Assembly (NCBI GenBank): GCA_950072105.1
Contig: CATMOE010000001.1
Span: forward strand, 154,096 to 218,095
Length of the DNA stretch: 64,000 nt
Direction of reading: 5' to 3'
Origin: an uncultured Dehalococcoidia bacterium
GTDB taxonomy: Bacteria; Chloroflexota; Dehalococcoidia; Lucifugimonadales; UBA3495
Shown here: positions 1 to 64,000 of the stretch, piece by piece
Numbering within the stretch: position 1 is the first letter of the stretch
How the letters are laid out: the number at the start of each line of letters is the position of its first letter
Made by a program: the position numbers and the translations under genes
The notes under the pieces: generated by a model
Told to the model about the DNA's origin: nothing
What the model saw: the letters and a program-made list of their open reading frames with translations, nothing else
Database searches by the model: none

Positions 1-800
1 GCGGAGTTAATCTCCAGGTTGAGCTGGCAGCCAACGGGACAATGGGGACAGATGGTGCGCTCAACTCGGGCTGCTTTCTCCCACTTGTGGTCACGTTCCA
101 CCAGAGCGCCCACCGGGCAGACATCTATGCAGGCGCCGCAGAACTCACACCCCGATTCCAGCAGAGACGTCCCGAACGATGTGCCCACCAGCGCGGAGCC
201 GCTCCTCTCTGTGAAACAGATCGCGTCGTCGCCCCGCAGTTCCTCGCAAGCCCGGACGCAACGGCCGCAGACGATGCACAGGTTGTAATCACGGTCGTAG
301 AAGGGGTCGGCGACTTCCAAGGGAATCTGGCGGTACTTGTAATCCAGGGGTGACTCCAGGTTCATGCCCAAGTAGCGGACGGTGTCCTTGAGCTCGCACC
401 GCTCGTTCTTGGGACAGGTGACGCACCGGTCGTTGACCGAAACGTGGCGGAGACATACGTCGTTTGGTCCGCATATTTCGACCCGGTGGCAGGTAAGACA
501 ACCGTCGGGATGCTCTGCGATGAGCATCTCCATCACCGACCGGCGCAACTCCAGAACGTCGGGGACTTCGTTGCGGATCTTCATGCCGTCCGCGACTGGT
601 TGGACACAGGCGGCGGGATAACCGCGGCCTCCTTCAACGCCGACCACGCACATCCGGCAGGCGGCAAAGGGCTTCATGCCGGGATGGTAGCAAAGATACG
701 GGATGTACACCCCGGCTTCGATAGCCGCTTCCAGGATCATCTTCCCTGGTTGGGTGATTATCTCAACCCCATCAATGGAGATGGTTATGTCATCTGCCAT
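1..800 (-). CDS. NuoG/formate dehydrogenase alpha-like Fe-S subunit, N-terminal part (runs off the left edge)
   Basis: Not in the ORF track. Translated by hand from ATG at 800: MADDITISIDG...IPYLCYHP...ACRMC...AAC (2Fe-2S), HPDGCLTC, CIVCGRC...C and CEFCGACIDVCP (4Fe-4S), then CPHCPVGC like the start of a molybdopterin-oxidoreductase domain. Confidence 0.88.
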   Translation of the reverse strand, partial: MADDITISIDGVEIITQPGKMILEAAIEAGVYIPYLCYHPGMKPFAACRMCVVGVEGGRGYPAACVQPVADGMKIRNEVPDVLELRRSVMEMLIAEHPDGCLTCHRVEICGPNDVCLRHVSVNDRCVTCPKNERCELKDTVRYLGMNLESPLDYKYRQIPLEVADPFYDRDYNLCIVCGRCVRACEELRGDDAICFTERSGSALVGTSFGTSLLESGCEFCGACIDVCPVGALVERDHKWEKAARVERTICPHCPVGCQLNLEINS

Positions 801-822
801 GGATACTACTCCGGTCCGTTTT

Positions 823-1270
823 CACCGCAGAGACGCGGAGGATATTATGAGTTCCCATTATTCATCCAATCCTAAAACGACCCTTTTTATACCTTGTTTC
901 AATGCCGCTACGTTGAAGTTCATCAACAGCCCTACTTTCCATCCGCCAAGCCTTAAGTAGGTTAACAGTTGAGCTTGGTGAATAGGTAATAATCGGTCGA
1001 CCGCTTTTATCTCGACAACAACCGTGCCAGCAACTAGCAGATCTAGCCGGTAACCGCAGTCCAGCCTTATGCGTTTGTAGTTTACAGGCAGATGACGTTG
1101 CCGATCGAACTGAATTTTTCGCAAATCTAATTCCCTGCACAAACATTCCTCGTAAGCAGATTCAAGAAGTCCCGGCCCAAGCGCCCGGTGAACTTCTATA
1201 CCAGCTCCAATCACGGTTTGTGTAACCTCGTTTACACTAACCACTCTGCGAACTCCGCGCCTCTGCGGTG
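823..1270. mobile_element. Putative small mobile cassette: GxxExxY gene bounded by 18-bp inverted repeats
   Basis: CACCGCAGAGACGCGGAG (823-840) and CTCCGCGCCTCTGCGGTG (1253-1270) are reverse complements at 17/18 positions. The interior is visibly more AT-rich and separates the nuoF-like and nuoG-like genes. Confidence 0.6.
858..1244 (-). CDS. GxxExxY protein (PD-(D/E)xK nuclease-like)
   Basis: [14 protein letters not shown] signature, plus RLDLLV...VVEIKAV and QLLTYL. Confidence 0.92.
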
Positions 1271-1281
1271 TATCTGTCGCG

Positions 1282-3015
1282 TCACCTGCGGCTAGACACT
1301 GGCGAGAATCGGGGGGCCGAGCACACTTCGGTGGGGCAGCGCCGGTTCAGGATGTGGGTTTCAAACTCTTCGCCGAAATAACGCAAGGCCGAGGCCACCG
1401 GGTTGAAACCGAGTTGGCCGTGCCCGCAAAGGGAACCGGCCTGCATATCTTGACCCACTTTACGCATCAGGTCCAAGTCCTCTGGAACACCCTCCAAACG
1501 GCAGATCCGCTCCAGCACCTCTAACAAGTGGCTCATCCCCATCCGGCAGGGGAAGCATTTCCCGCAGGACTCGTACTGGCAGAAAGCGATGAGGGCCCTG
1601 GTTAAGTCGACGACACAATTGTCTTCATCGGCGGCGATGACTCCCCCTGAGCCCAGAATAGCACCGGCGGTTCTCAGAATATCAAAGTCCAGCACGATGT
1701 CTATGTTATCGGCGCCCAGCACTCCACCCAACGGCCCGCCGGTCTGCACAAATTTCAGCGCCTTTCCGTCCGGAACGCCTCCGGCCGCCTGGTACAGCAC
1801 GTCCTTCAGATTGATGCCCAGAGGCACTTCAATCATACCCGTGTATTTCAGGTCGCCGGTCAGGCAGATTATTACGGTTCCAGTGCTCTTGTCATGGCCG
1901 ATACCGGCAAACCACTCGCCTCCCTTGGCGATAATTTCCGGGACGTATGCCAAGGTCTTCACGTTATTGATGTTACTGGGTTTGCCGAACAGACCGACCG
2001 CCGCCGGAAAGGGCGGGCGGTATCGGGGCATCGCCCTTTTCCCTTCGATGGCCTCCATCAGGGCGCTCTCCTCTCCGGCCACATAGGAGTCGCCGGTCAA
2101 GGCCACTTCCAGATGGAAACTGAAATCGGATCCGAGGATGTTCTCACCTAAGAAGCCCATTTCCTGGGCCTGGACGACAGCGGCTCGAGCCCGGTCTATG
2201 GGTCCGTCGTGGCCGTGACGGATAAATATATAGGCGTGGCTGGTGCCCGTAGCGTAGCCCGCCAGAATTATCCCTTCAACCAAAGTCTGTGGGTCGCTCT
2301 CCAGAATAGCTTTGTCGTTGAAGGCCCCCGGGTCCCCCTCTTCGCAGTTGCAGAGTATGTATTTCTGCGGCGCGTTGGATCCGGCTAGGAACCCCCATTT
2401 CACACCCGTGGGGAAAGCCGCGCCGCCTCGGCCTCGCAGACCCGAGGTTTTCACGTCCTCCAGAACCTCTTCCGGAGTCATCTCCGTCAAGGCCCGGTTC
2501 AAGGCGTGGTAACCACCGTAGGCGATGTACTGATGGATGTCCCCAGGGTCGATGGTCCCGGCGTTTCGCAGCGCCACCCGATTCTCCAGCACCCGCATGG
2601 GATGTTGGTTAAGATCCGGTATCCCGGCCAATGTGGAATCAACTTCCTCATCCGGCCCGCCGGCCGCCAGGTAGCCAAGCGCCAAGTGAGCCAGCGGGCT
2701 TCCTCCGGCAACATGATTAGACACGATCTCGGCAGCCATATCAGGGGTCACATTGCCGTAAAAAACCCTTGGTCCGCCGGGAAGCTGGACATCCACCAGC
2801 GGTTCCGCGAAGCATAGGCCCAAGCAACCCACCTGACTCAGCTGGGCGGCAACGCCGTTCTGCTCCAAAGCAGCTTCGATGCTTGCGATAACGGCGTCGC
2901 ATCCGGCGGCCTTCCCGCAAAGGGCCGTACCGACCCTTATCCAAGGCTGGCCTCCGGCAGTTAACTCCTCCCAGCGCTGCTGGCTTTCGGCGGCAATCTC
3001 CTCGAAACTAGCCAT
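1282..3015 (-). CDS. NuoF/HoxF/HydB-like NADH/FMN-binding subunit with N-terminal 2Fe-2S thioredoxin-like domain
   Basis: [42 protein letters not shown]...SLCGHG; N-terminal [10 protein letters not shown]. Confidence 0.92.
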
Positions 3016-3481
3016 TCTGTTCCGCCAGCAATTCAGCGATCCTTGCCTTGGCTGATTCCGGAGTCGCGCGGCCGATCAAGTGATGGTCGATAGCCATTAC
3101 CGGGGCTTGGGAGCAGGCGCCCAGGCAGGTGTTGTAGCGGAGTGTCAGCCGCCCGTCGGAAGTATCGCCTTCCGTTTCAAGGCCGCTGGCCTGCAACGCC
3201 GCCTCGATCAGCGGCATGGCGCCGACCAAGTGGCAAGAAGCGCCCCAACACACCTCAACCTGGTGCAAGCACGGTGGTTCGAAACGAAAGTTGGGATAGA
3301 AGGACGCAACCGCCCAGACTTCATTGATAGTGGAACTGGTGAAAGCCGCTACCTCTTCAATCCCTTGTTTGGGGATGAAGCCAAGTTCGTCCTGGACGGC
3401 TAGAAGGGTGGAAAGAACGGTGACAGTGGGCTGGGATTGGCGGTGCATCGCGTCGGCTATGCGGGGTTTCAGCCCATCCAT
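3008..3481 (-). CDS. NuoE/HoxE-like 2Fe-2S subunit
   Basis: VASFYPNF, VCWGASC and CLGACSQAP motifs; overlaps the start of the nuoF-like gene. Confidence 0.9.
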   Translation of the reverse strand: MDGLKPRIADAMHRQSQPTVTVLSTLLAVQDELGFIPKQGIEEVAAFTSSTINEVWAVASFYPNFRFEPPCLHQVEVCWGASCHLVGAMPLIEAALQASGLETEGDTSDGRLTLRYNTCLGACSQAPVMAIDHHLIGRATPESAKARIAELLAEQNG

Positions 3482-3683
3482 TTACCGGGCTCCCATGAAA
3501 AAGTTGATAGAGGAGGTTGAACCAAAATCATGGACTTCGTGAATTTGGTAACAATCCGGATTTATGGTACCACAGCCCCAATTGGCGTTCAATCGAATGG
3601 CACTCAGCTTACACGAAATAAGGGGCGGGAAAAACGCCGCCCCTTTGGACGCCAAGTTGAAACCTGCGGCCAGATTTAGAAGG

Positions 3684-4253
3684 CTAGACTGCCTGCTTGG
3701 CTGCGCTGCCCACCAAGATACGCTCTACATCCGGAGCGATCTCAGCGGCCCGCTGCTTGCACTCTTCATCAGTCAGGCTTGACAACGGATGTTGGGCAAC
3801 CACGAACTCGTAGTCCGGGACGCCCATCATCCGGACCATGGCCTTCGCCGTGGGCAGGAAAACGTGGGTGATGATAGACGCGGTGGGGATGCCCAGGCGC
3901 TCCATCTCGATACCGTCGTGCACACTGCACGAACTGCAGGACCCTCAATCACCTATCCCGGTGATCAGCACATCCACCTTATCCATAAGTTCTTGGACGA
4001 CTTCTGGTTTGGTGGGCAACGAGGCCGAATGCTTGCTAAGCATTATCACGTCTTTAAGGTCGTATTTCTCTTTGAGAATCACGGCCAATTCTTGAAGAAC
4101 CTTGTCCGAGTTGGCTTTGTGGTTTTCCAGCAAGCCCAGGGTCTTGCCGCTAAGTTCGCTGGGCCGGTCGTTCAGGTGGAACTCGCCAGAGGAAAGGTCG
4201 GTCCCCCTGGGATTCACCAAACGCATATCCCTAACCGTTACAGTCTCCGCCAT
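3684..4253 (-). CDS. UGSC-motif selenoprotein 1 (189 aa, Sec at TGA 3945-3947)
   Basis: ORFs 3945-4253 and 3684-3923 are in frame (21-nt gap). The joined sequence reads ITGIGD-U-GSCSSCSVHDGIEMERLGIP; SECIS-like hairpin downstream. Confidence 0.88.
3916..3932 (-). promoter_or_regulatory. SECIS-like hairpin
   Basis: Minus strand TCGTGC-AGTGT-GCACGA; loop starts after 18 nt from the UGA. Confidence 0.75.
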
Positions 4254-4352
4254 AGTCCCTCCTTATGTAATGCCGCCGTTGCCCGGGCACATTAATTTGG
4301 ACTGCTCATAATCTTACACAGCGGCTCAGATTTTGCAAGGAGATGAGCCTCG

Positions 4353-4550
4353 CTATTCGCTCACATGCTCATAAGAAAAGTGGGGAACATCAGTACGGTC
4401 CTTGGCATGTTCGATAGTCATAGCACAGATATTTCCGTCGCGGTCCAGATCCAAAAGTGTGTTCTCATCCAAATCTCTAGTCTCCGCGATGTCCGCGGGT
4501 TTAAATTCAATATACAACGTATCTGTTTCTTGGAAATATTTGATTTTCAT
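4353..4550 (-). CDS. DUF2283-like small protein (putative antitoxin)
   Basis: MKIKYFQETDTLYIEF...LLDLDRDGNICAMTIE pattern; 4-nt overlap with the upstream gene. Confidence 0.75.
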   Translation of the reverse strand: MKIKYFQETDTLYIEFKPADIAETRDLDENTLLDLDRDGNICAMTIEHAKDRTDVPHFSYEHVSE

Positions 4551-4783
4551 AGAGTGAACCTACGATCAAAAAATGCGTTATGAACTGTCTCTCCATCAGC
4601 CAAAAGAACAACCCGGAGGAAACGACCTCCCATTTCTTCAATCGCCGCCCAGCGCCTAATCCGGCCATCCGCCTGTACGACTTCCCTGACCGGGTGCTCT
4701 ACAACTCGTAAGAGCCACTCTGGCCTTATCAATACCCGGTCGGGACGGTCCTGTATTGACAGAAAATACTGGGTGAACTTCAT
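4547..4783 (-). CDS. Small putative toxin (RelE/DUF4258-like) paired with DUF2283
   Basis: 78 aa, GRIRRW...LRVV...VHNAFFDR; coupled to the DUF2283 gene. Confidence 0.65.
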   Translation of the reverse strand: MKFTQYFLSIQDRPDRVLIRPEWLLRVVEHPVREVVQADGRIRRWAAIEEMGGRFLRVVLLADGETVHNAFFDRRFTL

Positions 4784-4819
4784 CCATGTTGCCCATGTTG
4801 CCGGTTAAACATTGCTAGT

Positions 4820-5860
4820 TCATCCCCCCGGCACATCCACCTTCCGTGTCCGTATCCGGTAGCCGGTGGTGTCGATGATGGCGCTGTTGCGGCCGCCGGT
4901 GCCGCCGCCCATGACTATCCAGATATCGTCGGCTTCCCGGGCACACCGGCGCACCAATTGGTCGTCTCCCGGCTTCTCCGGTCCTTGCGCCACTCCCAGC
5001 CGGATCAGTTCGCTTAACGGCCGGGTGGCGTTCTCTATCAGATAGTCTTGCATGCCACGGCGGGTCCAACCGTCGTCTTTGAGGGTGATGGCATGCTCCG
5101 GGCCGATGACCACGACCCACTGGGCCGGGAACCGCCAAGCCAAGCAGGCCGACTTCAGGGTGTCGGCCAAAGAGGCGAGAATGGACTCCCCGGTGTGCCC
5201 GTAGGCGTTGTTGACGGTGATGGGATTGTAGGCCACCGCCACGGTGACGCAGCTATCTTCGGATTGGAAGCCCCGGCTGACGTGGAGGCCGCCCCACGGC
5301 GAATCCTCCTCGTTCTCGGCGATGCATAGCGTATATTTGGCGGGATTGCCCAGGGTCCCCCGGTCCAGCACGCCGGGCCGGGCGTCGAAACCGTTCATGA
5401 AGCAGAGCCGGATGGACCTGCCCAGGCAAGCGTTGGCCCGGAACCCGGGGCCGAAAAGACCATCCTTGGAGTTCATTCCGATCTGTTCCCGGATGGGACC
5501 GTTGACGATCATCAAGATGGCTGGGGAACTGGTGGAAGCGGAGGCCATGTGGACGAAGTTCTTCTCCTCCTCAAGGGTCCGCAGGGTTGTAACCAGTACC
5601 GGAAAGTATTCGGGCAAGCATCCAGCCATCACCGCGTTGGCGGCGGCGTTCTCGGAGGTAAGCACCCGGTTGCGCATCTCCAGGGACAGCAGTTCCTCTT
5701 CCCCGGTCATGCCCACATATTCCAGCATCTCCCGCACCTTGTATTCGACGGGAGGTACCACCGGCAGGCCGTCGCTCCAACCCAACCGATAGCATTCTTC
5801 AATAGCTTCGATGGTATCGTTGGGTTCGACCTGGCCGGATCTTTCCAAACCTGTAACCAT
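4820..5860 (-). CDS. UGSC-associated conserved protein (GWSDGLPVVPP family)
   Basis: GWSDGLPVVPP, NAVMAGCLPEY, RANACLGR, CIAENEEDSPW; paralog of 58863-59924. Confidence 0.8.
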   Translation of the reverse strand: MVTGLERSGQVEPNDTIEAIEECYRLGWSDGLPVVPPVEYKVREMLEYVGMTGEEELLSLEMRNRVLTSENAAANAVMAGCLPEYFPVLVTTLRTLEEEKNFVHMASASTSSPAILMIVNGPIREQIGMNSKDGLFGPGFRANACLGRSIRLCFMNGFDARPGVLDRGTLGNPAKYTLCIAENEEDSPWGGLHVSRGFQSEDSCVTVAVAYNPITVNNAYGHTGESILASLADTLKSACLAWRFPAQWVVVIGPEHAITLKDDGWTRRGMQDYLIENATRPLSELIRLGVAQGPEKPGDDQLVRRCAREADDIWIVMGGGTGGRNSAIIDTTGYRIRTRKVDVPGG

Positions 5861-5921
5861 GGGTATCCTCCAAATAAAGCTATCAGCTTTTAGCTACCGC
5901 TTAGATCGACAAGTTGATTAC

Positions 5922-6818
5922 CTAGTTCTCGGGCAGCCGGAGTTGGACGCCCGCTTTCTCTTCTTGTAACCGAGCCACCGCGTCGGAATCTTCCGCGCCC
6001 CAACCCCGGAACATCGCTTCAACGTGGCGCTGGTCTACCATATTGGAAAGCTCCATGGGTATCCCGTACTCCCGGCCTAAATCGGTGGCCAGACGCACGT
6101 CCTTGGCTGCTAGAGCAGTGGCAAAGCCCGGCTCGAAGTTTCCTTTGAACAGGAACCTGGGGAATTTCTCCGTTAGGCGCTTGCTACCGCCTGAACTGTT
6201 GGCGATGGCATCGGCTAATACCGCCAGGTCCACCCCGGCTTTTACGCCCAAAGTCAGGGCTTCCGCCATAAGGACCCCGATGCCCATGCTGAGCAGGTTG
6301 TTGCAGATCTTACAAACCGACCCGTTGCCGATGGGGCCACAGTAGACCACGTGGGAGCCGATGGCGTCCAGGGTCGGTTTGACCTTGTTGAAGACATCTG
6401 CGTCACCGCCCACCATCACCGCCAAAGTGGCCGCCGCTGCTCCGTACACCCCGCCACTAACCGGCGCGTCCAACATTGTGACACCCCGGTCCGCACACAC
6501 TTGGTGCAGCCGGCGGATCACCGTAGGCGAATTGGTGGAAAGGTCTACGTATATCGATCCTTCAACTGCGCCTTCCAGGATTCCGTTTTCCCCCTGGACC
6601 ACTGCCTCCACGTCCCTTGGGACGGGAAGAGAAGTTAGGACCACCTCGTTGCCCGGTACCGCTTCCTTTGGGCTGTCCGCCCACTCCGCGCCCATCTCCA
6701 GAAGGTTGATTGCCGCCTCTCGCCGGAGGTCGTGAACGGTTAGCTGGTGGCCTGCCTTGATAAGATTGGCGGCCATTGGGTTGCCCATGTTCCCGGTCCC
6801 GATGAACCCTACTTTCAT
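5922..6818 (-). CDS. 3-hydroxyisobutyrate/tartronate-semialdehyde dehydrogenase family NAD(P)-dependent oxidoreductase
   Basis: Start reassigned to ATG 6818 (AGGAG upstream); MKVGFIGTGNMG, DAPVSGG, KICNN. Confidence 0.9.
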   Translation of the reverse strand: MKVGFIGTGNMGNPMAANLIKAGHQLTVHDLRREAAINLLEMGAEWADSPKEAVPGNEVVLTSLPVPRDVEAVVQGENGILEGAVEGSIYVDLSTNSPTVIRRLHQVCADRGVTMLDAPVSGGVYGAAAATLAVMVGGDADVFNKVKPTLDAIGSHVVYCGPIGNGSVCKICNNLLSMGIGVLMAEALTLGVKAGVDLAVLADAIANSSGGSKRLTEKFPRFLFKGNFEPGFATALAAKDVRLATDLGREYGIPMELSNMVDQRHVEAMFRGWGAEDSDAVARLQEEKAGVQLRLPEN

Positions 6819-7347
6819 CGCTAGCGCTCCTACTCGTATCTCTGGTACCGGTCGTGTTTCTGGTGCCGGCAGCTCTGGCCGGTGGTTGGGATGGTGGCGG
6901 CACTTCCGGCGCCGGCTGATTGGCCGGCGTAGCAGACTGTAGACCGAACCGGTAGCCGGAGTTCTGGTCGAAGGTCTCCTTGGCCACGCGGAACGCGTTG
7001 ACCGCCGCGGGCATGCCGCCGTAGAACACCATCTGGGAAATAATCTCGGAGATCTGCTCACGGGTCACTCCGACGTGGAGCGCCCCTTGGATGTGCCGGG
7101 CTAACAGATCGGGGCTATGGCCCAGAACCGTCAGAGCGGCGATGGTGCATAGGCTACGGGTTTGAAGATTCACCGCCGGACGGTTGTAGATCTCCCCGTA
7201 GATGGTCTCATCGACCAGTTGCATCACTTCAGGGGCCAGCTCGGCCATCGCCGGAGGCGGGCCCGGATTGCCGTAGCGTCCGTAATAGCGCAGGCGGAAA
7301 TCCGCCGCTGCTCGCCGTAGGTCTTTGGGGCTTCGCTCGGTAGTCAC
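6562..7347 (-). CDS. Carboxymuconolactone decarboxylase (CMD/AhpD-like) family protein; 3' end uncertain
   Basis: YGEIYNRP...RSLCTIAAL...HIQGALHVGVT...FYGGMPAA; then a Pro-rich tail that runs 257 nt into the next gene. Confidence 0.75.
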   Translation of the reverse strand: MTTERSPKDLRRAAADFRLRYYGRYGNPGPPPAMAELAPEVMQLVDETIYGEIYNRPAVNLQTRSLCTIAALTVLGHSPDLLARHIQGALHVGVTREQISEIISQMVFYGGMPAAVNAFRVAKETFDQNSGYRFGLQSATPANQPAPEVPPPSQPPARAAGTRNTTGTRDTSRSASDESRVHRDREHGQPNGRQSYQGRPPANRSRPPARGGNQPSGDGRGVGGQPKGSGTGQRGGPNFSSRPKGRGGSGPGGKRNPGRRS

Positions 7348-7498
7348 AGGTCATCTCTCACAAATACAGGTTTCGGCCGGGAAATTATAACACCACACGA
7401 ATCATGCGGGCTATGAACAGCGAGCCCGGCAAAGTCGGAAGGATCGGATTTGAAACTTGTTAGGCTGGCAGATCCACCGCCCAGCGCCGGGAAAATGG

Positions 7499-7526
7499 GT
7501 AGGGGCGCACGGCCGTGCGCCCCTAC
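7499..7526. repeat. Perfect 28-bp GTAG-type REP-like palindrome
   Basis: GTAGGGGCGCACGG|CCGTGCGCCCCTAC, just 3' of the MBL-fold gene. Confidence 0.75.
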
Positions 7527-7552
7527 GTCTGGTTCTTATTTGCTTGCCGTTG

Positions 7553-8422
7553 TTACACAGCCTGCCAGTAGCGGCGGCCCTCTAAGCGGACCACCTTTCC
7601 TATATGGTCTGCTGGCGAAAAGTGGCCGGCAGCTATCACGTAGCTCTCTTTTTCCGCCATGTCCAGAACTTTCTCGCGGCTCTGACGGCTCAGACCCTTG
7701 TCGATGTCCACGCCGGCGCACCAATCGGATTCTTGGACCTGGGCCTTGTTGTGCAGGACATCTCCCACAATCATTGCCTTTTCTCCTTGGGAGGAGATCA
7801 AGATGGCCTGGTGGCCGGGGGTGTGTCCCGGCGTGGGCATGGTCGATACTTCGTCGGTGATGTTGTACTCGCCTTCGATCAGATCCATCTTACGCAATCG
7901 GCGCAACGGCATCACTTGGCGCGAGACCTGAGGCGCTGAATCTATCGTTCCTTCCGCGGTAAAGTGGTCCCAATCGGCCTTGGGGACCAGGTACCTGGCG
8001 CGGCGGAAATAGGGCGCCGGCATACCGCCCGAGTACCGTAGGTTCCATCCTACGTGGTCGCCGTGGAGATGGGTATGCACAACAATGTTGACTTCATCGG
8101 ACGGGCCGACGTTGGTGTTGTTCAGCCGGTCGGCGGGTATCAGAACGTCCCTCAGCCGGTCGAATAATTTCCCTTCGGCTCCCCCTAGATGCTCATGGGG
8201 TCCGGGTCCCATACCCGTGTCCACCAGAATAGTCTGACCCTGGGAGCGAATCACCCAAACGCCGTAGTAGAGTTGAAGCTGGCCATTTTCTAGGGCGTCG
8301 CCGTGGGATTCCCAGTCGCTGGCCGATGTCTCAGGGAACATCACCGTTGGGTCCCGGGGCGGCGGGATCATGTCGAGCACCGCCGTGATTTCCACATTAC
8401 CTACCTTTATACTGTCCGCCAT
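7553..8422 (-). CDS. Metallo-beta-lactamase-fold hydrolase
   Basis: THLHGDHVGWN, PGHTPGH, GD and terminal H motifs. Confidence 0.9.
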   Translation of the reverse strand: MADSIKVGNVEITAVLDMIPPPRDPTVMFPETSASDWESHGDALENGQLQLYYGVWVIRSQGQTILVDTGMGPGPHEHLGGAEGKLFDRLRDVLIPADRLNNTNVGPSDEVNIVVHTHLHGDHVGWNLRYSGGMPAPYFRRARYLVPKADWDHFTAEGTIDSAPQVSRQVMPLRRLRKMDLIEGEYNITDEVSTMPTPGHTPGHQAILISSQGEKAMIVGDVLHNKAQVQESDWCAGVDIDKGLSRQSREKVLDMAEKESYVIAAGHFSPADHIGKVVRLEGRRYWQAV

Positions 8423-8473
8423 CGTCCTCTCCTTGATATAACTTTTTAATTAAACGATTCTAATCTTTGTTTT

Positions 8474-8986
8474 CTAGTATTGAATCAACGACTTGACGTT
8501 GTACGCTTCCAGCCCTTTGCGGCCGTTCAAGTCCATCAACTCGATAACTATGCCGACGCCGGCGATGATCCCACCGGACAGTTCCACCAAACGTGCGGCG
8601 GCAGCTAAAGTGCCACCGGTGGCCAACAGATCGTCCAACAGCAATACCCGGTCATTTTGACCGATGCCATCTACGTGGATCTCCATGGTGTTGCTGCCGT
8701 ATTCGAGGGCGTATTCGATGGAGTGGGTAGCGGCGGGCAACTTGCCCGGCTTGCGCACCAGGATTATCGGCTTCTTCATTCGGTCGGCCAGGGGTGTTCC
8801 GAACAGAAACCCCCGGGATTCCACCACCGCGATAGAGTCGAAATCCTCGCCCTTGAAAAGGCCTTGAAAGCTGTCGATGGCATGACTGAAGGCCTGGGGA
8901 TCAGCCAACAACGGGGTGATGTCCTTGAACAAGATCCCCGGTTTGGGAAAGTCGGGCACGTCTCGAATGTAGTCCTTCAGATCCAA
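8474..8986 (-). CDS. apt: Adenine phosphoribosyltransferase
   Basis: PDFPKPGILFKDITPLL, ESRGF, RKPGKLP, LDDLLATGGT. Confidence 0.96.
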   Translation of the reverse strand: MDLKDYIRDVPDFPKPGILFKDITPLLADPQAFSHAIDSFQGLFKGEDFDSIAVVESRGFLFGTPLADRMKKPIILVRKPGKLPAATHSIEYALEYGSNTMEIHVDGIGQNDRVLLLDDLLATGGTLAAAARLVELSGGIIAGVGIVIELMDLNGRKGLEAYNVKSLIQY

Positions 8987-9278
8987 GACCTACGCGCCCC
9001 CGTTTCATTTTTATCCGGATAAGCCTCGCGCCAACCCCACTCAAAGTGTTCGAATCAGAGGTGGCCCGTGCCCCGGTGCAGTGTAGAATAAGCGCCCAAT
9101 CACGTCAAGTTGCCGCATCGGCGGATGGAATCCTCGCCAGATCGAACATGTTCGCATAGGCCCCAAAGGCAGCTTCGGGCACCGGGTTGCTGAGCCACGG
9201 AAACAAGGCCACTAGACTCACTCAGCCGGTAGTTACATGCGCGGGGCCACACGGAATCGGCTGCATCGACCGCGGCGA

Positions 9279-9839
9279 TCAGTTCCCTTGCCGGGCCAGC
9301 CATGCGTCGTTGGCCTCGGCAAACGCGCGCATCGCATGCTCCATGTCGTAGGGCTTCTCCTCCAGGGTTTCAGGATCCCACTCGCTGCGGGACTCAGAGA
9401 AGAAGTCTCCTCCGTAGACATGGACGGCTCCAGTGAGCACGTTTCTGGGATTGTGAACCGCGTGGATGACTTCCGGTCCCAGTCCTACCGAATCTTGGAT
9501 GTCCAGGGCTTTGAAACCGGCCCGGTCCAACCCTTGAGGGGTGCGGCGGAAGAACGTATTGTCCTCCTGGCCACCATAGATCCCGATCACCGCCCACATG
9601 TGGTGATCGTGGGGGAAGATCGTCATTCCGGGAGGCCAGATCACGTTGATCACGGTCAAGTCTGAAGAGCGGTGCAGGGTGGTGATCCCGCCGGCCGTCG
9701 GAGTCCCCAGGGAAGATTCCACATCGGCGGACAACGACATCGTCCGCTCCATCAACTCCTTCACCGCCAACTGAGGAGCGTGCTCCTTTATGGCAACCTG
9801 GCACGACGCGATGAACTCCTCTAGATCGAACATCTTCAC
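9279..9839 (-). CDS. Cysteine-dioxygenase-like cupin metalloprotein
   Basis: WPPGMTIFPHDH..WAVIGIYGGQEDN, IHAV, VHVYG. Confidence 0.75.
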   Translation of the reverse strand: MKMFDLEEFIASCQVAIKEHAPQLAVKELMERTMSLSADVESSLGTPTAGGITTLHRSSDLTVINVIWPPGMTIFPHDHHMWAVIGIYGGQEDNTFFRRTPQGLDRAGFKALDIQDSVGLGPEVIHAVHNPRNVLTGAVHVYGGDFFSESRSEWDPETLEEKPYDMEHAMRAFAEANDAWLARQGN

Positions 9840-10134
9840 ATTCCCTCTTACTTATCATCGGTGGCATTCATCCAGCCACCGGCCGCGTTTTCATGGACAT
9901 TATACCGATTCGGTGGCGGACCTCCAAGAATCCCTTACCCCATGCCCTTGGCGCTGTGGTCCAAGACAAATAGCGAGCCAAGGGATGACTCCGGCAATCG
10001 AGTGGTATAAGATATCCGGAGACTGAGACTCAGCATATACAGGCTTGGGATTGCCCTCTTGATGCAGTGGGAGTGACAGGATAAACCGGGTGGCGAGCAC
10101 GCCCAGGACCATTAAAACAGGAGGTTGTACTGCC

Positions 10135-11121
10135 ATGACAGACGTAAAGACCATCCTGGTGGGAACCGTTGGACAGGGGATACTGCGCAGCGGCGACGGC
10201 GGCGAGACTTGGGGCCGGATCGGTATCGGCGCGGGATTGCACTCCGACGCCTTGGTTCGGACGCTTTTGAACACACCCACTTCTCCGGAGATCGTATTCG
10301 CCGGGACGGACAAGGGCCTCTACCGCAGCGGTAACGCCGGCAAGACCTGGCAACCGGTCGATTCCTCTTTGAATAGCTACAACGTTTGGGCGCTGGCCGC
10401 GGACCCCGGCGACCCCAATCTGATGTTCGCCGGTACCGGCACGCCCACTCCGGCCGCCCTCTTCCGGTCCTCCGACGCGGGCAAGACCTGGGAGAAACGC
10501 CCCATGGAAGTCGCCGAAGAGTGCCCCAACGTCGGCGTGCCCAGGGTGACCGGTATCGCCGTGGACCCGGTAACCCGGCGCGACATTTGGGTGGGCCTTG
10601 AAGTTGATGGGCTGCGACACAGCTCCGACGGCGGCGATACCTGGGAGAGCATCAACGGGGCGATCCCCAACCCGGACGTGCACAACGTGGCCGTCGCCGG
10701 CGGGCCGCCCAAGACCGTGGTGGTCGTGGTCAACAACGACGTTTACACCAGCTCCGACGACGGCGCCAATTGGGACCGTCTCGGTATAAAGGAAGTCTTC
10801 CCTTATACCTACCCTCGGGGAATCATGGTGCAACCGGGACAGCCCAACACCATCTTCGTCACCATCGGAGATTCAACCCCCGGCCGGGTCGGCGCCGTGA
10901 TGCGGTCCAAAGACACCGGCAAGACCTGGGAGAGCCTGCCTCTGCCGGTCGAACCCAACACCGCCATGTGGGTAGTCAACATGCAACCTGCCGATCCCCA
11001 AGTGGTTTTCGCCGGCAGCCGTTACGGATACATGTACCGTAGCGAGGACGGCGGCGATTCCTGGACCAAACTTTGGCGGGAGTTCAGTGAAATCTCCAGC
11101 GTCCTCTGGGTGCCGGAATAA
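10135..11121 (+). CDS. BNR/Asp-box beta-propeller protein (Ycf48/sialidase-like)
   Basis: Repeated SxDxGxTW Asp boxes; AGGAGG upstream of ATG 10135. Confidence 0.85.
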   Translation: MTDVKTILVGTVGQGILRSGDGGETWGRIGIGAGLHSDALVRTLLNTPTSPEIVFAGTDKGLYRSGNAGKTWQPVDSSLNSYNVWALAADPGDPNLMFAGTGTPTPAALFRSSDAGKTWEKRPMEVAEECPNVGVPRVTGIAVDPVTRRDIWVGLEVDGLRHSSDGGDTWESINGAIPNPDVHNVAVAGGPPKTVVVVVNNDVYTSSDDGANWDRLGIKEVFPYTYPRGIMVQPGQPNTIFVTIGDSTPGRVGAVMRSKDTGKTWESLPLPVEPNTAMWVVNMQPADPQVVFAGSRYGYMYRSEDGGDSWTKLWREFSEISSVLWVPE

Positions 11122-11172
11122 CGTCCCTCGCCCCACAGTTCACTACCGTCATTTAAAACCCGGAAGGAACTA

Positions 11173-11206
11173 GCCCCCCTTTCGTAAAGGGGGGTTGGGG
11201 GGATTT
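11173..11206. repeat. C/G-run palindromic repeat (DUF559-flank family), solo copy
   Basis: GCCCCCCTTT-CGT-AAAGGGGGG-TTGGGGGGATTT between convergent genes; near-exact reverse complement of 51324-51359. Confidence 0.8.
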
Positions 11207-11213
11207 CCCCACC

Positions 11214-12593
11214 TCACACGATCGGCCACCTTGAAGGAAAGGAAATACCAGTCCTCGCTAGCAATCCCTCCCCCAACTTCTGCACTCTTTGAATCAACTC
11301 CCACTGGTCGACGAACAGGGGTTCGTGGTTCTCAACCACAACCTTACCGTCGATGATCACCGTGTGAACGCTACGTCCGTCGGCGTTGTAAACCAGATTA
11401 TTAACCGGGTTAAAAATGGTCCGCCACTCGGGCCGCTTGGTGTCGAATAGCACCAAGTCCGCTTTTTTGCCGGGTTCGATGGAGCCGATCTCATCTCCCA
11501 GTCCCAGCGCTTCCGCTCCCTTGATGGTAGCCATCTCCAGCGCCGTCTCCGCCGGTATCATCCCCACGTCCTCCCGTCCGTCCTTGTAAAGCACCGCCGC
11601 CAAGTACATGGACCGCATCGTCTCCACCAGGTTGGAGTTGTTGCCTGCGTCGGTACCCAGGCCAACGGTGACCCCGGCCCGCAGCAGCTCCGGCAGCAAG
11701 GCCGTTCTGGTCATTCCCGCGCCGCCCTTTATCGCCGCCGTGGGGCACATCACCGCTTTGGTACCGGTTCTGGCCATAACATCCACCTCGCCTTGGTCGA
11801 TGCCCAAGCAGTGAGCCAATAGGGTACTTGGACCAAGGACTCCGATGTCCTCCAGATATTCGGCGGGCCGCTTGCCATGTTGGCTCAAACTGGCCTCCAC
11901 CGCCTGTGGGCTGTTATTAAAGTGCAGCGTGAGACCCGTGCCGTACCGGTCCGCCAATTCCTTGGCGCCACGCAATAACTCCTCGGTGGAGAAAGAGGGG
12001 GAGAAGGGCATGGCCCAGGCTCGCATCCTGCCGTCCAAGCGATTGTCAAAAGACTGGATAGTCTGATCCATCATTGATATAGCCTCGGCGGTAGACGAGA
12101 CCGGAAGGTTCAGAGGATTGGGACGGTCCGCCACGTGCCACCCAACGATGATTCGGCAGCCAGACTCCTCATAAGCTTTCATGCAGGTTTCCAGGTGCTT
12201 GGTGCTGCCTGGGTCCAGAAAGCAGGTGGTGCCGTATCTCAGAAGCTCAGTGATCGCCAGGAGGGACGTGTAGTACTCCTCTTCCTCGGTCATCTCCCCT
12301 TGCAGCTTGAACACGTTGGGCAAGTAGCTAGCTCCCAAGTCATCGGGGAATACGCCCCGGGTAGCGTGGGCGTAGCTGATGTGCATGTGCCCGTTGCAAA
12401 AGCCGGGCGTCACCACCATCTCGCTGCCATCGATCACCCGGTCCGCCTTGACCGATTCCAGCTCCGTGGCCTTACCCACCTGGATGATGCGTTGGCCTTC
12501 AACGATGATGGACCCGTCTTGAATGATCCTCCGTTCCGGGTCCAGGGTCATAATGAAACGGGCGCCATGAATCTTCAGCGTGGTTTCGGCCAT
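11214..12593 (-). CDS. Amidohydrolase (MTA/SAH deaminase/AtzA-like)
   Basis: PGFCNGHMH, LAHC, GTDAG, GSIEPGKKADLV. Confidence 0.88.
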   Translation of the reverse strand: MAETTLKIHGARFIMTLDPERRIIQDGSIIVEGQRIIQVGKATELESVKADRVIDGSEMVVTPGFCNGHMHISYAHATRGVFPDDLGASYLPNVFKLQGEMTEEEEYYTSLLAITELLRYGTTCFLDPGSTKHLETCMKAYEESGCRIIVGWHVADRPNPLNLPVSSTAEAISMMDQTIQSFDNRLDGRMRAWAMPFSPSFSTEELLRGAKELADRYGTGLTLHFNNSPQAVEASLSQHGKRPAEYLEDIGVLGPSTLLAHCLGIDQGEVDVMARTGTKAVMCPTAAIKGGAGMTRTALLPELLRAGVTVGLGTDAGNNSNLVETMRSMYLAAVLYKDGREDVGMIPAETALEMATIKGAEALGLGDEIGSIEPGKKADLVLFDTKRPEWRTIFNPVNNLVYNADGRSVHTVIIDGKVVVENHEPLFVDQWELIQRVQKLGEGLLARTGISFPSRWPIV

Positions 12594-12757
12594 AACGTCT
12601 AATCCTCAAAATTGGAGTGCATTTATTTTCAATAGCTCGACGCAAACCGGTTCGCCGGATGTCCGGACCCCAGTTCAATCGTCATGGTAGACCATATATC
12701 ACACATCCAAAACAGGCACAACTGGCCAAGGCCAAAGGGAATCGGCGGCCGCGCACC

Positions 12758-12860
12758 CGTCATTCCGGCGCAGGCCGGAATCCAGGCGCGCCTGCCTTCG
12801 CGCTAGCCGATGTTACTGGAAAGGGTGCGTCTTTGGGTCCTGGCTTTCGCCTGAACAACG
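12758..12860. repeat. REPIN-like inverted doublet
   Basis: CGTCATTCCGGCGCAGGCCGGAATCCAGG, 46-nt spacer, then a degenerate inverted arm; second copy at 37751-37850. Confidence 0.75.
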
Positions 12861-13014
12861 GGAGAGCCTCTATCATTATGTGATGCGTTTCCCCGAATTC
12901 GAAAAGATACGGACTCAGAGGCCACCGTATCTTGCCCAAATAAATGGCCGTGGGTATCATGCTTGGTGACCCAGCCGGAAAGCGGCGAGACCGCTGCCGG
13001 CATTAGGAGGCTCC

Positions 13015-13971
13015 ATGACAACACCTCAAGTCACTTTCGGATGCAACTTTAACGCCGACGGATATTGGGACGCCGCCGAGTTTGCCCGCCGGGCCGAGGC
13101 CTTGGGCTTCGACCGGATAACCACCGGTGAGCACTTGATGGACGGCAACCCGCCGCGGCCCACGGTCTTGAGCATCCCGGCCATGGCCGCCGCCGCCGGG
13201 GCCACCAAGACCCTTCGGGTCATGACCGGCATTGTAATCGTCCCTTTGTATAATCCCGTTCTGTTGGCCAAAATGATCTCCACGCTGGACGTGATCTCCG
13301 CCGGGCGGGTGGACTTCGGCATCGGCATCAGCGGCCAGCGGGGCACCCAGGTAGAGTTCGACGCCGTCGGCGTCTCCGTGCGGACCCGGGGCCGGCGCAC
13401 CGACGAGATGCTGCAGGTTATGAAACGGCTGTGGACCGAGGAACACGTCAGCCATCACGGCCGGTTCTTCGATTTCGACGACGTGACCCTGCTGCCCGGG
13501 CCGGTCCAGCAGCCCCATCCGCCGATATGGGTGTCGGGCCGCAGCGATGCAGCCATGCGCCGGGCCGCTCTGTTGGGCGACGGCTGGTATCCATACCTGT
13601 TCACCGTCCGGCGTCTGAAACAGAGCAACGAGGAAATTACCCAGATAGCAGCCGAGGCGGGAAGGGACCTAAGCGGTTTTCACTGGGGCTTGAACCAACC
13701 GACATCGATAATGGACGACCCGGAGGCGGCCCTGGCCCAAGCGGTGGAAAACGTGGGCCAGCGGTACGTTACCGCCGAGAGGAGCGCCGAGGACATCGCC
13801 AAGGCTCTTTGCATAGCGGGCACCCCGGAAGACTGCGTCCAGTCCGTTCAAGAGCGCATCGACGCCGGAGTGCGCGACTTCAATCTAAGCTTCCTGGCCC
13901 CGGACATCGACGGTATTTTCCAACAGATGGAAACCTTCTCCCGCCAAGTGATACCTCATTTCCGATCGTGA
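13015..13971 (+). CDS. Luciferase-like monooxygenase (LLM) family oxidoreductase
   Basis: AEALGFD...EH, LAKMISTLDVISAGRVDFGIG, PVQQPHPPIWV, RAALLGDGW. Confidence 0.9.
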   Translation: MTTPQVTFGCNFNADGYWDAAEFARRAEALGFDRITTGEHLMDGNPPRPTVLSIPAMAAAAGATKTLRVMTGIVIVPLYNPVLLAKMISTLDVISAGRVDFGIGISGQRGTQVEFDAVGVSVRTRGRRTDEMLQVMKRLWTEEHVSHHGRFFDFDDVTLLPGPVQQPHPPIWVSGRSDAAMRRAALLGDGWYPYLFTVRRLKQSNEEITQIAAEAGRDLSGFHWGLNQPTSIMDDPEAALAQAVENVGQRYVTAERSAEDIAKALCIAGTPEDCVQSVQERIDAGVRDFNLSFLAPDIDGIFQQMETFSRQVIPHFRS

Positions 13972-14095
13972 AAACCCTTCTGGTTAAGGCGCTCCGAATC
14001 GACTTGACCCACCGAGGTATTGATGTAGTATCAAGCCAGGTCCCTAGAAGCACGACGCCCGCAGGACTTTCTCCGCGGGACCCACGGAGGTTGTT

Positions 14096-15139
14096 ATGGA
14101 CTTTGGACTGTTTTTAGAGTTCCCGCGCCGAGAGGGCGGAACTCAACAAGAAGCGTTTCAGGAATGCTTCGCGTTGGCGGACGAGGGCGAAGCGCTAGGC
14201 GTGGATTCGGTCTGGTTGGCCGAATATCACTTCAACCCCGCGCGCGTGCTTTCCGCTCCCATAACCATCGCCAGCGCCCTCGCCGCCCGAACCAAGACGG
14301 TCAGAATCGGGCTTGCGGTGATCTGTTTGCCCTTGGGGAACCCGATACGCCTGGCTGAAGAGGTCGCTACTCTGGACCATATAAGCGAGGGCCGCCTGGA
14401 GTTCGGCGTGGGCCGGGGCACCTTCCCCAACGTGCATGAAGGTTACAACGTCCCCTTCAGCGAAAGCCGGGAGCGCTTCGACGAATTCCTTGATGTGATC
14501 GTGAAGTCATGGACCACTGAGTCTTTCTCATATGAAGGCAAGTACATCACCTGCAACGATCTTTCGGTGCATCCCAAACCGTTGCAGACTCCCCACCCTC
14601 CCATCCACATCGGCATCACCTCAGCGGAGAGCTTCCCAATCATGGGGAGCCTAGGCTATCCCATACTGATCAACCCGTCACGAGTATTCGCGCTGTCGGA
14701 ATTGGCCCCTTACATCTCTGAATACCGGAAGGCCTGGCAGAAGGCGGGTCACCAAGGACAGGGCAAGGTTGGGTTGCGCATCCCCATCTACGTGGCCGAC
14801 ACCGCCGAGCAAGCCTACGCAGAGCCCAGAGACAGCGCGATGTTGTCGGTGGAGCGTCTGGGGCAAAGGGTGGGGAGCTACGCCGCCTACGGGGGGACGA
14901 CGGGAGACTGGCAGGCCGAGTCGGACCGGATTCTGGCAGCGGACTATGACGAATGGCTGCGAGACAAAGTGGCGTACGGCACTCCGGAGGCGGTAGAGGA
15001 CCGGTTGCACATTTTGCAGGAAGAACTGGGTCTGGAGCAGATCATATTCGACGTGAACTACGGCAACCTAATCCCCCAGGAACGTCAACGCAAGTCCCTG
15101 AGGCTGCTCATGGAGAAGGTAGTCCCCAGTTTCAAATAG
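14096..15139 (+). CDS. Luciferase-like monooxygenase (LLM) family oxidoreductase
   Basis: SVWLAEYH, RLAEEVATLDHISEGRLEFGVGRG, PKPLQTPHPP. Confidence 0.9.
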   Translation: MDFGLFLEFPRREGGTQQEAFQECFALADEGEALGVDSVWLAEYHFNPARVLSAPITIASALAARTKTVRIGLAVICLPLGNPIRLAEEVATLDHISEGRLEFGVGRGTFPNVHEGYNVPFSESRERFDEFLDVIVKSWTTESFSYEGKYITCNDLSVHPKPLQTPHPPIHIGITSAESFPIMGSLGYPILINPSRVFALSELAPYISEYRKAWQKAGHQGQGKVGLRIPIYVADTAEQAYAEPRDSAMLSVERLGQRVGSYAAYGGTTGDWQAESDRILAADYDEWLRDKVAYGTPEAVEDRLHILQEELGLEQIIFDVNYGNLIPQERQRKSLRLLMEKVVPSFK

Positions 15140-15166
15140 CCCCCAATACCCATTAATGAAAAGGGC

Positions 15167-16108
15167 TCAGAGCTGGGAGCCGATGAACTGGGGGCGGCCC
15201 CTGAGGAACTCGGCCGCAGACTGAGCCCGCTTGCCTTCCACCTGAATCGTCTTCAACGCCAAGACGCCCTCGGCGGTGACCACTCCCATCGGTGTATCAG
15301 CCGCCGGCAAGGACACGACCCGTCCGGGCGGACCTTCCAGCCCATCGGGCAGCGATGAGACGGTCACTTCCAACAACTTCATAACGCTGCCCTCCCACTG
15401 GGTGAATAAACCGGGCCAAGGCGTATAAGCCCGGGCACGCCGCTCCAAAGTTGCCGCCGCCACGTCCCAATCGGCCAAACCGTCGCTTCGCTCCAACTTG
15501 CGGGTAACCGTGGCCAAAGCCTGGTCCTGAGGACGCGCTTCCATCTCGCCGTTAACCCAAGCAACCAGACTTTCCAACAGCAACTCGCCGCCCAATGCGA
15601 ACAGCACTCCGGTAAGCTCTTCCGACGTTTCCTGGGAAGACATCGGGTAACCACGCTGGGCGACGATGTCCCCGGTGTCCATCCCTTGATCCAGCAACAT
15701 CAGCGTGACTCCGGTTTCCGCATCCCCTTGCTCGATCGCGGTTACCACGGGAGACGGACCGCGGTGCTTGGGGAGCAATGACGGATGAATATTCAAGCAA
15801 CCGTGGGGCGGAGTTTCTAGGATGGCAGGCGGCAGAAATTTACCGTACGCGGCCACCACGATGACGTCAGGTTGGAGTTCAGCCAGTTCACTCTGAACCT
15901 GGGGAGAACGCAAAGAGTCTGGTTGATAGACGCTTAACCCGAGATCCAGAGCGCGGGCTTTTACCGGCGGCATCCCGGTAGTCCGGCCTCTTCCCTTGGG
16001 GCGGTCCGGCGGCGTAAAAACGCCAACGACCTGAACGTCTTCAACCGCGACTAGTCCTTCCAGTACCGGAACAGCAAAGGACGGAGTACCCATGAAAACC
16101 AGGCGCAT
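15167..16108 (-). CDS. fmt: Methionyl-tRNA formyltransferase
   Basis: MRLVFMGTPSFA, PDRPKGRG, NIHPSLLP..RGPSP, MDTGD; start set at ATG 16108. Confidence 0.95.
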   Translation of the reverse strand: MRLVFMGTPSFAVPVLEGLVAVEDVQVVGVFTPPDRPKGRGRTTGMPPVKARALDLGLSVYQPDSLRSPQVQSELAELQPDVIVVAAYGKFLPPAILETPPHGCLNIHPSLLPKHRGPSPVVTAIEQGDAETGVTLMLLDQGMDTGDIVAQRGYPMSSQETSEELTGVLFALGGELLLESLVAWVNGEMEARPQDQALATVTRKLERSDGLADWDVAAATLERRARAYTPWPGLFTQWEGSVMKLLEVTVSSLPDGLEGPPGRVVSLPAADTPMGVVTAEGVLALKTIQVEGKRAQSAAEFLRGRPQFIGSQL

Positions 16109-16249
16109 TTTCCCCCTCGATCCAGGAGTACTTACCACGGCGGGTAAACCAGTGTTGCCTGTCCGGCGCGATTAACAAGAAGAGACGCTAGATGGCGGAA
16201 TATCGATTGATGTAGGGTCAGCAACGGCACAGATCACGTTGAATCCGTC

Positions 16250-16279
16250 TTGACATTAGGGAAAAGCCGTTGCTAGAAT
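16250..16279 (+). promoter_or_regulatory. Sigma70-type promoter
   Basis: TTGACA, 18-nt spacer, TAGAAT with extended -10 TG. Confidence 0.7.
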
Positions 16280-16285
16280 AGCTTG

Positions 16286-16613
16286 ACCGCTTTGCGGAAT
16301 CTTGCTGAAGGAGGTGATGGCTTATGAAAGTTAGTTTAGCACGTAGGGGCGATGGTAGGCATCTGTCTGGACACGACGAGGTGATCGTAGCCTAACTATC
16401 CTTCGTAAAATACGAAAACCCGTTGTCGGGCCCAGGCCAATGTCTACCATCGCCCCTATAATTCGGAAACTTGGATAGGGGTAATAATCGACAGGTTGGC
16501 TGGGCCCGATCCTTTTCATGCGATGCCGGTTAACCGGCATCCACGGAAAATATCTATAGATCGGCCTCGGTTGAACGGCATTCCCGTGCCGGCCTCGCTG
16601 GGGTTTTTCTTTT
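16286..16613 (+). ncRNA. Unidentified structured RNA or leader with an internal short ORF (ends approximate)
   Basis: Own promoter; 20-bp helix 16343-16362/16440-16459; second helix 16426-16440/16496-16509; perfect palindrome 16522-16541; ends in a GC-rich stretch plus T-tract. Confidence 0.45.
16324..16395 (+). CDS. Putative 23-aa peptide MKVSLARRGDGRHLSGHDEVIVA
   Basis: Full-consensus SD AAGGAGGTGA 6 nt before the ATG; downstream of a consensus promoter; below the ORF-track cutoff. Confidence 0.5.
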   Translation: MKVSLARRGDGRHLSGHDEVIVA

Positions 16614-16678
16614 GGCTCGATACAAGGCTAGGTCAGGCCGCCAGACGCAATATACGCACGGGCTCGACTAAGCTGGAA

Positions 16679-16707
16679 TTGACAACCGAGCCCTGTCAGC
16701 TTAGAAT
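16679..16707 (+). promoter_or_regulatory. Sigma70-type promoter of the rpsP operon
   Basis: TTGACA, 17-nt spacer, TAGAAT. Confidence 0.75.
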
Positions 16708-16751
16708 TTCAACTGTGTTACAAGCAATCTTGGAGGAACTTCGGAGACTAG

Positions 16752-17312
16752 ATGTTAAGAATTCGACTGAGAAGGGTAGGGAAGAAGGGAAACCCATCAT
16801 ATAGAATCGTGGTAGCGGATTCCAGAGCCCCACGAGACGGCGCATATGTAGAATGGATCGGAAACTATGACCCCATGGCTGATCCGCCGGCGGTCACCAT
16901 CAAAGAAGACCGGGCACAGGCGTGGCTTAGCCAGGGAGCTCAGCCATCCGACGCGGTTGCACGAATCCTTGATTGGAAAGGCATTCTGACCAGGACTCCT
17001 AAACAGCGTACCACCGCCACGGCGGTTGAAGAAGAACCCGAGGTAGCGGCGCCCGCACCGGCACCGGTGGCTGAAGCGCCGACCCCTGAACCTGAAGCGG
17101 ACGACACGACGGCAGTCGCTGAAGAAGCAGCCGAGGAACCGGTGGCTGAAGTCGTGGCCGAAGAAACAGCGGAAGAACCGGTAGCCGAAGTTGCTGCCGA
17201 AGAATCAGCCGAAGAAATTTCCGGTGAAGCCGAATCCGCTGATGATATTGATTCTGAAGATACGGGTGAAGAAACCTCTAAAGATACGCCCGAAGAGGAA
17301 TCCTCGGAATGA
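16752..17312 (+). CDS. rpsP: 30S ribosomal protein S16 with acidic C-terminal extension
   Basis: [28 protein letters not shown]...GAQPSD. Confidence 0.96.
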
Positions 17313-17536
17313 AAGAGTTGATCGAGTACATCGCCCGGTCCCTGACTAGCAACCCCGATGCGGTAGTTGTTACCGAGGAGCAGTCTGAAGGCCGGGTAAT
17401 ACTTCGACTAGAAGTTGCCCCGGAAGACAAAGGCAAAGTCATCGGACGGCAAGGACGAGTGGCCCAGGCCATGCGGGTAATGTTACGTGTGGCGGCCGTG
17501 AAAGAAGATACCCATGCGGTATTGGAGATTGTTTAG
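17309..17536 (+). CDS. khpA: KH-domain RNA-binding protein
   Basis: [13 protein letters not shown]; located between rpsP and rimM. Confidence 0.9.
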
Positions 17537-17602
17537 ACCAAACTCGATGGCGAACCTTTGGCCTCTGGGCCAATCTCCAGGTTGGGTGGCGGTGGTTTCG
17601 GG

Positions 17603-18103
17603 ATGGACGATTCCTCAAGTATCAACGTAGGCCGCATCCTAGGCCCTCACGGCCTATGGGGTAGCGTCCGGATAGAGGTCTACACCGACGTACCCCACCG
17701 GTTCGACACCGGAGAGACTCTTTACATCGGCTCGGCGCCGTACCAGGTTTCCAGCTGTGGCTCCGGCAAACCCAATCAACTTATCCTCACGTTCCATGGG
17801 TTAACGACCCATTCTCAAGCCCAGGCGCTGGTCGATCAATGGATCACCGTCCCCATCTCCCAGACTCCCGATCTGCCCCCGGGCGAGTTCTACCACTTTC
17901 AACTGCTGGATCTGCTCGTCTTAACCCAAGACGGCGAAGAGTTAGGTAGGGTCAGCGATATCTTGGAGACCGGCAGCAACGACGTCTATATCGTCTCGGG
18001 CGAAGGCGGCGAGATATTGATTCCCGCCCTTGCGGACGTGGTTCAGGACATCGATCTGGAGCGGGGCGTGATGGTAGTTTCATTACCTGAAGGCCTGCGA
18101 TAA
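17603..18103 (+). CDS. rimM: Ribosome maturation factor RimM
   Basis: VGRILGPHGLWG, GEFY, ETGSNDVYIV, ILIPAL; start uncertain (17558 or 17603). Confidence 0.92.
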   Translation: MDDSSSINVGRILGPHGLWGSVRIEVYTDVPHRFDTGETLYIGSAPYQVSSCGSGKPNQLILTFHGLTTHSQAQALVDQWITVPISQTPDLPPGEFYHFQLLDLLVLTQDGEELGRVSDILETGSNDVYIVSGEGGEILIPALADVVQDIDLERGVMVVSLPEGLR

Positions 18104-18223
18104 TCTCTTTGACCCCGCCAAATCGCTAGTGCTACAATCCCGTAACGGCAGCAATCTTGAGCAGTCCATTGGCTTAGGGAAAGCAGTCTCGGCGACTGGG
18201 CCGATATCCAAGGGGGTTTTATC

Positions 18224-18988
18224 ATGTCAGGTCACTCTAAATGGTCCACCATCAAGCATCAAAAAGGCGCGGCTGACGCCAAACGGGGCGTCATTTTCAC
18301 CAAGATTAGCCGGGACATCACCCTGGCCGTTCGGGAAGGTGGCGGCGATCCTGACATGAATTTCCGTCTCCGGCTGATGCTGGACAAAGCCAAAAGCAAC
18401 AACATGCCCCAGGATAGCATCTCCCGTGCGGTCAAAAGGGGCACCGGTGAAGGCGGAGACGGCGACGAGAAGCTGGAAGAGATCGTTTATGAAGGGTATG
18501 GTCCCGGAGGTGGGGCCATCCTGATCCAAGCAGCAACCACCAACCGGAACCGCACGGCCGCGGATGTACGGTCGACCTTTGCGAAGGGCGGCGGCAATCT
18601 TGGTGAAAGCGGCTGCGTGGCTTGGAATTTTGAGACTAGGGGAGTCATTGCCCTGGCGATAACGGATGAATCCCGAGCAGAAGAACTTGGTCTCATGGCC
18701 ATCGACGCCGGGGCGGATGACATCAGCATCGAAGACGGTGTGCTTGAGATATTGACCGCTCCCGAAGTCCTTCTTACGGTGCAGAAAGCGTTGCAAGAAG
18801 AAGGTGTCTCTCCCGAATCTTCAGAGATTTCCATGATTCCCAAAACCACCGTAACCCTGGAAGAAAAGGCAGCCGAACAGACGCTCAAACTGCTGGACAA
18901 TCTGGAAGACCTGGACGATGTGCAAAAAGCTTACACCAGCGCCGATTTCCCGCCCGAGGTCTTGGAAAGGTACCGGTCAGCAGACTGA
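18224..18988 (+). CDS. yebC: YebC/PmpR family protein
   Basis: MSGHSKWSTIKHQK, YEGYGPGG, DLDDVQ. Confidence 0.95.
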   Translation: MSGHSKWSTIKHQKGAADAKRGVIFTKISRDITLAVREGGGDPDMNFRLRLMLDKAKSNNMPQDSISRAVKRGTGEGGDGDEKLEEIVYEGYGPGGGAILIQAATTNRNRTAADVRSTFAKGGGNLGESGCVAWNFETRGVIALAITDESRAEELGLMAIDAGADDISIEDGVLEILTAPEVLLTVQKALQEEGVSPESSEISMIPKTTVTLEEKAAEQTLKLLDNLEDLDDVQKAYTSADFPPEVLERYRSAD

Positions 18989-19011
18989 TAACCAGGGGAA
19001 AATAAAGAAAG

Positions 19012-19533
19012 ATGTTAGTGTTGGGGATAGACCCGGGCACCCTGCGGATGGGTTACGGTCTTCTTTCGTCGGACCCCCAGCCGGAAGCGGAAGATTACGG
19101 GGTAGTCTCTTTGCCTTCCAAGATGCCGTTAGAGCAACGCCTTTATCAGCTTCATACCCATATCTTGAACATGATCAGCGTTTTCCACCCTGAGGTTATC
19201 GCCGTGGAGAGACCCTTCGTCGGAAGAGGGGAACGTAATTTCCCCGGACCGGCCCTGGCCGTGGGACAGGCCCAGGCCGTCGTTCTTATCGGGGCCGCCA
19301 GCCAGGGGATACCCATCTTCTCCTATTCGCCTGCCGAGATCAAAAGCTCGGTGGCCGACTTCGGCGCCGCGTCAAAAGAGCAGATGCAGCAGGTGGTGGC
19401 GGCCACCCTGGGGTTGAAGGAAACCCCTGAGTCCGACGCCGCGGACGCCCTGTCGGTGGGGCTTTGCCATTTAATAAAGAGTCGGTCCGCCGCCGCCCTG
19501 CGCCAGGAGATATCCCCGGGTTTTGAGAGGTAG
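19012..19533 (+). CDS. ruvC: Holliday junction resolvase
   Basis: LGIDPG, AVE, ASKEQMQ, DAADAL. Confidence 0.93.
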   Translation: MLVLGIDPGTLRMGYGLLSSDPQPEAEDYGVVSLPSKMPLEQRLYQLHTHILNMISVFHPEVIAVERPFVGRGERNFPGPALAVGQAQAVVLIGAASQGIPIFSYSPAEIKSSVADFGAASKEQMQQVVAATLGLKETPESDAADALSVGLCHLIKSRSAAALRQEISPGFER

Positions 19534-19536
19534 CGG

Positions 19537-20121
19537 TTGATCGTTAGCGTCCGCGGTATCCTAGAGGCCGTGGGACCCGACTGGGTGCACCTGCAAGTAG
19601 GTGGGATTTCCCTGCAGATCTCTGTCCCAGGATCGGACATCAACGATCTGGGCCCAACGGGCGGTCAAGTCCGGTTGTTTACCCACCTCCGGATACGTGA
19701 CGATCAGCCGGTGCTATACGGCTTCTCCTCCACCCATGCTATGCAGTTGTTCCTTATGCTAAACAGCGTATCCGGCGTGGGACCCAGGCTGTCGCTGGCC
19801 TTGCTCTCCAGTCTGGGCGTGTCAAACTTGCAACAGGCCATCTTCAACGGCGACATCGCTTCCCTCAGTTCCGCTCCGGGGGTGGGACGGCGCACGGCAG
19901 GGCGGATTGCGTTGGAGTTGAAGAGCAAGATCGACGAAGGCGCGGCGGAAATCGGCATTTCTGAAGGCTCCGGAGACGGCGCGGTTATTGAGGCATTGAT
20001 GGCTTTAGGCTACACCGCCGTGGAATCCCGCCAAGCGGTGAACGGGTTGAAAGACGCATCCGACCTTCCGGTGGAAGAACGTATCCGGCTGGCCCTGCAA
20101 CAGTTCGGCGGCGGGGGCTAG
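19537..20121 (+). CDS. ruvA: Holliday junction branch migration protein A
   Basis: LYGF, VSGVGPRL, PGVGRRTAGRIALELK, ALMALGY. Confidence 0.94.
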   Translation: MIVSVRGILEAVGPDWVHLQVGGISLQISVPGSDINDLGPTGGQVRLFTHLRIRDDQPVLYGFSSTHAMQLFLMLNSVSGVGPRLSLALLSSLGVSNLQQAIFNGDIASLSSAPGVGRRTAGRIALELKSKIDEGAAEIGISEGSGDGAVIEALMALGYTAVESRQAVNGLKDASDLPVEERIRLALQQFGGGG

Positions 20122-20209
20122 GGCTTCTCCTCATTCTGCGTTGCTACGACGAGTACAGGCGTATAATCGGTGTCGCATGAGATTCGGCCATGCCACCTCT
20201 TGAGGATCA

Positions 20210-22312
20210 ATGACTGAAATTACCCGCGCGAAAAAATGGGCGGATGCCGGAAAGGAAATCAAAGACGTTTGGGCCGCCGGGGCAAGCCCGAAGGATAAGC
20301 GATTCGAGCTAGTCGCCGATTTCAAGATGACCGGCGATCAACCTCAGGCGGTGGCCCGGCTGGCGCAAGGCGTCAATGACGGCGCCATCTTCCAGACCAT
20401 GTTGGGCGTGACCGGCAGCGGCAAAACGTTCACCATGGCCAACATCGTTCAGGAAGTCCAGCGGCCGACCATCGTGATGGCCCACAACAAAACCCTGGCC
20501 GCCCAGCTCGCCTCCGAATTCAAAGAGTTCTTCCCCCACAATGCCGTCGAGTATTTCGTGTCGTATTACGACTACTACCAGCCCGAAGCCTACGTGCCCC
20601 AATCCGACACTTACATCGAAAAGGACTCCAGCGTCAACGAGGAACTGGATAAGCTAAGACTGTCTGCCACCACTTCCCTGTTAACCCGCCGGGACGTCCT
20701 TATCGTCGCGTCGGTTTCCTGCATCTACGGGCTGGGTGACCCAGAGGATTACTTCAACTTAGTTGCCCAGGTAAAGGTTGGGGAGGTTCGGAATAGGCGC
20801 CAGTTGGTGCGCCAACTAGTGGACATGCATTACGAGCGCAACGACATGGACCTGTCCCGTGGAAAGTTCCGCATCCGCGGCGATACCTTAGAAATCATCC
20901 CTGCCTACGAAGAGGCGGCGATAAGGGTTCAATTCTTCGGCGACGAGGTGGAGCGCATCGTTCAACTGGACCCGCTCACCGGCGAAGTGCTGGCCGACCT
21001 TGCTGAAATAGCCATCTACCCCGCCAACCACTTCGTGACCTCCAAGGAAAAACTGGAAGCGGCCATCGTTGATATCGGTGTGGAATTGGAAGAAAGGCTA
21101 GGGGAGATGCGCGCGGAAGGAAAGATACTTGAAGCGGCCAGACTGGAGAGCCGCACCCACTACGACTTGGAGATGCTACAGGAAACCGGATTCTGCTCCG
21201 GTGTGGAAAACTACTCCCGCCATCTTTCCCGCCGGGCGCCCGGCAGTTGCCCATGGACGCTGCTGGATTATTTCCCGGAAGACTATCTCATGTTCGTCGA
21301 CGAATCCCATATGACCCTGCCCCAGGTCAGGGGCATGTACCACGGAGACATGTCCAGGAAAAAGACATTGGTGGACTTCGGTTTCCGCCTGCCTTCGGCC
21401 ATGGACAACCGGCCCCTGAACTTCGAAGAATACGAAAGCCATATCAACCAGGTTATCTACGTGTCGGCAACCCCCGCCGCCTTCGAGATGCAGCGAAGTA
21501 CGGCCACGGTGGAGCAGGTGATCCGCCCCACCGGCCTGCTGGACCCAACGTTGGAAGTAAAACCTACTGAAGGCCAGATCGACGACTTGCTGGAACAGAT
21601 CAAGATCAGAGTCGACCGGTCGGAACGTATATTGGTAACCACCCTGACCAAGCGCATGGCCGAGGAATTGGCCGACTATCTCTCGGAGATGGGTGTTCGC
21701 AACAACTATCTGCACTCTGACATTCAAACCCTGGACCGGATAGAGATACTTCGCGACCTTCGTCTGGGAGTGTTCGACGTTGTAGTGGGAATCAATTTGC
21801 TCAGGGAAGGCTTGGACCTACCCGAGGTTAGCCTGGTGGCTATTCTGGACGCCGACAAAGAAGGTTATCTCCGCTCCAAAACGTCGCTCATCCAGACCAT
21901 CGGCCGTGCGGCCCGTCACTCTAACGGGCACGTCATTATGTACGCCGACCGGATCACCGATTCGATGCGGTCGGCCATCGATGAAACCTACCGGCGCCGG
22001 ACTATCCAGGATGCGTTCAACAAAGAGCACGGAATCGAGCCCGAGAGCATCCACAAAGAGGTCCATGACATTACCGAGGGAATCAAAGCCATAGCAGAAA
22101 GCCGAAACCGTTACGACGTCGTCCGCAAAGAAATGACCCGCTCCGACATGTACCGAGTGGTCAAAGACTTGGAAGTGCAGATGAAAGAGGCGGCCAAAAA
22201 CCTGCAGTTCGAAAAAGCCGCCCAATTCCGCGATGAGATCTACGAGCTTCGGCGGTTGCTGGTCCTCGAGGAGAAAACCCTGTCCCCGGCGGGGTTTAGC
22301 GGCGAGGAGTAG
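20210..22312 (+). CDS. uvrB: Excinuclease ABC subunit B
   Basis: [41 protein letters not shown]-terminal UVR coil. Confidence 0.98.
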
Positions 22313-22368
22313 GGTAGCTTAGCTGGGGCAGACTCATCACAACGGATTCCCTACGAGATCCCGCCGGG

Positions 22369-22903
22369 GAACGACCCCCCTATAGTCCCCCCTTCGTAAG
22401 GGGGGACGGAGTTCGCTGGCTTCGACATTACAAACGTAGGCTCCAGCGGGGTTTAAGTGACCCAATTTTTCAATAAATCCACTGAGAAAGCGAAACGCCG
22501 CCGACTAAGAAGCGACTCGCCGACGGCTGAAAATACAATTTGGACAAGTCTACGTAGAAAAAATATTGCCGGCTACAAATTCCGTAGACAATATAGCGTT
22601 GGACCATACGTCATCGACTTCTACTGTCCGGCGCTGAAACTGGCTGTGGAGATAGACGGGGACAGCCATTTCATCGGGAATGCCGTCGAGGACGACAAAC
22701 GAAGACAAGCCTTTATCGAAGCTTTCGGCATACGTTTCCTGCGATTTACCAACCAGGACGTTTACGACAACCTGGAGGGAGTCTTAGAATCAATCATCAG
22801 AGTGGCCTTAAACAAATCCAAACCAACGTCGAACGAAGAAAAGTCCCCTCCTTCGTAAGGAGGGGATTTAGGGGAGGTTTAGCCGCACAGGAGAACGACC
22901 CCC
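22369..22903. mobile_element. Putative small mobile cassette: DUF559 endonuclease flanked by C/G-run palindromes
   Basis: GTCCCCCCTT-CGT-AAGGGGGGAC (22385-22407) and TCCCCTCCTT-CGT-AAGGAGGGGA (22844-22866); 11-bp direct repeat GAACGACCCCC at 22369 and 22893; AT-richer interior. Confidence 0.55.
22457..22858 (+). CDS. DUF559 / Vsr-like endonuclease
   Basis: KFRRQYSVGPYVIDFYC...LAVEIDGDSH...RFTN. Confidence 0.9.
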   Translation: MTQFFNKSTEKAKRRRLRSDSPTAENTIWTSLRRKNIAGYKFRRQYSVGPYVIDFYCPALKLAVEIDGDSHFIGNAVEDDKRRQAFIEAFGIRFLRFTNQDVYDNLEGVLESIIRVALNKSKPTSNEEKSPPS

Positions 22904-22918
22904 GGGACATCTCCCCCG

Positions 22919-23770
22919 TCAGCCACTCCGCTCAACAACCGCGTGCAACCGTGCCAACAACACCCCGTTTTCCTCGGTGGTAAAGCCATCCACGTAGTAC
23001 TCCCTCTCGCCGGTGGTGCCGTCAACCGCGCCCATGTCCACCGACTTTTGAATCACCTTGGTCTCGCCTTCAATGGTCGGGAGCAGGTTCCGCCCCGCCA
23101 AACCCGATAGCGCGGCCACCAGTCCATATCCGCCCCAGTTGGAAACGCTGGAAATGATTAGCCGGTCCACTTTTGTCACCGCCGGGTCGTTGGGCAGGGT
23201 TTCAACTTGGGGGATGAACTCCACCAGATTCCCCATCCCTATCTCGTTGCCGCCGTCGCCGATGCCTACCGACGGAATGCCGGCTTCGAACAGGTAGTCC
23301 AACCGGGCGGTGTGAGGCGTGATGTCCACGTATCGCATATTCAAGTAGGCGTCGTCATTGGTCCGGCTGCAACGTTCGATGGAAATTATCAATGATAGGT
23401 CCAGCCGCTCAAGGATCTCCGAGCTTGCTTTTCGGCTCGTCTCGATGTCGGCGATGGGAAAATCCACTACCTCCGTACCATCCTCCAACAGACCTTCCAG
23501 CACGGGCACGGTGTAGGAGTCGGTGATGTAGGTCACCCTTCGCCCGAGCGCCTGCAAAGCTCTACCGATGGCGATCGCTCCAGCGGGTCCGTCCGTCTCC
23601 GGACTGCCGGCGGACAATATGTAGAACCCGGTAACGATGGCCACGTTGCCGGGATGGTCCATGATGTACTGAGCCGCCTGCGAGCAAAAGTCTACCGCCA
23701 TGTGGGGCCGAAGGAGAGCGACACCCCGCTTGTCATGATCCAAAACAATATCTTCGATGGTTTCGCTCAT
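22919..23770 (-). CDS. DUF4392 / D-glutamate cyclase C-terminal-like protein
   Basis: ETDGPAGA, IERC, GIGDGGNEIGMG, SVSNWGGY. Confidence 0.85.
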   Translation of the reverse strand: MSETIEDIVLDHDKRGVALLRPHMAVDFCSQAAQYIMDHPGNVAIVTGFYILSAGSPETDGPAGAIAIGRALQALGRRVTYITDSYTVPVLEGLLEDGTEVVDFPIADIETSRKASSEILERLDLSLIISIERCSRTNDDAYLNMRYVDITPHTARLDYLFEAGIPSVGIGDGGNEIGMGNLVEFIPQVETLPNDPAVTKVDRLIISSVSNWGGYGLVAALSGLAGRNLLPTIEGETKVIQKSVDMGAVDGTTGEREYYVDGFTTEENGVLLARLHAVVERSG

Positions 23771-23789
23771 AATTTATCCTCGGTCGAAA

Positions 23790-23820
23790 GCTGATGGCTG
23801 ATGGCTGACCGCTGAAAGCT
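23790..23820. repeat. GCTGANN heptamer tandem repeat
   Basis: GCTGATG GCTGATG GCTGACC GCTGAAA GCT abutting the TAG of the DUF1445 gene. Confidence 0.7.
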
Positions 23821-24613
23821 ACAGCACCGCGTAGTCAGCGTCGCGCTGGCTGGTGATGAACATCATCCCCGGAGTGTGCGTCATCATCAGACTTGGTTTA
23901 CAATTTAGCGCCACCGCCTGGGGAGTAACGCCGCAGGCCCAGAATACCGGCTCCTCTCCGGGGTAGATGTCTACCGCATCCCCGAAGTCCGGCCGGGAAA
24001 TGTCCTTGATGCCGATGGCCGCAGGATCGCCGATGTGGACCGGCGCGCCATGGGTCGCCGGGAACCGTGAGGTCACCTGGACAGCCCGGACGATCTGCTC
24101 CCGTTTTATCGGACGCATACTGACCACCATCGGACCTGAAAATCGCCCGGAAGGAACGGTGGGTATATTGGTGATGTACATCGCCACGTTGCGTCCCAAC
24201 TCTTGGTGGCGCAACGGGATGCCCGCTTCGATCATCGCGGTTTCGAAGGAGAAGCTGCAGCCCATCAGGAACGAGACCAAGTCGTCCCGCCAATGGGGCA
24301 CCAAGGACTCAACCTCATCCACCATCACCCCGTTCTCATAGATCCGGTACCCTGGAATATCGGTACGGATGTCGGCTCCCGCCGCCGTCAGCACCGGTTC
24401 AACGTTGCCTGCCTCTATAACTTCCAACACGGGGCAGGGCTTAGGGTTCCTTTGGCAAAAGAGCAAAAACTCGAAAGCCAAGTCTTGAGGCAAAATCGCC
24501 AGATTCGCTTGAACGTAACCCGGCGCAACCCCGGAAGTTACCCCTCGCCAACTCCCGCCGCGGATCTGTTGCCACACTTCACTTGGCTTCTTGGGCAAGG
24601 TTTGAGTGCTCAT
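23819..24613 (-). CDS. DUF1445 putative hydro-lyase / D-glutamate cyclase N-terminal-like protein
   Basis: FCQRNPKPCP, GCSFSFE, MVVSMRP, HGAPVHIGDP, FWACGVTPQ. Confidence 0.9.
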   Translation of the reverse strand: MSTQTLPKKPSEVWQQIRGGSWRGVTSGVAPGYVQANLAILPQDLAFEFLLFCQRNPKPCPVLEVIEAGNVEPVLTAAGADIRTDIPGYRIYENGVMVDEVESLVPHWRDDLVSFLMGCSFSFETAMIEAGIPLRHQELGRNVAMYITNIPTVPSGRFSGPMVVSMRPIKREQIVRAVQVTSRFPATHGAPVHIGDPAAIGIKDISRPDFGDAVDIYPGEEPVFWACGVTPQAVALNCKPSLMMTHTPGMMFITSQRDADYAVL

Positions 24614-24830
24614 CAAATTCTCCCTTGGTCGATTCTCAGCCAGCTATGTAATAATCTCTCGCCAGCATTCAACCGGAATCTCCCAACATCATAGTTGTCA
24701 CCTCCCGGCCAGTCAATTTGGCTCAGCCGGGTAAACTAGGGAGGGGTAACGTAGGCGTCTAAACGCACTCACCGGGTGGTATACTTGCCTAACTTAGTCT
24801 CAAAAACATCGGCGGAGACACGGCAAGGCG

Positions 24831-25499
24831 TTGTATAGCTTATTTCTGCTGGCGGATGATTCAAACGGAGCGCTGCCACTGCTCGAGGTAATAGACCGGG
24901 CCGGGTTTTCGTGCTGCGTGGGCGCCGACCTGTCTCATTTGGAGGAAGGTGGCGACCCGGTAGCGCCGGAAGCGGTCCTGGTAGACCTGGCATCCGTCGG
25001 CACCGCCCAGACCCACCAGTTCGTTGACCGATGCAAGCAACTCAAGCTGCCCGTTGTGCTGGTTATTCCCGGAGAACAGGCCTCGGATCATGACCCCTCT
25101 CTTAACGCCGACGAATTTATCTTCGGACCCGTAAAGGAGCAGGAGCTCGCCGCCAGGGTAAAACAGGCGATTTATCGAGTTAACGGTCCAGCCAGCTCTA
25201 AAGTCCTAAGGGCCGGAGAGTTGATGATTGACCTGGAACGTTACGATGTCACCGTCTCCGGCCGCCGGGTATCGTTAACCTACAAGGAGTTCCAACTCCT
25301 GGTGCTTCTAGCCTCCAATCCGGGCCGGGTCTACACCCGAGACGCCTTGCTAAGCCAGGTTTGGGGCTACGATTACCTTGGTGGCACCCGGACAGTGGAC
25401 GTGCACGTACGTCGGCTGCGGTCTAAAGTGGAAGGACCCGGCCGGGTCTACGTGGAAACCATCTGGAATGTCGGCTACCGCTTCAAGACCTCATCTTAA
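24831..25499 (+). CDS. OmpR-family winged-helix regulator with atypical receiver (GlnR-like)
   Basis: LTYKEFQLL...VWGYDYLGGTRTVDVHVRRLRSK; no adjacent kinase. Confidence 0.8.
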   Translation: MYSLFLLADDSNGALPLLEVIDRAGFSCCVGADLSHLEEGGDPVAPEAVLVDLASVGTAQTHQFVDRCKQLKLPVVLVIPGEQASDHDPSLNADEFIFGPVKEQELAARVKQAIYRVNGPASSKVLRAGELMIDLERYDVTVSGRRVSLTYKEFQLLVLLASNPGRVYTRDALLSQVWGYDYLGGTRTVDVHVRRLRSKVEGPGRVYVETIWNVGYRFKTSS

Positions 25500-25530
25500 C
25501 GAATAAGGTTCGATTCGCGACCCCCGCCGA

Positions 25531-28035
25531 TCAGCTTCCCTCGGCGGTGACCTGGTCCAAGAATCGGGCCACTTGAGCCGCTAATCCGGCATGCTCCGGG
25601 GCGGCCAACTCCGGGTCTTGATTCATTACCCGGGCCGCCTCGTCGCGAGCGGTTTCCAACAGCTTGCGGTCCGACAGTTGGGCCATCCGCAGATTGGGCA
25701 ATCCGCTCTGACGGGTGCCGAAAAAGTCTCCCGGCCCCCGCAATTCCAAGTCAACCTCGGCCAATTGGAAGCCGTCGTGGATCTGCTCCAGCGCGCCCAG
25801 CCGCTCCCGAGCCGCCTCCGAAGGAGAATCCGAAAGCAAGAGACAGTAGCTCTTATGCTCGCCCCGGCCCACCCGGCCTCGGAACTGATGCAGCTGGGCC
25901 AGCCCAAACCGGTCGGCGCCTTCGATCAGCATAACCGTGGCGTTGGCTACGTCGATGCCAACCTCGACCACGGCGGTCGAAACCAGGACGTCGACCTCCC
26001 CTTCCCGGAACCGGCGCATAACGGCGTCTTTGTCCTTGGCCGGCATCCGGCCGTGGAGCAAGCCCACCCGCAGGTCTGGAAAAACCTCCTCGGATAGCCT
26101 TTTATGCTCGGCGATCGCCGCCTTCGACTCAATGGTGTCCGACTCACCCACTAGCGGGCAAATGACGAAGGCCTGCCGGCCCGCTTCAACTTCCTTACGA
26201 ATGAATCCGTAAGCGGCCGGGCGGCGTTCCGGAGGGAGCCACCGGGTGGCAACCTGCTGCCGCCCGGCGGGCAATTCGTCGAGGGTGGAAATGTCCAGAT
26301 CGCCGTAGAGGGTTAGCGACAACGTGCGGGGTATGGGGGTGGCCGACATGATCAGGGCGTGAGGCGTCTCGTCCCCTCTTTGCCGCAAGGCGGACCGCTG
26401 CATCACGCCAAAACGGTGCTGCTCATCGGCCACGGCCAGGACTAGCTTAGGCATGGAAACACCCGACTGGATCAGGGCTTGGGTGCCGATCAACAGGTCC
26501 AGATTCCCAGCGGCAGCCATCTCGGTGAGTTCACGTTTTACCGGCCGCCGGGTGCTTCCGGTAAGCAGTCCTACCGACACCGGCCTTCCCAGAGATTCCA
26601 GATACACCGAGACCAGATTTTCCTCCTGTACCGGACGAGCCAGACCTGCCAGCAACCGGACCACCGTATGGAAATGCTGCTCGGCCAGCACTTCCGTGGG
26701 GACCATGATCGCGCCTTGATAGCCGTCGGCAGCCACCGCCAGCAACGCCGCCAGAGCTACCACGGTTTTGCCGCTGCCGACCTCTCCTTGAAGCAGCCGG
26801 TTCATCGGCGGAGTGCCTCTCTCTAGATCGCCCAGGATCTGGTCTACACAACGGCGCTGGGCGGCGGTTAGCGTGAAAGGCAACGAATCGTAGAACCCCG
26901 CCAGTATCTGACTATCGACCTGAACCGCCACCCCCTTGACCTCGTTCGCCTGGTGGTGGCGCCGGGCCAATACCGCCAATTGCAGAGTGAACAATTCGTC
27001 GAACGCCAACCGCCGGCGCGCCTCTTCCCAAGCGGCCATGTCATCGGGATAGTGGGCCTGCATGACGGCTTGTTGCAAGGGCATCAGATGGTTCTGAGCC
27101 AAAACGTCTTCCGGCAAAAATTCGTCAACGCCCGCCAACCATTCTTGCAACCCCTGCCAGGACAACCTCCGGACGTTCCTTGCGGTCAACCCCTCGGTCA
27201 ATGGGTAAACCGGGACCAGTCTGCCGGTATGGATCTGGGTCTGTCCCTGGTCCAGCAATTCGTAATCCGGCGACTCGAAGACCAACTGACCATTGAAAAC
27301 GCTGGCCTTTCCGCTGATGGCTATCCGGGTGTTGGGCTTCAGGGTCCGGGCCAGGTAGCGCTGGCCGAACCATACGACTTTTATGTTGCCGGATTCATCG
27401 CTCAACACGGTCTCGGTGTCTACCCGGCGGCCCTGGTAGCCCTGCTTGACCGCGCAGGATTCCCAGACGGTGCCGACTACGGTGCAAGGTTCGTCGGGCG
27501 AGACTTCCGAAATCTTGGCGATGGTTGAATAGTCGATGTGACGGCGGGGAAACAGATAAAGGAGATCGCGGACAGTGGTGACTTCCAAGCGCTTGAACCT
27601 GGCCGCCGATTTGGTGTCGACGCCCCGCAGACGATCCACGGGAGAATCCACCGTCAGTCCGCCGGGGGTTGAAGCTTGCCGGGGAGCCGGTTTCTTTGCC
27701 GGATCGCTGGGAGTTGACGGCTGGGCCTTCTTGGCTTCCGGCGGGTGGGAAACACCGACGTTCGATCCTGAAGAGTCCCCATCCAGCAGATCGCGCCACC
27801 GGCCGGCCCATTCGCCCCGCTCCTCAGCGGTCATCCCCAAGTATGAGTTGTCTAAGAGATTCGAAGCCGTTTGCAGGCCGCTAAGCCGGGCGGTCATCTC
27901 TTCGGTCCAAGTCTGGATATACCGGTCCAGACCTCCCATCACGGCCTTGTTGTCAAACCCCCGGCTTTCTTCCAAGGTAAGGATATTCCGGAATGAATCC
28001 ACCCAAGAAAGCCCGCTTTTTGGTCGTGAAGTCAT
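25531..28035 (-). CDS. recG: ATP-dependent DNA helicase RecG
   Basis: RLLQGEVGSGKT, DEQHRFGV, MSATPIPR, QFRGRVGRG, GTRQSG. Confidence 0.97.
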   Translation of the reverse strand: MTSRPKSGLSWVDSFRNILTLEESRGFDNKAVMGGLDRYIQTWTEEMTARLSGLQTASNLLDNSYLGMTAEERGEWAGRWRDLLDGDSSGSNVGVSHPPEAKKAQPSTPSDPAKKPAPRQASTPGGLTVDSPVDRLRGVDTKSAARFKRLEVTTVRDLLYLFPRRHIDYSTIAKISEVSPDEPCTVVGTVWESCAVKQGYQGRRVDTETVLSDESGNIKVVWFGQRYLARTLKPNTRIAISGKASVFNGQLVFESPDYELLDQGQTQIHTGRLVPVYPLTEGLTARNVRRLSWQGLQEWLAGVDEFLPEDVLAQNHLMPLQQAVMQAHYPDDMAAWEEARRRLAFDELFTLQLAVLARRHHQANEVKGVAVQVDSQILAGFYDSLPFTLTAAQRRCVDQILGDLERGTPPMNRLLQGEVGSGKTVVALAALLAVAADGYQGAIMVPTEVLAEQHFHTVVRLLAGLARPVQEENLVSVYLESLGRPVSVGLLTGSTRRPVKRELTEMAAAGNLDLLIGTQALIQSGVSMPKLVLAVADEQHRFGVMQRSALRQRGDETPHALIMSATPIPRTLSLTLYGDLDISTLDELPAGRQQVATRWLPPERRPAAYGFIRKEVEAGRQAFVICPLVGESDTIESKAAIAEHKRLSEEVFPDLRVGLLHGRMPAKDKDAVMRRFREGEVDVLVSTAVVEVGIDVANATVMLIEGADRFGLAQLHQFRGRVGRGEHKSYCLLLSDSPSEAARERLGALEQIHDGFQLAEVDLELRGPGDFFGTRQSGLPNLRMAQLSDRKLLETARDEAARVMNQDPELAAPEHAGLAAQVARFLDQVTAEGS

Positions 28036-28126
28036 CGGAAATTCAGTATATCACGGGCTTCCCAGCGGCCTAGTGGCTGGTGTCATGAAACAAGTCTTAG
28101 GAGCGCGATCAACCGCACGTCTCCAG

Positions 28127-28966
28127 TCATCCGGCGCGGGTCAACGCCAACCCCACGGCGCCGGGGCCGATGTACGTCCCCAAGGTGGCTCCAAAGCGGG
28201 CGGAGACTATCTGGTCTTCGGGTAATAGTTCCGAAAGCTCCTGGCGCAGCCCTTGAGCCAGCAGCGAATCATTGCTATGGATCACCGCCAGCTGAGTCAG
28301 GGGAGCCGCCTGGCGGGCCAACTCCAAAAGCCGGCGCAATCCCCGCTGACGGTTGCGGGCTCGCTCGATCGGCACAGCCTCCCCGTCTTCCATACCCAAT
28401 ATGGGTTTTACATTGAGAATGGAGCCGACGAATGTTTGCGCCTTACCGATACGCCCGCCCTTTTGCAGGTATTCCAAGGTATCCAGAAGGAAATAACATT
28501 TGGTCAATGGCAGGCTGCCGGCCACTTTAGAGGCTACGTCCGCCAGTGGCAAGCCTTTTTCGGCCAGTTCAGCTGCCGCCAAAACCACCAACCCCAAGGA
28601 TATCGACGCAAGCTGGGAATCGACTATCTGGATCTCAACTCGGTCCCCCATCGATGCCTTGGCCTGCTCCGCGGAGTTCAGGGTCCCGCTCAGCTTGCCG
28701 GAAACGTGGATGGAAAGAATGCTGTGACCCTGGTCTGCCAGAGCGGTGTATACCGATTGGAAGTCCGCCGCCGAAGGCTGGGAAGTAGTGGGGTAATTAA
28801 TGCCGGCAGCCAGATGGCCGTAAAGTTCATCGGGGGAAATGTCCACGCCGTCTTTGTAGCTGACATCGCCCACTACCACGTTGCACGGAATCACGGTGAT
28901 GTTCAACCGCTCGGCTATATCGGACGGTAGGTCCGCGGAACTGTCGGTGACTATCCTGATCGCCAT
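28127..28966 (-). CDS. DegV family fatty-acid-binding protein (FakB-like)
   Basis: IVTDSSADL, TTSQPS, SGKLSGT, LQKGGRIG, LNVKP. Confidence 0.92.
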   Translation of the reverse strand: MAIRIVTDSSADLPSDIAERLNITVIPCNVVVGDVSYKDGVDISPDELYGHLAAGINYPTTSQPSAADFQSVYTALADQGHSILSIHVSGKLSGTLNSAEQAKASMGDRVEIQIVDSQLASISLGLVVLAAAELAEKGLPLADVASKVAGSLPLTKCYFLLDTLEYLQKGGRIGKAQTFVGSILNVKPILGMEDGEAVPIERARNRQRGLRRLLELARQAAPLTQLAVIHSNDSLLAQGLRQELSELLPEDQIVSARFGATLGTYIGPGAVGLALTRAG

Positions 28967-29188
28967 TTCTCTTCTCGCGAAGTTGCCCGCAGGTCAAGCG
29001 CTTGAATGACTAGCCAGGGCATCGCACCCTCCCATTGTATTTTGTGCCCAATTGCGTCCCCATCCGTCTCGGAAAGGGATGGATCTAATTTCCTCCGTTG
29101 GAGTATCATTCGCTATTCTCGTCCCGAATTCTACAGCAACCAAAGGTAATCTCATCCACTTTTTCAGGCGCTCAATGGATACCGCCGT

Positions 29189-30823
29189 TCATTCGACAGA
29201 AGCCAGGTAGTGATAGTGGGGCTGGCCGCCATCGACCAGGTCAACCTGGATACCCGGATGCCGTTGCTCCAACCGTTGGCTTAACGCCTCGGCATCGTCC
29301 CGATGGGCCGCGGTCCCTAGGTACAACGTCACCACATGGCTTGGAGACATCCCGGCCAGCGCCAATGCCGATTCTAACACCTGTTCCGGAGCTTCTCCCG
29401 CCGCGACAATCTTCCCTTCCAACAAACTGATGTACTGGCCCGCGGCAAATTTCAGCTTGTCTACCGTGGCCGGGCGCGCCGCCTTGGTCACCTCGATGGC
29501 CACGATTCCGTCCAGAGCCGAATTCATCGACACCAAATTGTTCTCGGCAGATTCCTCCGGGTTGAAGGCCAACATCGCCGCCACTCCCCGAGGCACGCTA
29601 TCGGAGGGCACCACGTGTACTCCGTCCTTAGCCATCATCACCTGCTCCGCCGTGGCGATCACGTTCTTGTTGTTGGGCAAGATGATGGTGTGTTTAGCCC
29701 CAGCGGATTCCACGGCCTCTAGAATATCCCGCACGCTGGGGTTCATGGTCTGGCCTCCATTGACCACGACGGCGCAGCCGACCTCCCGGAATAAAGCGTC
29801 CAGACCGTCCCCGGAAGCGACGGCTACCACCGCCAATTCACCACCGGATACGGCCGTGCTTAGCCCGGCGGTAAATTCTTTATTCTGTTGGCTCATATTC
29901 TGAATATCTATCTGGTTTAGCTGGCCCAAAGACGCTCCCAAGCTTAGCGAAGGTCCGGGGTCCGGGGCGTGGACATGTACTCTGACGCTTCGGCCGCCGC
30001 CAACCACCACGGCCGACTCGGAAATTTCCACGAACTGATGGCGAATCGACTCGGCCTCCAGATCGTCGCCGGTGATTACGAACTGGGTGCAGTATCCCCA
30101 TTGGATTTGCGACACCGAATCTAGGTAATGAGCATCAAGTCCAGCGGTCCGGCTGGCATCCGAACCGGTGTAGCCTCTGGCAACGGCCATTGCTACTTGT
30201 TCATCGCCGCTGCCGTTCAGATAGGCCAGGGCCCCACCCATAATAACCACCACTCCCATACCCCCGGCATCCACGACCCCGGCTTCCCGCAAGACCGGCA
30301 GTTGTTCCGGCGTACGGTCCAGGGCTTCTTGGCCGGCCCGGAAAGCTTTTTCCCATAGATCTCGTGGACCCTCGCCGCCGCCTTCCTGACATTCTTGGGA
30401 CTCAAACGAAAGAGAACGGATAACCGTGAGCATCGTGCCTTCCACCGGCTGGCCCACCGCCTGGTAAGCGGCATCCGAGGCCAGGGAGAATGCCCTAGCC
30501 AGGTCCGTCGTTCGGCATACCTGCTTTTCCTCGAGGGCTTCCGCGAAACCCTTAAGGAATTGGGACAGTATCACTCCGCTATTGCCTCTAGCCCCCCAAA
30601 ACGCCCCGTCGGCTAGCCCACCAGCCACCTCAGCCAGCGTGCTGTCAGGGGCCGTTGGACACTTCTCCATGGCCGAACGCATGGTCAATAGCATGTTGGT
30701 GCCGGTGTCTCCGTCGGGCACGGGGAAAACATTAAGGGCGTTGATGGCCTCTCGATGCCGCTCTAGGGCCCGGGTGGCAGCGGCAAAGCCTTGTCTCAAA
30801 TCATCGGCGGTTAGATGTGACAT
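29189..30823 (-). CDS. DAK2-domain protein (FakA/YloV-like)
   Basis: INALNVFPVPDGDTGTNM, GARGNSG, GYCT, GGQTMNPS, GGQPHY; start moved to ATG 30823. Confidence 0.92.
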   Translation of the reverse strand: MSHLTADDLRQGFAAATRALERHREAINALNVFPVPDGDTGTNMLLTMRSAMEKCPTAPDSTLAEVAGGLADGAFWGARGNSGVILSQFLKGFAEALEEKQVCRTTDLARAFSLASDAAYQAVGQPVEGTMLTVIRSLSFESQECQEGGGEGPRDLWEKAFRAGQEALDRTPEQLPVLREAGVVDAGGMGVVVIMGGALAYLNGSGDEQVAMAVARGYTGSDASRTAGLDAHYLDSVSQIQWGYCTQFVITGDDLEAESIRHQFVEISESAVVVGGGRSVRVHVHAPDPGPSLSLGASLGQLNQIDIQNMSQQNKEFTAGLSTAVSGGELAVVAVASGDGLDALFREVGCAVVVNGGQTMNPSVRDILEAVESAGAKHTIILPNNKNVIATAEQVMMAKDGVHVVPSDSVPRGVAAMLAFNPEESAENNLVSMNSALDGIVAIEVTKAARPATVDKLKFAAGQYISLLEGKIVAAGEAPEQVLESALALAGMSPSHVVTLYLGTAAHRDDAEALSQRLEQRHPGIQVDLVDGGQPHYHYLASVE

Positions 30824-30966
30824 CGTTAGGCGCTTCAATACGAATGTTATCCCAAGCGGAATACCGTGGACATTTAGACCCGGATCAGGGTCAAACTGCG
30901 CCCAATTATATAACACCGGCGTCACGGGAGCGGGCCAAGCCCGGCCGCCAAGAGCCCCGATTCTCC

Positions 30967-30995
30967 TTGACACTCGTGAGGCTCTAGCTTAGTAT
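30967..30995 (+). promoter_or_regulatory. Sigma70-type promoter of rplU-rpmA
   Basis: TTGACA, 17-nt spacer, TAGTAT. Confidence 0.6.
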
Positions 30996-31013
30996 TGATG
31001 CTCGAGGAATAAT

Positions 31014-31409
31014 ATGGATTACGCAGTATTCAAAACCGGTGGTAAACAATACCGGGTCAAACCGGGCGACACATTAGACGTTGAAAAGTTGTCCGTCGCC
31101 GTAGATTCCATCGCCGAATTTGGCGAAGTCCTTGCCATCTCCGACAACGGGGAAGTCACCTTCGGTTCCCCGATGATTGAAGGCGCCAGGGTGCTGGCTC
31201 GGGTCGATTCCCACTACAAAGACAAAAAACTCATGGTCTTCAAGTACAAATCGAAGACCAGGTATCGTCGTAAGAAAGGCCATCGCCAAACTTACACGAG
31301 ATTGGTGATTCAGGACATCCAGTCCGAGCCACCCGCGCCGCCCAGACGCCGAAGGGCTAGGGCCAGCGCAGCGGTAGCAGAAGAAGGGAGCACCGAGAAT
31401 GGCTCATAA
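31014..31409 (+). CDS. rplU: 50S ribosomal protein L21
   Basis: [13 protein letters not shown]...KKGHRQ. Confidence 0.97.
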
Positions 31410-31680
31410 GAAAGCAGGCGGTAGCACCAGCAACGGCCGTGATAGCAACGCCAAACGCTTGGGCGTTAAGAAGTATGGCGGCGAGATAGTCACCAGCGGC
31501 GCCATCATTGTGCGGCAGCGCGGTACCCGCTTACACCCGGGGACTAACGTTGGGTTGGGCCGCGATTTCACCATATTCGCCAAGATAGATGGACGCGTCA
31601 CTTTTGAATGGGCGTTAAAGGGTAAGCGGAGAGTCAGCGTTTATCCCGTTGAGGCGGCGGCGGAATCCAAAGCGGCCTAG
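31399..31680 (+). CDS. rpmA: 50S ribosomal protein L27
   Basis: [21 protein letters not shown]. Confidence 0.98.
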
Positions 31681-31766
31681 CTGACATCTAACTACTGTAA
31701 CCAAACTAAGATCAAGACTGAATGTCTTGGCTCAGGTTTCAAATCTAAGTTGACTGGTATCCAATT

Positions 31767-31967
31767 ATGAAAACAGACATCCATCCGAAATTCTATCACT
31801 CTGTGGTAACTTGCTCCTGCGGCAACGTGTTCCATACGGGCGCCACCAAGCCCACCATGCGCGTGGAGCTGTGCGGCAAGTGCCACCCCTTCTACACCGG
31901 TGAACAGCGGGTGGTTGATACCCAAGGCCGTATCGAGCGATTGAAGCGGCGTTACAGCCTGGATTAG
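31767..31967 (+). CDS. rpmE: 50S ribosomal protein L31 (Zn-binding type)
   Basis: MKTDIHP..CSCG...CGKCHPFYTG. Confidence 0.97.
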   Translation: MKTDIHPKFYHSVVTCSCGNVFHTGATKPTMRVELCGKCHPFYTGEQRVVDTQGRIERLKRRYSLD

Positions 31968-32202
31968 TCTGGGCATCGCCCTGGCGCCCCCCAGATGTTG
32001 CCTGGTTAACTCCTTGCCCTTAGGTTCAGGCGTGAATCTCCAAAGCTGGCAACCAATCCCATCCGTGGGCATGCATAAACCCCTCGCCGTTCAATCTTCC
32101 ATATGCTTCCGCAGGGGTTCGGATCACGATTAACCGCTTGCCGGGCCATGCGCGTACTCTGGATCGACTTCCTGAAGCGAGCAATACGAGGTAGGAACAG
32201 CG

Positions 32203-33198
32203 TTGGCGGAACTACCAAGATTTAACTACGGCGGACAGGCGGTCATTGAAGGCGTGATGATCCGGGGGCGGACCCACTTCAGCTTGGCAGTGCGGCGCCA
32301 AGATGGCACCATCTACCGTCAACAAGAACTCCTCAGTAATTGGTTTACCGGCCCGGTCCGGCGCATCCCTTTATTGAGAGGGATCCTGGTCCTTTTGGAG
32401 TCCCTCTCACTGGGAGTGAAGGCGCTTCGCCGCTCCGCCACTATCGCCATGCAAGAAGAGGATGGGGATCAGCATGAGGAGTTGCCCGCTTGGGCCATGG
32501 CCGGGACGCTGGCGGTGTCCATGCTGCTAGGCGTCGGGTTGTTTTTCCTTCTGCCTCTGCTAATCGTCTGGTTATTGGACCCATACATCGCTTCAGACTT
32601 GGCCAGCAACGTGATCGAAGGGGTCATCCGCCTCACGATCTTGGTTTCCTACATCAAACTGATCGGGCTTTCCAGCGATATCAAACGGGTATTTGCCTAC
32701 CACGGGGCCGAGCACATGGCGGTCCATACCTATGAAGCCGGCCTGGACCTGGTGGTGGAGAACGTTCGCAAATTCGGGACACCTCACCCCCGGTGCGGCA
32801 CCGCATTCTTGCTAACGGTGGTCCTGATTTCCATCGTCGTGTTCGCTTTCTTGCAGCGGCCTCCCATGGAGTGGCGTATAATTTCCCGCATCGCCTTGGT
32901 CCCGGTTATCGCGGCTTTCAGCTATGAAATCATCCGGTTTAGCGGGGCGCATCAGGAAGCATGGTTTGGGCGAATGATATCTCAGCCCGGACTGATATTG
33001 CAGCGGCTGACCACCAGGCAACCGGACGACTCCCAGATAGAGGTCGCCATCTGCGCCATGGAAACAGCCATCGCCGCCGATCAGGGACGAGAGTATCCGG
33101 AACCGATTGCCGCGGTCACCGGTGGAGAAACATCCGCTGAGATCGCAGATCCTGGCGGCTCGGAGGAAAACGCATCAGGGTCGAGCACCGACGGCTGA
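32203..33198 (+). CDS. DUF1385 membrane protein
   Basis: GGQAVIEGVM, YHGAEH, HPRCGT, LTT..P. Confidence 0.9.
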   Translation: MAELPRFNYGGQAVIEGVMIRGRTHFSLAVRRQDGTIYRQQELLSNWFTGPVRRIPLLRGILVLLESLSLGVKALRRSATIAMQEEDGDQHEELPAWAMAGTLAVSMLLGVGLFFLLPLLIVWLLDPYIASDLASNVIEGVIRLTILVSYIKLIGLSSDIKRVFAYHGAEHMAVHTYEAGLDLVVENVRKFGTPHPRCGTAFLLTVVLISIVVFAFLQRPPMEWRIISRIALVPVIAAFSYEIIRFSGAHQEAWFGRMISQPGLILQRLTTRQPDDSQIEVAICAMETAIAADQGREYPEPIAAVTGGETSAEIADPGGSEENASGSSTDG

Positions 33199-33220
33199 AG
33201 GAAGACCGGCTAAAGATTCG

Positions 33221-33574
33221 TCAGCTGTTCGACTGGGACTCCAGCAGCGGGGTCACGCCAACGTCAAGGCTTAGAAAGCTGAAACCAGCCCTCTCGGAAT
33301 AATGGCGGTCCAGATCGGTGTCACCGATGTGGTAATACTCCTCAGCCTCAAATTGCTCCTTCACCGTACTGAGTTGATGCTTCAACACCGTGAAATCGAC
33401 TGAGATTCCGCTGTCCCTCCACATCCGCTGCTGAGTGCTGATGGTCCGGTCGGAGCAGCTACCCACCAAAAACCCCAACTCCTTGGCTTTCCTCACCATG
33501 TCCAGGGTAATAATACCCGGCGGATCGCCGACTTCCAGGGTACCGTCAATATCGAAACTAATTAGCTTGGCCAA
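33221..33574 (-). CDS. Minimal HAD-family hydrolase
   Basis: FDIDGTL, HIGDTDLD. Confidence 0.8.
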   Translation of the reverse strand: MAKLISFDIDGTLEVGDPPGIITLDMVRKAKELGFLVGSCSDRTISTQQRMWRDSGISVDFTVLKHQLSTVKEQFEAEEYYHIGDTDLDRHYSERAGFSFLSLDVGVTPLLESQSNS

Positions 33575-33605
33575 ACATTTACCTCGAGCGTTGGGTTAGA
33601 TAGAT

Positions 33606-33827
33606 TCAGGCGGCATACCGTATCACCTCAAGTTCCGCCTCACCTGAGATGCCAACAAGAATCTCGTCGATACGGCTTAACACCGCATCTTCAATAAGGT
33701 ACTCAGGGCAGTTTTCACACTGGAGCACCGGAAGGCTCTTGAGAATGACTATGGAACTCTCGGTCGTCTTAAAGGGCAGATCACTGATGACCGAGTTCAT
33801 CTTGGCTCCACAGACGGTGCACTTCAT
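33606..33827 (-). CDS. YgiT/MqsA-type zinc-finger protein (putative antitoxin)
   Basis: CTVCG...CENCPE; coupled to the DUF4258-like gene. Confidence 0.8.
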   Translation of the reverse strand: MKCTVCGAKMNSVISDLPFKTTESSIVILKSLPVLQCENCPEYLIEDAVLSRIDEILVGISGEAELEVIRYAA

Positions 33828-34171
33828 GGTGTTGTTTTCCTTGTCTTAAAGTCGGCTTCCCACTCCTCCAGACTTGGCCGGTAGATGGTGATGACTCTAA
33901 CATTATCACCCAGGACATCAGCAGCAAACAAGACGTGGATTGAATCTCCGGATACCCGTCCCAGAAGCAAATAACTCGGAAGATACTTGTCGTCTGGATA
34001 GAATTCCACTATCTCGTACGAATCGACTGCATCAAGAATTGTTTGGCGGGCGACGAAACGGCCCTGGAGTCGGAGGTGCACATGGTACGTCCAGAGGAAT
34101 CGGCGGCCCCGGACACAAGCTTGAATGAAGCTTACTGGATTGTCCGGTTTTCTCCCTCCTAGACTCTCCAC
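33824..34171 (-). CDS. DUF4258-like putative toxin
   Basis: YPDDKYLPSYLL...IHV...VITIYRP..EW. Confidence 0.78.
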   Translation of the reverse strand: MESLGGRKPDNPVSFIQACVRGRRFLWTYHVHLRLQGRFVARQTILDAVDSYEIVEFYPDDKYLPSYLLLGRVSGDSIHVLFAADVLGDNVRVITIYRPSLEEWEADFKTRKTTP

Positions 34172-34180
34172 TTCTTTTTA

Positions 34181-34414
34181 CTATTTCCGCAAGCGAGTTT
34201 TAATATTCTCCCAAGTCGAACCGGAACCCGGATTGGCGTGATAGTCGGCGATCCTAAGATCTAGCTCGTCTTTGTGTGATCTGGGTACTTCAAGCGCGTC
34301 GGCCCCTGCTGCTATGCTATCCCATATATCTCCTGCAAGCATTACCCGCTCCGCAAGACTGAGGCGATCTGTTCCCAGAGATTTGGCGTTTCCAGGCATC
34401 TCGATATCTCGCAA
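34181..34414 (-). CDS. Putative addiction-module antitoxin component
   Basis: LSLAERVMLAGDIWDSI...ELDLR...STWE pattern; no RelE/ParE gene directly after it. Confidence 0.65.
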   Translation of the reverse strand: MRDIEMPGNAKSLGTDRLSLAERVMLAGDIWDSIAAGADALEVPRSHKDELDLRIADYHANPGSGSTWENIKTRLRK

Positions 34415-34498
34415 GACGCACTCAAATAAGTTAGACGGCTCCTTCGACAGGTTACGTTGCGTATCGGTAGAAGTGCAGGTGAATCGGATAGCGCGGCC

Positions 34499-35002
34499 CT
34501 AAATCTGGTGCTGCCAAACCGTCCCCTTGGGCGGCTCGTCTATCAGCCGGAACTGAGGGAGGGTGAAGCCGTCTTCGCCGTCTAGGAAAGCCACTTCCAC
34601 GCGCTTGCCGATGGCCACGTTCTCTTCTTTTTCCGGCTCCATGTTTTCGTCCACCAGGTTGGCGGTGATGCGTAGACCGTCATATTGATCGGGCTGTCCG
34701 CTTTGCTCGTCCAACTCCACCAATACGATGGCGAACGGAGCCCAATCCCGAAAGCTGGGAACGACGGTGTGAGCCACGATCTGGTAGCTGTATATGGTAC
34801 CTTTGCCGCTGACCTGATTCCATTCCCATTGCAATGAGGTGCACCAGGGACAACCGGGGCCCGGCTCTCCCCGTAACAGGCCGCAGTCCAAGCATTTCTT
34901 CACCACCAGCCGATGCTCGGCCGCCGCCTCGAAATACCCTTTGTATTCGGTATCAGCGTCCGAGATGTTGATCTGCTGTCCCCGGTATTCATACGAGGGC
35001 AT
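34499..35002 (-). CDS. DUF35 Zn-ribbon/OB-fold protein (ChsH2-like)
   Basis: CLDCG...CPWC, SGKGTIYSY, VELDE. Confidence 0.88.
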   Translation of the reverse strand: MPSYEYRGQQINISDADTEYKGYFEAAAEHRLVVKKCLDCGLLRGEPGPGCPWCTSLQWEWNQVSGKGTIYSYQIVAHTVVPSFRDWAPFAIVLVELDEQSGQPDQYDGLRITANLVDENMEPEKEENVAIGKRVEVAFLDGEDGFTLPQFRLIDEPPKGTVWQHQI

Positions 35003-35006
35003 ACCT

Positions 35007-36227
35007 TTATCTCCTCATGATCAGGGAGCTACCCACCGCCGGCGTGCCCCAACCCATGTTCATACTTACTTCAGCGTTCCTGACTTGGCGGCAATGGCCC
35101 TCCGAGTAGTCGTAGGTGTGGATGCCTTCCAGGGCCTGGGGGCAATAGTCATCCACCGTCCCACGCAATTGACGGACGTTTTCGATGACCATGTTCATAC
35201 CGTGGGTATACGCCTCGCACAGGTGGCCGCCGCTGGTGTTGTTGGGCCGCCGGCCGCCCAGATTGATCGTTCCGCTCTTTACGTAGTCCTTGCCTTCCCC
35301 CTTCTCGCACCACCCGTAATCCTCGAATTGGAGCAGGGCGGTGTAAGTGAAAGCGTCGTAACAACCGGTAACGTCCACATCGTCGTGCGTGACTCCCGCC
35401 AGTTCAAAAACCCTGGGGCCAACGTAGTAGCCGGCCACCCGGCTGGCGGGACCGTGCTGGTAGTGGAAGTCGCCGCCGGGCTTGGTCCCTCGGCCTTGAA
35501 CCCCCAGTATGTATACCGGTTTTTGCTTCAGGTCCTTAGCGCGCTCGGAGGACGTGACGATCACGCAAGTGGCGTTGTCCGTTTCCAGGCAGCAGTCCAG
35601 CAGGTGAGCCACCGGACGGATGATCCAGCGGGAATTCATCACATCTTCGACAGTCACCCGCTGTTTCATCAAGGCTTTAGGGTTATTGCTGGCGTGATTG
35701 CTGTGGGCCACTTTGATGTGGGCCAGATCCTCGTTCTTAACGCCATATTCCATCATGTGGCGGGTGAAGGTGAAAGAGAATTGCTGAACGGCGCTGATCA
35801 GGCCGTAGGGCCGCTTCATCAGGTCGATACCGGTGATGGGGGACGCGGCACGAACTCCTGTACCGCCGATGCGCATCTGGGAGTAGCCGTTCATCGACCG
35901 GAAGATGGCCACTGTGTCGCACATGCCCGCTTCGATCGCTCCCATGGCCAGGCCAACCAAGGCCTCGGTGCTGGAGCCACCCCCGGAGCAGTCCATGTAG
36001 AAGTTGGGCCTTAGGCCCAGGTCGTACATGATAGAGGTAGACGGCGTCGAGTCACCGCCATGGTAGCTCAACATCCCGTCCACGTCTCCCGGTTTGAGCC
36101 CCGCGTCGTTCATGGCATTGCGGATGGCCTCGGCGCCCATGGCCCGGGTAGTGCGGCCTGAGCCCCGGCTAAACTCGGTTTCGCCAACCCCGGCGATGCA
36201 GTATTTACCTCTCAAACTAGTGTTCAC
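35007..36227 (-). CDS. Thiolase-like protein (SCP2/Ltp type, possibly aldolase)
   Basis: IAGVGET, DCCLETD, YDAFT, NTSGGHL; upstream of a DUF35 gene. Confidence 0.88.
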   Translation of the reverse strand: MNTSLRGKYCIAGVGETEFSRGSGRTTRAMGAEAIRNAMNDAGLKPGDVDGMLSYHGGDSTPSTSIMYDLGLRPNFYMDCSGGGSSTEALVGLAMGAIEAGMCDTVAIFRSMNGYSQMRIGGTGVRAASPITGIDLMKRPYGLISAVQQFSFTFTRHMMEYGVKNEDLAHIKVAHSNHASNNPKALMKQRVTVEDVMNSRWIIRPVAHLLDCCLETDNATCVIVTSSERAKDLKQKPVYILGVQGRGTKPGGDFHYQHGPASRVAGYYVGPRVFELAGVTHDDVDVTGCYDAFTYTALLQFEDYGWCEKGEGKDYVKSGTINLGGRRPNNTSGGHLCEAYTHGMNMVIENVRQLRGTVDDYCPQALEGIHTYDYSEGHCRQVRNAEVSMNMGWGTPAVGSSLIMRR

Positions 36228-36286
36228 GTGGCCACCTTATGTAATGGATTGGTTAAAAGCGGTAACTTGATTCCTATTTCGTGTGG

Positions 36287-36355
36287 CCTTCACCCTGCCA
36301 CCGCTGCCATCGGCGGCACCCGTCTCCCTGCAGGAGAGGGGCCGGGGGTGAGGGG
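36287..36355. repeat. Degenerate REP-like palindrome (CCCTCTCCC...GGAGAGGG type)
   Basis: CCCGTCTCCCTGCAGGAGAGGGGCCGGGGGTGAGGGG directly after the stop of 36357-37649. Confidence 0.55.
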
Positions 36356-36356
36356 A

Positions 36357-37649
36357 TTAAAGCAGATTCCACCGGGGATTCTTGGCAGCCTCTTCTTTCA
36401 TATAGTCGACGATCCAGTCCCGCACATTTTCCTCTACGTAGATAGTCGGGCGGATCAAATCGGCTTCGTCGGAGATCAGTCCTTCCTTGATGGCGGTGGC
36501 AACTAAAGGCGAGCCAGGCAGGACCGGGCTTCCGATGCGGAGGTTGGCCATGGCCGGCTTGATGGAATGCAAAAACGCCAGCTTATCGGCCACCGTTTGC
36601 TCGGTTTCCCCCACCTCGCCAAAGCTCTGGGCGATGGTGTAATGGAGGCCCCCCTCTTCGCACATGGCGCAAACCTGGCGTAGCGGCTCCAGACGTTCAC
36701 CCAGAGTCTCGCCGTCGTGCAGATCACCCCTGATGCCTCCCATGATTACCAGGGCGCACCCGGACTGCTTCATCAGCCCTACGATCTCCGCATCGCAGCT
36801 AAAGGGGGCCAGACAGGTATTCCAGTTCAGTTTAAGGTCTGCCTCCAGAAACGCGTGGCACAGGGCCTTCGCGTGGTCCAGCGGGATGTTGAAGCCGTTG
36901 TCTATGAAGAACACTTTCCGCAGACCAAACTTCTCTTCCATCTCCTTAACTTCGCTGACGACTTCATCGATGGGCCGGATGACCCGCCAATCTGGCTCTT
37001 TCACTTGACCGTTGGAATCCGGCGTTGGATAGGAGAAGTCGCCCAGCTTGGTCAAGACGCCGATGCCGAAACCCGCCTTGGTGTACTTTTCCATGTCCAG
37101 GTCTTCCAGCCTTGGCGGCTTGTTGAAACCTGATTTGGCGCGGACCCCGTTGAACACTACCTCTCCGTTTTCCCGGTACACCAACCCGGACAGATGCCCG
37201 TAAGAGCTGTTGGAATCCAGCAGATCGGCCAGCTCGGCAAAAGTCTCGCCTCCATCCCCGGCGATCCCCAGATCCGGACCCATGTAGGCGAAACACTCTT
37301 TAGGCAGGAAGTTGAACGCCGGCCCGCCGACGACGATCTTGGCTGAGGAAAGGCTGCGAACCTTGTCGATAACTTCTTTAGAGGTAGGCAGCGCCCATTG
37401 GGGGTCGATATAGCTGTGATTGCCCAGATTGCGGATGGATATGCCCACCATCTCCGGCTGGAACTCCTTGACCGTGTCTTCCACGTCGGCGATGTAGTCG
37501 TCGGAGAACATCAAGTCAAGGACCTTAAGGCTGTGACGGTCCTGGTCCAAATGGCCGGCCACGTAAGCCAAACCAATGGGCAACGGCCGAGCGTCCATGC
37601 GGCTCATCAGCCGGTGGTGGCGGTTGGTCGCAATCAATAAGACTCTCAT
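36357..37649 (-). CDS. Cobalamin-binding radical-SAM-like protein lacking CxxxCxxC
   Basis: PIGLAYVA, GISIRN, VGGPAF, GDGGE B12-domain motifs; TKLGDFSYP where TKRGCxxxCxxC is expected. Confidence 0.75.
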   Translation of the reverse strand: MRVLLIATNRHHRLMSRMDARPLPIGLAYVAGHLDQDRHSLKVLDLMFSDDYIADVEDTVKEFQPEMVGISIRNLGNHSYIDPQWALPTSKEVIDKVRSLSSAKIVVGGPAFNFLPKECFAYMGPDLGIAGDGGETFAELADLLDSNSSYGHLSGLVYRENGEVVFNGVRAKSGFNKPPRLEDLDMEKYTKAGFGIGVLTKLGDFSYPTPDSNGQVKEPDWRVIRPIDEVVSEVKEMEEKFGLRKVFFIDNGFNIPLDHAKALCHAFLEADLKLNWNTCLAPFSCDAEIVGLMKQSGCALVIMGGIRGDLHDGETLGERLEPLRQVCAMCEEGGLHYTIAQSFGEVGETEQTVADKLAFLHSIKPAMANLRIGSPVLPGSPLVATAIKEGLISDEADLIRPTIYVEENVRDWIVDYMKEEAAKNPRWNLL

Positions 37650-37750
37650 TCATCTCTCCGGCAGGGGAATGGAACTGGGTAAATCGATAATATCGCCCCT
37701 GGATTATCGTCCGTATTATCGTCTAACGAGGTTTGTTTGACAATCCGTGG

Positions 37751-37850
37751 GTCATTCTGGCGCAGGCCGGAATCCAGGAAACCTTTCGGAACAGGGGCAA
37801 TGCCAAAGGAGAAGCGCCGTCTCTGGGTTCCGGCTTTCGCCGGAAAGACG
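37751..37850. repeat. REPIN-like inverted doublet
   Basis: GTCATTCTGGCGCAGGCCGGAATCCAGG, 44-nt spacer, CTGGGTTCCGGCTTTCGCCGGAAAGACG. Confidence 0.75.
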
Positions 37851-38062
37851 AGGGAGGACAAATGGTACGTCTCGATTTATCGGCGGCAGGCGGCATTCCC
37901 GCATAGCCCGAAATTTCCCAGAATATTCAAGATCAGCAGCCTCCATTTAAGACGCGATTGCGCTGTTTGGTTAACTTAGTCGTATAACCGCTTGGGTCCG
38001 GGATAAAACCCACCACTTTCCCGCGTCGCACCTGGGTATGCATACCGCCTGATAACCACTTG

Positions 38063-38091
38063 TTGACAGTGGGAAGAGGCGGGGCTACACT
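38063..38091 (+). promoter_or_regulatory. Sigma70-type promoter for the CoA-transferase/thiolase cluster
   Basis: TTGACA, 17-nt spacer, TACACT. Confidence 0.65.
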
Positions 38092-38187
38092 CCGAACGAC
38101 CGCCTCGGTCACCCGGTTTTTAGACTTGCTTCCACCAAAAAAGCCGGGCTAACCTTATTCATTAACATCTGCAAGGAGGCCGCCAAT

Positions 38188-39516
38188 ATGAGCCTGCCCC
38201 GTCCGTTAGAGGGAATCCGGGTGGTGGACTTCACCTGGGTTAGGGCCGGACCTTGGGCCGCCCGTTGGCTCGGCACATTTGGGGCCGAAGTTATCAAAGT
38301 AGAGTGGCCGGAAAATCTGGACATCCTGCGCATGAACCGGTTCACCATCCCCACCGGTGTGGAACCCGGACCCAACTCAACCGGCCAATTCGCCGACACC
38401 AACGCCAACAAACGTGGCATCACCCTCAATGTTCGAACTCCCAAGGGGCTTGAGGTCATCAAACAGCTCATCGCCGTTTCCGACGTCGTGATCGAAAACT
38501 TCAGCTCCCGGATCATGCAGCGGTTCGGCCTAGGCTACGACGAACTGAAACAGATCAAGCCCGACATCGTTTACATCTCCATGGCCGGCTTCGGCCAGAC
38601 CGGACGGCATCACTATTACGGCACCATGGGTCCGGCTGCCCAGGCCTTATCCGGACTGACATTTCTGTCCGGACTGCCCGGCGCTCCTCCGGCGGGTTGG
38701 GGCTGGTCGTACTTGGACGACACCGGCGGAATGTATGGGGCCATGTGCGCCTTGACCGCCTTGCGGCATCGCAATGCCACAGGGAAGGGACAGCACGTAG
38801 ACCTGTCCCAGATGATCACCGGCATCACCTTGACCGGCTCCGCTTTCTTGGATAAGACCGTCAACGGCCGCGAAGCCCGCCGAGAAGGGTATCCCCCCGG
38901 CAACCGAACCACCTGGCCCGGCGCGCCCGTCACCAACAATTACCGGGGTCCCACGGTGGCCCCTCACAACAGCTACCGAACCAAGGGCGGCGGCTACAAC
39001 GACTGGTGCGTCATCGCCTGCTTCTCCAATCAAGAGTGGAAGAATCTGCTCAAACTCATGGGGCCGCCCTCGTGGGCGGACGCCTCCAGGTTCGACACGT
39101 TGAGCGGACGCCTCGAACATCAAGAGGATTTAGACCGGGGCATCGAATCCTGGACTAAGACCTTGGAGAAGTACGAGTTGGCGGACAAGTGCCAGGCAGC
39201 CGGCGTGCGGGCTATGCCGGTGCAGAGCTCCGAAGACCGTGTGGAGCACGATCCACAACTAAGAGACCGGGGCATGTACACCGAGATGGACCACCCCATG
39301 TTAGGACGGTGGAAATTCCAGAACGCTCCGTTCAAGTTATCCGGTTCGCCGCCGGAGATGCATCGGCCTCCTCCCATGATCGGTCAGCACAATCGTGAAG
39401 TCATGGAGGAGCTACTGGGTCTCAGCCATCGCGAACTTGAAGATGGTTATAAGGACGGCACTTTTTGGCCTGAAGAGATGCCGATGTACCCCTACGTTGA
39501 GGAGGCAATGAAGTGA
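38188..39516 (+). CDS. Class III (CaiB/BaiF) CoA transferase
   Basis: PLEGIRVVD, GAEVIKVE, NANKRGITLN, ENF, GFGQTG, YLDD. Confidence 0.92.
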   Translation: MSLPRPLEGIRVVDFTWVRAGPWAARWLGTFGAEVIKVEWPENLDILRMNRFTIPTGVEPGPNSTGQFADTNANKRGITLNVRTPKGLEVIKQLIAVSDVVIENFSSRIMQRFGLGYDELKQIKPDIVYISMAGFGQTGRHHYYGTMGPAAQALSGLTFLSGLPGAPPAGWGWSYLDDTGGMYGAMCALTALRHRNATGKGQHVDLSQMITGITLTGSAFLDKTVNGREARREGYPPGNRTTWPGAPVTNNYRGPTVAPHNSYRTKGGGYNDWCVIACFSNQEWKNLLKLMGPPSWADASRFDTLSGRLEHQEDLDRGIESWTKTLEKYELADKCQAAGVRAMPVQSSEDRVEHDPQLRDRGMYTEMDHPMLGRWKFQNAPFKLSGSPPEMHRPPPMIGQHNREVMEELLGLSHRELEDGYKDGTFWPEEMPMYPYVEEAMK

Positions 39517-40790
39517 CCAACGATGCCTCGTCCAACTCCGACGGACTCGCCGGACCTTTGTCAGGACTCAGAGTCCTAGAACTGGCCGACGAAAAGGGCC
39601 AATTTTGCGGCAAGTTGATGGGAGACTTGGGCGCCGACGTTATCAAGATCGAACCTCGAGGAGGGCAGAACACCCGCTCGGTAGGCCCATTTTACAAAGA
39701 CATCCCCCACCCGGACCGTAGCCTTTCTTTCTGGCATTACAACACTTCCAAACGGGGCATCACCCTGAATCTGGAATCAACCGAAGGGCGGGAGTTGTTC
39801 CTCCGACTAACGGCCACCGCGGACATAGTTCTAGAAACCTTCCCTCCCGGCTATCTTCCCGCGCTGGGTTTGGGATACAAAGACCTGGCCGCCGGGAACC
39901 CCGGTTTAGTCGTGTGTTCATTGACGCCATTCGGGCAGACGGGACCGTGGCGCGACTATCTCACCTGCGATCTGGCCCACCTGGCAGCCGGCGGCCAGAT
40001 GGCCTCGTCGGGCTACGACTCCGACGATGTCGCCGACGCCCCTCCCATCGCCCCCGGCGGCGGCAACGCCTGGCATATCGGCAGCCATTACGCCTACATG
40101 GGTATCATGGCCGCTCTTTTCTACCGCGATACCACCGGCGAAGGCCAATACATCGACGCTTCGGTCCACGAAGCCTGCGCCCTCACCACCGAAGGGGCCA
40201 TCGCCATATATCTCTCAACCGGTGAGGTTGTGCAACGGCACACCGGCCGCCACGCCTCGCCCGATAACTCGGTCAAGATTCAACTGCCCACCCAGGACGG
40301 CGGCTGGGTCAACGTTACCCGGTCCGGGTCGGCATTGAACCCGGCCCGTTTGCGCCGGTTGGCCGAATGGATGGACGAGCACGGGCTGGCCCAGGACCTG
40401 CTGGACGAAAAATACCAAGACTTGGCCACGGTCCAGGCCGATGCCCGGCACACCACCGACGTGCTGGCCAACTTTTTCGCCAACATGCCCCAAGAGGACC
40501 TATGGACCGGCGGTCAGGAGCGGGACTTCCCCTGGGGAGCGATCCGGACGATGGACGAGATCATGGGAGACCCGCATCTCGAAGACCGGGGGTTCTTCGT
40601 GGAAGTGGAACACCCGGAACTGGGCCAAAGCTTTACCTATCCCGGAGCGGCGGCGATCTACAACGGCTCGCCCTGGGCCATCTCCCGCCGCGCCCCGTTG
40701 ATCGGCGAGCACAACGAGGATATCTTTTGCGGGGAACTGGCGCTCAGTAAGGGAGAACTTACCCTGTTGGCGGAATCCGGAGTGATTTAG
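39513..40790 (+). CDS. Class III CoA transferase (probably non-catalytic subunit)
   Basis: LGADVIKIEP, NTSKRGITLN, PFGQTGP; catalytic Asp not evident. Confidence 0.88.
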   Translation: MTNDASSNSDGLAGPLSGLRVLELADEKGQFCGKLMGDLGADVIKIEPRGGQNTRSVGPFYKDIPHPDRSLSFWHYNTSKRGITLNLESTEGRELFLRLTATADIVLETFPPGYLPALGLGYKDLAAGNPGLVVCSLTPFGQTGPWRDYLTCDLAHLAAGGQMASSGYDSDDVADAPPIAPGGGNAWHIGSHYAYMGIMAALFYRDTTGEGQYIDASVHEACALTTEGAIAIYLSTGEVVQRHTGRHASPDNSVKIQLPTQDGGWVNVTRSGSALNPARLRRLAEWMDEHGLAQDLLDEKYQDLATVQADARHTTDVLANFFANMPQEDLWTGGQERDFPWGAIRTMDEIMGDPHLEDRGFFVEVEHPELGQSFTYPGAAAIYNGSPWAISRRAPLIGEHNEDIFCGELALSKGELTLLAESGVI

Positions 40791-40802
40791 AGGAGTAAGG
40801 AG

Positions 40803-41204
40803 ATGAGTCAAGACAAGATATCCGCGAATCTAGCCGCTGTCGAGGCCCACTTTGCCAGCGAATCAACGGGCAGGATAGAAGACGCGATCGACCTGTACAC
40901 CGACGACGTCGTCTGGGAAGCCCCCGCCCGGAATCTAGTGATTTCGGGGAAAGAGGCGGTGGCCGCCAACTACCGGGATATTTTTTCCGTGTTGAAAAAC
41001 GTGGAATTCCATACCAAAGACCGCTTCGCCACCGAGGACCGGGTCGTCGATGACAGCGTGGTTACATTTGAGGTGGCTAAGGAAGGGTTCGTCCCCTTCC
41101 CGGTGGGCACAAAGTGTGAGATGCGGCTGACCCACATCTTCGAGATGCGAGACGGCAAGATAAGCAAGGAGATTGGGATAGAAGGGCCTCCCAAAGAGAG
41201 ATAG
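40803..41204 (+). CDS. SnoaL/NTF2-like protein
   Basis: YTDDVVWEAP, SGKEAV, HIFEMRDGKI. Confidence 0.85.
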   Translation: MSQDKISANLAAVEAHFASESTGRIEDAIDLYTDDVVWEAPARNLVISGKEAVAANYRDIFSVLKNVEFHTKDRFATEDRVVDDSVVTFEVAKEGFVPFPVGTKCEMRLTHIFEMRDGKISKEIGIEGPPKER

Positions 41205-41256
41205 CAAGCGGTGCACACGGCGATTATTCAACTAAACTTCCAGTAGGGTGAAGGTT

Positions 41257-42286
41257 ATGTCAATCACCATCGATGAAATGCTGGACCTCCTCAGTTTCGC
41301 CGGGACCGAGCGTGCCAACGGAAACGCCAACCATGGCCGCAGAGGCCCTGTTTACATTAGACCGGGGCGAGTCGGTCCTCCCTTGGGTCGAGAAGTACAA
41401 GTCTGGCTTGATAGACGCGCCCGAGGCTACCAACCCAATCTCCCGATCTGACTGGCGGGAGTTTCTTGGGGACCGGAGCCGGTTGGGGGATTGGATAACC
41501 TTCTTCGACCGGGAGCTGGCTGAAAAGTCCTGGCAAGACACGCTGCAAGAATGGGTCCCCCCGCTGGCGCCCGCCGTCATGGCCGCGGCGACCCATGGCC
41601 TCCTGCGCACCAGTCACGCCGTACGCAGCCTGGCAGCCCAAGAAACGCCCCAGCGATTACATGAGTTGGCTCAGGGCTTGGGGTATTGGGCGGCCCGATA
41701 CCAAGTCTTGCCGGGTAGTCCTTCGTCCACCAACGGCGGATTCTCGCCCAGCTCAGCGATTGCCCAAGTCGACCGGCTGCACGGGCTTGATTTCGAAGGC
41801 AGCGGCTCCATCCAACAACAGATCATGGGCTTGGACGAACAACCGGAGTTCGCCCCGGCCATCGACCTGGTAGACACCGGCGGCGACCTTTCCGCCTTTA
41901 TCTCCAACATTACCGAAACCTTTGCCGGGTTATACTTGGCCAACCAGAAAAACCTCATCGCGTTCGTTCACACAGTCACGGCCCCCAGCTCGTTACGTAC
42001 ACTGGCGCCATATTTGGCGGAACCTGATGCGCGGTTGGCGGCCCTATACGCCTGGCAAGCCTGCGCCGGCATCTACTCCTGGTACTCTGTAGTCCCTCCA
42101 ATGGACACTACAGGCCTGGAAGCGCCCTCAGAAGACCGTGAGGATCTCATCGACCGGGCGGTGGCAGCCGGTGGCGCCCACTCCATCAAGTTCACTGAAG
42201 CCTGCTTGCGGGAATACACCATCAATCCCAATCCCGTGTACCTAGTGGCAGCCCGCGATGCCCCGGAGCGGGTTGGGCCGATCTAG
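41257..42286 (+). pseudogene. Questin-oxidase-like (DUF4243-type) gene with a frameshift near 41331
   Basis: The N-terminus MSITIDEMLD...NANHG is in one frame and MAAEAL...AAATHGLLR...GLGYWAA...H..KF.E in another; restored by a second CCATGGCC unit. Confidence 0.65.
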
Positions 42287-42348
42287 TAACTTGAGAAATC
42301 CTCGCTATTTTCCCCAGATCAGATGATAACGGCAGGAGGTAGCTCTTT

Positions 42349-43530
42349 ATGAGCTTGAGAGCTAAAGCGGCAGTGGTCGGTTTCGCCGAGCTGCCAACCC
42401 AACGCACCTACCCCGGCAGGACGACCAATTCCCTCTTGGCGGAGGCCTGCCGCATGGCCATCGCCGATGCCGGGTTGACAAAGGCGGACATTGACGGGCT
42501 GATCACCCGGGGAACCGACGTTACCCCCGTGGAACTGGGCGAATACATGGGTATGCCATTGAGCTTCAGCGAGGGCATTACCCAACACGGCTCCAGCGGC
42601 GCCCACTCTTTGGCACTAGCGGCGTCCTCGATCAATTCCGGATTGGCCACCACGGTGATCTGCACGTTCGGTGGGACAAGAGACCCGGCCATCGGCGGGC
42701 TCGCCCCCGGACAGGTTCGGGGGACTCCACCGGCTACCAAGGGTACCGAGTTCGAGGCCCCCTTCGGTATGGCCCCCGGCGCGAACACGGGTTACGGCCT
42801 GATGAAACGGCGGCACATGTACGAGTTCGGCACCACCCAAGAGCAGTTCGCCAAGATGGCGGTGAACCAGCGGTTCAATGCCCTGACCAACCCCAACGCC
42901 GTGTTTCACGACCAACCCATCACGGTGGACGACGTGTTGACTTCCCGGATGGTCAACGACCTTTTGCACCTGTTGGAGTGCGTGATGCCCTGCGCCGGGG
43001 CCGCGGCCTGCATCGTTACGTCGGCGGAACGGGCCAAGACCTTGCCCAATCCTCCGGGGTATATCCTGGGGGCCGCCGCCGGAGTGAGCGGCCACGACAC
43101 GATCTGGCAGGCGGACCGGATAACCACGTCACCGGTGGTGATATCCGCCCGCAAAGCGTTGGAGATGTCAGGCTACAGCCCCAAGGACATTGAGTTCGCT
43201 GAATTCTATGATTGATACACCATCCTTGAGGCCGTGTGCCTCGAAGATGCCGGATTCTGTGAAAAGGGCGAGATCGGACCCTTCTTCGACGAAGTAGACA
43301 CAACCTATAAGGGTACATTCCCTATAAATACCGACGGGGGGCAGCTATCGGGCGGGCAGCCCGTGGGCGGCGCCGGCGGCTTCCGCCACGTGATCGAGGG
43401 CGTCCGCCAGATCATGGGCCGGGCGGATGACCGCCAAGTCGCCAAGCACGACCTTTCCATGGTCAATGGTTGAGGCGGCACCGGGAGCGTGATGTGCACG
43501 CTCATATTGGGGACCGAAGCGACTACTTAA
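42349..43530 (+). CDS. Thiolase-like (SCP2/Ltp type) protein with two predicted selenocysteines (TGA 43213-43215 and 43471-43473), 393 aa
   Basis: One frame throughout: ...EFYD-U-YTILEAVCLEDAGFCEKGE...NTDGGQLS...MVNG-U-GGTGSVMCTLILGTEATT-TAA; a hairpin follows each TGA. Confidence 0.82.
43221..43249 (+). promoter_or_regulatory. SECIS-like hairpin 1 of the thiolase
   Basis: CATC-CTT-GAGGC-CGTGT-GCCTC-GAA-GATG; loop after 17 nt from the UGA. Confidence 0.72.
43485..43503 (+). promoter_or_regulatory. SECIS-like hairpin 2 of the thiolase
   Basis: GAGCGTG-ATGTG-CACGCTC perfect 7-bp stem; loop after 18 nt from the UGA. Confidence 0.7.
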
Positions 43531-43540
43531 CGAAGCCTAA

Positions 43541-43607
43541 TCCGTTCGTCCTGAGCTTGTCGAAGGACCAGCTAAGCGGGTGGTTCGACAGGCTCACCAC
43601 GAACGGA
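43541..43607. repeat. REP-like inverted doublet
   Basis: TCCGTTCGTCCTGAGCTTGTCGAAGGA ... TGGTTCGACAGGCTCACCACGAACGGA. Confidence 0.7.
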
Positions 43608-43634
43608 ATGAGAAAGGAATGACGAGGCAGGAAT

Positions 43635-44051
43635 ATGACCACGGAATACCAGAAACCTTTACCCAGGCCGCTTAGTCCCGGGCTGACCAAACCCTTCTGG
43701 GACGCGGCCAAGCGTCACGAGTTGGTGATGCCCCGTTGCCAGAAATGCGACCACTTCTTTTTCTACCCCAGGGAGGAGTGTCCCAAATGCCTCTCCCCGG
43801 ACATCCAGTGGGCTAGTGTGAGCGGCCGCGGACGGCTGCATACTTATACCGTCGTCCACCAACCGGTGAACCCCGCTTTCCGCGAGGATGCTCCCCACGT
43901 GTACTCGGTGATTCAATTGGACGAGGGTCCCCGCATGATCTCCAACATGGTGGAATGCGATTTAGACGACCTGAGAGTCGATATGCCGGTGGTGGCAGTC
44001 TATGATGATGTGACACCGGATTGGACTCTGGTAAAATTCAAACCGGCATGA
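43635..44051 (+). CDS. DUF35 Zn-ribbon/OB-fold protein
   Basis: PFWDAA, CQKC..FYPREECPKC, SGRG, LDEGPRM. Confidence 0.9.
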   Translation: MTTEYQKPLPRPLSPGLTKPFWDAAKRHELVMPRCQKCDHFFFYPREECPKCLSPDIQWASVSGRGRLHTYTVVHQPVNPAFREDAPHVYSVIQLDEGPRMISNMVECDLDDLRVDMPVVAVYDDVTPDWTLVKFKPA

Positions 44052-44091
44052 CATTCGGCAAACTCGGGTAAGGGTTGAGGTAGGGAGGGCA

Positions 44092-44688
44092 ATGACGTTA
44101 GATGGCAGCCCGTCACGGCGGGTCGGGGAGGTGGTTGAGGCTAACTCGGCATCGTTCACTGCCCAATGCTACACTCTCTACGACGCTCCACCGCTGGGCT
44201 GCATCGTGCGCGCCGGTTCTGCGGAGATCTACGGAGTGGTCTGCCGGGTGGCAACCGAGCCCTTGGACTCCTCCAGACCGGTGTTGGCTCGCGGGGAGTC
44301 TGCCGAAACCGAAGAAGAGGTCTTTCGGGACAATCCCCAACTTACCCGTCTGCTGACCTCCCGATTCGAGGCGTTGATCGCCGGTCACCGGGAGGGTGAT
44401 GCCGATAGGCATTACCTGCCTGCTTTACCGCCCCCGGTACACTCTTTCGTGTACACCTGCAGCCCCCAAGAGGTGGCCCGCTTTACCTCCCGATTGGACT
44501 TGCTGCGCCTGTTACTCAACTCCGGGCTCGCTATTGCCGATGAAGTCCTTGGGGCCTGCCTGCGCGGGGCGGCGGTGGCGCACGATGATTCAGAAGCTTT
44601 TCTGCTGAGAGCCGGAAAGGCCCTGGCCGCCGAGTTGGCCGGAGATTTGCCCAGGCTGAATTCCATCCTCAAGAAGGTGTCCCCATGA
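44092..44688 (+). CDS. HAS-barrel-like protein associated with HerA
   Basis: GEVVE...PPLG.IV...YGVV...PP.VH.FV; coupled to the ATPase gene. Confidence 0.65.
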   Translation: MTLDGSPSRRVGEVVEANSASFTAQCYTLYDAPPLGCIVRAGSAEIYGVVCRVATEPLDSSRPVLARGESAETEEEVFRDNPQLTRLLTSRFEALIAGHREGDADRHYLPALPPPVHSFVYTCSPQEVARFTSRLDLLRLLLNSGLAIADEVLGACLRGAAVAHDDSEAFLLRAGKALAAELAGDLPRLNSILKKVSP

Positions 44689-46412
44689 CCGGTGGCCCGA
44701 ACCAGAACGGAGATATTCCCAGTCCCGCCGCGGACGCTGATATGGATTCCCAGGGCGCCGCATTGGGATTGGTTGTAGACGGATCGCTGAGTCAAGGGGT
44801 AGAAGTGCGCCTCGACCCAGCCACCTCAGTTGAGGAGGTCAAAGTCGGGGCCTTCGTAACGATCAAGGGCGATAACAACAATTTCTTCGGCGTGGTCACC
44901 GACGTCAGCCTGGGAACCACCGACCCCAGGTTGAAGCACACCCCTCCCCAGGTGGACAACCCGTTCATCGCCCAGGTAATGTCCGGCACGGTGGCCTACG
45001 GGACCATCTCGGTCCTCCCCAACCTGATAATGCCGGCAGTCATGGGCGACTCCCATGAAGGCCCCTCTGCGGCGAAGACCATCCCGCCCCACTTTTCTCG
45101 CGCTTATGTGGCGTCCCAGCGGGACGTGGAAGCCGTGTTCGGACAAGAGGACCAGCGTCACTTCTGGATCGGAAGTCCCCTGGACATGGAGCACAAGCTC
45201 TGCATAGACCTGGACGAGATGGTGAAGCGGTCCATCGGCGTTTTCGGCAAGAGTGGCACTGGCAAAACCTTCCTCACCAGGCTGCTTCTGATAGGTATCT
45301 TGCAGCAGGGCCAAGCTTCGTCACTGATATTCGACATGCACAGCGAATACGGTTGGGGCGCCGCCGACCCGGAGAATCGCCGGTTCGCCAAGGGACTGAA
45401 ACAGCTATTCCCGGCCCAGGTTTCCACGTTCACCCTAGACGAAGAAAGCTCCAAACGACGACAATCTCCGTCCGATGAAGTTGTCCGCATAGGCTATGGG
45501 GAGATCGAGCCCGAGGACGTGGAGATGCTCCGGGAGACACTGAACCTTTCGGAGGTGGCGGCTTCCGCCGCTTTCAACTTGCAGCAAAAATTCGGCCAAC
45601 GGGAATGGATGTCCAAGTTCTTGGCCATGGAAGGACGCGATTCGATATTCGAGTTGGCCAATGATATCCAGGTGCAGCCCAACGCATTAGGGTCCCTGTA
45701 CAATCGGTTGAGCCGGTTGAAACGGTTCGACTTTCTGGTGGAATCCACCCGCCACGACGCGGCCAACCGGGTTATCGAGCATTTAGACCAGGGCCGGCAC
45801 GTTGTCTTGGAGTTCGGAAAGTACGGCCGGGACTTGACCGCCTACATGCTGGTGAGCAACCTGTTAACCCGGCGCATACATAACAAATACATAGACCGGA
45901 AAGAGGAGGCGGAAGGCGGACAGGGCCGCGAGCCCAGGCCCTTAGTGATTGTCATCGAGGAGGCCCACAAGTTCCTCAGCCCATCGGTGGCCTCCCACAC
46001 CATCTTCGGGACCATCGCTCGGGAATTGCGCAAGTACAACGTCACGCTGATGGTCATCGATCAGCGCCCCAGCGGCATCGATTCCGAAGTAATGAGCCAG
46101 GTCGGCACCCGGTTAACTTGTCTGCTGGACAACGAGCGTGACATTGAAGCAGTGCTGGAAGGAACGCCCGGCAGCCGGCAACTGAGGACGGTGTTAGCTC
46201 GTCTGGAGCCCAAGCAGCAGGCCCTTATATTCGGCCACGCGCTGCCGATGCCGGTGGTGATCCACACCCGGGAATACGGCTCCACTGATTCCTACGAGCA
46301 GTTGAGCCGCAGCGCTGCAGGATGGACGGCGCCCAGCCCCGGCGAAACCATCGAAACCCAAGGCGAGCGGCTGGAGCGGGAGATTTCCGAGCTGTTTCCG
46401 GAAGACGGGTAA
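44685..46412 (+). CDS. HerA/DUF87-family ATPase
   Basis: N-terminal HAS barrel, GKSGTGKT, FDMHSEYG, IEEAH, RELRK, DQRPS. Confidence 0.88.
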   Translation: MTGGPNQNGDIPSPAADADMDSQGAALGLVVDGSLSQGVEVRLDPATSVEEVKVGAFVTIKGDNNNFFGVVTDVSLGTTDPRLKHTPPQVDNPFIAQVMSGTVAYGTISVLPNLIMPAVMGDSHEGPSAAKTIPPHFSRAYVASQRDVEAVFGQEDQRHFWIGSPLDMEHKLCIDLDEMVKRSIGVFGKSGTGKTFLTRLLLIGILQQGQASSLIFDMHSEYGWGAADPENRRFAKGLKQLFPAQVSTFTLDEESSKRRQSPSDEVVRIGYGEIEPEDVEMLRETLNLSEVAASAAFNLQQKFGQREWMSKFLAMEGRDSIFELANDIQVQPNALGSLYNRLSRLKRFDFLVESTRHDAANRVIEHLDQGRHVVLEFGKYGRDLTAYMLVSNLLTRRIHNKYIDRKEEAEGGQGREPRPLVIVIEEAHKFLSPSVASHTIFGTIARELRKYNVTLMVIDQRPSGIDSEVMSQVGTRLTCLLDNERDIEAVLEGTPGSRQLRTVLARLEPKQQALIFGHALPMPVVIHTREYGSTDSYEQLSRSAAGWTAPSPGETIETQGERLEREISELFPEDG

Positions 46413-46471
46413 GAGCTAGGTCGAAGGTTCACCTTGCCCTGTTCGTATAGTTATCGCTGCCCCAACTACTT

Positions 46472-47593
46472 CTACCCCTCGGCCAAAACTTTGAGCCTGC
46501 TTATAATCTCCCGGTTGGAAGGCCGGTCGTTGATTCTCTTCCCTACGTACATCCACCGAACCTTGCCCGTCCGATCAAGCAAGAATGTGGCTGGGGCAGC
46601 TATACCGTCACCCAAAAGGTCATAAACGCCGTACTCCTTGACGACCGAGGCTTCGGGGTCGTACAGGATAGGGAACTCCAGCCCCAAACCATCAACCGCA
46701 TATGCAGCGCCGGAAAGATCATCGGTGCTAATGGCCAAGATATCCGCCTGCAGACTCTTGATCAGATCGTAATCCCCTTGCAACTCCACCAGTTGCGCTC
46801 GGCAATAGACTCACCAGAAGGCCCGGTAAAAGATTAGGACGACGTTGCCCCGTTCCAGGTAATCGTCCAAATAGACCTGCTGGCCTTGGGCGCTGGGCAA
46901 GACAAAACTGCGTGCGCTACCGGCCGCCGCATCGGTATCCACCGCGGCTGCTGGGGGGCTGACGGTCGTCGGGGTCGGATCTGGTATAGGCGTCTTAGTC
47001 GGCTCGATGGAAACAACGGCCGCCGTGGGAACTGGCGTGGCTTCTTCGGCCGATTGCTCCTTCCCTGGTTTGGCCGCCGTGTTTTGCTGGAGACCCAGCG
47101 TAGGCGGAGGAAGCGAAGTTGACGTCGGTAGTCGAACCACCGGCGGGACTACCGCAACGGGCACGGGTGTAACGGCGGGTGGTGTCGCAAGAGTAGTGGA
47201 GGTGGGAGCGATCGCAGGATTGACGGTCGGGACTGGCGCCGTGGTCGAGACCACCAGTACAGCTGTTGCCTCAGCGATCAACTTTTGTACTGCTAGCTTC
47301 GGTGAATCGGAAATAGTTTCGGTCGGCGGGACCTGAGGAGATGGGGCGAAGTCGGTCGTCGCTGGCACATTTACGGGCGTGGTGAAATTGGTCGCTGCCG
47401 GAGGTTCACCGATGGGCGAGGAAGCTTCGGCGATTTCAGAGGCTTGCCGATGGAGCGGCGTTGATTGGGAATCCCGCTGTACCGAGGAAAGATTCCCGGG
47501 TGGCGCGGAGGTTGCGCAAGCCGCGAAGATTAACAACAAGGCGAGCCACGCGGGCCACTTCAATTTGGCGATGGGAGAAATTTGGCGAGTCAT
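46472..47593 (-). CDS. Lipoprotein with Pro/Thr/Ala-rich linker and C-terminal AhpC/TSA (peroxiredoxin-like) domain with UxxC (Sec at TGA 46811-46813)
   Basis: ORFs 46811-47638 and 46472-46789 are in frame: VLIFYRAFW-U-VYCRAQLVEL...AISTD...PATFLLD; N-terminal LALLLIFAAC lipobox-like signal. Confidence 0.85.
46780..46796 (-). promoter_or_regulatory. SECIS-like hairpin
   Basis: Minus strand GCAACT-GGTGG-AGTTGC; loop after 20 nt from the UGA. Confidence 0.72.
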
Positions 47594-47675
47594 CAGGTTA
47601 CATACGATTGGCAGTGTCGAAAGGTTCCTTGGAATCACCGGTCAGATTGAATACGGCATTTTCTACCAGTAGGCT

Positions 47676-48974
47676 CTACGGCATGTCCTCCGGGTAATCC
47701 ATTCCGATGTGGCCTTGGGCTTCCAGCTCGGCGTATTCTTCGTCGCTGCAATCCAGGAGCGTCTTGTAGATGTATTCGTTGTCTTCACCCAGACGCAAGG
47801 GTCCTCGCCGAATCTTGATGGGCGTCTCGGACATCTTGTAGGGCGCGCCGGGATAGCGGTGGGTGCCCGTATCCTCCTGGTATACCTCTTCGAACACCTC
47901 GCGTTCATTCAAGTGTGGGTCTTCATAAGCGTCCCGTTGGTCCATGACCGGACCGGCGGCGACGCCCACGCTTTGAAGCATACGCATCACGTCATTAGAC
48001 TCTAGCTGTTCAGTCCATTGGGCGATGTTCCGGTCCAATTCATCGTGGTGCCGGTAGCGGGAGATGGCGTCGGCGAATCTGTCTTCCTGGCACCAGTCCG
48101 GATTGCCCAGGACTTGAACGAAGGCGGCCCAGTCCTTGTCGTCGAAAAGGGTGATGGTCACCCATCGGTCGACGCCTTTGCATGGATAGCAACCCTGGAC
48201 GGCATACGTATGGTGGTTGCCCAGTGTGCTGGCATTGCGGCCGTTCATGGAGAAGTCCATGAAGGATTGTCCCAAATAGGGCAATGTGTTCTCCGCCTGG
48301 GATAGCTCGATCAGCTGGCCCCTGCCGGTGCGTTTCCGGTGGTGCAGCGCCGCCAGGACGGCGAACGCCCCCTGAGTACCACCGGCGGCATCGGACATCA
48401 ACACCGTGCTGTTGGCCGACGGGTCCATGTCGGCATAGCCCCGCTGCAGGGTGTGGCCGATCACTCCCTCGATGTGCAGTCCATAGGCCCGGTGGTTCCG
48501 GTAAGCGCCTGTATTACCGTAGGCGGGCATGCGCAGCATGATGATCCCGGGATTCTGCTCCTGGAGCAACGAGTAAGAAATGCCCAGTTTTTCCATGGTG
48601 GATGTGGGATTGTTCTCTACGAAAACGTCGCTGATCTTGACCAGACGCTTAAAGATGTCCATACCGCCGGGCCGGAGAATGTCCAGGGTCATGCCCAGTT
48701 TGTTCCGGGCGTGGGCGTTGAAGATGGGATACCGGTTCCAAGGCCGGGCGGCGGGCACCCGGCCGGGCATGGCTCCGGCCCAAGGGGACATGTCCTTGAG
48801 GTCTTCCTCGGTTGGATGCGCCATGGATCCTCGCGCCAAAGGACCGAATGTGTTGAGGGACTCGATCCTGATCACTTCGGCGCCAAGGTCGGCGAGAAAC
48901 GACGTGCAGTACGGTCCGGCCCAAACGACCGTTATGTCAAGTACCCTGATTCCTTCTAATGGCAACTTGGGCAT
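47676..48974 (-). CDS. Class III CoA transferase
   Basis: PLEGIRVLD, WAGP, LGAEVIRIE, RNK, MSDAAGG. Confidence 0.9.
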   Translation of the reverse strand: MPKLPLEGIRVLDITVVWAGPYCTSFLADLGAEVIRIESLNTFGPLARGSMAHPTEEDLKDMSPWAGAMPGRVPAARPWNRYPIFNAHARNKLGMTLDILRPGGMDIFKRLVKISDVFVENNPTSTMEKLGISYSLLQEQNPGIIMLRMPAYGNTGAYRNHRAYGLHIEGVIGHTLQRGYADMDPSANSTVLMSDAAGGTQGAFAVLAALHHRKRTGRGQLIELSQAENTLPYLGQSFMDFSMNGRNASTLGNHHTYAVQGCYPCKGVDRWVTITLFDDKDWAAFVQVLGNPDWCQEDRFADAISRYRHHDELDRNIAQWTEQLESNDVMRMLQSVGVAAGPVMDQRDAYEDPHLNEREVFEEVYQEDTGTHRYPGAPYKMSETPIKIRRGPLRLGEDNEYIYKTLLDCSDEEYAELEAQGHIGMDYPEDMP

Positions 48975-48976
48975 GT

Positions 48977-50191
48977 CTAGATCGCTCCCTGCTGCCGAAG
49001 GCGCACAACATCGCCGCTGCTGTAACCCAGCCGGTTGAGGATCTCGTTGTTGTGCTCGCCCAGGAGAGGAGCAGGCCGGCGGATGGACCAGGGCGAGTCG
49101 TTCATGATGAATGGGCGCGCCGGGTAGTTCAGTGTCCCCGCAACCGGATGGTCGATCTCAATGAATCCGCCCCGGCTGTTGAATTCAGTATCGTCGGCCA
49201 ACTCCTCCATCGTGTTCAATGGCGCGCTGATCACTCTGGATTCTTGAGCGATGGCCCAAGCCTCCGCTTTGGTGTGCTCCAGGGACCACGTCAGAATCAT
49301 CGTGTCGAACTCTTCCTTAAGATCCGGGTCTCTTTGCGCACCAGGCGCGTACCACTTGGGGTCTTGCAATTCGGCGGGAGACCCCAACATGCTCACCGCA
49401 CGGGGGAAATAATTGCGCCCCGCCGAAATTTCGAGATACCCGTCGCTGCAAGGAATCGCGCCGTAGGGGTAACCGCCCCCGCTGCCCAGAGGACTCCGGC
49501 CCGTGATGTCGCCGCTGTATTGATAGCCGATCAACGTGCTCATCCGCCGGTCGATGGACCCCACCTGAGTTTCCATGATGGACACGTCCACATGTTGGCC
49601 GATCCCCTGACCTCTAGCTCCGAACAGAGCTCCCATGGTGGCAACCGATGCGGTGGCCCCAGCCTGGTAAAGGAGAACATTCACGCCCAGCTTGACCGGC
49701 TCCCGCTCGGCAATTCCGGTGGAGTACATCTCACCCCCCATGCCGTAGACCATCACTTCGGCCATCCGAAAATCCCGGTACGGGCCGGTCTGGCCGAAGT
49801 TGGAGATCGAGGTCATCACCAGAGTGGGATTGATCGATCGCAAAGTAGCGTGGTCCAGTCCCCAACAAGCCAACGTTCCGGGACGAAAACTCTCCACCAC
49901 AATATCCGTTTCCTTAACCAACTCCCTGACAACGGAGCGCGCGGCCTCGGTCTTCAGGTCCAGCGTTATGCTCTGCTTGTTGGTATTCAGGTGCAGGAAA
50001 AGACCGCTCTTCTCGCCATGGGGAACGTCTCCTGGGAACGGCCCAAGCCGCCGTGCGCCGTCGCCAACTCCTGGACGCTCCACCTTGATGACCTCCGCGC
50101 CGTAGTCGGCCAGCAGCTTGGTGCAGTAAGGTCCGGCGATCAAGTTGGTCAGGTCCAGGACTTTAACATCACTTAGAGCCGAGTCAGGCAA
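48977..50191 (-). CDS. Class III CoA transferase (probably non-catalytic subunit)
   Basis: AGPYCTKLLADYGAEVIKVE, NTNKQSITLDL, NFGQTGPY; catalytic Asp not evident. Confidence 0.88.
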   Translation of the reverse strand: MPDSALSDVKVLDLTNLIAGPYCTKLLADYGAEVIKVERPGVGDGARRLGPFPGDVPHGEKSGLFLHLNTNKQSITLDLKTEAARSVVRELVKETDIVVESFRPGTLACWGLDHATLRSINPTLVMTSISNFGQTGPYRDFRMAEVMVYGMGGEMYSTGIAEREPVKLGVNVLLYQAGATASVATMGALFGARGQGIGQHVDVSIMETQVGSIDRRMSTLIGYQYSGDITGRSPLGSGGGYPYGAIPCSDGYLEISAGRNYFPRAVSMLGSPAELQDPKWYAPGAQRDPDLKEEFDTMILTWSLEHTKAEAWAIAQESRVISAPLNTMEELADDTEFNSRGGFIEIDHPVAGTLNYPARPFIMNDSPWSIRRPAPLLGEHNNEILNRLGYSSGDVVRLRQQGAI

Positions 50192-50276
50192 GCCTTACCT
50201 CCATTTAACCTTGGAATGGTTGCTAACGAATATACCTGCCGCCCAACGCCCCGGCAATAGACGCGGCTAAATTCTT

Positions 50277-50304
50277 TTGACATCACCGGGCCTAAAGCTA
50301 TAAT
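50277..50304 (+). promoter_or_regulatory. Sigma70-type promoter
   Basis: TTGACA, 16-nt spacer, TATAAT. Confidence 0.7.
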
Positions 50305-50356
50305 GCAGGGTATTCAAGCCCTATATCTCAGCCCATAAATTCAGGAGGATTCAGGT

Positions 50357-51322
50357 ATGCCCACTGCGAAAGTGGCTTTTTTCAGCCCCCCCGGCGAGCG
50401 CGCCGACTTCATGATCAGCGAGGCGCCGGACGACGTGGAAATCGTTTTGGTGGACCCCAGTCTGTCCGACGATGAACAAGCGGCTTTGTGCCGCGACGTG
50501 TCGGCCATGATCACCAGCAAAGTCTCCGTGGACGTCCTAAAGCAATGTCCCAACGTCAAGATTGTCCAGACCCTGAGCGCCGGCTACGACATGCTGGACC
50601 TGGCGGCCATTCTGGAGATGGGTATCCTGGTGGCCAACAACGGCGGGGCCAACGCCATCGCCGTATCGGAACACACGATCGCCATGATGATTAGCCTCAC
50701 CACTAACCTGTGGCACCAATATGATTACACTATGAAGGACAAGACCTGGAAGACCGGAATGGATAAGTTGAGGGTGAGAGAGATTACCGACAAGACGATC
50801 GGAATCGTCGGCTTGGGACGCATCGGCAAGCAGGTTGCCAAGCGGCTCAAAGGCTTCGACACCAAGACCATCTTCTACGACGTTATAGACGTTCCCCAGG
50901 ACGTACAAGACGACCTGAACGTGGAGCGAGTGGAACTCGACGACCTGCTGCGGGAGTCGGACATCGTCACATTGCACGTCCCCCTGACTCGCCGGACACG
51001 GGGCATGATTTCCGACCGGGAGCTGGAAATGATGAAGCCCGATGCCTATCTGGTCAATTGCTGCCGCGGCCCAGTGGTCGATGAGGCGGCGCTGCACCGG
51101 GCATTGTCCCAGCGGAAAATCCTGGGAGCGGGACTGGATGTCCTAGAAGTCGAGCCTACCCCGGTGGACAATCCCTTGTTCGACCTGGACAACGTGGTAA
51201 TCACGCCCCACATGGCCGGTCCCGGCGAAGAGTCGACCCAGCGGGCCGCCGACTTCGCCTACTACAACATCGCGAAGTTACTTTCCGGGGAAGAAGCGGA
51301 GTCCTTGGTCACGCCGGAGTAA
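50357..51322 (+). CDS. D-isomer-specific 2-hydroxyacid dehydrogenase
   Basis: GIVGLGRIG, LHVPL, NCCRG, LDV..EP, TPHMAG. Confidence 0.92.
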   Translation: MPTAKVAFFSPPGERADFMISEAPDDVEIVLVDPSLSDDEQAALCRDVSAMITSKVSVDVLKQCPNVKIVQTLSAGYDMLDLAAILEMGILVANNGGANAIAVSEHTIAMMISLTTNLWHQYDYTMKDKTWKTGMDKLRVREITDKTIGIVGLGRIGKQVAKRLKGFDTKTIFYDVIDVPQDVQDDLNVERVELDDLLRESDIVTLHVPLTRRTRGMISDRELEMMKPDAYLVNCCRGPVVDEAALHRALSQRKILGAGLDVLEVEPTPVDNPLFDLDNVVITPHMAGPGEESTQRAADFAYYNIAKLLSGEEAESLVTPE

Positions 51323-51323
51323 G

Positions 51324-51359
51324 AAATCCCCCCAACCCCCCCTTTACGAAAGGGGGGCT
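51324..51359. repeat. C/G-run palindromic repeat, solo copy
   Basis: AAATCCCCCCAACCCCCCCTTT-ACG-AAAGGGGGGCT immediately after a stop codon. Confidence 0.8.
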
Positions 51360-51452
51360 TAGACCGTTTGGACGAAGACATTTCGGGGCATTTCGGCGAT
51401 GGCCGGCCCCGCCGTATCAAAATCTCACACGTCAAATTCCAGGAGGTGACTT

Positions 51453-52139
51453 TTGTATCAGACAATCAGTCCCGAGCTTATCAAAACGCTCAGCGAGATA
51501 GACTGCCCTAGCATCTGCAACGCCATCGAAGGCTTCAACGTGCAGCCCAAGAACGAGGGGTTCATGCTGCCGGAGATCAAGGGCGTATTCCAGGACCTGC
51601 CCCCGGTGGTGGGGTATGCAGTTACCGGCGTGATCAGCGCCGTTCGGCAAGAAGGGCGCAACGTGTCCCGGGAAGACTGGTGGGACCTGATCGCATCGGT
51701 GCCCGAGCCTCGATTCATCGTTCTCCACGACATCGACACCCCTCCCATGGGAGCATATTGGGGCGAGGTACAGGGCAACATCCACAAAGCATTGGGCGCC
51801 GTTGGCGTGGCTACGGATGGCACGGTGCGGGACTTGGACGAGGCGCACGCCCTGGGATTCCGGTTCTTCGCCAAAGAAATATCGGTATCCCATGCCTACG
51901 TTCACCTTGTGGAGATCGGCGTACCGGTGACCGTCGGCGGATTAACCGTGAAGACCGGCGACCTTCTTCATGGCGACAAGCACGGAGTCACGTCCATCCC
52001 CTTCGGGATAGCCGATCAGATCCCCGCCATGGTGAAGACCATCGCCGACTACGAGAAAATGATCATCGATCTGTGCCAGTCCAGCGACTTCTCCATGGAA
52101 GCTTTGAAGGAAAACGCCAAGATCACCAGGCCGTATTAG
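51453..52139 (+). CDS. RraA/HMG-aldolase-like protein
   Basis: GYAVT, WGEV, TDGTVRD, GDLLHGDKHGV; TTG start after AGGAGGTGA. Confidence 0.85.
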   Translation: MYQTISPELIKTLSEIDCPSICNAIEGFNVQPKNEGFMLPEIKGVFQDLPPVVGYAVTGVISAVRQEGRNVSREDWWDLIASVPEPRFIVLHDIDTPPMGAYWGEVQGNIHKALGAVGVATDGTVRDLDEAHALGFRFFAKEISVSHAYVHLVEIGVPVTVGGLTVKTGDLLHGDKHGVTSIPFGIADQIPAMVKTIADYEKMIIDLCQSSDFSMEALKENAKITRPY

Positions 52140-52192
52140 CTTAGGCCCAGCATTTCGCTCGACAGGTCGGGAATATATACTCTGACGCGCCA

Positions 52193-52239
52193 AAATCCCC
52201 CCGTAGTCCCCGTTTAATAAAGGGGGGTTGGGGGGATTT
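52193..52239. repeat. C/G-run palindromic repeat, two-armed copy
   Basis: AAATCCCCCCGTAGTCCCCGTTT-AAT-AAAGGGGGGTTGGGGGGATTT. Confidence 0.75.
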
Positions 52240-52302
52240 CCTCTTTCGCAAGAGCCTTCTATCCTATAAACCAGCCAATACGCCCATGACAGGAGAAATA
52301 CC

Positions 52303-53085
52303 ATGATCTGGTGCCGCTTTCAATCCGGCCAGAAAGTCAGTTTCGGCATCGTCGAAGGCGACGTTGTCACCGAGGTTTCCGGCAGTCCGTTCGACGAGCA
52401 CAAAGTCACCGCCACAACTTTTCAACTGAGCCAGGTGAAGCTCCTGGCGCCGGTGATTCCCGGCATGCTCTACGCCGCCGGGCCCAACCACCGGGGGCAC
52501 GTGGAGGGAATGGCCGCCCGCCGGGGCACGCCCCCCAGCTACCCGGACCGGCCCTCGCCGAACTACCGTTCGGTCCACGCCATCATCGGCTCGGAAGAGA
52601 ATATCGTCGTGCCGAAAGACTGCTCCGGCGCGGTGCAACCCGAGGGGCAACTGGCGGTAGTCATCGGCAAGAAGGCCCGCAAGGTATCGGTGGACGAGGC
52701 CTTGGACTACGTCTTCGGCTACACCATCGGCAACGACATCTCTCAGCGTCCCTGGCAGCAAGAGGACCGGACCATGTTCCGCAGTAAGAACTGCGATACC
52801 TGGAAGCCGATCGGGCCGTGGATCGTCACTGGGCTGGACCCGGCGGCGTTCCGGATAATCGTCCGCCACAACGGGGTTGTCTGGGAAGACTTCTCCTCAT
52901 CGGAGCAGATCTGGTCCGCCGCCGAGTGGATCCACGAGCTAAGCAACTACGCCACCCTCCACCCCGGCGACGTCATTTGGATGGGCACCCAAGGCGCCGA
53001 CGGCGACATGGTCCCCGGCGACACCATAGAGGTAGAGATCAGCGGCATCGGGACGTTGAAGAACTACATAGTGGCGGAGGAGTAG
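52303..53085 (+). CDS. Fumarylacetoacetate hydrolase family protein
   Basis: FGYTIGNDIS.R, KNCDT..PIGP, LHPGDVI.MGT. Confidence 0.9.
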   Translation: MIWCRFQSGQKVSFGIVEGDVVTEVSGSPFDEHKVTATTFQLSQVKLLAPVIPGMLYAAGPNHRGHVEGMAARRGTPPSYPDRPSPNYRSVHAIIGSEENIVVPKDCSGAVQPEGQLAVVIGKKARKVSVDEALDYVFGYTIGNDISQRPWQQEDRTMFRSKNCDTWKPIGPWIVTGLDPAAFRIIVRHNGVVWEDFSSSEQIWSAAEWIHELSNYATLHPGDVIWMGTQGADGDMVPGDTIEVEISGIGTLKNYIVAEE

Positions 53086-53103
53086 TAGGGGGAGGAACGC
53101 ATC

Positions 53104-53919
53104 ATGTCAGACGATAGCCAGCAATCGGGCTTGGTCTGGCAGGTCACCACCTGGAACCGGATGGCAGACCTGTACGCTTCAGAGAACGCTCCCCGCATGG
53201 CGCCCATCGCCAGCCGGGTGATTGCCCACGCCGGATTAAGCGTTGGCGAGCAAGTACTAGACGTTGGCACCGGTACCGGCATCATCATCGAGCTTGCAGC
53301 GCCCATCGTCGGCCCAGGTGGCCACGTCACGGGTATCGATATCAGCCCGGAAATGCTGTCCTACGCCCGGAAGCAACTCGCGGATCAAGGCCTCACCAAC
53401 GTCACCCTTCGTGAAGGTGGGGCCGAAGCTATTCGCGCTGACGACGAATCTTTCGACGTTGTTCTTGCCTCTTTGAGTTTCATGTTCGTCGTCGACCGGG
53501 CCGCCGCCGCCCGCGAGGTCGCCCGGGTGCTACGACCCGGGGGACGTTTGGTTGGATCGGTTTGGGCCGGGCCGGAACAGTGCGATCTAGTCCGGTTTCA
53601 ACAGATCGCGGGAGGTTTCGCGGCGGCCCCGCCAGTACCCCGAGTCGGACCAGGCTCCCTGGCAGACCCAACCCAGTTCGTCCATCAACTGGCAGACGCT
53701 GGGATACAGGCAAGGGTCGAAACAGAGATTCTTGGATTCGACTTCGACGGCTTCTACCTCGCTTGGGACGTCTTCGCCGGAGTCACAACAGCCAACTTGT
53801 CCCTGGAGCTTCAGTCGGAAGCGAGGGAGGCCGCATTCTCATCGATGTGGCCTGACGGAGACGGACCCCGCCACTTCCGGAACGCGACTCAATTCATCAT
53901 CGGCCGCAAGCCTGGCTAG
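53104..53919 (+). CDS. Class I SAM-dependent methyltransferase
   Basis: VLDVGTGTG, GIDISPEML, FDVV, RVLRPGG. Confidence 0.9.
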   Translation: MSDDSQQSGLVWQVTTWNRMADLYASENAPRMAPIASRVIAHAGLSVGEQVLDVGTGTGIIIELAAPIVGPGGHVTGIDISPEMLSYARKQLADQGLTNVTLREGGAEAIRADDESFDVVLASLSFMFVVDRAAAAREVARVLRPGGRLVGSVWAGPEQCDLVRFQQIAGGFAAAPPVPRVGPGSLADPTQFVHQLADAGIQARVETEILGFDFDGFYLAWDVFAGVTTANLSLELQSEAREAAFSSMWPDGDGPRHFRNATQFIIGRKPG

Positions 53920-53979
53920 AAACCTGTTCTAGGCCAACACAGGCAAGTCAGGGCCGCCTTTCATCCGTCCCATCGTTTT

Positions 53980-54004
53980 ACTGACCGCTGAAAGCTGACA
54001 GCTA
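53980..54004. repeat. GCTGANN heptamer tandem repeat
   Basis: ACTGACC GCTGAAA GCTGACA GCTA overlapping the TAG of the hydantoinase gene. Confidence 0.65.
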
Positions 54005-57000
54005 CCCCGTCACATACCCATTCTTCAGATCCCACTCCCGCGCCGCCTCATCCCGCTCCCCAGGGTCGCCGTAGCCGCCTCCGCCGGAGGATAGGCAGTA
54101 GACGTGGTCGCCGGGGTTGACTACTACGCCGACCTCCTTGGAGCCAAGCGGTCTTTCCCCGCCGTCGGACAGTATTCGGTAGTCGTGGGGCAGGCCGGGG
54201 TCCGCCCCGAACAGGCCGAAGGGCGGGACCACGATGCCGTCCCCGGCCGTGTTCAGCAGGGCCGGTTCGGTACCCTCATATACCAGGTCGCAGATTGCCC
54301 CCAACCCGCCGCGCCAGATGCCGGCGCCACCCGAATCGGCACGCAGTTCGTGGCACTTGATGAAGAAGGGGAACCGCTCCTCGGTTAGCTCGATGCTGGG
54401 GGCGCGGATGCCCCCGGCCACGTTGACCTCCCCCACGTTGGGCCAGCCGTCGTAACCGTAAGACGCCCCGCCCCCGCCCCGGGCCAGGAAGAAGTGCCAG
54501 ATGAAGCGCCGTCCGGTGCGGGGGTCGATGCCGGTCATGGCATAGCGCAGGCGGCGCGAGAAACCGGCGGTAACCGACTTGGGTACCGCCTGGGACAGCG
54601 CCTTGAATATGGCCTCGACGATCTCCTCGGCGCAGTGATTGGTGCTCATGCACACCGGGGCCGGGGGATTGGCGTTGACCACCAGCCCCTTGGGCGCGAT
54701 CACCTGCACCGCCCGCGCCGACCCTTCGTTGCGGGCCACGTCGGCGGGAGCGATGTACATGATGGCGGCGTGGGTCAGAGAGCGGGTGTTGGCGTAGGAG
54801 CTGTTGATGAACCCAGTGACCTGGGGACTGGACTCACCCAGGTCGATAGTCATGGAACCGCCCTCGATGGTGACCTTGGCCCGGATGGGGACCAGCTTGG
54901 CATCGAAGCCGTCGTCGTCCACGAAAGACTCCCCATAATAAACGCCGTCGGGCCACTCTGAGATGAATTCCCTCACCTGCCGTTCCGTGGCGGCCAGTAT
55001 GTCGTTGACCACCGCCGTTAAACGATCGGGGCCGTAGCTTTCCAACAAAGCCTGGATGCGCTGCTCGGCGATAATCACTGAGCCGATCTGGGCGTTCAGG
55101 TCGCCCAGGAAGTTCTCCGGCATCCTGACGTTGGCCGCCAGCATCTGCAGAACATCTTCGCGAGGCACGCCCTTGTCGTACAGCTTCAGCGGCGGTATGC
55201 GGATGCCTTCCTGATAGATCTCGCTGGCCGCCGGGTTGTAGCCGCCGTGGGTGCCGCCGCCGACGTCGCTGTGGTGGGCGCGGTTGACGCCGTAAAACAG
55301 CAGCTCGCCCTGGTAGAACACGGGCTTGATGATGGTTATGTCCGGTAGATGGCTGCCCCCAAAATAGGGGTCGTTCAGGATGAACAGGTCGCCCTCGGAC
55401 ATCTCCCCTTCGAAATATTCGCGGACGGCGGCCCCGGCGATGGGCAGGGCGCTGATATGCACCGGGATACCCTCGCCCTGGGCCACTAGTTGGCACTCCG
55501 CGTCCAGGATGGCGGTGGAGAAATCCCGGCTGGAGTTGAGAATCTGAGACATGGAGGTGCGCAGCATCACTTCGGTCATTTCCAAGGCGATGGACTCCAA
55601 GCGATGCTCCACCACCGCTAGAGTGATGGGGTCAGGGCGAGATTCTCCTTCCTCCGTTCGTGGTGAGTTTGTCGAACCACCAGCGCTTTCCGGAGCAACA
55701 TCAGCAGTATCCAGGGCCACATGCAGTACTATTCCACCGGCCCGGTCCACGGTGACGCGGTCGCCGGTTTCTACCAGGATGGTGGTGAATTCAGACTCCA
55801 GGATGGCCGGTCCATCCAACTGTGCGCCGGGAGGCAGCGCGCCGATGGAGTAGACGGGGACTTCATGCCACTCGCCCAGAAACACCCGGCGTGTGCCCAC
55901 AGGGGTGGCGGCGGCCGCGGCGGCCTCAGAGGACGTGCTCTGGGACTGAGAGATCCTGGACAAGCGTCCAACCACCGTGACCCGCAACGTGACCAGCCGG
56001 ACTTCCTGTTCCTGCTGGTGATAGGAATACAATTCCTGGTATCGCTGATGAAAGTTGCCGGACCATTCCGACAATAACGCGCTGTCCTGCTGGGACGGGT
56101 CAGGGAAGGCGACATTTACCTCGTAGACTTGGTCCAGGTAGCGCATATCCGCCGATCTCTGGACGTCGATATCATCTTCGGAGATCCCTTGGGCCCGTAG
56201 CTTCTCCCTACCCTGGGACTCCAGGCCGCTCAAGATTGACCGCACGGTCTCCAGGTCGATTCCGTCGAGGCTGGCCGGATGAGACCTGGAAAAGTCGTAC
56301 TTCAGGTCGGTGCACAACATCCCATAAGCCGAGAGCACCGGCCCCGCCGCCGGAAGGTGCACCTTTTTAACCTGCAGCTCCCGAGCCACCTGTCCGGCAT
56401 GGAGCCCCGCCGCGCCACCGAAGGCGAGAATAGTGAACTCCCGCGGGTCCACGCCTCGCTGCACCGACATCAGGCGAATACCCTCGGCCATGGTAGTAGC
56501 GACGACTTTGGAAACCCCGTAAGCCGCCTCCACGGTCGTCATTCCCAAGGATTTTGCCACCCGTTCTTCCAGCGCCTTTTCCGCCAGAGTTTTATCCAAC
56601 TTGGCTTTGCCGCCGAGGAAGTTATCCGGGTCCAGATAGCCCAGCATCAGGTTGGCGTCGGTAACGGTGGCGTCTTCCCCGCCCTTGTCGTAACAAGCCG
56701 GTCCTGGGTCGGCCCCGGCGCTCTGTGGTCCGACGTGCAGGATTCCTCCCGGACCCACCGAAGCGATGCTGCCTCCGCCCGCACCCATGGTGTGGATGTC
56801 AATCATGGGGACCGCTATCTTCCAGCCGCCCTCGAATTTTTCGTGGGCCAGGTGGGGAACGCCGTCTTCGATCAAGGAGATATCGGTGCTGGTGCCGCCC
56901 ATATCGAAGGCGATGATCTTGGGCTCGTCAAGAAGCTCTCCATGGTAAGCGGCGGCGCTGACGCCACCGGCCGGTCCGGAAAGGATGGCCCGGACACCCA

Positions 57001-57769
57001 TCCGGCTGCACTCGTCGATGGGCGCGACCCCGCCATTGGACTGCATGATGAGGACTTCACCGAAGCTGCGATAAGGCGCGAACCGGTCCTTTAGGTGTTG
57101 GAGATACCTGCCGAAGACCGGCCCGACGTAGGAGTTGATAACGGTGGTGCTGAGCCGGTCGAACTCCTTGATCTGGGGGATGACTTCGTGTGAGAGGGAG
57201 GTATAAACATCGGGGAACTTCTCCCGAATTTTTTCGTAGACCCTGGCTTCGTGGGTGGGGTTCAAATAGGAAAACAGGAAGCAGACCGCCAGGGCTTCGA
57301 CCCCCTCCTGATGGAAGTGCTCCAAAGCCCGGTCCAGGGCTTCCTCGTCCAATGGCGTGTACACCGCGCCGTCATACCGTACCCGCTCCGGGACTCCCAA
57401 ACGCAAGTAGCGGGGTACCAACGGTTCCACCGGGGTCATTCGCAGGTTGTACCGGTCTTCCTTCAACCCCTCCCGCATCTCCAGCAGGTCCCGGAAACCA
57501 TCAGTGGTGATCAGGCCGACCTTGGCGCCCTTTCGCTCCACCAGCGTATTGGTGGCCACCGTGGAGCCATGAATCACCAATTCCGTGGCGTCCAGAAAGT
57601 CCTGCAGAGGCAAGCCATAAGCCTGGGCCGCGTCTTCAAGCCCAGTCATCACCCCTTCCGACGGGTCGTGGGGCGTGGACTGCGTCTTGAAATACCGGGG
57701 CGGCTCGCCATCGCTGTCCACTACAAAGTCGGTAAATGTGCCGCCAACATCGATGCCTATCTTGAACAA
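54002..57769 (-). CDS. Fused hydantoinase A + B / ATP-dependent 5-oxoprolinase-like enzyme
   Basis: IDVGGTFTD, SGPAGG, DMGGTSTD, GAGGGS (A half); NDPYFGGSHLPD, HHSDVGG, GGGGYGDP (B half); probable TTG start 57769 after AAGGAG. Confidence 0.92.
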   Translation of the reverse strand: MFKIGIDVGGTFTDFVVDSDGEPPRYFKTQSTPHDPSEGVMTGLEDAAQAYGLPLQDFLDATELVIHGSTVATNTLVERKGAKVGLITTDGFRDLLEMREGLKEDRYNLRMTPVEPLVPRYLRLGVPERVRYDGAVYTPLDEEALDRALEHFHQEGVEALAVCFLFSYLNPTHEARVYEKIREKFPDVYTSLSHEVIPQIKEFDRLSTTVINSYVGPVFGRYLQHLKDRFAPYRSFGEVLIMQSNGGVAPIDECSRMGVRAILSGPAGGVSAAAYHGELLDEPKIIAFDMGGTSTDISLIEDGVPHLAHEKFEGGWKIAVPMIDIHTMGAGGGSIASVGPGGILHVGPQSAGADPGPACYDKGGEDATVTDANLMLGYLDPDNFLGGKAKLDKTLAEKALEERVAKSLGMTTVEAAYGVSKVVATTMAEGIRLMSVQRGVDPREFTILAFGGAAGLHAGQVARELQVKKVHLPAAGPVLSAYGMLCTDLKYDFSRSHPASLDGIDLETVRSILSGLESQGREKLRAQGISEDDIDVQRSADMRYLDQVYEVNVAFPDPSQQDSALLSEWSGNFHQRYQELYSYHQQEQEVRLVTLRVTVVGRLSRISQSQSTSSEAAAAAATPVGTRRVFLGEWHEVPVYSIGALPPGAQLDGPAILESEFTTILVETGDRVTVDRAGGIVLHVALDTADVAPESAGGSTNSPRTEEGESRPDPITLAVVEHRLESIALEMTEVMLRTSMSQILNSSRDFSTAILDAECQLVAQGEGIPVHISALPIAGAAVREYFEGEMSEGDLFILNDPYFGGSHLPDITIIKPVFYQGELLFYGVNRAHHSDVGGGTHGGYNPAASEIYQEGIRIPPLKLYDKGVPREDVLQMLAANVRMPENFLGDLNAQIGSVIIAEQRIQALLESYGPDRLTAVVNDILAATERQVREFISEWPDGVYYGESFVDDDGFDAKLVPIRAKVTIEGGSMTIDLGESSPQVTGFINSSYANTRSLTHAAIMYIAPADVARNEGSARAVQVIAPKGLVVNANPPAPVCMSTNHCAEEIVEAIFKALSQAVPKSVTAGFSRRLRYAMTGIDPRTGRRFIWHFFLARGGGGASYGYDGWPNVGEVNVAGGIRAPSIELTEERFPFFIKCHELRADSGGAGIWRGGLGAICDLVYEGTEPALLNTAGDGIVVPPFGLFGADPGLPHDYRILSDGGERPLGSKEVGVVVNPGDHVYCLSSGGGGYGDPGERDEAAREWDLKNGYVTG

Positions 57770-57824
57770 AGGGGAACTCCTTACCGAGAATATCCCATTG
57801 CAGAACTGATGCCCCAAGCTCGAT

Positions 57825-58541
57825 TCATGACCCCAAAGGCGTGGTTTCAATCGTACCCGGTGGGAGAGGTTGGACAAGCCAAGCCCCTCTTGGAAAAGCG
57901 AAACCAACCCGATCGCGACTTAGCAAAAATGCCCTCCGGTCTTCCGGGGAGTCGTCACACCAATCCTTCAGTTCGCTCTTGATCGCCACGTAGCGGCCAG
58001 ACTGCCGGGGCCTCTGCCTAAGGACAGAGTCAATCCAAGCAAGGAAATACGTCACCGGGCGACCGAGATCGACTGATGCCTGGATTTGATTTAGGCCTCG
58101 TAAATCCTTCCGCACATGACCGAGCGGCGTAACATTACCGCTGCCACGTTTGATCTCCACGGCAGCAAGCAATGGGAGGGTTTTGGCAACCCTGCGTCGA
58201 CCGGTGCCCCATCCATCCCGGGCACTTTGAGCCGATCCGGGGTCGATCACAACGAGGTCGATAGAACGGCCAGGAAGACACCGCCACTCCATTCGAGATA
58301 GGTGAACCGAGGAACTCCGTACTCGTTCAGATTCCCCGAACGCCGCTCGCATCAACACCATCAGATAGGAGGCTATCTCGACTTCCTGAGAATAGTTGAA
58401 CGCGTTATCGTCCTTGAACAGATCAGCGACACTTGCGATACTCGTCTCTAATGCCCACAGTGCCTCTAGCTGGCGTTCGGTGCGAATACCGTAATTGCCG
58501 CCTATGTCACCCTCCCGGGTCATTCGAATCTCCTCTAACAC
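57825..58541 (-). CDS. Hypothetical protein, possible PD-(D/E)xK nuclease fold
   Basis: E..I, IDLVV...AAVEIKR spacing; composition looks atypical. Confidence 0.5.
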   Translation of the reverse strand: MLEEIRMTREGDIGGNYGIRTERQLEALWALETSIASVADLFKDDNAFNYSQEVEIASYLMVLMRAAFGESERVRSSSVHLSRMEWRCLPGRSIDLVVIDPGSAQSARDGWGTGRRRVAKTLPLLAAVEIKRGSGNVTPLGHVRKDLRGLNQIQASVDLGRPVTYFLAWIDSVLRQRPRQSGRYVAIKSELKDWCDDSPEDRRAFLLSRDRVGFAFPRGAWLVQPLPPGTIETTPLGS

Positions 58542-58577
58542 CTGTCCATTGGTTGGTTGCGGCGAACCGAGAGCGAT

Positions 58578-58793
58578 TCACCGTTTCAGCGGCAAGCCAC
58601 TGGTCCAGATTATGAGGATCCATTTCGTGGTTTCCGCCGGGGAAGTCCGAGCTGCCCGGCGACGGCCATGTGCACGGGCACCGCTCCAAACGCGTAGCAA
58701 ATGAAGGCGGTCACTCCAGCCCATAACGCCGCGCTGTTGATATCGCGGGCAAAGGTGCGCACATTCACCTGCAAGGGGGAAAGATTCGGTCAT
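58578..58793 (-). pseudogene. Truncated, frameshifted BenE-like (benzoate/H+ symporter) 5' remnant
   Basis: RDINSAALWAGVTAFICYAFGAVPVHMAVAGQLGL, then after a shift PAETTKWILIIWTSG; resembles the first BenE helices. Confidence 0.5.
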
Positions 58794-58862
58794 CTCGAAC
58801 CAGGAAGACCACACCGCTTCGGGCGAGGAATCGGTATCGAAGAAAAAGTCTCTAGGCTAACC

Positions 58863-59924
58863 CTAGATAACTTCGACGGCCCGCTGGGTAGCCGACCAGG
58901 CGGGGAACCAGGAGCTGTGACGCCCGTCGCCGCCGGCGACCACTAGGACCAGTTTGTCCACATCCGCCACTAATGGCACCATGAAGTCGTCCGGTTTACT
59001 GTCGTATTCGTCGGGCCAGGACCGGGTGCCGTAGTGTCCCCTATTCTTGATCTGTCCCATGGGCAGGCGGACGTTCTCGAAGAGGTATTCTTTAATCTCT
59101 TTTCGCCCGAACCCGTCGGCGGCGATCTCCGCGGCGTGCTCAGGCCCTAAAACGATGACAACGGAAGCGCCTCGAGACTGGAAACTATAGCCCGAGATCC
59201 CGCCGGCGGTCATGGAGCCGACCATGGTCTCAAGGACCCCTAGGCCCGTTTCCTGGCTCGATTCGACTAGCGTGTGGATGCCCCGGGAGGCGACAACCAA
59301 TACGGTGCTTTCGTTGGGTTGGTAGCCCATCTCTTCGTGAAGCGGCTCCCAGGGGTTCGCCTCCTGGTTTTCGGAAAAACACATGGTGTACTTGCCGGGC
59401 CAGCCGTGGGTGGACTTCTCCATGGTAGCGGCCACTGCCCCGCCCACGTTACGCATGGTCAGCCGAAGGGCACGGCCTATCGTGGCGTTGGCCCGATGTC
59501 CCGAGCCAAATACCGCCGTGCCGCCATGAATGCCCAGTCTGTCGGCAACCGGCCCGCTGACGATGACCACCGGCGCGGCCCCACCGGTCGTAGTGGTGAT
59601 GGAGCCGACGTTGAATTGGGGCTGCAGCACTGCTTTTACCGCCGCCAGGACCACCGGAAAGTAGTCGGGCTTGCACCCGGCCATCACGCTATTGATGGCG
59701 ACTTTTTCTACCGTGACCGTGCCATCCAGGGGAGGAATGCGGCCCAGAACGCTGGTGCCCGACACCTGACAAGCCTCCAGCATCTCCAGGACCAGGTCCT
59801 CGGTGGGCGGCACGATGGGCAACCCATCGGTCCAACCTTGGTCGTAAAAGTAGTCGTTTACCTGGCTGATCGGCCCGGACACTTGGAGACGGCTGGCCGA
59901 TTTTCCGGTGTCTGTTTCACTCAT
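58863..59924 (-). CDS. UGSC-associated conserved protein (GWTDGLPIVPPT family)
   Basis: GWTDGLPIVPPT, NSVMAGCKPDY, RANATIGRA, FSENQEANPW, VAGG. Confidence 0.82.
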   Translation of the reverse strand: MSETDTGKSASRLQVSGPISQVNDYFYDQGWTDGLPIVPPTEDLVLEMLEACQVSGTSVLGRIPPLDGTVTVEKVAINSVMAGCKPDYFPVVLAAVKAVLQPQFNVGSITTTTGGAAPVVIVSGPVADRLGIHGGTAVFGSGHRANATIGRALRLTMRNVGGAVAATMEKSTHGWPGKYTMCFSENQEANPWEPLHEEMGYQPNESTVLVVASRGIHTLVESSQETGLGVLETMVGSMTAGGISGYSFQSRGASVVIVLGPEHAAEIAADGFGRKEIKEYLFENVRLPMGQIKNRGHYGTRSWPDEYDSKPDDFMVPLVADVDKLVLVVAGGDGRHSSWFPAWSATQRAVEVI

Positions 59925-59940
59925 CGTTAACCCTTATTAC

Positions 59941-60501
59941 TTAGCTGGAGGATGACACCAATCCCTGGGCGACCTCTTCAATGCTGGCCAAGGCCATTTT
60001 CTGAACCGCCTCCGGCGGTTTACTGGCGATCGGATGGTCAATCACCACCACCGGATGATCGGTCATGCCCAACGCCTTGGCCCTAAGCTCTGCCGCTTTG
60101 GTGAACGCCCGGGTGATTACCGTTACCGCGGGACGGCCCCGCTTCTCAGCTTCTATTCCGTCGTGGAGACCCCACGCTGTGCAGGACCCTCAATCGGCCA
60201 CGGCGTGGATGATGGCGTCGCATTCGGCGGCCAGGCTATCCAGCACGTCGTCCGGAGTGGGTATACTCTGGCTGGCCTTGCGATAGGTCACCACTTTGGA
60301 CACACCGTACTCTTCCTGCAGTACCCTGCTGAGCTCGGCGATGTACACGTCGGCGTTCTTTTTGTGGTTGTCGATAAGGCCCACAGTGGTTCCCTTCAGA
60401 TCGGACAAACGCGGAGCCAGTACAAATTTTCGGGCCGCGTCTTCGGCTCCTGGGTGAAGCACCGTGGTCGATTGACTTGATACCATGGCTATCCCCTCCA
60501 T
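59941..60501 (-). CDS. UGSC-motif selenoprotein 2 (Sec at TGA 60190-60192)
   Basis: Readthrough of ORF 60190-60501 gives HAVAD-U-GSCTAWGLHDGIEAEKRGRPAVTVIT...DHPIAS...SSS-TAA (59941), ending 16 nt before the next gene; start may be 60486. Confidence 0.88.
60162..60176 (-). promoter_or_regulatory. SECIS-like hairpin
   Basis: Minus strand CGTGG-GGTCT-CCACG; loop after 18 nt from the UGA. Confidence 0.72.
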
Positions 60502-60615
60502 CTGCCGGCGCCAGCCGATACCGCATCGCTTTGACTTGAAGATACAGGCGCCGGTTTCGCTGCTTTATACTAGGGCTTGAAAGTTCAATACGCAACGGGA
60601 ACCCAGGGAGAAGGG

Positions 60616-62553
60616 ATGCCAGAAGTTCAAGTAGCGCCCTACGGCTCGTGGAAATCACCGGTAACATCGGACCTCATCGTTGCCGAATCGATCAGGTTGG
60701 GCCAGTTGGCTCTTGACGGAGAGGATATCTATTGGGTGGAGCAGCGCCCCCGGGAAGGCGGGCGCAACGTCATCGTCCGCAGGACGGCAGATGAAAATAT
60801 CGACGACGTGACGCCTTCACCCTTCAACGCCTGCAGCCGGGTGCACGAGTATGGCGGCGGCGCTTTTTGCGTGGCCGATGGGGTGGTCTACTTCGTCAAC
60901 TACGACGACCAGCGCATGTATCGGCACCGGCATGGCGAAGCGCCGGTCCCCATCACGCCCGAAGGAGACATGCGATACGCCGACATGGTCGTTAACTACG
61001 TCAGGGAAGAAATCATCTGTGTACGCGAGGACCATACCTCGTCCTCTCAGGAGGCGGTAAACACTTTGGTCAGCCTTTCCATTGAGGGTGTTAGCTCCGG
61101 CCAGGTGCTGGTTTCAAGCGCGGACTTCTATTCTTCGCCACGGCTCAGCGCCGATGGTGGGAAGCTGACCTGGCTCAGTTGGAACCATCCCAACATGCCC
61201 TGGGATGGCTGCGAATTATGGGTGTCGGACCTAAACTCAAGCGGCTCCTTGGAGCTTCCCGAGAAAGTGGCCGGTGGCCCGGAAGAATCGATTTTTCAGC
61301 CGGAGTGGTCCCCGAACGGAACTCTATATTTCGTGTCAGACCGCACGGGCTGGTGGAATATCTACCGCTGGATCAACGGAGCCGTCGAGCCGGTCACGGA
61401 GATTGAAGCCGAGTTCGCCAGGCCGCAGTGGATCTTCGGTTCGTCCACTTACGCCTTCCAATCGGATAGCCGGATCATCTGCTCTTATGTCCAGGGTGGC
61501 AACTGGAAGGTGGCCAGTGTGGATACGCAACTCCGGGAACTGAATCCCATACCCACCCCTTATTCGGACATGGCGAGGGGAGACCTGCGGGTGGCATCGG
61601 ACACTGCGGTAATCATCGCCGGGTCCCCGGTCGAGGCGTTGTCGGTTATCCGATTGGACCTGGCGACGGGCGATACCCAAGTGTTGCGGACTTCCGGCGA
61701 TGTAAGCCTGGAGGGGGCGTATTTGTCTACCCCTGAAGCCATCGAATACCCCACCGAAAATGGCCTGACCGCCCACGCGTTCTACTACCCGCCGTCCAAC
61801 GGGGACTACGAACCAACCCCCGGCGAAAAACCGCCGTTGCTGGTGAAAAGCCACGGTGGCCCCACCAACGCAACCTCCGTCTCCCTGGATCTGGTCGTTC
61901 AATATTGGACCAGCCGGGGTTTCGCCGTTCTGGACGTCAACTATGGGGGCAGCACCGCCTACGGCAGGGCGTACCGGGAACGGTTGAAGGGACAGTGGGG
62001 CATCGTGGACGTGGACGACTGCGTCAACGGGGCGTTGTACTTAGTGCGGCAAGGTTTGGCGGATGGGAAGAGGCTGGCCATTGACGGCGGCAGCGCCGGG
62101 GGCTACACCACCCTGGCCGCCCTGACCTTCCGGGACGTGTTCGCCGCCGGGGCCAGTTACTACGGCGTTAGCGACCTGGAGACACTGGCCAAGGATACCC
62201 ATAAGTTCGAATCGCGGTACCTGGACGGTCTGGTCGGAGCCTACCCCCAAGAGGCGGAAGTGTACCGGCAAAGGTCTCCCATCAACTTTACCAGTCAGCT
62301 TTCCTGCCCACTGATCCTGTTTCAAGGCCTGGAGGACAAGATCGTACCGCCGGACCAAGCAGAGTCCATGTTCGAAGCTGTGAAGGCCAAGGGTATCGCC
62401 ACGGCATATCTACCATTCCCAGGTGAGCAGCACGGATTCCGCCGCTCCGAGAACATCAAGCGGGCTTTGGACGCCGAGCTTTACTTCTACTCGAAGATCT
62501 TCGGATTTAACGCGGCGGGACCAATGGAACCGGTAGACATCGTAAACCTCTGA
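60616..62553 (+). CDS. S9 family (prolyl oligopeptidase/acylaminoacyl peptidase-like) peptidase
   Basis: APYGSW, HGGP, GGSAGG, QGLED, EQHGF. Confidence 0.93.
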   Translation: MPEVQVAPYGSWKSPVTSDLIVAESIRLGQLALDGEDIYWVEQRPREGGRNVIVRRTADENIDDVTPSPFNACSRVHEYGGGAFCVADGVVYFVNYDDQRMYRHRHGEAPVPITPEGDMRYADMVVNYVREEIICVREDHTSSSQEAVNTLVSLSIEGVSSGQVLVSSADFYSSPRLSADGGKLTWLSWNHPNMPWDGCELWVSDLNSSGSLELPEKVAGGPEESIFQPEWSPNGTLYFVSDRTGWWNIYRWINGAVEPVTEIEAEFARPQWIFGSSTYAFQSDSRIICSYVQGGNWKVASVDTQLRELNPIPTPYSDMARGDLRVASDTAVIIAGSPVEALSVIRLDLATGDTQVLRTSGDVSLEGAYLSTPEAIEYPTENGLTAHAFYYPPSNGDYEPTPGEKPPLLVKSHGGPTNATSVSLDLVVQYWTSRGFAVLDVNYGGSTAYGRAYRERLKGQWGIVDVDDCVNGALYLVRQGLADGKRLAIDGGSAGGYTTLAALTFRDVFAAGASYYGVSDLETLAKDTHKFESRYLDGLVGAYPQEAEVYRQRSPINFTSQLSCPLILFQGLEDKIVPPDQAESMFEAVKAKGIATAYLPFPGEQHGFRRSENIKRALDAELYFYSKIFGFNAAGPMEPVDIVNL

Positions 62554-62673
62554 CGCCGTCCCGCAGCCCCATCTTGTCGGCAAATCGGGCGCTCAAACTG
62601 GCATCTAATCGGCAATGGTTGGCATCTTAATTTATTGGACCGGACAACGGTTGGGTCCAAAGGAGACAAACCG

Positions 62674-63882
62674 ATGCAAGAAGCTAACATTACCGTATAT
62701 GGCGCCCCTTGGTGCCCCGATTGCCGCCGTTCCAAGCAGTTCTTGGGCGAGCAGCGCATACCTTACATCTGGGTGGACATCGACGAGGACGAGGAAGGCA
62801 GGAAGCAGGTCCAGGCAGTTAACGACGGGAAGCAGATAATCCCCACCATCGTTTTTCAGGATGGCTCGATCTTGGTGGAGCCGTCCAATGCCGAACTGGC
62901 CGCCAAGCTGGGCATCAGCCCCAAAGCTAAACGGGAGTTTTACGACCTGATCGTGATCGGCGGCGGTCCGGCAGGACTGTCCGCCGCTCTTTATGCCGCC
63001 AGAGAGGGCATCGAAACCCTGATCATCGAGCGTAGCGGTGTAGGCGGACAGGCCGGCACCACCGAGAGGATCGACAACTACCCCGGTTTTGCCCAAGGCA
63101 TCGGCGGCGCTGAGTTGGCCGACGCCATGAGGGAGCACGCCGAGCGGTTCGACGTGGAGATACTGCAGGCTCAAACAGTGACCAGCATCGAAGCCCAAGG
63201 CGACTACAAGATGATATCTACCGAGTCGGGCGATTCCTACTGCAGCCGCTCGTTGCTGCTAACTCCCGGCGCAACCTACCGGCGCCTCAACGTGCCGGGC
63301 GAGGAAGACCTGATCGGCGCGGGCATTCACTTTTGCGCGACCTGCGACGGCCCATTCTATAAAGGCCAGGAACTGCTGGTAGTAGGTGGCGGAAACAGCG
63401 GTGTGGAAGAGGGTCTATTCCTGACCAAATTTGCCACCAAAGTGACCATATTGGAGGTTGGCGAGCGGCTAAGAGCCAGTCAGATACTTCAGGAAAAGGC
63501 CGCCAGCCACCCCCAGATCGAAGTGCGTCTTAATACCACCGTGGTGGAGTTCAAGGGAGACGGAAAGCTGAGTTCCGTGGTGATCAAAAACACGGCCAGC
63601 GGAGAAACCGAGGAGATCACTCCGGGCGCGGTCTTCGTCTTCATCGGCCTGCTGCCCAACACCGCCTTCGTCAAGGGTTCCGTAGACCTGGACCAGTGGG
63701 GGTCCATCTCCACCAGCCCTACCATGGAAACCAGCCTGGAAGGTGTCTTCGCCGCGGGGGACGCCCGGTCGGGAAGCACCAAGCAAGTGGCATCGGCGGT
63801 GGGAGAAGGGGCCACGGCGGCATTGATGATCCGCCAATATCTGGAACGGACACAGGGAAGCCGGGCGTACAAGGGGGACTAG
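62674..63882 (+). CDS. Glutaredoxin-like domain fused to thioredoxin reductase
   Basis: WCPDC...IPT N-domain; GGGPAG, CATCDG, GGGNSG, FAAGD; AAGGAG before ATG 62674. Confidence 0.9.
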   Translation: MQEANITVYGAPWCPDCRRSKQFLGEQRIPYIWVDIDEDEEGRKQVQAVNDGKQIIPTIVFQDGSILVEPSNAELAAKLGISPKAKREFYDLIVIGGGPAGLSAALYAAREGIETLIIERSGVGGQAGTTERIDNYPGFAQGIGGAELADAMREHAERFDVEILQAQTVTSIEAQGDYKMISTESGDSYCSRSLLLTPGATYRRLNVPGEEDLIGAGIHFCATCDGPFYKGQELLVVGGGNSGVEEGLFLTKFATKVTILEVGERLRASQILQEKAASHPQIEVRLNTTVVEFKGDGKLSSVVIKNTASGETEEITPGAVFVFIGLLPNTAFVKGSVDLDQWGSISTSPTMETSLEGVFAAGDARSGSTKQVASAVGEGATAALMIRQYLERTQGSRAYKGD

Positions 63883-63917
63883 AGCTGAGTCTAATCGATC
63901 TGGATGGCGGCGAACCA

Positions 63918-63967
63918 CCCCCATCCCAACCTTCCCCCTTACGAAGGGGGAGAGTTAGAGAGGGGGT
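63918..63967. repeat. C/G-run palindromic repeat, solo copy
   Basis: TCCCCCTT-ACG-AAGGGGGA (63933-63951) with G-rich tail GAGTTAGAGAGGGGGT. Confidence 0.7.
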
Positions 63968-64000
63968 CTAGCTCTCCCTAACCAAACACTCGGCGATCTG

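Follow-up and report, generated by a model that had tools for sequence, protein, structure and literature searches.

The characterised members CtSal and TcLtp2 of the nucleophile-less, DUF35-associated branch of the thiolase superfamily are retro-aldolases that cleave β-hydroxyacyl-CoA side chains. CtSal, described in passages of PMC12329534, is the bile-acid C5 side-chain retro-aldolase of Comamonas testosteroni and forms a complex with the DUF35 domain of CtShy (PDB 9MYR). TcLtp2 from Thermomonospora curvata, complexed with ChsH2(DUF35), is a steroid C3 side-chain aldolase (PDB 6OK1). According to the same passages on CtSal, Tyr302 is the catalytic base (equivalent to Tyr294 of TcLtp2), Cys304 is essential by mutagenesis, Gln347 and Gln352 hydrogen-bond this catalytic cysteine, and the backbone NH of Gly391 provides the oxyanion hole (PMC12329534). 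In SCP2-type thiolases and TbSLP, passages of PMC7682436 and PMC12329534 trace the catalytic cysteine to an X-D-C-X loop (HDCF or YDCF) that replaces NEAF.

Here we describe a gene whose product resembles these enzymes and whose frame is interrupted by in-frame TGA codons. Almost every selenoprotein is a redox enzyme, and cysteine-containing twins exist for almost every one. A thiolase of Clostridium kluyveri is said to contain selenium, reportedly as non-specific selenomethionine and not as UGA-encoded selenocysteine (Sec). The preliminary description knew of no established selenoprotein family among thiolases; our literature search likewise found no UGA-encoded thiolase-fold selenoprotein, and the family is absent from the 111 families of BSepDB (under the names searched), from a 2026 review and from the deep-Sep paper. 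NCBIfam holds no curated selenoprotein family for it; generic thiolase models alone match, below their cut-offs (best NF004811, 283 bits against 421).

The gene lies in a 64,000-nucleotide stretch of contig CATMOE010000001.1 from an uncultured Dehalococcoidia bacterium, referred to below as the window:

42334 to 42339, plus strand: AGGAGG, a Shine-Dalgarno-like motif 9 nt 5' of the ATG at 42349 (direct reading)
42349 to 43530, plus strand: predicted thiolase-fold, Sal-like selenoprotein gene, 393 codons with two in-frame TGA codons, terminator TAA at 43528-43530

Frame reading between 42349 and 43530 gives exactly two in-frame stops, both TGA, at 43213-43215 (site 1) and 43471-43473 (site 2), 86 residues apart in the protein. 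An unbroken frame with these sole interruptions, a read-through product of 393 residues from ATG to TAA and a plausible last strand behind site 2 had all been proposed, and all stand; an AlphaFold2 model (pLDDT 67.6, below 50 in the active-site loops) places the final β-strand of the domain behind site 2. A Pfam Thiolase_C_1 match (3.4e-44, residues 247-389) runs across both TGAs. Against 13 close orthologues, differences at codon positions 1/2/3 number 653/419/1756 before TGA1, 90/83/483 between TGA1 and TGA2, and 27/23/75 after TGA2; the third-position excess persists behind both TGAs, indicating that the sequence is still coding there. Both TGAs are kept in independent DNA assemblies, with site 2 present in contigs from two independent runs. 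TGA1 is bridged unchanged by independent DNA contigs and by two RNA-library contigs (RNA libraries can contain DNA); among RNA-library contigs, none bridges TGA2 with 31 nt on each side. Judged by these comparisons the gene is intact, and neither TGA appears to be a sequencing error or a decay mutation.

The closest solved match to the read-through protein is CtSal (PDB 9myr_A, E 1.1e-80, residues 1-387), and PDB 6ok1 matches at 3.5e-49. The residues that bear on catalysis map as follows:

42589 to 42591, plus strand: Gly81 (GGC) at the thiolase nucleophile Cys position, aligned with CtSal Gly89
43207 to 43209, plus strand: Tyr287 (TAT), counterpart of the catalytic base of CtSal (Tyr302) and of TcLtp2 (Tyr294), invariant in alignment A1
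43213 to 43215, plus strand: predicted Sec289 (site 1, TGA) in FYD-U-YT, equivalent to the catalytic acid Cys304 of CtSal
43342 to 43359, plus strand: stretch holding the codons of Gln332 and Gln337, equivalent to CtSal Gln347 and Gln352, both invariant in A1
43471 to 43473, plus strand: predicted Sec375 (site 2, TGA) in MVNG-U-GGTG, aligned with CtSal Thr389
43477 to 43479, plus strand: Gly377 (GGC), equivalent to CtSal Gly391 by alignment (chain numbering offset 24)

The segment around site 1 reads EFAEFYD-U-YTILEAVCLEDAGFCEK, and its assignment to the Cys of the X-D-C-X loop was correct, the position aligning with CtSal Cys304. Site 2 does lie in the C-terminal glycine-rich loop, two residues before the equivalent of CtSal Gly391. 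The nucleophile Cys reported missing from the N-terminal region is indeed absent (ITQHG81SSG): hhalign pairs QHG-SSG with RQC-SSG of the classical thiolase of the same genome, and the codon for residue 81 encodes Gly in all 79 covering loci. Gln332 stands, as described, where the window paralogue at 35007-36227 has His, and hhalign against the classical thiolase pairs Gln337 with the His of its GHP motif. In that alignment the features of a true thiolase are lacking, with the nucleophile Cys (CxS) replaced by Gly81 and the catalytic His (GHP) by Gln337. Gln332, Gln337 and Gly377 are present and invariant in A1, and Gln161 of the CtSal oxyanion hole is Ala here. The earlier thiolase reading is right as to the fold; with Gly in place of the nucleophile Cys, the protein falls outside the true thiolases and belongs to the nucleophile-less Sal/SLP-like aldolase branch.

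We also considered whether Sec375 corresponds to the CxG Cys of classical thiolases. The hhalign alignment ends at residue 347, short of site 2. In a MAFFT global alignment the CxG Cys falls 4 columns upstream of Sec375, and a gap of 5 residues follows the glycine-rich motif that the two share. An equal distance of 16 residues from Cys or Sec to a shared C-terminal TE, together with the CtSal Gly391 mapping, makes the equivalence no more than possible.

A genome-contig scan of a species-representative genome collection found 583 relatives, concentrated in SAR202/Dehalococcoidia. We tabulated the codons of 81 loci from Dehalococcoidia/SAR202-type genomes; the related loci are the best 80 of the 583 relatives. 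The tabulation of TGA against Cys codons, proposed in the preliminary description, shows the TGAs conserved in orthologues: site 1 is TGA in 43 of 81 loci, TGC or TGT in 36 and GCN (Ala) in 2, and of the 80 loci covering site 2, 78 have TGA there and 2 have AAC. As pairs, these are TGA/TGA (42), TGY/TGA (36), GCN/AAC (2) and one locus with TGA at site 1 and site 2 not covered. Site 2, which had been called the less secure of the two, is therefore the better conserved TGA, though nearly without Cys counterparts. The window paralogue (35007-36227, minus strand) does have Trp at site 2, as had been noted, and has Ala at site 1. A FastTree tree requires 7-8 switches between Sec and Cys at site 1, with 4-5 of these forced by well-supported branches. 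Orthologues at E ≤ 1e-100 occur in 10 of 100 genomes of the host's family, all with TGA at the same places.

Database proteins show where the same codons fall. Among the best 120 homologues, 38 stop exactly before site 1, 78 carry Cys at site 1 and stop exactly before site 2, and only 4 are full-length, with Asn or Ser at site 2. The site 2 column is highly variable, with Cys in 2 of the 150 nearest 50%-identity representatives; Cys is absent there among the close relatives in the codon table and among the full-length homologues. A Sec position with nearly no Cys counterparts is unusual.

The host genome holds tRNA-Sec, selA, selB and selD (selD itself with one TGA), so the selA/selB/selC/selD check is positive in full. 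Co-occurrence of selA with the gene is uninformative, since selA is found in 92 of 100 genomes of the host's family; one genome with an orthologue gave no selA match (G022, completeness 67%). Of 18 window genes read to their stop, 8 end in TGA as an ordinary terminator, and genome-wide TGA closes 278 of 1027 long frames. As it terminates neighbouring genes, the code is not reassigned. Screens of the window for further selenoprotein genes gave one:

46475 to 47638, minus strand: AhpC/TSA-like selenoprotein gene with a W-U-V-Y-C motif

Of the three known-type selenoprotein genes earlier reported in the window, this one was found and the other two were not found by the screens. The window also carries a Grx-TrxR fusion gene; neither it nor the AhpC-like gene has a shown link to the thiolase-fold gene.

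A hairpin had been described behind each TGA, and both are present:

43221 to 43249, plus strand: SECIS-like hairpin 1, stem of 4 bp plus 7 bp capped by the loop CGUGU, whose first base lies 20 nt after the U of UGA
43485 to 43503, plus strand: SECIS-like hairpin 2, stem of 7 bp capped by the loop AUGUG, whose first base lies 21 nt after the U of UGA

By the usual bacterial SECIS criteria both qualify, as stem-loops that lie within the ORF close behind the UGA. As single sequences, hairpin 1 folds at -14.1 kcal/mol (z -2.10, equalled by 9 of 200 shuffles) and hairpin 2 at -18.6 kcal/mol (z -2.37, equalled by 2 of 200); this support is modest, and the comparative data bear the weight. The proposed covariation check found compensatory changes at both sites across orthologues. 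For hairpin 1, 86.7% of cells are paired in the TGA rows (n=43), with pair 16-30 flipped from G-C to C-G in 7 rows, against 60.6% in the Cys-codon rows (n=36), which is not above shuffles. At least 9 of the 11 pairs form in 39 of 43 TGA rows versus 3 of 36 Cys rows. The Cys-codon homologues thus serve as a natural control, in which the site 1 hairpin is missing where the codon is Cys; a phylogeny-controlled test of this association, with only 4 independent pairs, was not significant (median p 0.25). For hairpin 2, 80.9% of cells are paired in 77 rows, a level reached by 0 of 500 shuffles, and in 34 cells both partners of the pair have changed; three registers together give a hairpin of at least 6 bp in 76 of the 77 rows. 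Rfam, scanned over 42300-43650 at E ≤ 10, gave no SECIS family, only chance miRNA/sRNA matches on an intergenic palindrome.

These data bear directly on whether the TGAs encode Sec at all. One or both could instead mark a decaying pseudogene or a fault of assembly, be a genuine stop at 374 with a meaningless tail behind it, or be read through by another tRNA, a reading in line with the dearth of close Cys homologues at site 2 and with broken-looking copies among the relatives (in G019 the frame is lost after about residue 245, and G083 is split in two). It has to contend with the same codons being TGA in dozens of species and never TAA or TAG, when the true terminators across loci are TAA (45) or TAG (35), with the codon-position constraint behind each TGA, with the modelled last β-strand after site 2, with the compensatory hairpin changes behind both sites, with the agreement of independent assemblies and with the use of TGA as a terminator in neighbouring genes. 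We find it barely credible and, on sequence grounds, largely refuted; both TGAs almost certainly encode Sec.

The neighbouring genes on the same strand include:

38188 to 40790, plus strand: two overlapping family III CoA-transferase genes (Pfam CoA_transf_3, 3.8e-100 and 1.1e-80)
43635 to 44051, plus strand: DUF35 gene encoding a C-x2-C-x10-C-x2-C zinc ribbon plus OB fold, with an ordinary TGA stop

The DUF35 product matches Pfam zf-ChsH2 (1.8e-13) and OB_ChsH2_C (3.2e-20), and 77 of the 80 related loci have a homologue, in most cases right behind the thiolase-fold gene and in the same orientation. The CoA-transferase pair recurs in 20 of the 80; it possibly forms an operon context for the gene, weakly conserved. 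No MaoC-type hydratase was seen beside the gene in the scanned ORFs.

We propose with moderate confidence, as the best explanation of the whole, that the locus encodes an intact two-Sec, nucleophile-less Sal-like aldolase with a DUF35 partner. SelB and tRNA-Sec would insert Sec at each UGA, the apical loop of the SECIS hairpin following about 17-18 nt later within the frame. The product would belong to the nucleophile-less, DUF35-associated branch of the thiolase superfamily, and we predict that the downstream zinc-ribbon/OB protein pairs with it structurally, as DUF35 does with Sal and with Ltp2 in the solved complexes. On the model of the homologous CtSal, Tyr287 would remove the proton from the β-hydroxyl, the backbone NH of Gly377 would stabilise the thioester enolate, and Sec289, in place of Cys304, would protonate the α-carbon, its selenolate held by Gln332 and Gln337. 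We give this CtSal-like acid-base retro-aldol mechanism an even to slightly better chance. The substrate is probably a CoA thioester made by CoA-transferases like those encoded upstream.

The loop of Sec375 carries the oxyanion-hole Gly, so Sec375 probably faces the same α-carbon. It may act as a second proton relay or as a resolving group, and could bond reversibly with residue 289 (Se-Se or Se-S), which in oxic sea water would shield the catalytic chalcogen or restore it; these roles are speculative. A further idea, which we consider doubtful, is that the two selenols, coming from different loops, meet over the acyl-CoA α-carbon as a catalytic diselenide/selenol pair. If so, position 375 would strictly need selenium, with cysteine unable to stand in, and the thiolase scaffold would gain a chemistry not known for it, reductive or selenium-assisted C-C/C-X cleavage on recalcitrant alicyclic acids in the deep ocean.

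The pattern at the two sites could also be read as that of a redox enzyme, in which residues 289 and 375 cycle between selenols and a diselenide (a selenenylsulfide in the Cys289 forms) and cleave acyl-CoA reductively at the α-carbon in the manner of glycine or proline reductase, with re-reduction by a thioredoxin-type system. A site 2 that stays Sec in nearly all loci, beside a site 1 that alternates between Sec and Cys, is what a Sec paired with a resolving chalcogen would show. Close relatives that lack Sec carry Asn, Ser or Thr at site 2, which suggests that Sec375 is an added function; the Grx-TrxR fusion gene and the AhpC-like selenoprotein gene also lie in the window. We nonetheless consider a redox enzyme unlikely, given the retained acid-base set of CtSal (Tyr287, Gln332, Gln337, Gly377) and the 80 related loci, where a search with the window's neighbouring genes found no syntenic reductase or thioredoxin gene. 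Still less probable, to the point of being very unlikely, is that Sec375 (or Sec289) replaces the lost Cys as a covalent nucleophile, making the protein a true thiolase or acyltransferase that works through an acyl-selenoester. The loss of the nucleophile Cys to Gly in a protein with two strong nucleophiles in its active-site loops invites this reading; against it, the thiolase catalytic His is Gln here, relatives work with Asn, Ser or Thr at site 2, and CtSal, of the same architecture, uses the equivalent Cys as an acid, thiolysis being held impossible in passages of PMC12329534.

Under the aldolase reading that we prefer, Sec would take the place of a residue shown experimentally, in the closest relative, to transfer a proton to a carbanion, and a second Sec, nearly without a Cys twin, would lie in the same active-site region. 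The repeated Sec/Cys switches provide a natural series at one catalytic position in which to ask what selenium gives an acid-base enzyme. The predicted family is common in ocean SAR202-type bacteria. Public gene calls shorten its members to 288 or about 370 residues, and this truncation hides both what the family does in metabolism and how much selenium these bacteria need.

Set beside the known systems, the protein shares with CtSal the Gly at the nucleophile position, the Y-D-C/U-Y motif with its catalytic Tyr, both Gln residues, the oxyanion-hole Gly and the DUF35 partner. The Y-D-C-Y motif of CtSal is matched with Tyr287 conserved and with the Cys position occupied by predicted Sec here, taken as the chalcogen analogue of Cys, and by Cys in 36 relatives. 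It differs in that Cys304 is replaced by Sec, Thr389 by a second Sec and Gln161 by Ala, this last showing that the active site is no copy of that of CtSal. The DUF35 partner here stands alone as a protein of 138 aa whose zinc ribbon is of the canonical C4 kind, neither fused to a MaoC hydratase nor of the Cys3His type, and the host is a marine Dehalococcoidia/SAR202-type bacterium. With TcLtp2 the protein has in common a thiolase fold without nucleophile Cys, a DUF35 partner and the catalytic Tyr of the YD motif, residue 294 there and 287 here; TcLtp2 has YDHF and a second catalytic Tyr344 where this protein has YDUY (with Sec) and about Pro338, so the catalytic acid is different. Site 1 is the position of the X-D-C-X loop Cys of SCP2-type thiolases and TbSLP, but Gly and Gln stand here where true SCP2-thiolases have their nucleophile Cys and catalytic His. 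Like known bacterial selenoprotein genes, such as the AhpC/TSA-like gene at 46475-47638, the gene has an in-frame UGA and, about 20 nt behind it, the start of a hairpin loop; some of its orthologues have a Cys codon at site 1, and its genome encodes selA/selB/selC/selD. It departs from them in having two predicted Sec residues in what is probably one active site, in a site 2 nearly without Cys counterparts, and in a likely acid-base role in place of classical thiol-disulfide redox chemistry.

The broken-looking thiolase of the window is a single reading frame from 42349 to its TAA, and direct translation shows only two in-frame stops, each TGA, as the preliminary description had proposed. The features of this locus are listed below (U, selenocysteine (Sec); site 1, Sec289; site 2, Sec375).

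42349-43530, + strand: thiolase-fold selenoprotein gene, ATG to TAA, 393 codons, AGGAGG before the ATG
43213, + strand: TGA1, in-frame stop at site 1 (...AEFYD-U-YTILE...)
43221-43249: site-1 hairpin, 4-bp lower and 7-bp upper helix, loop CGUGU starting 20 nt past the U of UGA
43471, + strand: TGA2, in-frame stop at site 2 (...SMVNG-U-GGTGS...)
43485-43503: site-2 hairpin, 7 bp, loop AUGUG starting 21 nt past the U of UGA
Starting 104 nt past the selenoprotein gene: DUF35 partner gene, 138 aa, zinc ribbon C-x2-C-x10-C-x2-C plus OB fold

ORF calling with table 11 yields a 288-aa piece, a 79-aa piece and a tail from this gene, and one continuous Pfam Thiolase_C_1 match (residues 247-389, 3.4e-44) spans both TGAs. 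The source genome (4.08 Mb, 57.6% G+C, 164 contigs; the window is C1:154096-218095) has selA, selB, selC and selD: one tRNA-Sec on contig C5 (ARAGORN), and selB, selA and selD at 351.6, 550.1 and 385.3 bits, all exceeding curated cut-offs. The selD gene itself carries one in-frame TGA. We found selA in 92 of 100 same-family genomes; Sec use is therefore general in the lineage, and selA presence is uninformative as a discriminating test. Of the 18 window genes for which the stop was read, 8 end in TGA, the first CoA-transferase gene and the DUF35 gene among them. Across the genome so do 278 of the 1027 stop-free frames that span 400 codons or more, which excludes a reassigned code.

A six-frame search of 100 same-family genomes (E <= 1e-100) identified an orthologue in 10, counting the source genome. 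Seven full-length copies in six genomes contain two TGAs, one orthologue ends at a contig edge after the first TGA, and translation places U in the identical two columns of every intact copy. The orthologue in genome G031 (52% identity) has a single TGA and reads LYD-C-YT around site 1 and VNG-U-GG around site 2. Two copies look broken, either as pseudogenes or through assembly errors: L035 (G019) goes out of frame beyond roughly residue 245, and L037 (G083) lies in two overlapping pieces. From 583 relatives found by scanning species-representative genomes, we tabulated codons in the best 80 plus the window's own locus, a few genomes supplying 2-3 paralogous loci each. Nearly all of these 81 loci are from Dehalococcoidia, SAR202 or Chloroflexota MAGs; one is labelled Entotheonellaceae and one Actinomycetota. 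The codons at sites 1 and 2 are TGA/TGA in 42 loci, TGC/TGA in 28, TGT/TGA in 8, and GCT/AAC, GCA/AAC and TGA/contig end in one each, while the final stop is TAA in 45 and TAG in 35, with one locus cut. Protein-database endpoints are a mirror image of this pattern: among the 120 best homologues, 38 stop exactly ahead of site 1, another 78 carry Cys there and terminate directly ahead of site 2, and four are full length (C/N, C/S, P/N and P/N at the two sites).

Compared with 13 close orthologues, codon positions 1/2/3 differ 653/419/1756 times ahead of TGA1, 90/83/483 from TGA1 to TGA2 and 27/23/75 past TGA2, a bias in all three segments indicating that in-frame purifying selection extends to the TAA. 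Both TGAs are unchanged in contigs from sequencing runs X3, spanning the whole stretch, and X12 (42733-43520), each with the same sole difference at 42962. RNA-library contigs from two studies, whose libraries may contain DNA, bridge TGA1 unchanged (X15, 42919-43316; X17, 43081-43254); one reaches only 8 nt beyond TGA2 and was therefore not counted as bridging it.

The hairpins seen earlier after each TGA are both present, and both show compensatory changes. At site 1, 86.7% of cells are paired across 43 TGA-bearing sequences (39 distinct), versus 34-48% for partners shifted one to three columns, and pair 16-30 occurs as G-C (32 rows) or C-G (7 rows). Among 36 homologues with a Cys codon, 60.6% of cells are paired, a value equalled by 74 of 500 shuffles; at least 9 of the 11 pairs form in 39/43 TGA rows versus 3/36 Cys rows. 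A tree-controlled form of this comparison is underpowered, with just 4 independent pairs (3.1 in the same direction, none in the opposite one, median p 0.25). At site 2 (77 sequences, 62 distinct, one excluded for an N), 80.9% of cells are paired and both sides have changed in 34 cells, such as the U-A to A-U exchange seen in 22 rows; 0 of 500 shuffles matched the observed paired cells, both-side changes or covariation score. Sliding by -2 gives 58.3%, because some subfamilies have the hairpin two bases earlier. In 76 of the 77 sequences, site 2 is followed by a hairpin of 6 bp or more whose loop lies 15-27 nt downstream, in registers +21 (35), +19 (24) and +20 (13). Between G031 and the source genome, three stem pairs are swapped compensatorily despite amino-acid change (GSVMCTL vs LSEMCSL). 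No Rfam family matching either hairpin was found. As judged from these comparisons, the gene is shown to be intact, with both UGAs bearing the sequence hallmarks of Sec.

The preliminary description had likened the hairpin spacing to that of three known-type selenoprotein genes in the window. Loop distance is indeed similar in an AhpC/TSA (peroxiredoxin-like) gene; our window screens detected no selenoprotein gene besides this and the thiolase-fold gene. The AhpC/TSA gene (46475-47638, - strand) is a known-type selenoprotein, with a TGA at 46813 (W-U-V-Y-C) and a downstream hairpin. At 60577-63882 (+ strand), an S9 peptidase ORF and a glutaredoxin-thioredoxin-reductase fusion ORF share a frame, with only a TGA (62551) and a short linker between them; these are probably two genes.

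In a FastTree tree of the 81 proteins with both site columns masked, site 1 needs 7-8 Sec/Cys changes (shuffled mean about 27), 4-5 being forced by well-supported branches, and the tree implies a single loss of site-2 Sec, in the Ala/Asn pair. G144, a genome from the same class, encodes four paralogues (L059, L074, L075 and L076) with C/U, A/N, U/U and C/U at sites 1/2, a natural series in one cell. The near-identical two-Sec copies L082 and L087, from the MAGs labelled Entotheonellaceae and Actinomycetota, are sisters within the Chloroflexota clade, pointing to horizontal transfer or mis-binning.

A DUF35 homologue accompanies 77 of 80 related loci, mostly on the same strand and directly downstream. 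Upstream on the same strand, Pfam identifies an overlapping pair of family III CoA-transferase genes together with one SnoaL-like and one questin-oxidase-like gene; the CoA-transferase pair recurs in 20/80 loci, the latter two genes in just the 2 closest. Between the selenoprotein stop and the DUF35 start lies a long imperfect palindrome (43536-43610), on which chance Rfam matches fall; its arms have about 90 blastn-short matches spread across many of the genome's contigs, which suggests a REP-like repeat inserted in the two-gene unit. A second thiolase-like gene and DUF35 pair (34499-37649, - strand) adjoins a B12-binding-domain protein; this paralogue has Ala at site 1 and, as described before, Trp at site 2 and His in place of Gln332. 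The window also contains two luciferase-like monooxygenase and four family III CoA-transferase genes (13015-15139, 38188-40790 and 47676-50191). Such a catabolic make-up, rich in paralogues, is typical of SAR202.

The closest solved structures are 9myr_A (E 1.1e-80), 4u4e (1.6e-64) and 6ok1, the steroid side-chain aldolase TcLtp2 (3.5e-49), followed by archaeal and SCP2-type thiolases and BbsB. The 9MYR report (PMC12329534) describes CtSal, a bile-acid side-chain retro-aldolase from Comamonas testosteroni, in complex with the DUF35 domain of CtShy. Its activity depends on Tyr302 and Cys304 of the Y-D-C-Y motif, being abolished in Y302F, C304A, C304S and C304H. In the proposed mechanism Tyr302 is the base that acts on the beta-hydroxyl, and Cys304 is the acid that protonates the acyl-CoA enolate. 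The thiolate is stabilised by Gln347 and Gln352, and the oxyanion hole is formed by the Gly391 NH and Gln161. Thiolysis by CtSal is impossible because Gly replaces the thiolase nucleophile. In the structure-database alignment to 9myr_A (chain numbering offset 24), the two proteins share the Tyr (CtSal 302, selenoprotein 287), both Gln (347/332 and 352/337), the oxyanion-hole Gly (391/377) and a Gly at the nucleophile position (89/81), whereas Cys304, Thr389 and Gln161 become Sec289, Sec375 and Ala. This shows that site 1 is the residue whose thiol CtSal cannot do without.

When aligned by hhalign (probability 48%, E 1.8e-4) to L157, a classical thiolase of the source genome, the nucleophile Cys pairs with Gly81, NEAF with Y-D-U-Y and the GHP His with Gln337; the selenoprotein thus has Gly and Gln where the classical enzyme has Cys and His. 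Both alignments bear out the earlier observation that an N-terminal nucleophile Cys is missing, and among the 150 nearest 50%-identity representatives this column is Gly in 131 and Cys in 0. The nucleophile-position Gly and the CtSal mapping therefore assign the protein to the nucleophile-less Sal/SLP-like branch, not to thiolases. That Sec375 or Sec289 is a covalent nucleophile, in a true thiolase or acyltransferase working via an acyl-selenoester, is very improbable.

Based on the CtSal mapping, we propose that the Sec289 selenol would be the general acid of a Tyr/Sec dyad catalysing retro-aldol-type cleavage of a beta-hydroxyacyl-CoA. Sec375 would sit in the loop giving the oxyanion-hole NH, thus facing the same alpha-carbon as Sec289, and its role may be that of a second proton relay, or of a resolving partner able to make an Se-Se or Se-S bond. 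We consider it unlikely that the two-Sec protein is instead a redox enzyme, with residues 289 and 375 cycling between selenols and a diselenide. In the 150 representatives, the counts at site 1 include 60 Cys, 24 Ala and 22 Ser, and site 2 varies (Asn 25, Thr 14, Gln 13, others); Cys occupies site 2 in just two, which lack it at site 1 and carry His in the Gln337 column. Sec375 may also be the exact counterpart of the cysteine in the classical C-terminal CxGGGxG motif, described in PMC7682436; hhalign ended short of site 2, and MAFFT picked a different register.

Literature searches on thiolase selenoproteins, SECIS elements in acetyl-CoA acetyltransferases, selenocysteine in SAR202 and selenoproteins with SECIS elements in Dehalococcoidia found no report of this family. 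Thiolase, acetyltransferase, lipid-transfer and acyl-CoA are absent from the main text of a 2026 review (PMC13188914) and the deep-Sep paper (PMC12013277), as are thiolase, acetyltransferase, lipid and aldolase from the BSepDB text (PMC13326102) and thiolase, acetyltransferase, lipid-transfer, aldolase and SCP from its supplement in a possibly partial copy. The two-Sec thiolase-fold family is real and, as far as we could find, unpublished, and it joins two known kinds of protein: Sal-type thiolase-fold aldolases and UGA-encoded selenoproteins.
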